Of a stretch of 34,884 nucleotides of DNA, positions 1 to 34,884 are shown piece by piece (positions within the stretch are counted from its first letter, which is position 1; the number at the start of each line of letters is the position of its first letter). Source of the DNA: a virus. Its lineage: Duplodnaviria > Caudoviricetes. Below the pieces are notes generated by a model, which was not told the DNA's origin, did not search any database, and saw only the letters and a list, made by a program, of their open reading frames with translations. The position numbers and the translations under genes are program-made. The stretch is from positions 1 to 34,884 of IMG/VR virus record IMGVR_UViG_3300016667_000907. One strand, 5' to 3'.

Positions 1-2
1 TC

Positions 3-1568
3 ACAGCTTCCGGCTTCTATGGGTCGTATGTCGACCTAGAAGGATCAGCTCGCTCAGAAACAGAACTAGTAACTCGATATAGAGATATCGCTACTCAAGC
101 AGAAATTGAGATGGCTATCGACGAGGTTACTAATGAAGCTATTACATCTCCTGCGGATAATAGAATTGTCAGTATTGTTCTCGATGATGTCGAAGCTAGT
201 GACAGTGTTAAGGCTAAGATTGAGGATGAATTTGAGAACGTACTTAAGCTTCTTCGATTTAATTATAAAGCATATGAGATTTTCCGCCAATGGTATATCG
301 ATGGGCGTCTATTCTATCACGCTATCGTTGATGAGAAGGATGTTAAAGCTGGTATTAAAGAGCTTCGATATATTGATCCCCGCTTTATCAAGAAGGTAAA
401 AGAAGTACAGCCACCTCGCACTATCGAGCGTATGGGGGATGAAGAAGTAAAGGGTGTAACCACCAAGGAGTATTTCATTTACTCTAATAAGGGTTTTGAC
501 ACCAAGGGATATAACCCCAGACAAGCTCTAAGAATTGCTAAAGATAGTATCGTTTATACCACATCCGGTCTAATGGACTCTACTGGCCAGATGGTGCTAT
601 CGTATCTGCATAAGGCTATTAAGCCTCTCAATCAGCTTCGTATCATGGAAGATGCTACGGTTATTTACCGCATCTCTCGTGCACCAGAACGTCGAATCTT
701 TTACATCGATGTCGGTAATCTACCCACCATGAAGGCTGAGCAGTATCTACGAGATATGATGGTTAAGCATAAGAACCGTCTTGTATATAATGCCAGTACT
801 GGCGAGATTCGTGACGACCGTAAGATGATGACTATGATCGAGGACTACTGGATTCCTCGTCGCGAGGGTGGTCGCGGCACTCAGATTGAAACTCTCAAGG
901 GTGGTGAAAATCTAGGTAAGATGGAAGACGTCGAGTACTTCCAGAAGCGACTATATCAAGCGCTTAATATTCCTGTGGACCGCCTAGTACAAGATACTCC
1001 ATTCTCTGCGGGCAACACCAACGAAATTACTCGTGATGAGCTTAAGTTCTTCAAGTACATTCAGAGGCTACGTCTACGCTTTTCTGGACTATTCATCAAT
1101 GTACTGGAGAAGCAACTAATCCTCAAGAACATCATCACATATGATGATTGGGTTGCTATTAGAGACGCTATTCGCTTTCAGTACGCTACAGATAACCACT
1201 TCTCTGAACTACTATCGGCTCAAATTCTCAAAGAGCGCGTCAATACCGCTAATATGCTTGATCCTCTGGTGGGCCGTTTCTTCTCTGAAGATTATGTTAA
1301 GCGTCATGTTCTCATGCAGACTGATGAGGATATCGAGCAGATGGCTCAAGAGATGGAGCAGGAAGTTGAGATTGTTGCTCAGCGTCGTATTCAGCAGGCT
1401 ACTATCGATGGTCAGGTACAGGCCGCACAGCAGATTGCCGCGGCGGCTGGAGATCAGCAGGCTGCGCAGGGTGATCAGCAACAAGAAGGTGATCAGCAGC
1501 AGGCGGGTGAAGTGGAAGATCCAAGTGCTGGCGGCGACGATCTACCCCCGTTTCTACGTAGACAATAA
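3..1568 (+). CDS. gp20: Portal vertex protein (T4 gp20-like), 5'-truncated by the window edge
   Basis: Frame is open from position 3 (TASGFYGSYVDLEG...). Conserved gp20 motifs WYIDGR, YLHKAIKPLNQLR, RAPERRIFYIDVGNLP, EDYWIPRREGGRGT. Q-rich acidic tail. Confidence 0.97.
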   Translation, partial: TASGFYGSYVDLEGSARSETELVTRYRDIATQAEIEMAIDEVTNEAITSPADNRIVSIVLDDVEASDSVKAKIEDEFENVLKLLRFNYKAYEIFRQWYIDGRLFYHAIVDEKDVKAGIKELRYIDPRFIKKVKEVQPPRTIERMGDEEVKGVTTKEYFIYSNKGFDTKGYNPRQALRIAKDSIVYTTSGLMDSTGQMVLSYLHKAIKPLNQLRIMEDATVIYRISRAPERRIFYIDVGNLPTMKAEQYLRDMMVKHKNRLVYNASTGEIRDDRKMMTMIEDYWIPRREGGRGTQIETLKGGENLGKMEDVEYFQKRLYQALNIPVDRLVQDTPFSAGNTNEITRDELKFFKYIQRLRLRFSGLFINVLEKQLILKNIITYDDWVAIRDAIRFQYATDNHFSELLSAQILKERVNTANMLDPLVGRFFSEDYVKRHVLMQTDEDIEQMAQEMEQEVEIVAQRRIQQATIDGQVQAAQQIAAAAGDQQAAQGDQQQEGDQQQAGEVEDPSAGGDDLPPFLRRQ

Positions 1569-1593
1569 ATAGACTAAATATAGGAGAAGCCCC

Positions 1594-1812
1594 GTGAACC
1601 CAACACCAGCAGACGTGATCGATCTAGTCACTACAAGGGATGCTGCTACGTTTGTAGATGCTGTCAATAGTATTCTCAACAGAAAGGCTGCTGAGAGTAT
1701 CAGTAATATGCGACAGGAAGTAGCACAGAATATTATTACCCCTGCTGAAGATCGTGATGATACCGTTGATCAAGACGAAGAAGCAGAGGACGACACAGAT
1801 GAAAACGTTTAA
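1594..1812 (+). CDS. Small acidic prohead core protein (gp67-like by position)
   Basis: GTG start with GGAG RBS, late-promoter-like AATAAATA/ACTAAATA upstream, acidic C-terminus, position directly after the portal gene. Confidence 0.6.
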   Translation: MNPTPADVIDLVTTRDAATFVDAVNSILNRKAAESISNMRQEVAQNIITPAEDRDDTVDQDEEAEDDTDENV

Positions 1813-2335
1813 GTCTCTAGTTAACGAGATTTACGAGCCAAATACACCTGATACTGGCAAGTTTATTAACATGCACACTATCAGAACATTTGACTATCCG
1901 GTAAAGAATGATCACGGACTACCTTTCCGTGATGATCGAATCAAGGCTCCTGGGCCTCAGCATAAGAAGCCAGCCACATATGAGCCTCCTCATGAGCCTG
2001 CACGGGTTTATAAGAGCGCTAATGAACTTAAGCTTCGCAATGAAAATGTTGAACTTCGCAAGCAGCTCGGTCTAAATCCGAACGAGCAGGAACTATTCGA
2101 AGTATCAGACATCATGTCTCTTCTTCAGGTAGTATCTGATTATAATCATCCCACCCAGATCTTCTTCGAAGATAATGATCCTATTACTATCGATAAGGAT
2201 CTAGCTGACCTTCTACTAAACGCATATGGCACTCTTGACGAAGATAGTCAAGATAAGTTCGAGCGCGCTCTAGTAGATTCCGAGAGTGGATTTGAGTATT
2301 GCGTTAATTTTAGCGCAGAAGGAATTGAGCAGTAA
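1799..2335 (+). CDS. Prohead core/internal head protein with capsid-targeting-like N-terminus
   Basis: Start reassigned to ATG 1799 (GAGG RBS). N-terminus MKTFKSLVNE resembles the T4 capsid targeting sequence MKTYQEFIAE. Confidence 0.6.
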   Translation: MKTFKSLVNEIYEPNTPDTGKFINMHTIRTFDYPVKNDHGLPFRDDRIKAPGPQHKKPATYEPPHEPARVYKSANELKLRNENVELRKQLGLNPNEQELFEVSDIMSLLQVVSDYNHPTQIFFEDNDPITIDKDLADLLLNAYGTLDEDSQDKFERALVDSESGFEYCVNFSAEGIEQ

Positions 2336-2733
2336 TGGCACAGGTATATGCTAACGGTACATTTGTACCCTCTAATAAGTCCATTTTCGAAGTAGTAGTG
2401 CTTGGAGCTGCTAATGGTGCTCCAATCTCTAGCTCTACTCCACTAACAGTCGTGCCAAAGCTATCTCTTGGTGGTAATCTATCACTTACTACTAATACAG
2501 CCAATGGTTCTACCTATACATCATTTGCAAATCAGGCCTGTGCTCAGCTAACTGTCAGCAACGATTCTACCGTCAATCTAGATGTTCAACAGGACGGAGC
2601 CGGTGCGGCATTTAAGGTACAAGCCGGCACATACTATACGTTTTTTGGCATCACCAACGCTAATCAGATCGGTGTTCGTAGATCGGACGTTGCAAATACA
2701 TCGACTACTGTTACAGCACGCTGGGAATCGTAA
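2335..2733 (+). CDS. Putative beta-rich virion structural protein
   Basis: TAATG-coupled to neighbours, rich in T/S/N/A/V, located in the head cluster. Confidence 0.6.
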   Translation: MAQVYANGTFVPSNKSIFEVVVLGAANGAPISSSTPLTVVPKLSLGGNLSLTTNTANGSTYTSFANQACAQLTVSNDSTVNLDVQQDGAGAAFKVQAGTYYTFFGITNANQIGVRRSDVANTSTTVTARWES

Positions 2734-4490
2734 TGACTCGATTACTATCACGCAGCAACAACGGTAAAGTATTTAATACATTTACACCAGGACGTTTGTT
2801 TGGCGCTGGTGAAGTTGGTGTGTGGTATGACCCGTCCGACCTGACGACGCTGTATCAGGACACGGCTGGCACTACGCCAGTGACGGCTGCCGGGCAGACG
2901 GTCGCGCTGATGCTGGATAAGTCGCGCGGGCTGGTGCTTGGCAGCGAGCTGGTCAGCAATGGCGACTTCGCCAACGGCAGCACGGGATGGACGCTGGACC
3001 CTAGTTGGTCGGTGTCTGGTGGTGCTGCATCGACCAACTCCACGGGGGTAATCAGCCAAGCGGTTGCTGGCGCACCTCGCTGGCTTCGGGTGCAGTTCGA
3101 TATCCTGGCTATTTCCGGGGCTATTGCGGCGAACTACGGCCAGACGAACTGGCTGCACAACTCACAAGGCCCAATATACAACAGCACGGGCACCAAGGTC
3201 AGCTACATCCAGATCAATCCATCTGCGTCGTCTGGCTCAATGCAAGTGTATTTCCAGACGTTCAGCGCGGGCCAGACCGCCACCATCGACAACATCTCCG
3301 TCCGCGAGCTTCCCGGCAACCACGCCACGCAGGCCACCGCCGCGTCTCGGCCGACCTACGGCGTCGTGCCGCTGGGCGGGCGGCGGAACCTGCTGACCTA
3401 TACCGAGCAGTTCGACAACGCGGCATGGGCCAAGGATGGTCTGACCGTCACTCAGGTGTCCGGGGCAGAGTGGTCGCTTGTGGAGGGGACCAACACAACC
3501 CGCAAGAGCATTCAAGCCGTCAGCATCGGCCTGTTAAATGGCCGACTTTCAGTCGAGGCCAAGCCAAACGGCCGAAATTTCATTGCCATAGGATCAACGA
3601 ACGGCGCTGGTATCTGGTCGGTCTACTTGTTCAACATCGCCACCGGGACGGCAGTCGGAGGCTATCAAGCCTCCGGGGTGGCGATACCAACGAACCCGAC
3701 GATCACGTCCGTTGGGGACGGCTGGTATCGCGTTGGAGTCACACTGCAAACTGCTGAACGCCCCGTAATAATGATCGGCAACGGTGGTGATCCGATTTTT
3801 GAGGGTTACACAGGCAACGGCACATCCGGCGTCCGCATCCGTCGCCCACAACTCGAAAGCGGCAGCACCGCCACCGCCTACCAGCGCGTCGTCTCGCAGT
3901 ATGATGTGACCGAGGCGGGCGTGCAGAGCCTGTCCTACCTGTCGTTCGACGGCGTGGATGACCGCATGGCCACGAGCATAGCGGTCAACTTCAGCGCCAC
4001 TGACAAGATGACGGTGTTTGGTGGGGTGCGGAAGATCGGCGCAGGCACCTATGCCTCGCTGATTGATCTGGGTGATAACCCGACTGGTGTTGCTGGTGGG
4101 TTGTCTTTCTACGTCAACGGTGGTGGCGCCAACAATGTGGCAATTGCCAACTACAGTGTTGGCGCTAGGGCCGAGGCCATCTTCTCTCCAGTTAATACCG
4201 GCGCAAACTTGGTCCTCACATCGCAACACGATAGAGGCGGCACCACTGGCGCGCTGAGTGAACTATCCTTGCGCTCTAACGGCGTATCTGTTTCCGGCTG
4301 GCAGGACGGCTCTGCTTCCGGCAGCACGGGCAACTTCGGCTCTTATGTGCTGTATGTCGGCATGAGGACGCGAGGCGACCTGTTCTACAACGGGCAACTT
4401 TACGGCATCATTGTGCGCGGCGCCGCCACTGACACACTCTCAATTCAAAGAACAGAATCTTGGTTAAATAAACGTACGGGTGCTTATTGA
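2733..4490 (+). CDS. Large beta-sandwich virion protein (decoration/fibre, carbohydrate-binding/LamG-like domains)
   Basis: 585 aa, G/S/T/N-rich. Motifs WYDPSDLTTLYQD, ELVSNGDF, IDNISVRE, RRNLLTYTEQFDNAAW, LSFDGVDD are typical of phage adhesin/decoration proteins. Interior is GC-rich. Confidence 0.7.
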   Translation: MTRLLSRSNNGKVFNTFTPGRLFGAGEVGVWYDPSDLTTLYQDTAGTTPVTAAGQTVALMLDKSRGLVLGSELVSNGDFANGSTGWTLDPSWSVSGGAASTNSTGVISQAVAGAPRWLRVQFDILAISGAIAANYGQTNWLHNSQGPIYNSTGTKVSYIQINPSASSGSMQVYFQTFSAGQTATIDNISVRELPGNHATQATAASRPTYGVVPLGGRRNLLTYTEQFDNAAWAKDGLTVTQVSGAEWSLVEGTNTTRKSIQAVSIGLLNGRLSVEAKPNGRNFIAIGSTNGAGIWSVYLFNIATGTAVGGYQASGVAIPTNPTITSVGDGWYRVGVTLQTAERPVIMIGNGGDPIFEGYTGNGTSGVRIRRPQLESGSTATAYQRVVSQYDVTEAGVQSLSYLSFDGVDDRMATSIAVNFSATDKMTVFGGVRKIGAGTYASLIDLGDNPTGVAGGLSFYVNGGGANNVAIANYSVGARAEAIFSPVNTGANLVLTSQHDRGGTTGALSELSLRSNGVSVSGWQDGSASGSTGNFGSYVLYVGMRTRGDLFYNGQLYGIIVRGAATDTLSIQRTESWLNKRTGAY

Positions 4491-4876
4491 TGATTAGAAT
4501 TACTATTGCATGCCCTGCTCAATATATCCAAGATGCCAATCAACTAGCAGCATGTCTAGGATTTTCTATGGCAGATGCTGAGACATATGGCCCAGCTGTA
4601 TGGCAGGACTCAACAGATAACCTATATTCTTGTGCTTCCCTAGACGTATCAGAAGAATGGTTTACTGCAGCCCAACAACCACTAATTAGACCAGACTGGG
4701 ATATAGATAATCAAATCAATATGGATGCCGCATCAAGAGCACAGGCTCTTATTGTTGTATCTCAAGAAACTATACTTGCTACGCCTAGTAAGATTACGGT
4801 TATAGCAGGTATGGAAGGCGTTACGGCTATTCAAATGATGGGTATATCCGCTATAACTCTTGATATTAATAAATAA
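4487..4876 (+). CDS. Hypothetical protein, likely partner of the upstream virion protein
   Basis: Overlapping stop/start coupling with the 585-aa gene; 129 aa. Confidence 0.65.
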   Translation: MMIRITIACPAQYIQDANQLAACLGFSMADAETYGPAVWQDSTDNLYSCASLDVSEEWFTAAQQPLIRPDWDIDNQINMDAASRAQALIVVSQETILATPSKITVIAGMEGVTAIQMMGISAITLDINK

Positions 4877-4904
4877 TTTAATCAAGTATTTTCTGGAAAA
4901 AGAC

Positions 4905-5561
4905 ATGAAACTAATCACAGAGCTTACAGAAGAAGTTAAACTAATTACCGAGATGGAAGAGTCTGGTAAGAAGGGATACTTCATTGAGGGTATTTTTCTT
5001 CAAGGTGATATCAAGAATCGCAATGGTCGCGTATACCCTGTACCTGTACTAGAAAAAGAAGTCTTTCGTTATATGAAAGACAACGTTGAGAAAAATCGCG
5101 CCTACGGCGAGCTGGGGCATCCAGAAGGCCCGGGTATCAATCTCGAGCGCGTATCTCATATGATCAAGTCTCTACGCAAAGACGGTTCCAACTTCATTGG
5201 TAAGGCTAAGATTCTCGAAACACCATATGGGCAAATCGTTCGTAACCTACTATCAGAGGGTGCTAATATTGGTGTATCTTCTCGTGGTATGGGTACGCTG
5301 AAGCCTAATAAGGCTGGCATCATGGAAGTGCAAGATGATTTCCATCTAGCTACAGCAGCTGATATTGTTGCTGATCCATCTGCACCAGATGCTTTTGTAC
5401 GCGGTATTATGGAAAACGTCGAGTGGGTGTATGAAGCAGCTACTGGGTCTTGGCGAGCGATGCAGATGGTAGAGAAGGTAAAGAAGGCAGGTAGGATTCT
5501 ATCCGAGGAGCAGAAGCTATCTATCTTTAACAATTTCCTTTCCAATCTAGCAAAAAAATAA
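4905..5561 (+). CDS. gp21: Prohead core protein protease (gp21)
   Basis: MKLITE start; IEGIFLQ, NRNGRVYP, GELGHP, GVSSRGMG, DIVADPSAPDAFV motifs. Confidence 0.96.
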   Translation: MKLITELTEEVKLITEMEESGKKGYFIEGIFLQGDIKNRNGRVYPVPVLEKEVFRYMKDNVEKNRAYGELGHPEGPGINLERVSHMIKSLRKDGSNFIGKAKILETPYGQIVRNLLSEGANIGVSSRGMGTLKPNKAGIMEVQDDFHLATAADIVADPSAPDAFVRGIMENVEWVYEAATGSWRAMQMVEKVKKAGRILSEEQKLSIFNNFLSNLAKK

Positions 5562-5591
5562 ATACTTGAGAATTTTGGAGGTAAAAATTAA

Positions 5592-6590
5592 ATGACTGCA
5601 ACACGAGATCAAGAGAGTGTTTCGGAAGATACTGTAACCGAAGCTACCACAGCCGCGGCTGCTACTCACGCTCCTGACTCCATGACAAAAGCCGGTATGA
5701 TGGCTTCTGTTATGTCTGCTATGAATGGAGCTAAGAAGTCTGATCTAGTCGACTTCTTCAATAAGGCTATGGCTCAGTTTGGACCTAACAATTTCCCGGG
5801 ATCTGATTCTACCAATACATCTGCGCAGAATATGGCTTCTATCAAAGCCAAGGCTTCTGTAAAGGAAGATATTGAGGAAATGTTTGCTAACGATACAGAT
5901 CTTTCTGAGGAGTTCAAGCAGAAGGTAGAGACGGTATTTGAAGCTGCGGTTAACGCCAAGCTTGAACTAGAGCTCGCCCGCCTCGAAGAGGAACATGAAG
6001 TTCAATTCAACAACCTCGTCGAAGAGTATAAGGCTGAACTCGCTGAAAAGGCTGATGAATATCTAACATACGCTGTCGAGCAGTGGGTTGAAGAGAATCG
6101 CTTACAGATCGAAAACGGTCTCAAGCTAGAAATCTTTGAGAGCTTCTTCAAGGGTCTTAAGAATCTATTCGTCGAGCACAATGTGAGCATTCCTGATGAG
6201 GAAGTAAGCATTGTCGGTGAGCTAGAGTCAAAGCTTGAAACTCTTGAAGCTCGTGTTAACGAAGAGATCGAAAAGAATATGCGCCTCACCAAGGTAAATG
6301 AGCAGCTCTCTATGGAGCAGATCTTTGCTGAGGCTGCAAACGGGCTCGCTGATACACAAGTAGAAAAGTATCGTACACTCGCTGAGGGTATTTCTTATAC
6401 ATCTCTCGAAGACTACCGTACAAAGCTCGGTGTTGTCAAAGAGACATACTTCTCCAAGAAGTCTTCTAAGGCTGTTTCTGAAGAAGTAGTGGGTATCGAT
6501 ATGTTGAGTGAGGAGAATGATACATCTCCAAAGACTGGCCCCATGGCGGTCTATGCCGATGCTATTTCCAGAACAATCAAAAAAATCTAA
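5592..6590 (+). CDS. gp22: Prohead core scaffold protein (gp22)
   Basis: Acidic coiled coil, LSEEFK..TVFEAAV, YL.YAVEQW.EEN; lies between gp21 and gp23. Confidence 0.92.
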   Translation: MTATRDQESVSEDTVTEATTAAAATHAPDSMTKAGMMASVMSAMNGAKKSDLVDFFNKAMAQFGPNNFPGSDSTNTSAQNMASIKAKASVKEDIEEMFANDTDLSEEFKQKVETVFEAAVNAKLELELARLEEEHEVQFNNLVEEYKAELAEKADEYLTYAVEQWVEENRLQIENGLKLEIFESFFKGLKNLFVEHNVSIPDEEVSIVGELESKLETLEARVNEEIEKNMRLTKVNEQLSMEQIFAEAANGLADTQVEKYRTLAEGISYTSLEDYRTKLGVVKETYFSKKSSKAVSEEVVGIDMLSEENDTSPKTGPMAVYADAISRTIKKI

Positions 6591-6592
6591 TT

Positions 6593-6600
6593 TATAAATA
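6593..6600 (+). promoter_or_regulatory. T4-type late promoter TATAAATA
   Basis: Exact gp55 consensus upstream of the major capsid gene. Variants at 1564, 1573, 4868, 5557 and 8024. Confidence 0.85.
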
Positions 6601-6627
6601 AGTTTAAATCTAAAGGAGACAGATTAA

Positions 6628-7962
6628 ATGACTTCATACCTCAGTGAAGAAGTACTAAAGAAGTGGCAGCCAATCCTAGAGCACAACGCTCTACCCAAGA
6701 TTGACGGTCACCGTAAGTCCGTAACCGCTGTTCTACTTGAGAACACAGAGAAGGCTCTTCGTGAGACTCGCGGTCATGCCCCTACCTCTCTTCTAGAAGC
6801 TGGTGTACCTGCTAACCAGACAGGTAGCGCGATCGACAACTACGATCCAGTACTAATTTCGCTAGTACGCCGCACAATGCCAAACCTAATTGCGTACGAT
6901 GTCTGCGGCGTTCAGCCAATGACTGGCCCAACTGGCCTAATCTTCGCGATGCGTTCTCGTTACGGCTCACAGACTGGTGACGAAGCATTCTACAATGAGG
7001 CTAACACTGGCTTCTCCGGTCAGGGTTACATGGGCGTTGCTAATACTAACCTCGGTCTCGCCAATGGTAACGTTGGTAATGCCGGTGCTCCAACAGGCAA
7101 CAGCGCCACATTTAACTTCGGCGGTGGTGCTTCTACTTCCAAGCTAGAACAGCTCGGTGCTACTGGTAATACAGCCTTCGCTGAAATGGCTTTCTCCATT
7201 GAGAAGGTTACTGTAACAGCTAAGGGTCGCGCTCTAAAGGCTGAATACTCTCTAGAACTAGCTCAGGATCTAAAGGCTATTCACGGTCTAGATGCTGAGA
7301 CAGAACTCGCTAATATTCTCTCCACAGAGATTATGGCTGAGATCAACCGCGAAGTTGTTCGAACAATCAATCTAACAGCTGTGCGTGGCGCCAACTCCAA
7401 CGTTACAACTGCTGGTGTATTTGACCTTGACACTGATTCCAACGGTCGTTGGATGGTTGAGAAGTTCAAGGGTCTAATGTTCCAGATTGAACGTGAATGC
7501 AACCAGATTGCCAAGGACACCCGTCGCGGTAAGGGTAATATTCTACTATGCTCCTCTGACGTAGCTTCTGCTCTTCAGATGGCTGGTGTACTAGATTATA
7601 CTCCTGCTCTAAACTCCAACAACCTACAGGTTGATGATACCGGCAATACTTTCGCTGGTGTACTAAACGGTCGCGTTCGCGTCTACATCGATCCATATGC
7701 CACAGCCGGTAACTACATGACTGTTGGTTATAAGGGTTCTAGCGCTTTCGACGCCGGTCTATTCTACTGCCCATATGTACCACTACAGATGGTACGTGCG
7801 GTTGGTGAGGACAACTTCCAGCCTCGCATTGGCTTCAAGACCCGTTACGGAATGGCTCCAAACCCATTCGCTAAGGGTACCGTTGACGCTGACGCCAACG
7901 CTGCAATCGAGCAGAATTCTAACCTATACTATCGCAGAATTCTCGTCTCCAACCTAATGTAA
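6628..7962 (+). CDS. gp23: Major capsid protein (gp23)
   Basis: DPVLISLVRR, GVQPMTGPTGLIFAMR, LKAEYSLELAQDLKAIHGLDAE, YCPYVPLQM, QPRIGFKTRYG. Confidence 0.99.
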   Translation: MTSYLSEEVLKKWQPILEHNALPKIDGHRKSVTAVLLENTEKALRETRGHAPTSLLEAGVPANQTGSAIDNYDPVLISLVRRTMPNLIAYDVCGVQPMTGPTGLIFAMRSRYGSQTGDEAFYNEANTGFSGQGYMGVANTNLGLANGNVGNAGAPTGNSATFNFGGGASTSKLEQLGATGNTAFAEMAFSIEKVTVTAKGRALKAEYSLELAQDLKAIHGLDAETELANILSTEIMAEINREVVRTINLTAVRGANSNVTTAGVFDLDTDSNGRWMVEKFKGLMFQIERECNQIAKDTRRGKGNILLCSSDVASALQMAGVLDYTPALNSNNLQVDDTGNTFAGVLNGRVRVYIDPYATAGNYMTVGYKGSSAFDAGLFYCPYVPLQMVRAVGEDNFQPRIGFKTRYGMAPNPFAKGTVDADANAAIEQNSNLYYRRILVSNLM

Positions 7963-7991
7963 TAAGATTCCGGTCAACGGAACATTTACTC

Positions 7992-8021
7992 AAAGGGGGC
8001 TTCGGCCCCCTTTCCTTATTT
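7992..8021 (+). terminator. Rho-independent terminator with cUUCGg tetraloop
   Basis: AAAGGGGGC-TTCG-GCCCCCTTT followed by a T-rich tail, directly after gp23. Confidence 0.92.
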
Positions 8022-8041
8022 CTACTAAATAAAAATGAGAG

Positions 8042-8569
8042 GTGAATATGGCAAATGCATCACTACCGCTAAACAAGAATTTCCTTACGCAAGTCGGGTT
8101 TCAGTTTTCCATTAAGAAGCTCCCCAACGTTAATTTCTTTGTGCAGTCTGTAAATCTACCTGGTGTTGAGATGGGTAACCCCTATCAAGATACTCCTTTC
8201 ATTAATATTCCTATACCGGGCGACCATGTAAAATACAATGACTTAACCGTGACGTTTAAGGTGGATGAGGACTTGAGTAACTATATTCAGATTAGTGACT
8301 GGATACTAGGACTGGGCTTTCCTGATCGATTTGATCAATATAAACAACTCAAAGAAAAAAATCAAGGCACTGGTGAAGGATTACTATCAGATGCTTCGTT
8401 AATACTGACGACTAGTGCTCGCAATCCATCTATTGAAGTTCAGTTTCTGGATGTGTTTCCACGATCATTGACCGATCTACTATTTTCATCACAGGATGCT
8501 ACACTGGAGTATATCTCCGCTACAGCAACATTTAAATACCGGAGACACATCATTAAACGCTTGACATAG
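8042..8569 (+). CDS. gp3: Tail completion/tube terminator protein (gp3-like)
   Basis: NFL..GFQFSI.KLP.V.FF.Q..NLPG, L.VTF.VDEDL.NY, FP.SL motifs; synteny with T4-like phages. Confidence 0.85.
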   Translation: MNMANASLPLNKNFLTQVGFQFSIKKLPNVNFFVQSVNLPGVEMGNPYQDTPFINIPIPGDHVKYNDLTVTFKVDEDLSNYIQISDWILGLGFPDRFDQYKQLKEKNQGTGEGLLSDASLILTTSARNPSIEVQFLDVFPRSLTDLLFSSQDATLEYISATATFKYRRHIIKRLT

Positions 8570-8589
8570 TCACCGACCTGGTATATAAT
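8561..8589 (+). promoter_or_regulatory. Consensus sigma70 promoter for uvsY
   Basis: TTGACA (8561-8566), 17 bp spacer, TATAAT (8584-8589). Confidence 0.85.
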
Positions 8590-8622
8590 AACTATGTTGC
8601 ATTGATATAATAGGTATTGAAT

Positions 8623-9057
8623 ATGAAGCTTGAAGATATACTGAATGAATGGGATAGAGACTGTAACATCGATAGACTAGAGATTAGTAACGAGAGTCTA
8701 GACATATCGAAGTTACATAACAAGTATCTAAGAATAATGACCGCTGAAAGCGTACTGCTTCGCAGTACTACACAAGAGTATAATCGATTATACAAGCTTA
8801 AATGGGAATATTACCTGGGTCATCTGGATGATGATATACTCAAGGAGTATAACTGGGAACCTAATAGACTAAAGATTCTCAGACAAGACGTAAGCATATA
8901 CCTAGACAGTGACTCGGATTTACAGAAACTTAAGTCTAGACAAGACCTACAAAAAGAGAAGATTGCTGTACTAGACTCCATCATGAAATCGATATCCAAT
9001 AGAGGGTTTCAAATCAAGAACTACATTGAATATGAAAAGTTTCGTGTTGGAGCATAG
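8623..9057 (+). CDS. uvsY: UvsY recombination mediator
   Basis: W..D..ID...L, LH.KYL, KWEYY.G, I..RGFQIKN.IE..KF..G; directly upstream of uvsW. Confidence 0.9.
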   Translation: MKLEDILNEWDRDCNIDRLEISNESLDISKLHNKYLRIMTAESVLLRSTTQEYNRLYKLKWEYYLGHLDDDILKEYNWEPNRLKILRQDVSIYLDSDSDLQKLKSRQDLQKEKIAVLDSIMKSISNRGFQIKNYIEYEKFRVGA

Positions 9058-9079
9058 CCTTAACCTATAAACGCAGTAT

Positions 9080-9153
9080 CACCCGAGTATCTTACAAATA
9101 TATAAACATAGCTGGTGAACATCAGTATGTCATATTTGTAAGATACACGGGTG
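9080..9153 (+). promoter_or_regulatory. 22-bp stem hairpin covering the uvsW RBS, with late promoter-like TATAAACA
   Basis: Arms 9080-9101 and 9132-9153 pair with 1 mismatch. TATAAACA at 9101-9108; start codon at 9158. Confidence 0.8.
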
Positions 9154-9157
9154 CATA

Positions 9158-9904
9158 ATGGATGTATTGACGGTACATAAGATTAATGAAGTCTATTTGA
9201 GAGTAACAAGCGAGCCGCATATAGAACAAGAGCTCTCGGATTACTTCAAATTTGATGTACCACAGGCCAAGTTTATGCCAGCGTTTCGTCGCAAGGCTTG
9301 GTCTGGGTCCATTTTTCTATACTCACTAACAACCAAGACGCTATACTGTGGGCTACTCAAGCATCTCGAGCTCTTTTGTAAAGAAAGAGATATTCGAATC
9401 GAGTATACCGCCGAGATTAAACCACAAGATTTTACAGTAGAAGACGCCAAGAGGTTTATTCAGTTAATAAAGCCTACCCGTGAACCTCGCGATTATCAGA
9501 TAGAAGCATTTGTTAATTGCGTGAGAGAACATAGAGCACTGACTCTATCCCCTACCGGTTCAGGTAAGTCTCTCATCATCTACTTACTTACACGACTTTA
9601 CACCTATAATTCATCCAAACGTAAAGCATTAATCATCGTACCTACACTTGGTCTCGTACATCAAATGGCGGATGATTTTGTCGACTACGGCTGTGATCCT
9701 GACGAAATATACAAGATACATGGTGGTATCGATAAGCTACCTGAGCGTGTAGTAGTAACTCTAGAAAACGGTAAAGAGATTGCCTTTCAGAGCAATCAAT
9801 CTATAAAATTGATAAATAACTATCAGAAACACAAACTAGCAAAAGATCTGATAGAAACTGATGAAATTGACGATCGATGGCTTGCACAATATATGCAAGA
9901 ATAA
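9158..9904 (+). CDS. uvsW: UvsW helicase, N-terminal fragment plus 55-aa Hint-like extension
   Basis: PRDYQ Q-motif, Walker A SPTGSGKS, LIIVPT. UvsW similarity ends near KIHGGIDK (9736). Confidence 0.9.
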   Translation: MDVLTVHKINEVYLRVTSEPHIEQELSDYFKFDVPQAKFMPAFRRKAWSGSIFLYSLTTKTLYCGLLKHLELFCKERDIRIEYTAEIKPQDFTVEDAKRFIQLIKPTREPRDYQIEAFVNCVREHRALTLSPTGSGKSLIIYLLTRLYTYNSSKRKALIIVPTLGLVHQMADDFVDYGCDPDEIYKIHGGIDKLPERVVVTLENGKEIAFQSNQSIKLINNYQKHKLAKDLIETDEIDDRWLAQYMQE

Positions 9905-10595
9905 GTATTATAAAATATATACAAGTCTTATAGCGCGATGTAAACTACGTACCCCAGTACAAGGTGTATATTATGAATCGCACCATATAACACCGCGCTC
10001 TCTCGGTGGTACAGACGATAGTGATAATATCGTGTTATTGACAGCTCGTGAACATTACATTGCACATATGTGTTTAGTGCGATTTGTAACTGGCCAAGGT
10101 AAATACAAAATGGTTAAAGCGGCCATGGCTATGTCAATGACAAAGGATAGAGACGAAAAAGAAAGAATATTAAGTTCGCGGCTATATGAAGCAAATAGAA
10201 AGTTATACTCAGCGCTACTAACACTACACCTATTAGAACATTCACCCTTCAAAAATAAAGAAACGCACCGCAAAGGTATGCATACCCGTGCTGTAAATAA
10301 TAGTAGCCCGTTTCGTGCAAACAATCCCATGCACTCTTTAGATTCAAAAATGAAGAAAGTAGCAAAAACATCCGGAGAAAACCACTATTTACGAAAAACG
10401 CGCCGGTATAGTATAAGTTATGATCGTGGTGAAACGTGGTCACCTATTGATACTAGTCATGGCCTACCTGCTGCGCAGCAAGCACTAGGTATCAAGCACG
10501 GGTTATTTTTTAAGCTGTTGAATGGTGATATACCATCCAGGGGACCTAATATCAATATACGCATTAAACGAGAGATCATTAACAATGAAGATTAA
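9861..10595 (+). CDS. HNH homing endonuclease inserted in uvsW
   Basis: YESHHITPRSLGGTDDSDNIVLLTAREHYIAH motif; NPMH/GENH NUMOD-like segments. Confidence 0.92.
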   Translation: MKLTIDGLHNICKNKYYKIYTSLIARCKLRTPVQGVYYESHHITPRSLGGTDDSDNIVLLTAREHYIAHMCLVRFVTGQGKYKMVKAAMAMSMTKDRDEKERILSSRLYEANRKLYSALLTLHLLEHSPFKNKETHRKGMHTRAVNNSSPFRANNPMHSLDSKMKKVAKTSGENHYLRKTRRYSISYDRGETWSPIDTSHGLPAAQQALGIKHGLFFKLLNGDIPSRGPNINIRIKREIINNED

Positions 10596-11505
10596 GAAGA
10601 TTGAGAAGCGCTCCCCATCAATCATTATTTCATGCTGGCAGTCAATATATAAACTACCCCGCCAGTGGTTTGATCAGTTTAAGGTAGTTATTGGTGATGA
10701 ATGCCATCAGTATAAGGCTAAGTCTCTTACTGGTATTCTAGGTAAGTTGATCTCTTGCAAGTATCGATTTGGCTTTACCGGTACTCTGGATAATCTACAA
10801 GTCAATAAGTTGGTTATCGAAGGAGTGTTTGGGCCTGTTAATCGTGTAATTACTACACGTGAGCTTATCGATAGAAAGCAATTAGCAGACCTAGACATCA
10901 AAATCCTGGTACTGAAGTATCCGGAAGAGATGCGTAAGATTGTAAAAGATTGTGATTATCCTGCTGAGATGGATTTTCTATGCTCCAACGCTGAACGTAA
11001 TGAGTATATTAAAAAGCTCGCCTTGAACCTCGAGGGAAATACGCTAGTACTCTTTCAGTATGTTGACAAGCACGGTAAGATTCTTTATGATATGATAAAG
11101 AATTCAGGTAAGCAATGTCATTTTATTCACGGCGGCGTTAAGGGTGAAGACAGAGAAGATATCAGACATCTTGTAGAGAAGAGCAGTAACGATATTATTA
11201 TCGCATCATACGGCACATTCTCCGCCGGAGTTAACATTGTTAATCTTCACAATGTAGTATTTGCTAGCCCATCTAAGTCGAAGATTCGCAACCTACAGTC
11301 TATTGGTCGTGGCCTTCGCGTATCAAATGTCAAAAAGACCGCAACCCTTTACGACATTGCGGACGATCTCACGTATAAGACGAATAGAAACTACACGCTA
11401 AACCACCTCATAGAACGGGTAAAGGTGTATGATGACGAAAAATTTAATTACAAGACGTTCAATATCGAACTATACGGAAACACCAGTAATAATCAAGTTG
11501 ATTAG
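10585..11505 (+). CDS. uvsW: UvsW helicase, C-terminal fragment with short basic leader
   Basis: Start reassigned to ATG 10585 (MKIKKIEKR-SPSIIISCWQS). Motifs DECH, GFTGT, SYGTFSAGVNI, LQSIGRGLR. Confidence 0.9.
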   Translation: MKIKKIEKRSPSIIISCWQSIYKLPRQWFDQFKVVIGDECHQYKAKSLTGILGKLISCKYRFGFTGTLDNLQVNKLVIEGVFGPVNRVITTRELIDRKQLADLDIKILVLKYPEEMRKIVKDCDYPAEMDFLCSNAERNEYIKKLALNLEGNTLVLFQYVDKHGKILYDMIKNSGKQCHFIHGGVKGEDREDIRHLVEKSSNDIIIASYGTFSAGVNIVNLHNVVFASPSKSKIRNLQSIGRGLRVSNVKKTATLYDIADDLTYKTNRNYTLNHLIERVKVYDDEKFNYKTFNIELYGNTSNNQVD

Positions 11506-11788
11506 CGGAGAAGAATTACTGGTATCCAGTATCACTGCCCATCAAGGGCGAGCCATCATCACTGATCCGTATTGCATTATACGATTGCTGGGGCAAGAGA
11601 AGACTAACTACCAATTAGATAAATGGATGCCTTTTACCGCATCCGATGAGTTTGAGCTTGATTTGGATCATATTATCACATATAATCTACCTAACAATGA
11701 ATTAACCGCGTTTTATATACATGTGATGCAATCGGATAGTACTCAATATGGAACAAGCTCAACCTATTCAGAATACCAAGTACACTAG
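11429..11788 (+). CDS. Conserved T4-like hypothetical protein (possibly Sm-like); start uncertain
   Basis: IIKLISGEEL...L.KWMPF pattern; lies between uvsW and gp55. Confidence 0.6.
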   Translation: MMTKNLITRRSISNYTETPVIIKLISGEELLVSSITAHQGRAIITDPYCIIRLLGQEKTNYQLDKWMPFTASDEFELDLDHIITYNLPNNELTAFYIHVMQSDSTQYGTSSTYSEYQVH

Positions 11789-12329
11789 CAGGCGTAAGCC
11801 AAAAACGCATTATGTTAATAATCCGGATTTTCTAGCCGCTCTTGTAGAATACAAGGCTGCTATTAAGAAGTGTGAGGAAGCGGGGAAACCAATTCCCCGA
11901 GTCCCTGACTATATCGGACAGTGCATTTATAATATTGCTACTCGACTATCACAGAAGTTTAACTTCATGAGTTACTCCTACCGTGAAGAAATGGTGAGTG
12001 ATGGTATTGAAAACTGTCTGATATACCTTAATAACTTTGATCCTGAAAAGTCCAGTAATCCATTTGCCTATTTTACTCAGATCATCTACTTTGCTTTTCT
12101 ACGTCGAATTCAGAAGGAAAAGAAGCAGCTATACATCAAACATAAGGTGTTAGAACGCGATATTATTCATATGAGTATTGTCGAGCAGCAGTCTGATGAT
12201 ACAGCAGGCTATACACCTAATGTACGTTTAGACGGTGACTTTATCGACAACTTTGTATCTGATTTTGAAAAGAAACTAGCTTCCAAAAAGAAGCTATTGA
12301 AGAAGGATCTAGAAAATGAAGCAGACTGA
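11748..12329 (+). CDS. gp55: Late transcription sigma factor gp55
   Basis: HYVNN.DFL.AL, NF..YSYREEM..DGIENC, NFDPEKS.NPFAYFTQI...AFLRRI.KEKKQ. Confidence 0.96.
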   Translation: MEQAQPIQNTKYTSRRKPKTHYVNNPDFLAALVEYKAAIKKCEEAGKPIPRVPDYIGQCIYNIATRLSQKFNFMSYSYREEMVSDGIENCLIYLNNFDPEKSSNPFAYFTQIIYFAFLRRIQKEKKQLYIKHKVLERDIIHMSIVEQQSDDTAGYTPNVRLDGDFIDNFVSDFEKKLASKKKLLKKDLENEAD

Positions 12330-12555
12330 TACTCGCGATAGCGCTATTCTTCTACCACCTATTCTTGCTGAATACATCGCGTCGATGTTCAATGACAAGG
12401 TGAATAACATTCACGTACGACAGAACTACCGCGATAATATTGATTATATTCGACGCGTTTGTGAAGAAGCTGTACAGAAGTTTGACAGAGAGATTGTACG
12501 TACATCTACTAATAGGCCTCGTAAGTCGGTAATTCGTTCAGCGCATGCAGAATAA
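12316..12555 (+). CDS. Hypothetical protein
   Basis: 79-aa ORF overlapping both gp55 and gp47; AGGA RBS. Confidence 0.65.
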   Translation: MKQTDTRDSAILLPPILAEYIASMFNDKVNNIHVRQNYRDNIDYIRRVCEEAVQKFDREIVRTSTNRPRKSVIRSAHAE

Positions 12556-13621
12556 AGTAGCTCTTATTTGTGACACGCATTACGGAGTGAGGGGTGATAA
12601 TCCCTCACTCTACGCGCACTTTGCCAAGTTCTATTCACAGGTATTCTTCCCTACTATTGATAAGTACGGAATCGATCATATCATTCACCTAGGCGATGTG
12701 GTTGATCGTCGTAAGTTTATTAACTTTCTTTCAGCTAAACACCTAGACGAACAGTTTATCAAACCGATCATTCAGCGTGATATACAACTCGATATCATTA
12801 TTGGTAATCACGACACTTTCTACAAGAATACTAACGCTGTAAATGCTATCAATGCTCTTAATTTAGAACTTAACAAGAATATTAACTGTTGGATTAATCC
12901 CGAGACTATACTTGTTAAAGATATTCCTATTCTATACCTACCTTGGATTTGTAAGGATAATCAATTACAGACCTTAACCGCGATCGAGAACACGCAAGCT
13001 CAGATTGCTTTTGGTCATCTGGAGCTAAATGGCTTTGAAATGCATAAGGGATCGGTGTGTGATGCTGGAATGGATGCCAAGCTTCTTTCGAAGTTTGATG
13101 TTGTATGCTCTGGTCATTTTCATCATAAGTCTAGTATTGGAAACATCCATTATCTTGGCGCTCCTTATGAAATGATCTGGTCGGATTATAATGATCCGCG
13201 CGGATTTCATATATTTGACTTAGATACTCGTGAACTAGAATTTATTCCCAACCCATATAGTCTATTTCATAAAATCTTTTATGATGATCTCAATAACACC
13301 GCTGAATCGATTCTCAATATAGACTATAATCGATATAACCACTCCATTGTAAAAGTTATTATTAAGCAGAAGACATCCCCTTCACTATTTGATACGTTTA
13401 TTGATAATCTAGAAAAGGCAAGCCCTGCTGATATTCAAGTAGTCGAAGATCATCTAAACCTCGATATGGAAGTTGATCAGAACATCATTGATGAAGCGGA
13501 AGATACTCTTACTATATTGAATAAATTTGTAGAGTCTATTAATACTAAGACAGACAAGGCGGATATCAAGAAGGTATTGCAGCACTTGTATAGTGAAGCA
13601 CTAAATTCTGGAAATGCATAA
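12545..13621 (+). CDS. gp47: Recombination endonuclease subunit gp47 (Mre11/SbcD-like)
   Basis: Metallophosphoesterase motifs DTH, GD..D, GNHD, GH, SGHFH. Confidence 0.95.
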   Translation: MQNKVALICDTHYGVRGDNPSLYAHFAKFYSQVFFPTIDKYGIDHIIHLGDVVDRRKFINFLSAKHLDEQFIKPIIQRDIQLDIIIGNHDTFYKNTNAVNAINALNLELNKNINCWINPETILVKDIPILYLPWICKDNQLQTLTAIENTQAQIAFGHLELNGFEMHKGSVCDAGMDAKLLSKFDVVCSGHFHHKSSIGNIHYLGAPYEMIWSDYNDPRGFHIFDLDTRELEFIPNPYSLFHKIFYDDLNNTAESILNIDYNRYNHSIVKVIIKQKTSPSLFDTFIDNLEKASPADIQVVEDHLNLDMEVDQNIIDEAEDTLTILNKFVESINTKTDKADIKKVLQHLYSEALNSGNA

Positions 13622-15333
13622 TGTCAATTGTTTTCAAAAAGATCCGATGGAAGAATTTTCTTAGCACGGGCAATACCTTCACCGAAATTGATCTTAATGC
13701 TAATAAGCATACACTTATCGTAGGTGATAATGGAGCGGGTAAGTCGACTATCCTCGACGCCCTCTCCTACGCCCTGTATAATAAGCCTTTTCGAACTATC
13801 AATAAACCTCAACTACTCAACTCCATTAATCAGAAGGGATTGGTGGTGGAGATTGAGTTTAATATCGCTAATGATCAGTATATGATTCGACGAGGTATGA
13901 AACCTAACGTGTTTGAAATTGCACGTAATGGTACACTCGTCAATCAAGATGCTGCTAGCCGCGACTATCAAGAATATCTCGAAAAGAATATTCTTAAACT
14001 AAACCACAAGTCGTTTTCTCAAATTGTCGTGCTAGGATCAGCATCGTTTGTTCCTTTCATGCAGTTAACGGCGGCTAATCGACGAGCTGTTATTGAAGAT
14101 CTACTTGATATTCAGATCTTCTCCGTAATGAATACTATTCTCAAGTCACTTCTCACCGAGAATAAAAACAAGATCGTAGATACTGATTATCGCATCTCCA
14201 TTAACCGTGAAAAGGTAAAGCTTAAGCAAGAACACATCAATAAGCTCAAGCAAGATAAAGAACATATTATTATCAATGTCAAGAGTAATATTGCTAAGTG
14301 TGAACGCGAGATCATCAGTAAGCAGAAAGAACTCGAAGAATACCGTAATCAAGTAACAGCACTGTATGATACTATCAGCGATCAAAAAAAGACTAATAAG
14401 CGTGCTGAATCACTATCTCATCTAGAAACGCAACTTAATGAGAAGCTTGCTCGCATTCAGCGCGAAAAGCAGTTCTTTCATGATTATGACACTTGCCCTA
14501 CTTGCAGACAGGATATTAACACCACATTCAAGTGTGAGATGATAAAGAGTAAGGAGAATCTCATTAATGAGATTGCTGATGGTTTACAATCTCTAACTGA
14601 ACAGCGCCAGAGAGCAATTACTAGGCAAGAAGAAATTGCTGAAGTATTAAGCGCTATTAATAATCTCGAAAAGAAAATCACGAGTAATAACAGCGACATC
14701 AACCTACAAAATACGTTAATCACTCGATATAACGAAGAACTCAAGAGGTATTCCACAGAGAAGGCTGAAATTGATACTAATGAGCTTCTAACCCTGCAAG
14801 ATGAGCTGAAAGCCGCTCAAGAACTAAAGGATACACTAGTGAAAGACCAGCAAGTACTAGAACTAGTAAGCAGTCTTCTCAAGGATACTGGTATCAAGGC
14901 TAAGATTATCAAGCAGTATATTCCTATTATGAACAAGCTGATCAACAAGTACCTGGCAGCTATGGACTTCTTTGTTAACTTTGAAATTAACGAAAACTTC
15001 GAGGAGTGTATCAAGTCGAGATATAGGGATGAGTTTAGTTACGCGTCTTTCAGTGAAGGTGAGAAGATGCGTCTCAATCTCGCTATTCTCTTTGCTTGGA
15101 GGGCTATTGCTAAGCTACGCAATAGTGCAGCCACAAATATTCTGTTCTTTGATGAGGTGCTTGATGGTTCACTAGATTCCGCTGGTATCGACGATTTCAT
15201 GAAGATTATCAGCAACTTAACCACAGATACTAATACATTCATCATCAGTCATAAGACAGACGTCATGGCTGATAAGTTTCAAAACATTATTCGCTTCGAA
15301 AAGCATAAAAACTTTAGTCGGATGGTCACGTGA
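13621..15333 (+). CDS. gp46: Recombination ATPase subunit gp46 (Rad50/SbcC-like)
   Basis: KNFLS.GN, Walker A GDNGAGKS, zinc hook CPTC, signature FSEGE, Walker B FDEVLD, IISH. Confidence 0.96.
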   Translation: MSIVFKKIRWKNFLSTGNTFTEIDLNANKHTLIVGDNGAGKSTILDALSYALYNKPFRTINKPQLLNSINQKGLVVEIEFNIANDQYMIRRGMKPNVFEIARNGTLVNQDAASRDYQEYLEKNILKLNHKSFSQIVVLGSASFVPFMQLTAANRRAVIEDLLDIQIFSVMNTILKSLLTENKNKIVDTDYRISINREKVKLKQEHINKLKQDKEHIIINVKSNIAKCEREIISKQKELEEYRNQVTALYDTISDQKKTNKRAESLSHLETQLNEKLARIQREKQFFHDYDTCPTCRQDINTTFKCEMIKSKENLINEIADGLQSLTEQRQRAITRQEEIAEVLSAINNLEKKITSNNSDINLQNTLITRYNEELKRYSTEKAEIDTNELLTLQDELKAAQELKDTLVKDQQVLELVSSLLKDTGIKAKIIKQYIPIMNKLINKYLAAMDFFVNFEINENFEECIKSRYRDEFSYASFSEGEKMRLNLAILFAWRAIAKLRNSAATNILFFDEVLDGSLDSAGIDDFMKIISNLTTDTNTFIISHKTDVMADKFQNIIRFEKHKNFSRMVT

Positions 15334-15896
15334 TGGTAGAATCTCCAGAAAAAGTACGAACCACGTTTACGTTAGAAACAAAAGCGGTCCCTATTACTAT
15401 CGAACCCAGGTTTGTATCTAGTGAACTATGGAACTTTGATAATCCATATTGCAATATTCTCAAATTACAATATACTATGATCAATACATGTGCGCATTAT
15501 CGAGCGATGTCTCTTTCCGCTCCACTGATTGATATTAATACTTCCGTTATCGTACTCAAAGGGGAACCATACCTTGTCCTTATCAATCCAAAAATTGTTT
15601 CTGTTTCCGATGAACTGGCCATCGCTACAGAATCTTCCCCTGCTTATCCTGGTCTTAGTGTTAAGGTTACTCGCCCCTTAAGCGTTCGAGTACGATACAA
15701 AGATATCGATGGTACAACGCACACCGAAAAGTTCAGCGGAGGATATTCTCGTTTAATACAACATGAAATGTGTCATATTGAAGGTCGACCTTTCTGGCAC
15801 GATTGTAATTTTTTAAACCGTAATAAGGCAATCAAGGACTGGAAAGCTATTAAACGTAAGCTAAGTAAGCTTACACTGGCCTCCCAGTCTAACTAG
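15330..15896 (+). CDS. Peptide deformylase-like protein with degenerate active site
   Basis: LINPKI, V.RP.SVRVRY.D..G and QHEMCH present. GxGxAAxQ appears as AMSLSAPL and EGCLS as ESSPA. Confidence 0.8.
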   Translation: MMVESPEKVRTTFTLETKAVPITIEPRFVSSELWNFDNPYCNILKLQYTMINTCAHYRAMSLSAPLIDINTSVIVLKGEPYLVLINPKIVSVSDELAIATESSPAYPGLSVKVTRPLSVRVRYKDIDGTTHTEKFSGGYSRLIQHEMCHIEGRPFWHDCNFLNRNKAIKDWKAIKRKLSKLTLASQSN

Positions 15897-15907
15897 GAAT
15901 CAACATA

Positions 15908-16396
15908 ATGCAATACAAGTACGTCTCCACCAAAGAATATATCAATGCGTTTCCATGCGCATATCGGCAGTGGCGAGCTGACTCACACTGCAACCTAATT
16001 CATGGCTATAGCTTCTCCATGAAGTTCTTCTTTGGTACAAACGACCTTGATGTTCGTAACTGGGCTGCTGATTACGGCGGCCTCAAAGAACTCAAGAAGA
16101 TTCTAGAAGATCAATTTGACCACACACTACTAGTAGCAGAAGATGATCCTGAACTAGAGATGTTCAAGGAACTAGAACGCAAGAAGATGGCTAAGCTTAC
16201 CATTCTTCCTCGTCTTGGTTGCGAATCTCTAGCTGATATGCTATACAGGTATGTCAATGGAGTCTATATCCCTGAATACTGGGGCCCAGGCGAAGCTGAA
16301 CGGCTGTGGTGCTTTCGAGTAGAAGTGCGAGAAACGGTGGCTAATATGGCTTATCGTGAAGGTCATCGCGACTGGAATGAAAATCTTCTAGGTTAA
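15908..16396 (+). CDS. queD: 6-carboxytetrahydropterin synthase QueD
   Basis: C..IHGY, DYGGLK.LK..L...FDH, E.LA, VEVRET. Confidence 0.9.
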   Translation: MQYKYVSTKEYINAFPCAYRQWRADSHCNLIHGYSFSMKFFFGTNDLDVRNWAADYGGLKELKKILEDQFDHTLLVAEDDPELEMFKELERKKMAKLTILPRLGCESLADMLYRYVNGVYIPEYWGPGEAERLWCFRVEVRETVANMAYREGHRDWNENLLG

Positions 16397-16408
16397 GGTA
16401 AATACAAT

Positions 16409-16504
16409 ATGGCTAAGATCAAGGTTTCCGAGATCTTCTACTCTCTACAGGGTGAAGGTCAATACGTTGGCGTCCCATCTATTTTTCTAAGGACGTTTGG
16501 TTAA
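16409..16504 (+). pseudogene. queE: Orphan queE 5' fragment (31 aa), absent from the ORF track
   Basis: Translates [31 protein letters not shown]; AAGG RBS. Last 24 aa are identical to the full queE at 17188. Confidence 0.9.
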
Positions 16505-16554
16505 CTGTGTAGGCTTCGAAGGATATATAACTGCATAGGCTTCGGAGCAGAACC

Positions 16555-17187
16555 ATGATTGTATACGGAATAGAAAACAAAATTACAGGTGATATTTACG
16601 TTGGTAAGACCAAGCATACTGTAGAGCAACGATGGAAGAGACATCTTCAAGATATGAAGTACACTAAAACGAAGTCGAAGCTTTATAATGATATTAAGAA
16701 GTATGAGCCTGATAATTTTGTGCTGTATATAATCGAACAATCCAGTGCTAGCCGTATTAATGAGCGAGAAATCTATTGGATAGAAGTACTTGAGCCCGCT
16801 TATAATATTGCTAAAGGTGGTAGCGGCGGAGTTATCGGCACAGGACAACTTGGTCGCCGCTGGAAAGTAAAGGATACCTCAAATATGAGAGGAAAGAAGA
16901 CGATAACTCCGGCTGTTATAGAAGGTAGAAAGCAAATAACAGGGGCTAATAATTATCAGTCGGTGTATAATATACACACGCCGTGGGGTAGTTACCCGAC
17001 CTGGACCGCTGCCATAACAGCTGCTCGAACTGGAAGAAATACTGGTATACCTGTGATAACTAATGTTATCACACTACAAAAATACTGTGAATCTGATATA
17101 ACATTACCCGCTAATGGAAGACGGACTCCAAAAGAATGGAGAGGTAAGTCTTCTCGAGAATTAGGGTTCTTTTTGGAGAAGCGCTAA
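16555..17187 (+). CDS. GIY-YIG homing endonuclease (Seg-like)
   Basis: IVY.I.N..TG.IYVG.T, RW..H, E.YWI, YN...GG.GG. Confidence 0.93.
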   Translation: MIVYGIENKITGDIYVGKTKHTVEQRWKRHLQDMKYTKTKSKLYNDIKKYEPDNFVLYIIEQSSASRINEREIYWIEVLEPAYNIAKGGSGGVIGTGQLGRRWKVKDTSNMRGKKTITPAVIEGRKQITGANNYQSVYNIHTPWGSYPTWTAAITAARTGRNTGIPVITNVITLQKYCESDITLPANGRRTPKEWRGKSSRELGFFLEKR

Positions 17188-18060
17188 ATGACTGCTATTT
17201 CTTATACAGAGATCTTTTATTCACTACAAGGCGAAGGTCAATACGTCGGTGTACCATCGATTTTCCTACGCACGTTCGGATGTAATCTGCGTTGCAAAAA
17301 GTTTGGAATTCCGCGCGACCAGGAAGTGGGTAAGTATAACCCGGAAGTAGAAAAGATCCTATCTGGAGGTCTCGATCAATATAACAAGTACGAAGATCTA
17401 CCTCTAGTATCTACTGGGTGCGATTCTTACGCTTCGATCTATCCTGAGTTTAAGCGGTTTGCCAAGCGTGAGTCTATCGGTGCTATTGCTAATCGTATTC
17501 AGGAACTGCTCCCGGGTGGTAAGTTCGGCCGCGATAAGCATATGATCATTACCGGCGGCGAACCCCTACTAGGCTGGCAGCGTTCGTTTCCAACTCTACT
17601 AGAAGAGTTCGAGACCCGTAACATGGGCATGACTCATCTTACATTTGAGACAAACGGTACCCAGGCTCTTCAGACTGAACTGCGTAACTTCCTATTCGAT
17701 CGTGCGTTGAAGGGTCTGGAAGTAACCTTCTCTATCTCGGCTAAGCTACCGGCTTCGGGTGAGAAGTGGGAAGATGCTATTCGACCCGATATTGTTCGAG
17801 AGTATATCAAGGTACCGAATCACCGCAGCTATTTCAAGTTTGTGGTATCGACAGAGGAAGATATTCAAGATGCGCATCGCGCGGTGAATGAATATCGAAA
17901 TGCTGGTATTGATATTCCAGTATATCTAATGCCTGTCGGTGGCACTAATGCAGTGTATGATCTTAATGAGCGCGCGGTAGCTGATTTCTGTCGTGATAAT
18001 GGGTATCGCTTCTCTCCACGCATTCAAGTCCCCCTGTATAAGAATGCATGGAGCACCTAA
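17188..18060 (+). CDS. queE: 7-carboxy-7-deazaguanine synthase QueE (radical SAM)
   Basis: [40 protein letters not shown]. Confidence 0.93.
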   Translation: MTAISYTEIFYSLQGEGQYVGVPSIFLRTFGCNLRCKKFGIPRDQEVGKYNPEVEKILSGGLDQYNKYEDLPLVSTGCDSYASIYPEFKRFAKRESIGAIANRIQELLPGGKFGRDKHMIITGGEPLLGWQRSFPTLLEEFETRNMGMTHLTFETNGTQALQTELRNFLFDRALKGLEVTFSISAKLPASGEKWEDAIRPDIVREYIKVPNHRSYFKFVVSTEEDIQDAHRAVNEYRNAGIDIPVYLMPVGGTNAVYDLNERAVADFCRDNGYRFSPRIQVPLYKNAWST

Positions 18061-18103
18061 AAAGTGACAATGCAAATCCACAATCAAACAAGATGCGCTA
18101 TGA

Positions 18104-18448
18104 TTGAATGGGAAACTAATCATGGTTGAGCTATTACCTTCCAATATTCACGATAAGTCCGTGTATGATACCAGTGATATTGCAGATATCGCCTCTGCCA
18201 AGTCGGTGCTTATTCGCTCACTAAAGCAAGTCGCCAAGTATAAGAAGAAGCTAGACGAATATAACGATATCGCGTATAGGTATAGGCTTTATCTTATTCG
18301 GTACTGCCTGGGCACTGAATGTGCTAAGGTAGAAACTACCGTAAAAGAATCATATTCATATGAGGATGATTACGGTAGCCTTAAGACGGGGGTTAAATCG
18401 GTAGAGGTATATAAGTGCACTACTTGCGATAAGACCTGGAGTCGATAA
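18104..18448 (+). CDS. Hypothetical protein with Cys pairs (possible zinc ribbon); start uncertain
   Basis: CLGTEC and CTTC; TAATG-coupled to the PRTase gene. Confidence 0.55.
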   Translation: MNGKLIMVELLPSNIHDKSVYDTSDIADIASAKSVLIRSLKQVAKYKKKLDEYNDIAYRYRLYLIRYCLGTECAKVETTVKESYSYEDDYGSLKTGVKSVEVYKCTTCDKTWSR

Positions 18449-18876
18449 TGTTTTACTCACAAGAACTATTCAATCAAGGTATTGAGAGCCTATCCAAGCA
18501 GATTACAGACTCTGGGATTAAGTATAACTATATTGTAGGGATCAATCGCGGAGGTCTAATCCCCGCGACTGTTCTTTCTTATAAGCTAGGAATCCCCCTC
18601 AAAGTAATTACCGTACAGACATATGACGATAAGGTAATCGAGGTAAATGTACCTAGGCATTACGTTGTAACGTATAACTGCCTTGTCGTAGATGATATTA
18701 TCGATAGCGGACGAACACTAAATGTGTTGCTTGATAAGTGGCAAGTGCGTACAATGGATGTCGCGTGCTTGGTATATAATCAAGGTCAGGACGAGTTCGC
18801 TCCAACGTATAAGCACTTGACGATTGATAAGCGTCAAGATTGTTCCTGGGTAACATTCTGGTGGGATTGCAAATAA
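18448..18876 (+). CDS. Type I phosphoribosyltransferase (Gpt/HPRT-like)
   Basis: VGINRGGLIPA, PRPP-binding LVVDDIIDSGRT, WV.FWW. Confidence 0.92.
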   Translation: MFYSQELFNQGIESLSKQITDSGIKYNYIVGINRGGLIPATVLSYKLGIPLKVITVQTYDDKVIEVNVPRHYVVTYNCLVVDDIIDSGRTLNVLLDKWQVRTMDVACLVYNQGQDEFAPTYKHLTIDKRQDCSWVTFWWDCK

Positions 18877-19577
18877 TGACAAAGACTACTATTCCTGTTT
18901 CTGAGCGCATTAAGTCACGTATTATCACTAGCGGTAAGCGCTTTTTTGCGTGTGATAATGTGTCTGATTTTATGTACGATGGTGAGGAGGAAGAGCTCGT
19001 ACTCGAGCTTACCGGTAAGTTTAATTCTGTTATCGATTCTCTCGTGATCGACCGCGAAAATGATCCTAATAGTCACGACACGGGTAATCGCTTAGCCAAG
19101 ATGTATGTTTATGAAATCATGTCCGGTCGTTATGAGAAGGCGCCTAAGGTAACTGCTTTCCCTAATACTGGCGAGAATTCTTATAATGGTATGCTAGTAG
19201 TACGTGCAGAGATTAAGTCTATGTGCTCTCATCACCACCAGCCGGTTAGTGGTGTAGCTTACATCGGCATTATTCCTACTAGTAAGGTCATTGGTCTTTC
19301 CAAGTACATTCGTCTTGCGCAGTGGTATGCACGTCGAGGTCAGCTGCAAGAAGAACTATGCGAACAGATCGCTAATGCTATCGTACAAGCTACCGGTAGT
19401 GATAGTGTAGCGGTATATCTACAAGCCGAGCATGGCTGCTGCACTAACCGTGGTGTAGAAGCGCATAGTTCTCTAACACAAACGACTGTACTTCGTGGTC
19501 AGTTCCACGACTCAAGTGTGAAGACTGAATTCTTCAATAATATCTCTATTCAACAGCAGTATTCTTCGAGGGGATAG
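18876..19577 (+). CDS. folE: GTP cyclohydrolase I FolE
   Basis: T..R.AKMY, SMCSHH, IGLSK..R, R.QLQE, H.C...RGV. Start reassigned to ATG 18876. Confidence 0.95.
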   Translation: MTKTTIPVSERIKSRIITSGKRFFACDNVSDFMYDGEEEELVLELTGKFNSVIDSLVIDRENDPNSHDTGNRLAKMYVYEIMSGRYEKAPKVTAFPNTGENSYNGMLVVRAEIKSMCSHHHQPVSGVAYIGIIPTSKVIGLSKYIRLAQWYARRGQLQEELCEQIANAIVQATGSDSVAVYLQAEHGCCTNRGVEAHSSLTQTTVLRGQFHDSSVKTEFFNNISIQQQYSSRG

Positions 19578-19587
19578 TATTACTAGT

Positions 19588-19619
19588 GGGAGTAAGCATT
19601 GCGCTTACTCCCTTGTTTT
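19588..19619 (+). terminator. Rho-independent terminator after folE
   Basis: GGGAGTAAGC-ATTGC-GCTTACTCCC followed by TTGTTTT. Confidence 0.8.
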
Positions 19620-19660
19620 AGATATTACTGGAACAGTTCTGTATATTAGAGGATATTTAA

Positions 19661-20449
19661 ATGCGTATTGCCCATGAAGCTCCTATCGCGATCTTTAATC
19701 TAGTACAGGAGATGACTGATTATGATTATTGCTTAGTCCACCTCATGGATGAACTTCCAGAATATCGTGATCTATTTCTCAAAGCTCGTGATGAAGGTGA
19801 AGAGATCATCCTCGATAACTCCATCTTTGAACTAGGTGAGGCGTATAACGCCGATCAATATTACGAGTGGGTAAAGGTACTACAGCCCAAGTACTTCATT
19901 ATTCCAGACAGCCTGAATAACTCGGCTGTTACTCTACAGCGTATGGAACATTGGTTTGATACTCGTGCTCCAGTACCTGGTTGTGGCGCTATGGCTGTAG
20001 TACAAGGATCTTCTATGGAAGAGCTAGTTGATTGTTACGCGAAGATTGCATATGATCCGCGTGTGGCTAAGATTGGTATCTCTTTTGATTCTATTTGCTA
20101 CTACGATAGTAACAGCCCACTATCCCGTGAAGCGCAGTTTATGAAGGGACGTAGTAACTTCATTCAATATCTTATTGAGAATAAGCTAGCAAATACTGAG
20201 AAGCCGCACCACCTGCTAGGTTGCTCTCTACCTCAAGAAATGTTCTTCTATCGTAATGTACCTTGGATTGAATCTGTAGATACATCCTCCCCGGTTGTAA
20301 ATGGATTACTCCACATCAAGTATACTATTCTAGGTCTCGAGTCTAAGCCTTCAGTGAAGCTATTTACTCTCATCAACTCTGAAGTGTCGGATGAGCAGGT
20401 AAACCTGATCGAGCATAACGTTAATATGTTTAGGAGTTTTTGTAATTGA
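19661..20449 (+). CDS. Divergent TGT-like TIM-barrel protein (DpdA3-like transglycosylase)
   Basis: ILDNS, IIPD, AVVQG, HHLLG, SVDTSSP match the TGT-fold motif order; embedded in the que cluster. Confidence 0.7.
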   Translation: MRIAHEAPIAIFNLVQEMTDYDYCLVHLMDELPEYRDLFLKARDEGEEIILDNSIFELGEAYNADQYYEWVKVLQPKYFIIPDSLNNSAVTLQRMEHWFDTRAPVPGCGAMAVVQGSSMEELVDCYAKIAYDPRVAKIGISFDSICYYDSNSPLSREAQFMKGRSNFIQYLIENKLANTEKPHHLLGCSLPQEMFFYRNVPWIESVDTSSPVVNGLLHIKYTILGLESKPSVKLFTLINSEVSDEQVNLIEHNVNMFRSFCN

Positions 20450-20991
20450 AGTGGATAGCTCTATTTTCCCAGTCGGGGTCAGAAATTGCTAGGCTAGCTA
20501 GTAATCTAGGTACTTGCCCCGACATGACTATCACTACTAATCGTGATTATAGCACATGGCACCCCGGTGTACGTCTGCTACCCCGAGTAGCTATCATGAA
20601 GAGCGAAGATATCCATTACATGCTAGAATCACGTGATGAGACTACTCTTATCACCATGCATGGGTATCTTCGTATTCTACCCGCTGCGGTGTGTAATAAA
20701 CACGAAGTGTATAATGGTCATCCTGGAGATATTATTAAGTACCCCGAACTAAAGGGTAAGGATCCTCAGAAGAAGGCTGTTGAACTAGACTTACCTTCAA
20801 CCGGTGTTGTTATTCACCGCGCTACAGAGAAACTCGATAGTGGCGATATTTACCGGTTCGCTCGTGTAGATATTCCAAAGCATGACGAGGAGCAACTAAC
20901 CCAAGCCTTGAAAGATGCATCTGTTAAACTGTGGACTGATTTCATGACAGATATTCTTTATACACTACGACATACACGAGGTGGTCTATGA
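20446..20991 (+). CDS. PurN-family formyltransferase (DpdN-like preQ1 formyltransferase)
   Basis: LFSQSGS, GYLRILP, NGHPG, GVVIH, LDSG correspond to PurN/Fmt motifs. Confidence 0.82.
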   Translation: MKWIALFSQSGSEIARLASNLGTCPDMTITTNRDYSTWHPGVRLLPRVAIMKSEDIHYMLESRDETTLITMHGYLRILPAAVCNKHEVYNGHPGDIIKYPELKGKDPQKKAVELDLPSTGVVIHRATEKLDSGDIYRFARVDIPKHDEEQLTQALKDASVKLWTDFMTDILYTLRHTRGGL

Positions 20992-21542
20992 AAATTGGCG
21001 TTTGTGGAGCCCAGAGTGTAGGCAAGACTACACTGCTTAATGCGTTAAGGTCAGAACGAGTATTTAAGGGTTATAGTATTTGCAATGAGGTAACCAGGAC
21101 AGTAAAGTCTTGGGGGCAGAGTATTAATGAGGGTGGTACCGATCTAACTCAACGCATGATCATGCTTCTTCATTTGGAGAATGTGACTCTACATGACAAT
21201 ATGATTACCGACCGCACCGCTCTAGATTGTCTCGTATACGCCCGATACCTGCATAAGCAGCAGCAACTTGATGCTTCTTCTGTACTCTATTGTAACGAGA
21301 TGTTCTGGAAGATCTGGCCTCAATACGATGCCGTGTTCTTTATTAAGCCAGAGTTCTGCATTGAAGATGATGGGGTTCGCAGCGTAAGTGTACAGTTTAG
21401 GGATCAAATCCAGAAAGAATTCGTACAAGTTATCGAAGAGCTTGAACTATACAAAGATCGAGTATATTATCTAACTGGTAGTGTTGCTCAGCGTGTCAAT
21501 CAAGTACTAACCGTTTGTAAGGAAAATTATAATGTCTATTGA
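20988..21542 (+). CDS. P-loop NMP-kinase-like protein (NadR/AAA_28-like)
   Basis: GAQSVGKTT, E..R, DRT.LD..VY, YD..F, EDDG.R. Confidence 0.8.
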   Translation: MKIGVCGAQSVGKTTLLNALRSERVFKGYSICNEVTRTVKSWGQSINEGGTDLTQRMIMLLHLENVTLHDNMITDRTALDCLVYARYLHKQQQLDASSVLYCNEMFWKIWPQYDAVFFIKPEFCIEDDGVRSVSVQFRDQIQKEFVQVIEELELYKDRVYYLTGSVAQRVNQVLTVCKENYNVY

Positions 21543-22455
21543 TAAGATTCTCGAGATTGCTTCTGTACACCTTGGTAAGGCTGGTGATGGTAGTGTTGTA
21601 AAGCCATATCAGACCCCTGATCGGGCTGATCCTTCTCTACTAGTTCCTATTCCCCGTGAACTAAATCGTACCGCGTATAAGATTACTGATGAGATCTTTA
21701 CTGGGTATGATAGTTGGAATTGCTATGAGACCAGCTTCCTACTCAATAACGGCTACCCTGTTAGTGGCGTTCTGGTGATTGAGTATCTATCCAACTCGGA
21801 ATGTATTGTAGAGTCCAAGTCACTCAAGCTATATCTAAACTCATACAATATGATGCGTATGGGTTATAGTATTGATGAGGCTATTTCACAGTTCACTGAT
21901 TGTGTGGAGTACGACCTAAATCGAGCGCTTAATACTCATGTAAGCGTGTCTTTTGTACAGAACAGTCAAAAGCCTTGTGTGGTTCCTCTCTATAATGTAG
22001 ACTTTCTATCGATTGATGATCTGGTCGATGTTTCCAGTCTTCAGTTTGATACCTACAATGAAGATCCATCTCTCATTAAGGCGGTAGAGTCGAGTACTGA
22101 TACAGTACAGCGTTTGCATACTTCTGCACTACGTTCAAACTGTCGAGTGACTAATCAGCCAGATTGGGGCGATGTTTATATTCATATTCGTGGTAAGCGT
22201 TTGGTAGATCCAGGTTCACTGCTACAGTACATTGTATCCATGCGACAGGAGAATCACTTTCACGAAGAAATTTGTGAAATGATGTATGCGCGTCTCTTTG
22301 AGATTCTCGAACCAGCCGAGCTCTTTGTGGCTTGTAATTACACTCGTCGCGGCGGTATTGATATCAATCCAGTGCGGGCGTCTGATACTGTTACTCTGAG
22401 TCTCGCCAATTCATGCATGTATACAGGTGTATACGCCAAGACTATGAGGCAGTAA
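21532..22455 (+). CDS. queF: Bimodular preQ0 reductase QueF
   Basis: W.CYE, ESKSLKLYLNS, LRSNC.VT.QPDWG, FHEE.C, YTRRGG.DINP. Confidence 0.96.
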   Translation: MSIDKILEIASVHLGKAGDGSVVKPYQTPDRADPSLLVPIPRELNRTAYKITDEIFTGYDSWNCYETSFLLNNGYPVSGVLVIEYLSNSECIVESKSLKLYLNSYNMMRMGYSIDEAISQFTDCVEYDLNRALNTHVSVSFVQNSQKPCVVPLYNVDFLSIDDLVDVSSLQFDTYNEDPSLIKAVESSTDTVQRLHTSALRSNCRVTNQPDWGDVYIHIRGKRLVDPGSLLQYIVSMRQENHFHEEICEMMYARLFEILEPAELFVACNYTRRGGIDINPVRASDTVTLSLANSCMYTGVYAKTMRQ

Positions 22456-22456
22456 T

Positions 22457-22837
22457 ATGGCGAAGTATGATCATGGTGGAGGATGCCCTTGCGGGCTCCT
22501 CCCTGAATGTGACAATAAATGCAACATTGCATTGGAACAACAATACATCAGCGCACTAATGGCTTCGAAAAATATCTTGCAAGATAATATTATTAAGAAA
22601 GTTGTGACGGATACCCGGTCGCCTGACACTAATGTGGAGGCGATACGTGAATCACTTCTACAGCGCTCCATTGTGGGTCTCAAAAAGTACAATACTACCA
22701 CAAATCGTACCGATCTTACTATGGGAGATTGGTTACAGCATCTTCAAGAAGAGCTTTTAGATGCCGCGGTTTACGTAGAGCGGCTTAAAAGTATGGTACG
22801 AAGTCTAGAAGCTGTATTTGGACCTGTTAAGAAGTAA
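22457..22837 (+). CDS. Conserved phage protein, possible all-alpha NTP pyrophosphohydrolase (MazG-like)
   Basis: RS.VG.KKY..T..R.DL...DWLQHLQEELLDAAVY with an EExxD acidic cluster; Cys-rich N-terminus. Confidence 0.5.
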   Translation: MAKYDHGGGCPCGLLPECDNKCNIALEQQYISALMASKNILQDNIIKKVVTDTRSPDTNVEAIRESLLQRSIVGLKKYNTTTNRTDLTMGDWLQHLQEELLDAAVYVERLKSMVRSLEAVFGPVKK

Positions 22838-22848
22838 GTAGATAAGAG

Positions 22849-22877
22849 TAGCATCATTATCCTCCAAGGTATATAAT
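22849..22877 (+). promoter_or_regulatory. sigma70-like promoter
   Basis: TAGCAT, 17 bp spacer, TATAAT, followed by AGGAG RBS. Confidence 0.6.
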
Positions 22878-22894
22878 GTGTAGGTTAGGAGATA

Positions 22895-23290
22895 ATGATG
22901 CTACCTCAGATCGGTCAAACAGTATCGGTTATTATTCGAAATAACCGCAAGGATCTGGATAGTTTCCGCCGCGCGGATTATAAGATTGAAGGTGTGGTTG
23001 TTCCCAATCATCGCTGGTTGAAGGATGACCACATCTGCGTTCTTACTAAAGATCGTAATTTTATCTCCCAGATCGCTATCAAGAATATTGTTTCCATCGA
23101 CGGTATTCAATCAAAGACTCCTTCAAAATCTACTAGCAATACACGCGTATATCAGGTAAAGTCTGTAAAGTCTGGTAGCGTGTACAATGTTACAATCTCT
23201 AATGATCAGGTGCAGTGCGATTGTGTTGGATTTCAATACCGACGCGATTGCAAGCACGCCCAGTTCATTCGTAAGATTAATACAATCTAA
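22895..23290 (+). CDS. SWIM zinc-finger protein
   Basis: V.S.KSG..YNV...CDC..F..R..CKH. Confidence 0.8.
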   Translation: MMLPQIGQTVSVIIRNNRKDLDSFRRADYKIEGVVVPNHRWLKDDHICVLTKDRNFISQIAIKNIVSIDGIQSKTPSKSTSNTRVYQVKSVKSGSVYNVTISNDQVQCDCVGFQYRRDCKHAQFIRKINTI

Positions 23291-23300
23291 AGGATAGAAT

Positions 23301-24059
23301 ATGTCACTCACAACCCAATACCTTGATCGTCTTTCCTCTTCTAAGCGCGGTGCTGTTATCGTGCTGTCAGGTGGTATGGATAGTACTATCGCTATGCGTC
23401 TGGCGGTAGCCAAGTATGGAAACAGCAATGTACGGGCTTTGACTTTTAACTACGGTCAGAAGCAGTCTCGCGAGATTCAGATGGCCGGGCAATCAACCGC
23501 TGCGCTTGGTGTAAAGCATAAGGTTCTTGATCTAGGAATTCTAGGTGAGATCTCTCAGGGATTCTCCGCTAATGTTGATACTGGCATTGAAATGCCGACC
23601 ATTCATGATGTACTAGGTGATCCACGCCCCAAGACTTACGTTCCTAATCGCAATATGATTCTAATGTCTCTATGCGCTGCGTATGCTGAAGTAGAAGACA
23701 TTGATCAGATCATCATGGGCTTGCAGGTCAATGATGAATATGGATATCATGATACCACGCAGCGATTTGTGGATAAGGTGAATAGTGTTCTAAGCGAGAA
23801 TCGTATTATTAAGATCGAGATCATCGCTCCTTTTGCTTCTATTACTAAGACCGACGAGATTATGCTTCTCAAGGAACTTGATGGTAATGTGAATCTACTA
23901 GAGCACACTCTTACTTGTTATAATCCAAATGAGAAGGGGCAGTCTTGTGGTAAGTGTCCTTCTTGTGCTGAACGAATCAAGGCGTTTGTTAATAACCGAT
24001 TGATTGATCCGGTGCCATACTCTATTAATATTGACTGGCATCGCTTTATGGGTCTATAA
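23301..24059 (+). CDS. queC: 7-cyano-7-deazaguanine synthase QueC
   Basis: SGGMDS, F.YGQK, YVPNRN, TCY..CGKCPSC..R. Confidence 0.96.
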   Translation: MSLTTQYLDRLSSSKRGAVIVLSGGMDSTIAMRLAVAKYGNSNVRALTFNYGQKQSREIQMAGQSTAALGVKHKVLDLGILGEISQGFSANVDTGIEMPTIHDVLGDPRPKTYVPNRNMILMSLCAAYAEVEDIDQIIMGLQVNDEYGYHDTTQRFVDKVNSVLSENRIIKIEIIAPFASITKTDEIMLLKELDGNVNLLEHTLTCYNPNEKGQSCGKCPSCAERIKAFVNNRLIDPVPYSINIDWHRFMGL

Positions 24060-24061
24060 CA

Positions 24062-24700
24062 ATGTGCGCTATTATTGGTACACGTAATATTAACAGCATC
24101 ATGCCTCTATACGAACTCAACTCGTATAGAGGCAAGCATTCACACTCTATCGCTGTGTATGATATTAAGCATGGCGATATTACGATACTAACTCGAGGTG
24201 TCGGCGAGCTTAAAGAGTCTGTTATTGACACTCTTCGGCGTGATTATAATCGAGACAACTACTACTACATCGTGCACTCCCAAGCACCTACTAGTGAAGG
24301 CCGATCAAGCGAATTCATTCATCCGGCTCATCATAATGGTTCGTACCTATGGCATAATGGCATTATCAAGGCAGTAGAATGCGATCGGCTTCGTAATACA
24401 CTGGGTTCCGATAGTCAATGGGACACTCAACTACTACTCATGAGCATCATTGATCAGGGGAATCTCAATAACCTCGATGGATCATTTGCTTGCTTACTCT
24501 ATCACCGCAAGCGACTCTTTATGTTTCGTAATGAGATCTCACCGCTTTTTGTAGATTTTGATTTCAACATCTCATCCACTAAACCTACTGGTGATTGGTT
24601 TTCTGTTGTACCTAATCGAGTATATTCCATTGACTTTGTAGCGGGCGCTACCGCTATTGAATCTACATTCAACACTTTTAGTTCTCCATACCTCCTTTAA
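24062..24700 (+). CDS. Class II (Ntn) glutamine amidotransferase-like protein
   Basis: N-terminal MC.IIG, RG..S, H..APT, HP, WHNGII, DT, GSFA. Confidence 0.85.
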   Translation: MCAIIGTRNINSIMPLYELNSYRGKHSHSIAVYDIKHGDITILTRGVGELKESVIDTLRRDYNRDNYYYIVHSQAPTSEGRSSEFIHPAHHNGSYLWHNGIIKAVECDRLRNTLGSDSQWDTQLLLMSIIDQGNLNNLDGSFACLLYHRKRLFMFRNEISPLFVDFDFNISSTKPTGDWFSVVPNRVYSIDFVAGATAIESTFNTFSSPYLL

Positions 24701-24711
24701 GGGCTACTCAT

Positions 24712-25221
24712 ATGATTGTACATCCACTATCGCTAGATAATATTATTAATAATGTAGACGAAAAGTGCATTCAACCCAACGCGGTTGATGTACGGGTATC
24801 AGCTTTTAGGTGTATCGACGACATCGATGGTATGTACGGAGACACCGGGGACTATACTAACCAGCTCTTTTGCATCGATGATAAGGAAACGGTGCATAAG
24901 AAGAAGACAGCAGAGATTCCAACAGACGATGATGGAAGCTGGCTTCTATATCGAGGTGTGTATGAATTCACATCACCGCATTATGTAACAATACCCGAAG
25001 GGTATGCAGGATATCTTATCACGCGGTCTTCACTGAACCGTAATGGTATTTTTGTTCTGTCTGGATTATACGACACGGGGTACCAGGGCTATATTGGAGG
25101 CACTTTATATAATCTCAACGGTCGCTTGAAGATCAAGAAGGGAACACGAGTCTGTCAGTTTGTTCTCTTAAAGTCGGAGAGCATCGGGTCATACGAAGGG
25201 CAATACAACCATTCTAGGTAA
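24712..25221 (+). CDS. Trimeric dUTPase/dCTP deaminase family protein
   Basis: QPN.VD.R, RSSL.R.G, YD.GY.G, KG.RV.Q, Y.GQY. Confidence 0.9.
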   Translation: MIVHPLSLDNIINNVDEKCIQPNAVDVRVSAFRCIDDIDGMYGDTGDYTNQLFCIDDKETVHKKKTAEIPTDDDGSWLLYRGVYEFTSPHYVTIPEGYAGYLITRSSLNRNGIFVLSGLYDTGYQGYIGGTLYNLNGRLKIKKGTRVCQFVLLKSESIGSYEGQYNHSR

Positions 25222-25900
25222 GATGCTTCCATTTAAACCCGTATGATACTTTATCGGATTTGATGGCTTGCGATAATGTCGCACCATCAAATCCGTTACT
25301 TACCGCAGCTTTATTTACTGAAGTGTAAGTATTTACTAAATTGCCCTGTAGGTCATACTGAGCGACACATTTGATTAATTTTGCATCTGTTTCTTTAATA
25401 GTATGACCTTTGTAGGCCCATCTAAACCCTTTACAAGAACGACGCAGACCGTCACAGCATTCTTTAATACTATTTTTTGAACTACTACTATTAGCGACAG
25501 CATTTGAGGCTTCTTGAATAGATTTATAGGATGCAATATATTCGCCAAACAAGGTGTATTGATCAACCTCTATCCCTACTCGAGTACGCCCTTCGCCGCC
25601 GAGTGATATATTAGTAAGCATTCCACCCCGACTAGCTAAACCATAAAGACTGATGAGCTCTTTTTCTTTCTGAAAAGCAGACTCCTCATTATCCATGTAG
25701 ATGACTTCTACAGTAACTTCAAGGTTCTTTTCTAGAATTTGCTTGATAGTGTTACTCTTATGACGGTTACCTGTTCTGCTTTCACGCCAGTTACGAGCAG
25801 CGGACTTGATATGGAAGCTCACCCTTTCACCTCGACCCTTGCCTACATAAAATGGCATGTTATCCTTCATTGGATTCTTTAAGATATAAACATAAAACAT
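25214..25900 (-). CDS. GIY-YIG homing endonuclease with two NUMOD1-like repeats
   Basis: FYVY...PFYVGKG..R...H, E.ELI..YG, LTN..GGEG; repeats V.QY.L.G......SI.EA and VAQYDLQG.LV..Y.SV..AA. Confidence 0.9.
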   Translation of the reverse strand: MFYVYILKNPMKDNMPFYVGKGRGERVSFHIKSAARNWRESRTGNRHKSNTIKQILEKNLEVTVEVIYMDNEESAFQKEKELISLYGLASRGGMLTNISLGGEGRTRVGIEVDQYTLFGEYIASYKSIQEASNAVANSSSSKNSIKECCDGLRRSCKGFRWAYKGHTIKETDAKLIKCVAQYDLQGNLVNTYTSVNKAAVSNGFDGATLSQAIKSDKVSYGFKWKHLT

Positions 25901-25911
25901 GTGGTCTTGCC

Positions 25912-25960
25912 CTATAAACCCAGAATATTATTAGTATTTATAAAATACGGGTTTTATAGG
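25912..25960 (-). promoter_or_regulatory. Late promoter TATAAATA inside an RBS-proximal hairpin for the HEG
   Basis: TATTTATA at 25935-25942 (minus-strand TATAAATA), between arms CCTATAAACCC and GGGTTTTATAGG. Confidence 0.75.
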
Positions 25961-26014
25961 CTCTTACGTTGCCATTTACCACCTGATATTTGCCGCCTGG
26001 ATATGTTGGTGGCC

Positions 26015-26191
26015 TATGTTGGTGGCACGCTCTATAATCTTAATGGTCGCTTGAAGATCAAGAAAGGAACACGAGTCTGTCAATTGGTTCTTTTAAAGGC
26101 TGAGACTGTACACATGTATACAGGACAATACAATCATGCTAAGACGAATCATCTTAACCACATTGCTGGCAGTAACACTGCAGGAGGCTAA
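26015..26191 (+). pseudogene. Duplicate 3' end of the dcd/dut gene
   Basis: YVGGTLYNLNGRLKIKKGTRVCQLVLLK...Y.GQYNH matches 25090-25212. Confidence 0.9.
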
Positions 26192-26669
26192 AGCTAATAA
26201 TCTAGTTCAATATGAGCACCAAGTCGAGGCTTATATTGAGCACTACAAATCAAGACTAACGACCACCATGATGAATAGGCGAGATATTCAGTGTCTCGCC
26301 ATGAATATCTACTTTGAGGCCCGAGGGGAAAGAACCCTCGGGCAAGTCGCCGTAGCCAACACTACTATTAATCGTGCGGGTAATTCAAATAATATCTGCC
26401 GTGTAGTATATCAGCCCAATCAGTTCTCATGGACCAGTATGCCGCGCCGGCGCCCGGTGGGCGAACCCTGGCAGAAAGCATTAACACTGGCCTGGTTGGC
26501 GATTAATGAACCTGAACTAATCAGAGACATTACTCGAGGCAGCAACTACTTTCACTCATATAGAAGAACCCCTCAACTGTTTCGACAGTTCAGCCACACC
26601 ATTACCATCGGCAATCATCGCTTCTATAGACAAGATACACCAGTGGTGGAGGTTGCAGAAGCTAGATAG
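26136..26669 (+). CDS. SleB-like cell wall hydrolase
   Basis: N-terminal signal peptide; CLA.NIYFEARGE...GQ.AVA...NR, IC.VVYQ..QFSW, IGNH.FY. Confidence 0.93.
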   Translation: MLRRIILTTLLAVTLQEAKANNLVQYEHQVEAYIEHYKSRLTTTMMNRRDIQCLAMNIYFEARGERTLGQVAVANTTINRAGNSNNICRVVYQPNQFSWTSMPRRRPVGEPWQKALTLAWLAINEPELIRDITRGSNYFHSYRRTPQLFRQFSHTITIGNHRFYRQDTPVVEVAEAR

Positions 26670-26687
26670 TCCAAAAGGAGACTATCT

Positions 26688-27134
26688 ATGGATACAACTA
26701 AAACTCTAAAAGTTCTTCAAGCCAACACGTTTAACATGTTTTTGAAGTCTTGGTTCTTTCACTGGAATGTGGAAGGCCGAGACTTCATGCAATTGCATGA
26801 TCTGTTTGGTCAGATCTACAATGATTTGTTTGGTGCTATTGATCTAATCGCCGAGCATATTCGAGCTCTTGACGATTATGCGCCAGGGTCACTGCAGCGC
26901 TTTCGTGAACTAGGCGCTACTATTGATGACAAGACCACCATTCCTCAAGCCCGAGCCATGGTTGGTGAGCTTCTAACAGACAACCGAGTGGTAGTCAAGT
27001 CTTTGCGTGATGTGGTGGAAGCCGCCAAGCGCGAGAATCTAGAAGAGATTATTAACTTCGCTGGAGGACGTCTTGAGGTTCACACCAAGTTTGGGTGGAT
27101 GCTGAGTGCTATTCTCAAGACCGATCGAGAATAA
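26688..27134 (+). CDS. dps: Dps/ferritin-like protein
   Basis: HWNV.G..F..LH.LF, D..AE.IRAL, H.K..WML. Confidence 0.93.
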   Translation: MDTTKTLKVLQANTFNMFLKSWFFHWNVEGRDFMQLHDLFGQIYNDLFGAIDLIAEHIRALDDYAPGSLQRFRELGATIDDKTTIPQARAMVGELLTDNRVVVKSLRDVVEAAKRENLEEIINFAGGRLEVHTKFGWMLSAILKTDRE

Positions 27135-27367
27135 TGGCTGGAAACAAGAATAGCGGTTCTCCAGGCATCCCCAAGACGCCAGAGCACCGCCGTAAAATAT
27201 CACATGAACATAAAGAATTAGTGTTAGCGAGGACTCACCCGCTAACACTAATGGATACATGCCAAAACTGTGGTCTTGTAGCCCAGGCTAACATGATACG
27301 TCGCTGGCACAATGATAGGTGTCGCGACTACTGGTCATACAAATCCAAGAAACTCAAGTGTGATTAG
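27134..27367 (+). CDS. Small HEG-type DNA-binding protein (NUMOD3-like plus CxxC-H-C finger), no nuclease domain
   Basis: PKTPEHRRKIS and CQNCG...RWHNDRC; TAATG-coupled to dps. Confidence 0.6.
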   Translation: MAGNKNSGSPGIPKTPEHRRKISHEHKELVLARTHPLTLMDTCQNCGLVAQANMIRRWHNDRCRDYWSYKSKKLKCD

Positions 27368-27645
27368 ATACTATTCAGATCAATATCGATGATGTCGTCT
27401 ATTTCACACTTGTACAGTACAATGAACGCCGTATTGATAGAGATCAGAAACAGAGAGCGTGCTATACTCTCTGGAGAAAACAGAAGAACAGCCAGAGTAA
27501 CCACTGAGATTCCCATGACTGTTCTAATAATAGAGCGTAGGCGATCTTGTGGGGTTTCGTGTATAGCCACGCCCCAGCATAGAACAGCCAGGGCTATACA
27601 CGCACCCACGAGCACCGCCACAATAAACCCGACTATAATACCCAT
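27364..27645 (-). CDS. Small membrane protein
   Basis: Two to three hydrophobic segments; AAGGA RBS. Confidence 0.6.
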   Translation of the reverse strand: MGIIVGFIVAVLVGACIALAVLCWGVAIHETPQDRLRSIIRTVMGISVVTLAVLLFSPESIARSLFLISINTAFIVLYKCEIDDIIDIDLNSI

Positions 27646-27670
27646 ATAATTTGTTCCTTAGGAGGATGTT

Positions 27671-28201
27671 ATGATTGTAAGTATACTAGGATTAACACTA
27701 GCCACATTTATAGGTGGGCTAGGATTTAGAGTCAGAGGGGGTCTTTGGGGTGAGCGTATTGGATGGGGTGCCACCAAGGCTCGCTTCGTCGCGTGGGCCA
27801 CCCCCATGGCCTTCATTCAATATTTTGCTTGGAGTCAATCCGCCATATGGATGATTCCTATTTTCATCATCGCGTGGTGGTTGGGATGTTTGCTTCCGTG
27901 GTGGAAGAGTCTCGACATGGGTCGCGATGAAGGTCCTTGGTGGAAGGACTTTATTCTACATTCCGTTAGAGGTATATGGTGGTGTTTACCCCCGGTACTA
28001 GTCATGTGGGGATTAACATTATCCATTCCTTTTAGTACACTACTAATACTAGGTGCTGGACTACTATGCGGGGTGGTGTATGAGATCGGTTATCAGATAA
28101 AGGAAAGGGTATCTGATTTCATGCAAGGATCTGAATATGGAGAGATTATATTTGGAGCGCTAATAGCGGCTACCACCACTCTAGTTTTGTATGGACTCTA
28201 G
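27671..28201 (+). CDS. Trp-rich multi-pass membrane protein
   Basis: AGGAGG RBS; several hydrophobic helices. Confidence 0.75.
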   Translation: MIVSILGLTLATFIGGLGFRVRGGLWGERIGWGATKARFVAWATPMAFIQYFAWSQSAIWMIPIFIIAWWLGCLLPWWKSLDMGRDEGPWWKDFILHSVRGIWWCLPPVLVMWGLTLSIPFSTLLILGAGLLCGVVYEIGYQIKERVSDFMQGSEYGEIIFGALIAATTTLVLYGL

Positions 28202-28531
28202 AGAGAGTAGTTCCACACTATAATCCGTGTAACCGATGCTGTTCAGAAAGTACTCAAGAATATCTTGAACCGAGACATCATCATCGCCAACACCATGAGG
28301 ATAAGAAGACGCACCTTGTAATTTGATGCATGTCTTCTTATCCTTCATCATAACCAGCATTTTACTGGTATCAAAGTAGTGAATATTTTTGGAGATGTAG
28401 GGACGTTGTTCCAGCACACAATCCCCCACGCAATGGTATGATACATTATTTTGCGCGTTGGTCAATTTAAACACCACCCAATCGACCAGAATATTATCGG
28501 GGTGGTCGGGAATGTCCACTACAGTCCACAT
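28181..28531 (-). CDS. Hypothetical protein
   Basis: 116-aa ORF, in tandem with upstream minus-strand genes. Confidence 0.6.
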   Translation of the reverse strand: MWTVVDIPDHPDNILVDWVVFKLTNAQNNVSYHCVGDCVLEQRPYISKNIHYFDTSKMLVMMKDKKTCIKLQGASSYPHGVGDDDVSVQDILEYFLNSIGYTDYSVELLSLESIQN

Positions 28532-28543
28532 TTTTTCACTCTC

Positions 28544-28720
28544 TTAACGGCTAGTATTATCTAGATTGATGCAGATAGCCCGAGAATTCTCGGGCACGGG
28601 TATTTGGCGAGTATTAACAATATCTCGCCAGACACCACACTCCCCCATACTACTAACCGGAATATGGGCATAGTCAATACCATTAATTGATGTCCAGAAC
28701 ACCACCACCAACCAGATCAT
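28544..28720 (-). CDS. Small exported/membrane protein (58 aa), absent from the ORF track
   Basis: MIWLVVVFWTSING...EC...AICINLDNTSR; TAAGGA RBS. Confidence 0.65.
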   Translation of the reverse strand: MIWLVVVFWTSINGIDYAHIPVSSMGECGVWRDIVNTRQIPVPENSRAICINLDNTSR

Positions 28721-28732
28721 ATAAAGATATCC

Positions 28733-28978
28733 TTATACGTAACGATACTGTGTATCGATGAGACCGTGACGAATATCATCACGTTCCATCATGAGGTAAT
28801 TAGCCATGGTACGTAGTTCATTGAGGCGGCGCTGTTCATAGGAAGAGTTGGGATTGGTACGACACACGTGCTTTTGCTCACGAATCATATCACTAATGAC
28901 GCGGTAGCGCATACGCCACTTGTGGCGTTCTTGCGTCCAGAAACGATTCCAGGTACGTACATCATCAGAAACCTTCAT
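28733..28978 (-). CDS. Hypothetical basic helical protein
   Basis: Start reassigned to MKVSDD, which has a GGAG RBS. Confidence 0.6.
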   Translation of the reverse strand: MKVSDDVRTWNRFWTQERHKWRMRYRVISDMIREQKHVCRTNPNSSYEQRRLNELRTMANYLMMERDDIRHGLIDTQYRYV

Positions 28979-29237
28979 GGTCAACATCTCCTTGGGACAC
29001 GGCATTAACACGACTAGCGATGGTATCTAGATCAGAGAGATTACGCCTCTCCCCCACCCATAATGTATAATCATATAGCGTAATATCGCGAGGAATCACA
29101 CGAAACAACCACCGCCCTTCTTGCTGATTAACCTCCTTGATGATCTGATAATAATGATCAGCCTTGAAGATATAAGAGAACGTTCTATCACAGTATTGAT
29201 AGCCGTGAGCAGTAATATCATTAATAGTAATCATCAA
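28965..29237 (-). CDS. Hypothetical protein
   Basis: GGAGG RBS; coupled to both neighbours. Confidence 0.65.
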   Translation of the reverse strand: MMITINDITAHGYQYCDRTFSYIFKADHYYQIIKEVNQQEGRWLFRVIPRDITLYDYTLWVGERRNLSDLDTIASRVNAVSQGDVDHEGF

Positions 29238-29431
29238 TCCTCCACGATATCAATATGCCCATTAACGGTATAGCCACAAGCACGAAGAAATTTCTCAAAG
29301 GCTTCGATAACAGTATAAGCGGATAAGTCCTTGCCATGCCATTCAATAGTAACAGATTCTTGAATATCATCAAGCTGCTCAGAACAGGAATTAGGAGAAC
29401 GATATTCAAAACGAAAGGACTGGTTAACCAT
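29234..29431 (-). CDS. Hypothetical protein
   Basis: TAAGGA RBS; F..FL.A.GY motif common in small phage proteins. Confidence 0.65.
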   Translation of the reverse strand: MVNQSFRFEYRSPNSCSEQLDDIQESVTIEWHGKDLSAYTVIEAFEKFLRACGYTVNGHIDIVED

Positions 29432-29463
29432 ATAAAGATATCCTTATATTAATTATTTGTAAT

Positions 29464-29518
29464 GGGGGGAGATAGGGAGAATATGGTGGGGAAAGGGATA
29501 GGGGGAGAGAATATAGGG
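29464..29518 (+). repeat. G-tract purine-rich element (six runs of 3-6 G)
   Basis: G runs start at 29464, 29475, 29488, 29495, 29501 and 29516; intergenic. Confidence 0.7.
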
Positions 29519-29687
29519 TTACAGGAGGTCCAGCAATCTGCCGTCCTCTGCGATGGCCCGCACGCGAGCCGTGGGATATTGCGCGTGTACCTGCGACATA
29601 TGGAAAGCGAGGTCCGCAGCCGTCGGTAGCACCAGTACCGTCATCCACACATATGTATCTTGAATCTGAATATAAATCACTGACTTT

Positions 29688-30548
29688 TTAACTCCTCAAG
29701 CAAGTAATTTTAGCGGTCCGCTCCCAATTCCCGGGATTAGCTTTCATGATAGAAGCGATCTTGATAGCCATTCGCAGCGAGAGCTCCCACAGATTATCAC
29801 TGTTCTTCTCAATAAAAGCCACTACTTCGTTGATCTGCTTCTTAGTTAAGCGATCAGAGAGCATACCATCCTCTTCGATGACCTGCTTAATACGCACAAT
29901 AAAGTCTCGCTTAGTACGCAGAGTTAGAGACAGGTAATGCGCTCGAGACACCAGAGCCGAGAGGTGTTCAGCCAGCTTATGACCAGACTGAATCATTCGA
30001 TCGAAGTCATAGTTAGTGATGAAGATAACGGAACCTTCGTAGTCAAACACAGTAGGAATAGGATCCTCGTCCTCATCACGCATCTTAGTCTCAGCACGCC
30101 AAGAGACCCTACGGCGTTCGGTGGTATCACAAGCCGCCTTAAGCAGGTTCAGAGTTACATCATCGAAGAAGACACTATCACTATCATCCAGTACCAGAAC
30201 ACTGTTCTTGTGGCGAGTCTCATAGAGCAGGCGATACAGACCAGTAGCCCGCACAAAGCCTCGAGCCACACGATACTCGGACTCATCCTTATTCTCGAGT
30301 ATACGCTCCACGGTAAAGGACTTACCCAGGCCGGGTGGACCAGAAGCAATCAACGCTCGGCTATCACCAGAGATAGTTGCCATGGCCAGCTCATGAAACA
30401 CATCGAAGCGTTCACGAATCCGCGTGCTGATCTCTTCATCAGTCTCATGTACCATGAGATCAGAGTTAGAGACCATGGGTACCACATTACTGCCAGACAT
30501 ACGGCGAGCGGTCATACGAAATCCAGTCTTGGGTACACCACGCGGCAT
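29688..30548 (-). CDS. P-loop/AAA+ ATPase
   Basis: Walker A GPPGLGKS, Walker B VLVLDD.D, sensor FITN, AL.SR; GGAGG RBS. Confidence 0.88.
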   Translation of the reverse strand: MPRGVPKTGFRMTARRMSGSNVVPMVSNSDLMVHETDEEISTRIRERFDVFHELAMATISGDSRALIASGPPGLGKSFTVERILENKDESEYRVARGFVRATGLYRLLYETRHKNSVLVLDDSDSVFFDDVTLNLLKAACDTTERRRVSWRAETKMRDEDEDPIPTVFDYEGSVIFITNYDFDRMIQSGHKLAEHLSALVSRAHYLSLTLRTKRDFIVRIKQVIEEDGMLSDRLTKKQINEVVAFIEKNSDNLWELSLRMAIKIASIMKANPGNWERTAKITCLRS

Positions 30549-30571
30549 AACGATCCTCCATCGATGAACTG

Positions 30572-30600
30572 CTTATAGCGGCTGGGAACTTATTATGCCA
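30572..30600 (-). promoter_or_regulatory. Early sigma70-like promoter TGGCAT-17-TATAAG
   Basis: Upstream of the ATPase gene; the same hexamers and spacing recur at 32026-32054. Confidence 0.7.
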
Positions 30601-30606
30601 TCAGAG

Positions 30607-31041
30607 TTAGCCGTACATCTTCTTTCGATTGAACTTAACCATGGGCGGGCCATAGTTAGAGTCCACATACTTCTCCTTAATCATCTTACTGATAGTGGTA
30701 TCATCCAGTTCAGGGTTAGAAGATAGAATAGACTTCATGAAGGATAGAGCAGATTCCGCTCGACCAGACTGACGCTTGGTAGTGGTCTTAACGGGCTTAG
30801 TAGCCTTATCAGAGTTAGCCTTAACCGCTTTCACACCCTTGATGCGGTTCATGGCCTCATCAATGGTATCAAAGATAGTAATACTCTCATCACGATTACG
30901 AATGGCAATCTCATCATGGACGAGATCATACACATAGTACTTGCCATTATAGATGACCGATTCCATGATCTGAAAGCGACCATCGATCAGATCACTGCAG
31001 TACCTACCGTCAGAGTTAGTTTGAAGAACGATATCAGCCAT
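30607..31041 (-). CDS. Hypothetical two-domain protein with basic C-terminal domain (possible DNA binding)
   Basis: GAGGAG RBS; K/T-rich linker followed by a short helical basic domain. Confidence 0.7.
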   Translation of the reverse strand: MADIVLQTNSDGRYCSDLIDGRFQIMESVIYNGKYYVYDLVHDEIAIRNRDESITIFDTIDEAMNRIKGVKAVKANSDKATKPVKTTTKRQSGRAESALSFMKSILSSNPELDDTTISKMIKEKYVDSNYGPPMVKFNRKKMYG

Positions 31042-31174
31042 TGTCTTCTCCTCTCCAACGCTTACGGTTATAGGCGCCTTTACCCTTCTTGGCCACTACT
31101 ATTTTTCGACCAAGCAGAGTTAGGTCCTTATGGTAAGGGTTTCTAGGCTTCTTAAGCTTAATTACGATCTTCAT
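31034..31174 (-). CDS. ArfA-like alternative ribosome-rescue factor (46 aa), absent from the ORF track
   Basis: MKIVIKLKKPRNPYHKDLTLLGRKIVVAKKGKGAYNRKRWRGEDNG; KKGKG(S/A)YxRK motif; GGGGA RBS. Confidence 0.72.
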   Translation of the reverse strand: MKIVIKLKKPRNPYHKDLTLLGRKIVVAKKGKGAYNRKRWRGEDNG

Positions 31175-31207
31175 ATTATTCCCCCAGGGAGGGAATAAAT
31201 CCCTCTG

Positions 31208-31513
31208 TTATGCGGCCGCCGCCTCTTCAGAGTTAGTAGCGGTAGCAATTCGCAGCTCATTGGCGATGCGAATACCCTGAATCAGACCAATGATCTGCTC
31301 TGCGGTATATCCGGTCAGAGTTACCACTGAACCAAAGCTAATATCAAAGAGGGCGCGAGCATACTTCTGTTCGGTAGAACGATTCAGAGTTACCTCCACG
31401 GGCGCACCCACCATGGCGGAAATCACCGGTACAATACCCGTGACAGCATCCTCCAGAGCAGAGTGAGACGCCGTCTTACGCACACGATCAGTCTTCTTAT
31501 AAACAGCCACCAT
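31208..31513 (-). CDS. Hypothetical early protein, paralog of 32102-32536
   Basis: Shared R.R.T.SH..L..AV, LNR....YARALFD motif. Confidence 0.8.
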   Translation of the reverse strand: MVAVYKKTDRVRKTASHSALEDAVTGIVPVISAMVGAPVEVTLNRSTEQKYARALFDISFGSVVTLTGYTAEQIIGLIQGIRIANELRIATATNSEEAAAA

Positions 31514-31573
31514 AATTCTTCATTCCTTCTCTTGGATACAGGTTATAGTGTATGGGAAGAAATAAAACCAGAG

Positions 31574-31753
31574 TTAGTTACTATACATCAACCCATTAAT
31601 TGGACTCCAGGAGACCACTACTTCCTCCTTGGAGTTAAGAATACAGCCTTCGAAGCAGCACATAATCAGGTGTTGAAGCGCTTCCTGTACCGTGGAGAAG
31701 CCCCCCTTCTTATAACCGGTATTGTAGAAGAAGATGGTATATTGATTATCCAT
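31574..31753 (-). CDS. Hypothetical protein (59 aa), absent from the ORF track
   Basis: MDNQYTIFFYNTGYKKGGFSTVQEALQH...WSPINGLMYSN; purine-rich RBS; fills the gap in the minus-strand run. Confidence 0.65.
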   Translation of the reverse strand: MDNQYTIFFYNTGYKKGGFSTVQEALQHLIMCCFEGCILNSKEEVVVSWSPINGLMYSN

Positions 31754-31800
31754 ATGGATACTCTCTCTTTCCGTACTAAGATATACGTTATGGGAGAGAA

Positions 31801-31995
31801 TTACTCCACCGAATCCTTCCTCTGGCGACGCAGGTAGACTCGACCGGGAGTCTTAATTTCCAGCTGAACCTCCTCAGAAAACGCCTCATCCAGAAGTTGG
31901 CGCTTGATCATCTCATACTCATTGGCGTTAACGCCAGAGAACGAGGACCGACCATTCTCACCGAGTTCCAGCCAGATGCGGTTCGTATCGTACAT
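31801..31995 (-). CDS. Hypothetical protein (64 aa)
   Basis: Start reassigned to MYDTNRIW, which has a GAGGG RBS and an upstream promoter. Confidence 0.65.
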   Translation of the reverse strand: MYDTNRIWLELGENGRSSFSGVNANEYEMIKRQLLDEAFSEEVQLEIKTPGRVYLRRQRKDSVE

Positions 31996-32025
31996 GTGCT
32001 CGTCCCTCTCAATCTCAATAACCCG

Positions 32026-32054
32026 CTTATAGCCTATGGGAGGGATCGATGCCA
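32026..32054 (-). promoter_or_regulatory. Early sigma70-like promoter TGGCAT-17-TATAAG
   Basis: Identical hexamers and spacing to 30572-30600. Confidence 0.7.
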
Positions 32055-32101
32055 CAGGTAAAGGCCTCGCCCAGTTACCTGAGCGAGGCGCTATGTTACC
32101 A

Positions 32102-32536
32102 CTACTCAGCGTCGTTTTTTTCCTCAGGGGCTTGATCCTTCTTCTGACGACGAGAAACCCGTTGATCTTTATTCTCCCGCTCACGTTCCCGTCGTGCAGC
32201 CAGCATTCTCTCACGACGTTGATCGGTGGCGGTAACATCATGCATCATACGCACACCATTCATAACAGCCAGCAGTTCTTCTACGGTGGAGTTCTCTACC
32301 TTGTTCTTGCCAATGCGAAGATCAAAGAGAGCTCGTGCATACCGATGCCCCTGGGCACGATTGAGTTCAATGGGAACATTGTACCCCACCGCTTTTTCCA
32401 GAAGAGCCTGCAGGCTTTCAACCGCTTCCTTCAACCGTTCATGTGACTGTGTACGGCGAATACGGTGCGGTTCTTTCTGATCAGTGTTAGCATTTTCAGA
32501 GTTAGAAGTATTGTCAATCTTGATGGCGTCGTTCAT
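32102..32536 (-). CDS. Hypothetical early protein, paralog of 31208-31513, charged tail
   Basis: GAGGAG RBS; YARALFD motif. Confidence 0.8.
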   Translation of the reverse strand: MNDAIKIDNTSNSENANTDQKEPHRIRRTQSHERLKEAVESLQALLEKAVGYNVPIELNRAQGHRYARALFDLRIGKNKVENSTVEELLAVMNGVRMMHDVTATDQRRERMLAARRERERENKDQRVSRRQKKDQAPEEKNDAE

Positions 32537-32634
32537 GTCAGTGTCTCCTCTTGGCTTCTGACATGAACGATTATGTTTGTCTTAAACCCAAGATTCCACA
32601 CAGAAATCCGTGGATAAAGTTTATTTTATCCGAG

Positions 32635-32865
32635 CTATTCCTTGTGGATCTTTTCTCCGACATGATACGACACTGTTTCGGTTACGATATCCGTGGTGTC
32701 ATAGATGGCTTCGATAAGAGAATCATTCTCTTTCAAGGCATCGACACAGTCTTCTATGTGGATTCGTACCGTTTCGTTGATCTCATCCTGTGTCAGGGTA
32801 TCGAGATCATCATCTTCATTGAATTCAAACGTAACATATACTGGTATCATGATTTCATACTTCAT
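32635..32865 (-). CDS. Small highly acidic protein
   Basis: TAAGGA RBS; D/E-rich; similar to 34183-34401. Confidence 0.75.
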   Translation of the reverse strand: MKYEIMIPVYVTFEFNEDDDLDTLTQDEINETVRIHIEDCVDALKENDSLIEAIYDTTDIVTETVSYHVGEKIHKE

Positions 32866-32904
32866 AACCAGATCCTTATATTAGTTATTGAGCACAACAT
32901 AGTG

Positions 32905-32933
32905 ATTATATACTGACCAGGGAAGTATGGCAA
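32905..32933 (-). promoter_or_regulatory. Early sigma70 promoter TTGCCA-17-TATAAT
   Basis: Near-consensus, with an AT-rich upstream element. Confidence 0.8.
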
Positions 32934-33266
32934 CAGAAAAATGCCAAAAATCGGAAATTTTTTCCTGGCATTATTATTTCCTATTGATATCAGGATAAAC
33001 GGGCATCTGCCCATTAGGGTTTGGGAGAGAATATAGCAACAGCTTCGAAGTCTCAGGCTAGATCACGGTTTCTCGCGACCCATCGAAACTGTAACCCATT
33101 GAAATCATTGGGGTTATGGATACGCTTTCGAAAACCTTAAGTCGTTGAAATCATTGAGGAATTTCCGAAAACTGCGCATCTAAACCCGGGCCCTCATATC
33201 GATACACTGTAAGCCCGCTGAGCTCGAGGAATCATTCTGGACGCAGAAGGAAGAAAAAAATCTACG

Positions 33267-33295
33267 TTGCAATATTTCTCCCTTCCCTCTATAAA
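33267..33295 (+). promoter_or_regulatory. Early sigma70 promoter TTGCAA-17-TATAAA
   Basis: A-tract UP element upstream; GGAG RBS downstream. Confidence 0.75.
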
Positions 33296-33319
33296 CCAGT
33301 TATAAGATGGAGAGATGAG

Positions 33320-33568
33320 ATGAAAGCTGCAACGATTATTCGCCGCGTGGCGAAGGATTTCTACGGTAACAACAATTTCTTCCTCTTTAACGATAAGATG
33401 AAGGATGGCCGTAGAAGCGTAAAGGTGCAAGTGTGTTGGAATTACGCGCGGAAGGACAAGGGCAGTGTTCCCACTTTCGTGGACTTTGCACGGGAATGCC
33501 TGTATCGTTTACGTAAGTGCGGTTACCGCCCGGTTATGAATCCGAGGGAATATCGCTTCTGGGTTTAG
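33320..33568 (+). CDS. Hypothetical basic early protein
   Basis: Has its own promoter and RBS; 82 aa. Confidence 0.7.
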   Translation: MKAATIIRRVAKDFYGNNNFFLFNDKMKDGRRSVKVQVCWNYARKDKGSVPTFVDFARECLYRLRKCGYRPVMNPREYRFWV

Positions 33569-33623
33569 TTACTTTATTTCTTCCTGGAAACCATAACAAA
33601 TCATAAGATGAAGGAGAGACGAA

Positions 33624-33773
33624 ATGCTTGAAGTGACCGATTTCGACCGCGAGTGGTTCAAGAATACCACCAACCGGGAAGGTACCGATCAAGAGATCTT
33701 TCGGTTTCTGGAGGAAATTAATCGGTACGTATCTTCCCTGGAAATCTCTCCAGAACTTTATTCTGGAGAGTAA
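33624..33773 (+). CDS. Hypothetical protein (49 aa), absent from the ORF track
   Basis: AAGGAG RBS; MLEVTDFDREWFKN...ELYSGE. Confidence 0.7.
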   Translation: MLEVTDFDREWFKNTTNREGTDQEIFRFLEEINRYVSSLEISPELYSGE

Positions 33774-33816
33774 ACCTCCCGACCGGTATCCATTGGTGGC
33801 CAAGGGAGGCAATACA

Positions 33817-33912
33817 ATGGATAACGCGGACATCAAACTGGTAATAGTCACTTTTGTCATCAGTACATTGGTGGCGATACTAATCGGCCTGGGATTATTC
33901 ACATTGATCTAA
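33817..33912 (+). CDS. Single-TM micropeptide (31 aa), absent from the ORF track
   Basis: GGGAGG RBS; MDNADIKLVIVTFVISTLVAILIGLGLFTLI. Confidence 0.6.
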   Translation: MDNADIKLVIVTFVISTLVAILIGLGLFTLI

Positions 33913-33925
33913 TACCGGTCTATAG

Positions 33926-33984
33926 AGGGAAAACACGTGTTCTAACCTATTGATTTTATTGGTGAAAAAACACGTGTTTTCCCT
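33926..33984. repeat. Perfect 16-bp inverted repeat flanking an IHF-consensus site
   Basis: AGGGAAAACACGTGTT (33926-33941) and AACACGTGTTTTCCCT (33969-33984); TAACCTATTGATT at 33943-33955. Confidence 0.85.
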
Positions 33985-34182
33985 GTTTTCCTGTTTCCTA
34001 TATGGTGGTATAGGCAAAACAAAAAAAGGGGTCAAGGAATGCATGACTTTTGACCTAACCAGTTGATTTAAAAGGAAAAATCAGGCTGTTATTCTGATAT
34101 CAGAATGACTGTAACTCGGAACTTTTTCTAGCTTCGTTTCCTCCCTTACCTTATAACCATATCGTCATGAGGAGACACTGAC

Positions 34183-34401
34183 ATGAAGGTTCGTATTATG
34201 GTCGAGTTTGACGTGGAACTCGAAACCGACGGTGAGGAACTCGATATGGATGTAATCCGTACCGAAGCAACCGAATGCCTTCGTATTCACGTGGAGAATA
34301 TGATGGATAACGATAACGAAATCGAACGTCTCGTCGATGATATGTCCGATAACATTGACTTTCTTGTGTCTGGTCTAGAATACAAGGTTACCGCTGCTTA
34401 A
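34183..34401 (+). CDS. Small highly acidic protein
   Basis: GAGGAG RBS; TATAAC -10 at 34152; D/E-rich. Confidence 0.8.
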   Translation: MKVRIMVEFDVELETDGEELDMDVIRTEATECLRIHVENMMDNDNEIERLVDDMSDNIDFLVSGLEYKVTAA

Positions 34402-34456
34402 CCGCGGGGAAGAAAAAAGACCAGGAATATGGGGGTAATGTGAGCCATATTCCTGG

Positions 34457-34485
34457 TTGATCGATTTCCTCCCTTATGCTATAAA
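34457..34485 (+). promoter_or_regulatory. Early sigma70-like promoter TTGATC-17-TATAAA, preceded by a 13-bp inverted repeat
   Basis: Inverted repeat ACCAGGAATATGG/CCATATTCCTGGT spans 34420-34457. Confidence 0.7.
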
Positions 34486-34511
34486 TGGGTATAAGGTAAG
34501 GAGATGTGGTG

Positions 34512-34847
34512 ATGGTGACCAAGGAATCTCTGGGCCGTATGATCGAGACCGCTGATCAGGAAAAGGTCAAGCACATTATCGGTCGGGCTCTGGTGGCTTT
34601 GTTTCGTCGTCAAACCGCGAGTGAGAAGGCAGTTAACACCGCTAACACAACCAACCTGCAAGGCTTTAATCAGTCCGATGCGCGTTGTGGTTGTTTGGGT
34701 GCGAAGTACTATCTTAAGCACGGCACCATGGAAGACTGGCAGGTGGCTATGTGGCTGAAGAAGGATCGCCGCGGCACCTTGCGTATTCAGAAGTATTGGA
34801 AGCAGCTGGCGGAAGAGGCCAAGGCAAAGGCGGCGAAAGCCGCCTGA
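34512..34847 (+). CDS. Conserved hypothetical phage protein
   Basis: AAGGAG RBS; RAL..LF.RQT..E...N..GF...DA...KY..QL pattern. Confidence 0.8.
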   Translation: MVTKESLGRMIETADQEKVKHIIGRALVALFRRQTASEKAVNTANTTNLQGFNQSDARCGCLGAKYYLKHGTMEDWQVAMWLKKDRRGTLRIQKYWKQLAEEAKAKAAKAA

Positions 34848-34884
34848 GGACTACGTCTTTTTACCTTGAAACCATTAATCCCCG

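Follow-up and report, generated by a model that had tools for sequence, protein, structure and literature searches.

A half-intein-like module at the break of a nuclease-split UvsW helicase gene

The split uvsW locus of a T4-like phage

In the T4-like phage record analysed here, the helicase gene uvsW is broken into two pieces (9158-9904 and 10585-11505) by an HNH gene that overlaps both. The window, i.e., the whole stretch of DNA that was analysed, is a 34.9-kb fragment (34,884 nucleotides) of this record, with the gene order portal, head protease, major capsid, tail-tube-like gene, uvsY, uvsW and late sigma factor. A sequence-only reading had proposed that the UvsW pieces carry the remains of a split intein, and the open reading frames are as it described them. 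The N-piece, of 248 aa, contains the Pfam domains UvsW_N, DEAD and ResIII, the HNH protein has 244 aa, and the C-piece, which begins at the ATG at 10585, contains Helicase_C. A longer C-piece start offered by the ORF finder (10522) is not supported; in relatives such as L003, L004, L088 and L094, the corresponding Met is preceded by a stop at a distance of 1 to 5 codons.

The alignment of GenBank phage homologs to the N-piece is limited to its first ~200 residues. The N-piece ends in a 55-aa tail whose last 14 codons are also the start of the HNH gene (an overlap of 44 nt), while the C-piece opens with a short basic leader, its ATG lying in the 11 nt shared with the end of that gene. In 75/75 intact uvsW junctions examined, the spacing is a constant 20 residues and both tail and leader are missing; therefore, both extensions are foreign to UvsW and, as the sequence-only reading had presumed, no ordinary insertion of the helicase. 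The coordinates which that reading gave for the tail and for the ATG stand, while the end that it gave for the leader, 10611, is better stated as a range: by length, the host resumes after Glu7 (10605), and by a Pro that is invariant in 14/14 leaders, after residue 11 (10617). The features of the locus are as follows.

9158..9736, + strand: UvsW N-piece, host part (N-domain, Walker A, motif Ia), from the ORF, Pfam, PHROG and GenBank homologs
9737..9868, + strand: tail core, homologous to the N2 lobe (the second) of an intein N-fragment, with Gln at both the block-B Thr and His positions (9788, 9797), from profile, fold and alignment
9811..9818, + strand: candidate T4-type late promoter core GATAAATA, inside tail codons, that would serve the HNH gene
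9869..9904, + strand: tail end, an acidic DD-x-W/F stretch with the stop at 9902-9904, overlapping the HNH gene start
9861..10595, + strand: HNH homing-endonuclease gene, open, HNH motif readable, from a domain match and relatives
10585..10617 (boundary 10605 to 10617), + strand: basic leader, homologous to the first C-fragment strand of an intein, with no block F/G and no terminal His/Ser-Asn
10618..11505, + strand: UvsW C-piece, host part (motifs Ib to VI), frame continuous

The window HNH protein matches HNH in Pfam (E 1e-4) and the homing endonuclease family phrog_655 in PHROGs (E 2e-35), and its gene shares 43-45% identity with the HNH genes that five other phages carry at this site; homing by this protein is probable. 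A part-by-part comparison of identity between the window and these five relatives is by itself no demonstration of transfer. The motif TAAATA occurs in the same 27-nt stretch of 17/18 tails from the window's break position (site 1) vs 4/51 other tails, and part of the conservation at site 1 is due to the overlap with the HNH start and to the candidate promoter. The sole exact + strand match in the window to the T4-type late promoter consensus, which we take to be TATAAATA, lies ahead of the major capsid gene (6593). A hairpin ahead of the HNH start (9820-9854, z -2.5) was not conserved in the seven relatives folded.

Elsewhere in the window, two further free-standing homing-endonuclease-like genes are present (16555-17187, + strand; 25214-25900, - strand), one of them between the QueD- and QueE-like genes of a deazaguanine-pathway-like cluster (15908-24059; QueD-, QueE- and QueC-like genes and two GTP cyclohydrolases) that suggests DNA base modification. 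A phage peptide deformylase (15330-15896) adjoins a gp47/gp46-like pair. Between the portal and the head protease (1754-4876) lie four genes without the usual annotation, one of which encodes a 585-aa protein that matches no PHROG at E 1e-5.

Intein ancestry and loss of the splicing residues

Descent of the tail and leader from an intein (Hint superfamily), as the sequence-only reading had suggested, holds; the claim rests on a uniform fold ranking together with independent sequence tests. Using a broad tail profile of 52 rows, we found two intein-bearing proteins among 59 matches (7,993 candidates scored, from 5.8 billion proteins); the true intein N-fragment in P0117 matched the tail profile at E 1e-5, and P0111 at E 3e-8, summed over three inteins. 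An unselected test used four canonical split-intein N-fragments located at UvsW motif II, which were picked by motif and not by score. In 4/4, the best tail-profile match fell over residues 54-93, across the TxxH lobe, with scores of 32.6, 29.3, 20.4 and 12.2 bits vs shuffle maxima of 5.3, 4.5, 7.3 and 9.9 (200 shuffles each). Additionally, when 617 other ORF starts were scored with a leader matrix (residues 2-8), four further leaders and four true intein C-starts took the first eight places.

The structural model is that of a natural fusion of tail and leader, P0040, and not of the window sequence. Folded with the 52 tails, P0040 reached a pLDDT of 77-86 over the tail and ~47-55 over the linker and leader, the leader strand being of low confidence; folded without an alignment, it reached 37. 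In the Foldseek search, inteins occupied the first 23 rows listed, at weak E-values (0.23 and above). In the exhaustive structural search with VIA, Hint folds filled rows 1-28 (Z ~7.1 to 3.4) ahead of the first other fold at 2.9; the best Z, 7.1-7.2, is below the tool's bar of 8, under which a Z value alone can reflect a common arrangement. The fusion model maps to residues 51-99 of Npu DnaE and 42-103 of gp41-1, with an rmsd of 2.3-3.0 Å from Hint folds over 54-67 residues, covering one lobe only. Thus, a half-Hint fold is predicted. Neither single tails nor the narrow profile matched an intein in Pfam, NCBIfam, PHROGs or PDB sequences, and the broad profile found no intein at E under 1 in PDB sequences. 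All curated intein families stayed below their cut-offs on the tails (the best, PF14890, at E 0.012 in 2/52), and the ESM Atlas gave nothing at 0.9 or above.

In intein chemistry, the first nucleophile and the terminal Asn must adjoin the exteins. The tail begins at the hairpin ahead of block B, the model mapping to residues 42-51 onward of solved inteins; therefore, position 1 (Cys/Ser) and the first lobe (block A) are missing. In the alignment to a true intein, the block-B Thr (9788) and His (9797) positions of the window both read Gln. The sequence-only reading had noted the replacement of His, which is borne out, and the replacement of Thr goes beyond it; across the 52 tails, these columns hold His in 0/52 and Thr in 2/52. 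Blocks F/G and the terminal His/Ser-Asn with a +1 Cys/Ser/Thr are missing as well, since [HS]N-[CST] occurs in 0/47 leaders, whereas the true intein C-fragments in the same genes do carry His/Ser-Asn followed by Cys/Ser/Thr. The absences listed from the window alone (Cys1, first lobe, block F, terminal His-Asn) thus extend to the family and, judged by its residues, the module cannot splice by known chemistry.

Spread of the module among phage genes

A region search yielded 14 further N-pieces of ~250 aa with the same tail at their end (15/18 candidates, window included). Of seven relative loci, five show the order tail, HNH gene and leader, one is a cut contig, and one (L006) has a decayed nuclease between intact peptides. 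The tail profile had 45 matches in 1.84 billion representatives, of which 39 were read; the other six were five repeat proteins, set aside as false, and one protein already in the set. All 39 carry the tail as a terminal or inserted module: 32 are UvsW pieces broken at site 1, three are UvsW pieces broken at a second site ahead of motif V (site 2), one is P0040, in which site 1 has an in-cis fusion of the module and site 2 a further tail, and one is a DnaE fragment. The remaining two are N-fragments that may be radical-SAM-like, as read from a Cys motif and with no Pfam hit. Motifs Ib and V form the Ser/Thr strand in the respective RecA-like domains of the helicase; because sites 1 and 2 both precede this strand, we read them as equivalent places in the two domains.

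Pattern scans of virus and metagenome contigs raised the total to 69 distinct tails in the fetched loci, with 68/69 distinct pattern matches being terminal tails. Among the 30 pattern loci, ten (L119 and nine genes for sigma factors) were discarded as false, as were the L155 match and the Staphylococcus tail-protein rows. None of nine candidates was a longer protein with the window's own tail, and neither the window's own record nor the two larger genomes searched held a second module. Altogether, the module occupies four UvsW positions and DnaE, with an HNH, a GIY-YIG or no nuclease between tail and leader, in keeping with the expectation that the same pair would recur at other sites and in other genes. 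At L179, UvsW is split ahead of motif IV with a GIY-YIG-like gene between the pieces, while UvsW of L196 has two modules. At the DnaE locus, the second piece, two genes later, begins with a short leader-like stretch. Among 47 pairs with a pattern-found leader, the pieces are more than 500 nt apart in 30 (mostly with an HNH or GIY-YIG nuclease between them, as judged roughly by motif), 7 retain a remnant, and in 10 the gap is at most 50 nt, both peptides being still present in these last. In cultured phages, the site-2 form is found, with tail matches in 19 Dickeya and 36 Vibrio records, of which XF4 and K469 were read. Two in-cis fusions, with the tail directly ahead of the leader, are known from single-contig records (P0040 and P0105).

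The non-nuclease genes that lie between pieces, a fibre-like Gly/Thr-rich gene between UvsW pieces in L111 and an extra ORF in the DnaE locus L230, imply that pieces can drift apart. A canonical split intein at motif II coexists with the non-splicing module at site 2 in a three-piece uvsW at L128, L176, L185 and L205, and the same double arrangement is found in P0071, P0081, P0083, P0095 and P0100; the canonical motif II split intein is a plausible donor of the module. Just after the leader, 24 of the 31 site-2 C-pieces read have a stop-bearing gap, mostly of 4 or 7 nt, that interrupts motif V (loci include L097, L101, L109, L117, L134, L180, L196 and L205). In six 7-nt cases, a Tyr codon stands before the gap and another ends it; a hairpin lies just upstream in all four inspected, and five more site-2 C-pieces have a one-base shift in a T run. 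The gap is a candidate programmed stop-hop or +1 shift, like that of T4 gene 60.

On a host tree of 65 N-parts, 9 changes are required to explain the site-1 split, of which strong branches force at least 5; the rows scored as intact at site 1 include site-2 splits. Split forms are interspersed among intact cyanophage-like genes, and this scattered spread over the host tree points to a mobile module and, indirectly, to homing by the HNH protein.

Function of the module and comparison with known systems

The recurrence of a splicing-dead half-intein on nuclease-split enzymes is real and well supported. As to its function, the catalytically dead central Hint lobe likely holds the separate UvsW pieces together without splicing, to which we assign a probability of about 0.7, the binding of tail to leader being inferred. 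One transcript would likely give three proteins, their translation coupled via the gene overlaps, and the acidic tail would then likely capture the basic leader to form one small beta domain. The folded lobe may hold the cut first RecA-like domain of the helicase together with no protein joining, its entry and exit being presumably close enough for a surface loop, as the in-cis fusions imply. With such a clasp, the enzyme would tolerate the nuclease insertion and the split would not easily be lost, and the tail and leader would be needed for helicase activity. The module may have originated by trimming of a canonical split intein, e.g., one at UvsW motif II. In split inteins, electrostatic capture has been mapped to the N2 lobe and the C-fragment (PMC11923092), the very parts retained as tail and leader. 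The opposite charges seen in the window by the sequence-only reading (tail -3, leader +4) are general, tails being net acidic in 43/47 and leaders net basic in 42/47.

More tentatively, and in a form that we lean slightly against, the lobe would be a portable one-lobe Hint clasp (~45 + 10 residues), i.e., an independent heterodimer module that gives homing nucleases a third, splicing-free route into essential genes. It would serve at least four UvsW positions, DnaE and a radical-SAM-like enzyme, with variants coexisting in one protein (two modules in L196 and P0040), and it would be the same domain as the insertion of T4 gp39/gp60.

The main rival to the clasp is a folding cap, in which the halves pair via the helicase's own beta-sheet and the half-Hint pendant keeps the cut ends soluble or in place, being needed for activity and adding little to pairing. 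Known cases point this way: the tails of Aeh1 NrdA are needed for activity and not for heterodimer formation (PMC3045599), and the T4 insertion hangs off the TOPRIM domain of a topoisomerase whose separate subunits are hard to purify (PMC11461880). From knowledge of the fold, a break inside a RecA-like domain also leaves a large host interface. Nevertheless, most pairs retain opposite charges, the part that has been kept is where split-intein capture was mapped (PMC11923092), and one and the same pair is used at four UvsW positions and in DnaE, and we regard a mere cap as unlikely.

Far less probable is a neutral scar, in which what is left of a decayed intein persists solely because it overlaps the nuclease start, its stop and a promoter and gives the second piece its start codon. 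The HNH gene does overlap both pieces, and TAAATA is conserved in site-1 tails. Nevertheless, pN/pS was 0.21 in the non-overlapping site-1 tail codons (host 0.32), and it stayed at 0.25 in the tail and 0.24 in the leader (host 0.34) at seven nuclease-less site-2 loci. Pooled values were 0.18-0.31 for tails and leaders vs 0.30-0.34 for host codons, all being pooled over non-independent pairs, with site-2 synonymous sites near saturation. By these ratios, selection against amino-acid change appears to be as strong in both peptides as in the helicase, and loss of the nuclease does not alter this. Additionally, both extensions outlive the nuclease, in L006 with its decayed HNH gene and in the nuclease-less loci, and the same trimmed boundaries are found at every site.

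Still less probable is a group I intron that takes the tail, nuclease and leader out of the mRNA, the reading annotated in the Dickeya LIMEstone phages. The uvsW of this group has the same module at site 2 (tail 36 bits on the profile, leader after the nuclease gene), and the split, published as a putative intron in a passage that gives no splicing test (PMC3296691), is here read as a split into two proteins. In the window, removal of 9737-10605 would restore the usual 20-residue junction. However, no Rfam intron matched in 9000-11700 at E up to 1, the non-nuclease sequence amounts to 124 + ~10-22 nt under protein-level selection, and spacer-less loci, Vibrio phage K469 among them, keep both peptides. 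The loci with at most 50 nt between the pieces (10/47 relatives) leave no room for an intron, as the sequence-only reading had argued for a ribozyme at this locus. Least probable of all, the module may splice or cleave by unusual chemistry, or with the missing lobe supplied in trans, as true inteins in the same genes of some genomes (L128, L230) and a Cys a few residues past the leader in many site-1 C-pieces might suggest; against this, a contiguous first nucleophile and terminal Asn are absent at both junctions and the Cys is not invariant.

With regard to known systems, a half-intein clasp would be closest to three. In the fractured genes that carry split inteins such as gp41-1 and NrdJ-1 (PMC2677866), as in uvsW, an enzyme gene is split around a free-standing nuclease gene that can be lost, the break falls where the endonuclease of a Hint fold usually sits, and the N part is acidic and the C part basic. 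These inteins keep both lobes and splice, whereas the uvsW module consists of the central lobe only; the splicing-competent fractured genes described there include none in UvsW, and 'UvsW' occurs 0 times in the available main text.

The MobA element of T4 is likewise a nuclease cassette with conserved extensions on both pieces (C-terminal on gp39, N-terminal on gp60; bioRxiv 10.1101/2022.08.31.505936). As in the uvsW module, the extensions outlast the nuclease, the nuclease type is swappable, and secondary fusions occur; a stop-bearing gap follows the leader, a feature of the uvsW family at site 2 and absent from the window. Host and nuclease family differ, and MobA tails lack the acidic end seen in uvsW tails. 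The tail profile matched seven MobA-type tails with an hhalign probability of 79% (E 1.6e-5), and six single MobA-type tails beat 486-500 of 500 shuffles. A narrow site-1 profile gave 18.5% with a shifted alignment, and the T4 tail alone gave 23%; overall, the profile suggests a weak to moderate link. T4 topoisomerase chains were not among the rows listed in the fold searches, which is neutral on this link. In the available text, MobA extensions are treated as a strategy apart from inteins (bioRxiv 10.1101/2022.08.31.505936), the T4 insertion is a pendant domain called an assembly chaperone, with 'intein' occurring 0 times (PMC11461880; PDB 8YO3/8YO4), and both sources describe the conserved gp39/gp60 tails with no intein link. 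In the Aeromonas phage AS-zj (L229), the topoisomerase large subunit carries a MobA-type extension fused in cis.

The third system is Aeh1 nrdA-a/mobE/nrdA-b, in which, as in uvsW, an HNH gene splits an enzyme whose pieces carry unspliced, oppositely charged tails (PMC3045599). The polarity is opposite to that of the uvsW module, the N-piece tail being basic and the C-piece tail acidic. The unprocessed tails are essential for the activity of the mobE-split ribonucleotide reductase and not for pairing of its halves; they had no database matches in 2010, and a degenerate split intein was guessed as one origin (PMC3045599). Consequently, the novelty that the sequence-only reading had claimed is narrower: non-splicing tails that rescue a nuclease-split enzyme, and the degenerate-intein guess, were already in print there. 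In a literature coverage with few subscription papers, and without the study of a gp43 split to which PMC3045599 refers, we found no paper that ties such tails to a single Hint lobe or places them in UvsW; the available parts of PMC2988022, PMC7824862 and PMC3322345 contain no description of the module. Like the MobA/MobE kind, the uvsW locus is a nuclease-split gene with foreign extensions on both pieces that are kept after nuclease loss. The module is thus kin of the split inteins by descent and not a member of them, and it belongs with the assembly tails of nuclease-split genes.

The reassembly of nuclease-split phage enzymes has been named as an open question (PMC2988022), and a shared half-intein module, if true, would give it a structural answer. 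It would also open the degenerate-intein guess of 2010 to testing, mean that the 'intron' annotations of cultured phages need correction, and provide a natural tag of very small size for pairing proteins. Finally, it would show that a single Hint lobe can exist alone.

Follow-up and report, generated by a model that had tools for sequence, protein, structure and literature searches.

Asymmetric sites that act in a direction-dependent manner on a DNA-tracking machine, and that occur in series or pairs, are known from the Ter/Tus and RTP barriers and from the pac sites of SPP1, P22 and P1; pac sites can be multi-box. In phage lambda, the binding sites of the O initiator lie within the initiator's own gene. 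The stoperators of cluster A phages are, in the passages of PMC9283540 that describe them, groups of more than ten asymmetric, co-oriented sites with a 13 bp consensus, which are located in promoters and short intergenic spaces, follow the direction of transcription and are read by a phage-encoded two-domain HTH protein that binds as a monomer (the L5 and TipsytheTRex repressors). The same passages treat polar arrest of elongation by L5-type repressors as established, and the phages concerned are temperate and have immunity. In T4, oriE carries evenly spaced direct repeats, 12-mers forming one compact cluster near a switch in transcription direction, and their role is undefined in the account given in the relevant part of PMC3016281. 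Chi arrays of P1 and of Rec-less lambdoid phages consist of an asymmetric octamer that is strand-polar, clustered and placed inside genes, as far as the sections on them in PMC12315714 and PMC8022716 go. Chi is a signal for RecBCD or AddAB that attenuates the nuclease, stimulates recombination and is over-represented in the chromosome of the host.

The array considered here occupies positions 29919..32504 (minus strand) of a 34,884-nucleotide window, the whole stretch of DNA that was analysed. It resembles the stoperators in the number, asymmetry and common orientation of its sites, in the position of some of them at promoters and in the build of a candidate reader, but its word has 8-10 bp, 10 of its 12 copies lie inside coding sequence and the phage is T4-like. 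Its orientation agrees with transcription, whereas in the closest relative (G006) it does not, barring read-through. Like oriE, the array consists of direct repeats close to a transcription switch in a genome of the T4 type, yet its spacing is irregular (gaps of 69-928 bp), it lies inside genes, and in G006 the word extends over half the genome. The word is not a known Chi sequence and differs from all five Chi motifs given in the consulted part of PMC8022716; moreover, unlike the Rec-less phages of PMC12315714, the window phage encodes recombination genes of its own (UvsY, a UvsW-like helicase and SbcCD-like proteins). In comparison with Ter/Tus, RTP and pac, the word is much shorter and is present in one orientation only, and a Tus/RTP or terminase partner is hypothetical. 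The parS/ParB system requires a palindromic site, while the array word is asymmetric and distributed 12:0 between the strands, which weakens the parS-like loading zone of the original prediction; no ParB-family gene was found among the 57 window proteins scanned from this incomplete genome. Classical iterons, also proposed there, became less probable with the irregular spacing and the largely coding location.

Results

The window is a fragment of a T4-like phage, about 19% of the genome, in which T4-like core genes are present and terminase genes are not; the array lies more than 28 kb from the portal gene. The word CAGAGTTA occurs in 12 exact copies on the plus strand, so that the sense strand of the array genes reads TAACTCTG, and no exact copy is present on either strand in the rest of the window. 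The word is best given as ten bases, TAACTCTG preceded by C more often than G and followed by A, with the consensus CTAACTCTGA. This form is represented in the array by six perfect copies, nine with one mismatch and four with two, and no copy with at most one mismatch exists elsewhere in the window. Markov resampling of the array region gave 0.1 expected copies, and in 300 resamples no 8-mer exceeded four copies, compared with the 12 real ones. The count, common strand and confinement originally reported for the array were thus borne out.

Six further copies with one mismatch (30008, 30368, 30651, 30711, 31459 and 32482; 30008..32489, minus strand) include the three near-copies noticed earlier (30651, 30711 and 32482). 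Under synonymous recoding this number exceeds the expectation of 1.2 (P=0.001) when positions able to carry the exact word are excluded from the null, while with those positions included the comparison is 7 with 5.75 (P=0.32). The excess of near-copies forms a graded pattern, as expected of protein sites. A lone variant, TAACTCGG, was found by word search where it had been reported, at 34112..34119 on the plus strand, on the opposite early arm. The array copies have no helical phasing (highest R 0.54 among 26 periods tried).

The 12 copies occupy different reading frames, as predicted: five encode Thr-Leu, five Asn-Ser, and two fall on TAA stops. Coding positions able to spell the word are used in 10 of 10 cases in the array and in 0 of 18 in the late genes of the window. 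The word is selected at the nucleic-acid level and is written through codon and amino-acid choice, as had been supposed from the mixture of frames; a codon or protein-repeat artefact is ruled out by the usage of compatible positions in both the window and G006. None of the 39 listed strain differences falls inside a site (5 of 45 differences are outside this listing), the expectation from the 28 third-position or non-coding ones being 1.0-1.7 (P=0.35 and 0.18). This comparison, in which X2 and X3 appear to be a single data set and X1 is perhaps the source, weighs neither for nor against selection on the sites. The Rfam search returned no match, and no description of TAACTCTG as such a motif appeared among the literature matches listed. 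The word may resemble a segment of a 16S rRNA helix.

All genes of the array region are on the minus strand, and the sites were placed in them with a frame map (the first coordinate of each site is the start of CAGAGTTA). The gene of an NrdC.10-like AAA+ ATPase (29688..30548, 286 aa, phrog_1250) contains three sites. The codons for Leu-Thr-Leu 208-210 carry the one at 29919..29926, and the orthologous codons of G006 spell the variant word; Val-Thr-Leu 131-133 carries the one at 30150..30157, where 66 of 108 distant homologs have Val-Ser-Leu; and Ser-Asn-Ser-Asp 27-30 carries the one at 30461..30468. NrdC.10 is found in 1,300 sequenced phage records and is conserved yet uncharacterised. The next gene (30607..31041) encodes a 144-aa candidate reader with an N-terminal beta domain, a basic flexible linker and a predicted C-terminal three-helix HTH. 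The model of this C-terminal domain matches Lrp/ArgR/GcrA-type HTHs with a Z of about 5, a common score among three-helix bundles, and Foldseek gave no PDB match. One site covers the stop codon of the gene (30602..30609), one base upstream of the predicted -35 of the nrdC.10-like gene (TGGCAT-17-TATAAG), another lies in the basic linker (30810..30817) and the third in codons 8-11 (31011..31018).

The gene of a 46-aa ArfA-like protein (31034..31174; PF03889 at 22.9 bits, below the 25.5 cut-off), which is 50% identical to its G006 homolog, has a site at 31115..31122. Three sites lie in the gene of a 101-aa YARALFD paralog (31208..31513), at 31228..31235 (Thr-Asn-Ser-Glu), 31316..31323 (Val-Thr-Leu 64) and 31385..31392 (Val-Thr-Leu 41). 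The site at 31569..31576 is on the stop codon of a 59-aa ORF with no assigned function (31574..31753) and overlaps the predicted -35 of the 101-aa paralog gene (TGGTTT-17-TATAAC). The contact of two copies (30602 and 31569) with -35 regions thus holds for predicted promoters. No copy is present in a probable 64-aa ORF (31801..31995) with its own predicted promoter. The last site, 32497..32504, comprises codons 11-14 of a 144-aa YARALFD paralog gene (32102..32536), whose product is 33% identical to its G006 homolog; three variant-word copies follow there. Beyond it the two early arms diverge (32866..33319), and a predicted near-consensus sigma-70 promoter (32933-32905) fires from this region into the array.

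G006 is the closest complete relative of the window phage (capsid 89% identical) and the one word-bearing relative compared at the DNA level. Its word, TAACTTTG, differs from that of the window by one base and has the same flanks, the form corresponding to CTAACTCTGA being CTAACTTTGA. It is distributed 28:6 between the strands, with the same polarity relative to gene order as the window array, and its copies begin in the early region and continue as far as the terminase gene. This arc, from 153968 to 72579, covers 80.6 kb, or half of the 162.0 kb genome. Within the arc, the word is used at 11 of 24 compatible sense positions and 11 of 27 antisense ones; outside it, usage is 1 of 50 on the same strand and 6 of 96 on the other. 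Nine antisense copies were counted against 0.38 expected under recoding; the antisense copies extend 18 kb into the late genes and end at the terminase. The arc, which has the same direction as terminase transcription, closes with a word pair inside terL, beside terS. Polarity regardless of gene direction implies a signal of the DNA strand and makes an mRNA element improbable. Of 27 copies, 24 have another in the same orientation within 400 bp (6 expected). The leftward early arm (157 to 8 kb) has no copy, and the rightward replication genes use only 1 of 16 compatible positions. One copy lies inside the spacer of a predicted promoter (TTGACA-17-TATCAT), three follow a predicted TTGACT-17-TATGAT promoter facing the YARALFD gene, and the start of the HTH gene is flanked by a word pair. 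The median distance of sites from predicted promoters was not significantly small (P=0.22), 2 of 27 copies fell in promoter cores (P=0.29), and the clusters had no headful periodicity (P=0.75).

Among 50 records, a skew as strong as 25:2 was found in G006 only; an HTH homolog is present in two of the 50, G006 being one. G003 has a word with a 10:0 skew despite having no HTH homolog, its nine sense copies comparing with a recoding mean of 3.8 and a maximum of 7 in 25. G040 has the homolog, yet no repeated word in its 5.2 kb. Look-alike clusters were rejected in G002, as an artefact of Asn-Ser repeats of the tail fibre, and in G003, as an artefact of a paralog family. In G001-G004 and G015 no one-strand word stood out across both gene orientations (best 2.6, compared with 5.0 in G006), three of these records having few genes on the minor strand. 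A three-copy pattern scan of viral contigs gave 52 loci, none related to the array region and all but two with the in-frame spacing typical of protein repeats. No dense array occurs at 109 loci around nrdC.10 relatives (44-60% identity), in cluster scans which required 5-6 copies in 3-8 kb and which a dispersed variant of the G006 type escapes.

Discussion

Of the functions originally proposed for the array, a set of protein-binding sites appears the most likely, to judge from the usage, near-copy and G006 strand tests, and the word is likely bound by a phage-encoded protein. A phage-side reader is favoured by the one-base difference between the two phages' words together with the lack of bacterial enrichment. 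Our tentative main reading, with a probability of roughly 0.35, is that the array is a strand-polar word bound by the HTH protein (30607-31041), acting as operator or roadblock on one transcription arm. In the proposed course of events, the HTH protein would accumulate and occupy the word sites; once bound, it would damp the early-arm promoters, that of its own gene included, and would stop elongating RNA polymerase on the early arm in one direction. The window phage would achieve this with a single dense block where the arm begins. In G006, pairs of sites would be distributed over the length of the arm and beyond it in the convergent late genes; polymerase would encounter the latter in the blocking orientation only when reading through from the early arm.

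The HTH protein, already named as a possible partner, is the best candidate judging by its predicted fold and the peptide footprint of the word in close homologs. Eleven homologs with the helix VK[FY]NR contain six strict word-compatible peptides, at different positions, against 0.24 expected, while the other 92 have four against 0.96, a slight excess; this is an indirect test, on homologs of common descent. The predicted recognition helix reads VKFNR in the window phage and VKFQR in G006. The reader cannot be singled out, because the HTH, ArfA-like and YARALFD genes co-occur, and a fork or packaging signal explains the antisense reach into the G006 late genes and the stop at the terminase equally well.

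A replication polarity signal is a possible though improbable alternative. The word would either load an initiator or helicase loader, a role for the HTH protein together with the NrdC.10-like ATPase, or block forks from one side in the manner of Ter, and replication would run one way from the early divergence region. The gene-independent polarity and half-genome arc in G006 fit this, as do the IHF-like sites and DnaA-box-like word near the array and the sites within the candidate reader's own gene, recalling lambda O. The array also adjoins a transcription divergence point, like three T4 origins in the portion of PMC3016281 consulted. However, mirror-image copies are missing from the other half of G006 (one opposite-strand copy with C/G at -1), whose top-ranked words are unrelated and weaker; the half-genome fit requires post hoc exclusion of the copy at 141683, and if that copy is kept the stretch free of copies measures 69 kb (P=0.015 for 13 random clusters). 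The irregular spacing also speaks against replication, and the ATPase model matches many AAA+ clades about equally, with DnaA/Cdc6 tied among them (Z 10-12). Equally improbable is a packaging or genome-end signal, with pac-like boxes for the small terminase or virion-end sites that orient processing or entry. The word pair at the terminase end of the G006 arc and the pairing of copies, as in multi-box pac sites, suit this proposal, and terminally clustered Chi sites of P1 and lambdoid phages appear in the part of PMC12315714 concerned. The missing periodicity does not, nor does the window itself, whose head and recombination genes (25 kb), the counterparts of copy-bearing genes of G006, have the word at none of their 21 compatible antisense positions; in addition, T4 is circularly permuted without defined ends, as stated in the portion of PMC3016281 seen.

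An RNA element, UAACUCUG, that would set the time at which early transcripts decay or terminate and be read by a phage endoribonuclease, a termination factor or an RNA-binding protein such as the YARALFD paralogs, seems very unlikely. Every window copy is on the sense strand, the Atlas model of the 101-aa paralog resembles the HPF/S30AE (HPF/dsRBD-type) fold, albeit below the service's bar, an ArfA-like gene lies within the block, and the antisense copies of G006 could be read on read-through RNA. Nevertheless, the equal sense and antisense usage in G006 weakens the mRNA element of the original prediction, one copy sits in a promoter spacer, RNA accessibility at the copies is not biased (0.47 versus 0.41 +/- 0.18) and exact copies are missing from the opposite early arm. 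Slightly less probable still is a site for a host protein, whether of the Chi or KOPS kind or as a decoy that a host regulator would bind. Chi variants of host groups differ by single bases in the section of PMC8022716 on them, like the two phage words, but the window 10-mer does not exceed 16 copies in any genome (401 genomes of the G052 phylum and 201 of the G053 phylum), the highest count of the G006 word is 46 (251 genomes; control 38; largest excess 41 versus 17), and neither word is enriched in the sampled Pseudomonadota genomes. The proposed host chromosome signal is weakened accordingly, these counts being samples that a host regulator with few sites would escape.

The natural one-base variant, antisense as often as sense, points to DNA over RNA, and with two predicted recognition helices and two words the question of the reader becomes approachable by cross-comparison. 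If the array is a roadblock, a T4-like phage would have control of the stoperator type, with implications for early-gene shut-off in such phages. If it serves forks or packaging, it would amount to a phage-made code of genome polarity and could offer a function for NrdC.10. It is conceivable, if doubtful, that a T4-like clade writes a private, co-evolving polarity code, with a phage octamer and a phage HTH reader on one strand or arm, serving a genome-wide process. Such a code would direct, for example, replication, packaging or DNA entry regardless of genes, perhaps with the conserved NrdC.10 AAA+ ATPase as motor or loader; it would stand beside KOPS, Chi or Ter as their phage-encoded counterpart, and would provide the first functional handle on NrdC.10.

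A selected word in the early genes

The twelve exact copies of the word at 29919-32504 all lie on one strand, the sense strand of the (-) genes, and none occurs on the other strand or elsewhere in the window, as the original prediction stated. The excess over chance was upheld (0.1 copies expected; across 300 resamplings of the region every 8-mer stayed at 4 copies or fewer) and survived codon-preserving shuffling, synonymous recoding averaging 1.6-1.7 copies and peaking at 6 across 5,000 recodings. Among the six genes tested, TAACTCTG is used at 10/10 compatible peptide positions, and in the late genes of the window at 0/18. The word-using peptide positions fall in two frames and two further copies lie on stop codons, which agrees with the predicted mixture of reading frames. 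One-mismatch copies are in excess when exact-capable positions are excluded (6 vs. 1.2 expected, P = 0.001), the same test giving P = 0.32 when these are kept. The array consensus is CTAACTCTGA. The listed strain differences, too few to carry weight, all fall outside array sites. Two sites adjoin -35 boxes, as had been noted, both boxes being predicted.

The record is linear, with 34,884 bases and an estimated completeness of 19%. It carries T4-type genes (portal, protease, scaffold, major head, tail tube, UvsY, UvsW-like helicase, late sigma and SbcCD-like), and among isolates Stenotrophomonas phage DLP6 has the nearest capsid (71%). Near-identical DNA is present in freshwater, wastewater and wetland runs. 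A queuosine-pathway block on the (+) strand (QueD, QueE, FolE, QueC and neighbours, 15908-25221) is likely a 7-deazaguanine DNA-modification block; homing endonucleases interrupt QueD/QueE and the helicase region. Small genes run on the (-) strand from about 28.2 to 32.9 kb and genes on the (+) strand from 33.3 kb, and therefore the array lies where one of the two divergent early arms begins. In one gene per arm, the ribosome-binding site and the start codon both fall inside a 22-base inverted repeat (95%; 32532-32553 and 34166-34187).

The predicted early promoters at 30572-34484 have a pyrimidine/CCC-rich spacer, -10 boxes TATAAG, TATAAC, TATAAA or TATATC, and mostly no T at -7, a feature typical of Alphaproteobacteria (PMC8407463); judged from sequence, the host may be alphaproteobacterial, or this class may depend on a phage activator. 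IHF-like sites occur at 33086-33188, 33943, 34056 and 34079, three with the full consensus (33943-34091) and two with one mismatch (33092 and 33138). DnaA-box-like words lie at 32590-32650, upstream of the 144-aa YARALFD gene, including a one-mismatch box at 32609, a kind of match that is common (64 in the window). Contigs break at 33145-33188, and that segment apparently recurs about 2.6 kb rightward, past the window end. A strain in sequencing runs X2/X3 lacks 301 bases with an 82-aa ORF (33303-33605); this loss, joined via a 6-base repeat between promoter-like units, is a cassette-type deletion.

A variant word in the closest complete relative

G006, a complete 162-kb record, shares with the window 89% identity in the capsid, 59% in NrdC.10, 50% in the ArfA-like protein, 41% in the helix-turn-helix (HTH) protein and 33% in YARALFD. 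Its one-base variant, TAACTTTG, occurs 28 times on (+) and 6 times on (-), ranks first among the strand-biased words of G006 and, with C or G in front, is distributed 24:1 by strand vs. 2.5 expected. It has the flanks of the window word (-1 C then G, +1 A), points the same way as that word when set against the portal and capsid genes, and sits at the orthologous Leu-Thr-Leu of NrdC.10. The T variant is used at 0/4 possible positions in the window array, and the window word at 0/21 antisense positions in genes left of it.

Within the G006 arc that runs from 153.5 kb across the numbering origin to 73.3 kb, the word is used alike in (+) genes (11/24 possible positions) and (-) genes (11/27), which weakens the proposed mRNA element; outside the arc it is used at 1/50 positions, and on the other strand at 6/96. 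Recoding gave 0.77 sense and 0.38 antisense copies vs. 12 and 9 observed, although 3 of the 12 belong to an ORF that is probably spurious. Of the arc copies, 24/27 have another copy within 400 bp (6 expected), and the last pair lies inside terL, beside terS. Comparing site counts, the two phages have about equal density and different layouts: one block in the window, about a dozen small clusters in G006.

GTAC is absent from G006 (0 vs. about 1,090, both strands counted) and TCGA is depleted (288), a sequence pattern which suggests restriction avoidance. A GC-rich island at 153500-157000 (DUF932 and a YARALFD homolog; 50-58% GC vs. 37%), flanked by AT-rich, promoter-dense spacers with relaxed word copies, is a possible origin or first-expressed region.

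Candidate readers and peptide footprint

The model of the 144-aa predicted HTH protein (30607-31041, (-)) shows a beta domain connected by a basic, disordered linker to a domain of three helices. The latter most resembles the DNA-binding domains of Lrp, ArgR, Myb-type and GcrA proteins, at a common level (Z 4.4-5.5). Homologs of the protein number 99 at the 50% cluster level, and 2/50 related virus records encode one, G006 and a 5-kb fragment in which no repeated word was found. In a skew survey of almost the same set of 50 records, G006 was the strongest (25:2); two viral records without an HTH homolog also showed skew, G003 (10:0; 9 sense copies vs. a recoding mean of 3.8, maximum 7) and G023 (1:8). 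Because G006 likewise has the ArfA-like and YARALFD genes, the HTH protein cannot be picked out by co-occurrence. The AAA+ ATPase model (pLDDT 86.7) ties MoxR, sigma-54 activator, DnaA, MuB and RuvB folds.

The ArfA-like ribosome-rescue peptide (31034-31174, (-)) scores under the Pfam cut-off and has a 50% homolog in G006; an inverted repeat before its start could hide the ribosome-binding site, and a YARALFD paralog pair with an HPF-like model adjoins it. At 157300-161400, G003 carries a tandem family of about ten small paralogous proteins that begin with MNERI and end with HFGVE.

Val/Leu/Ile-Thr-Leu peptides average 1.75 in the 8 closest NrdC.10 homologs vs. 0.14 in 111 distant homologs, in which the corresponding residues are mostly VSL and LAM. 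The 11 HTH homologs with helix VK[FY]NR contain 6 strict compatible peptides ([SPTA]-N-S-[DE]), at different positions, vs. 0.24 by shuffling; the remaining 92 contain 4 vs. 0.96. These counts, read from protein sequences, are indirect, and common descent inflates the excess.

Discussion

The word is selected, asymmetric and strand-fixed, and is conserved in variant form, one base apart between relatives. We infer that it is read on DNA, since its use in G006 is independent of gene direction, and by a phage-encoded reader, since neither word was enriched in the bacterial genomes searched. These comprised, for the window word, 401 genomes of the phylum of a Legionellales record (including the unpublished G380, which enters that tally alone) and 201 of the phylum of a Haliscomenobacter record, and for the G006 word 251 genomes, largely the same. 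The same result makes a host factor improbable, the least favoured of the readings. Recognition on RNA is scarcely better placed: antisense G006 copies could be met on read-through RNA, but word use there does not follow gene direction.

A single orientation across tens of kilobases requires a machine that travels on DNA in one fixed direction. The machine put first, at roughly one chance in three, is RNA polymerase on the HTH arm, because of the -35 neighbours in the window, the promoter and HTH-start sites in G006 (a promoter spacer contains one copy, three closely follow a promoter directed towards the YARALFD gene, and two lie where the HTH gene starts), the divergent leftward G006 arm without copies, and antisense copies falling beyond the junction of the early arm with late genes. 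However, tests of whether G006 sites lie close to promoters fell short of significance (P = 0.22 and 0.29), which counts against RNA polymerase. A replication signal would fit the half-genome arc of G006, although the mirror half is missing there; it is unlikely, and equally so is a packaging or genome-end signal, which would fit copies that occur in pairs and a series starting at terminase, but not the absence of the word from the head-gene region of the window. Some other explanation has a small share, slightly above that of RNA recognition.

By analogy, the array would resemble the L5-type operator/stoperator system in its action, but it does not follow the site length, placement and orientation rules of that system (PMC9283540), and therefore it is not classed as stoperators. 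It also differs from the evenly spaced iteron cluster of T4 oriE (PMC3016281): its gaps vary between 69 and 928 bp and show no clear phasing, which weakens the suggested iterons. The parS-like alternative is weakened as well, the word not being palindromic, unlike parS. It is not among the Chi words of two sources (PMC8022716; PMC12315714), and no description of such an array was found in the open-access literature searched.

The array word is a DNA polarity word of a T4-like clade, with a putative reader; that it constitutes a phage-made genome-polarity code is a tentative reading, somewhat less probable than RNA polymerase as the machine. As judged from homologous proteins, the word has altered protein sequences within a clade.
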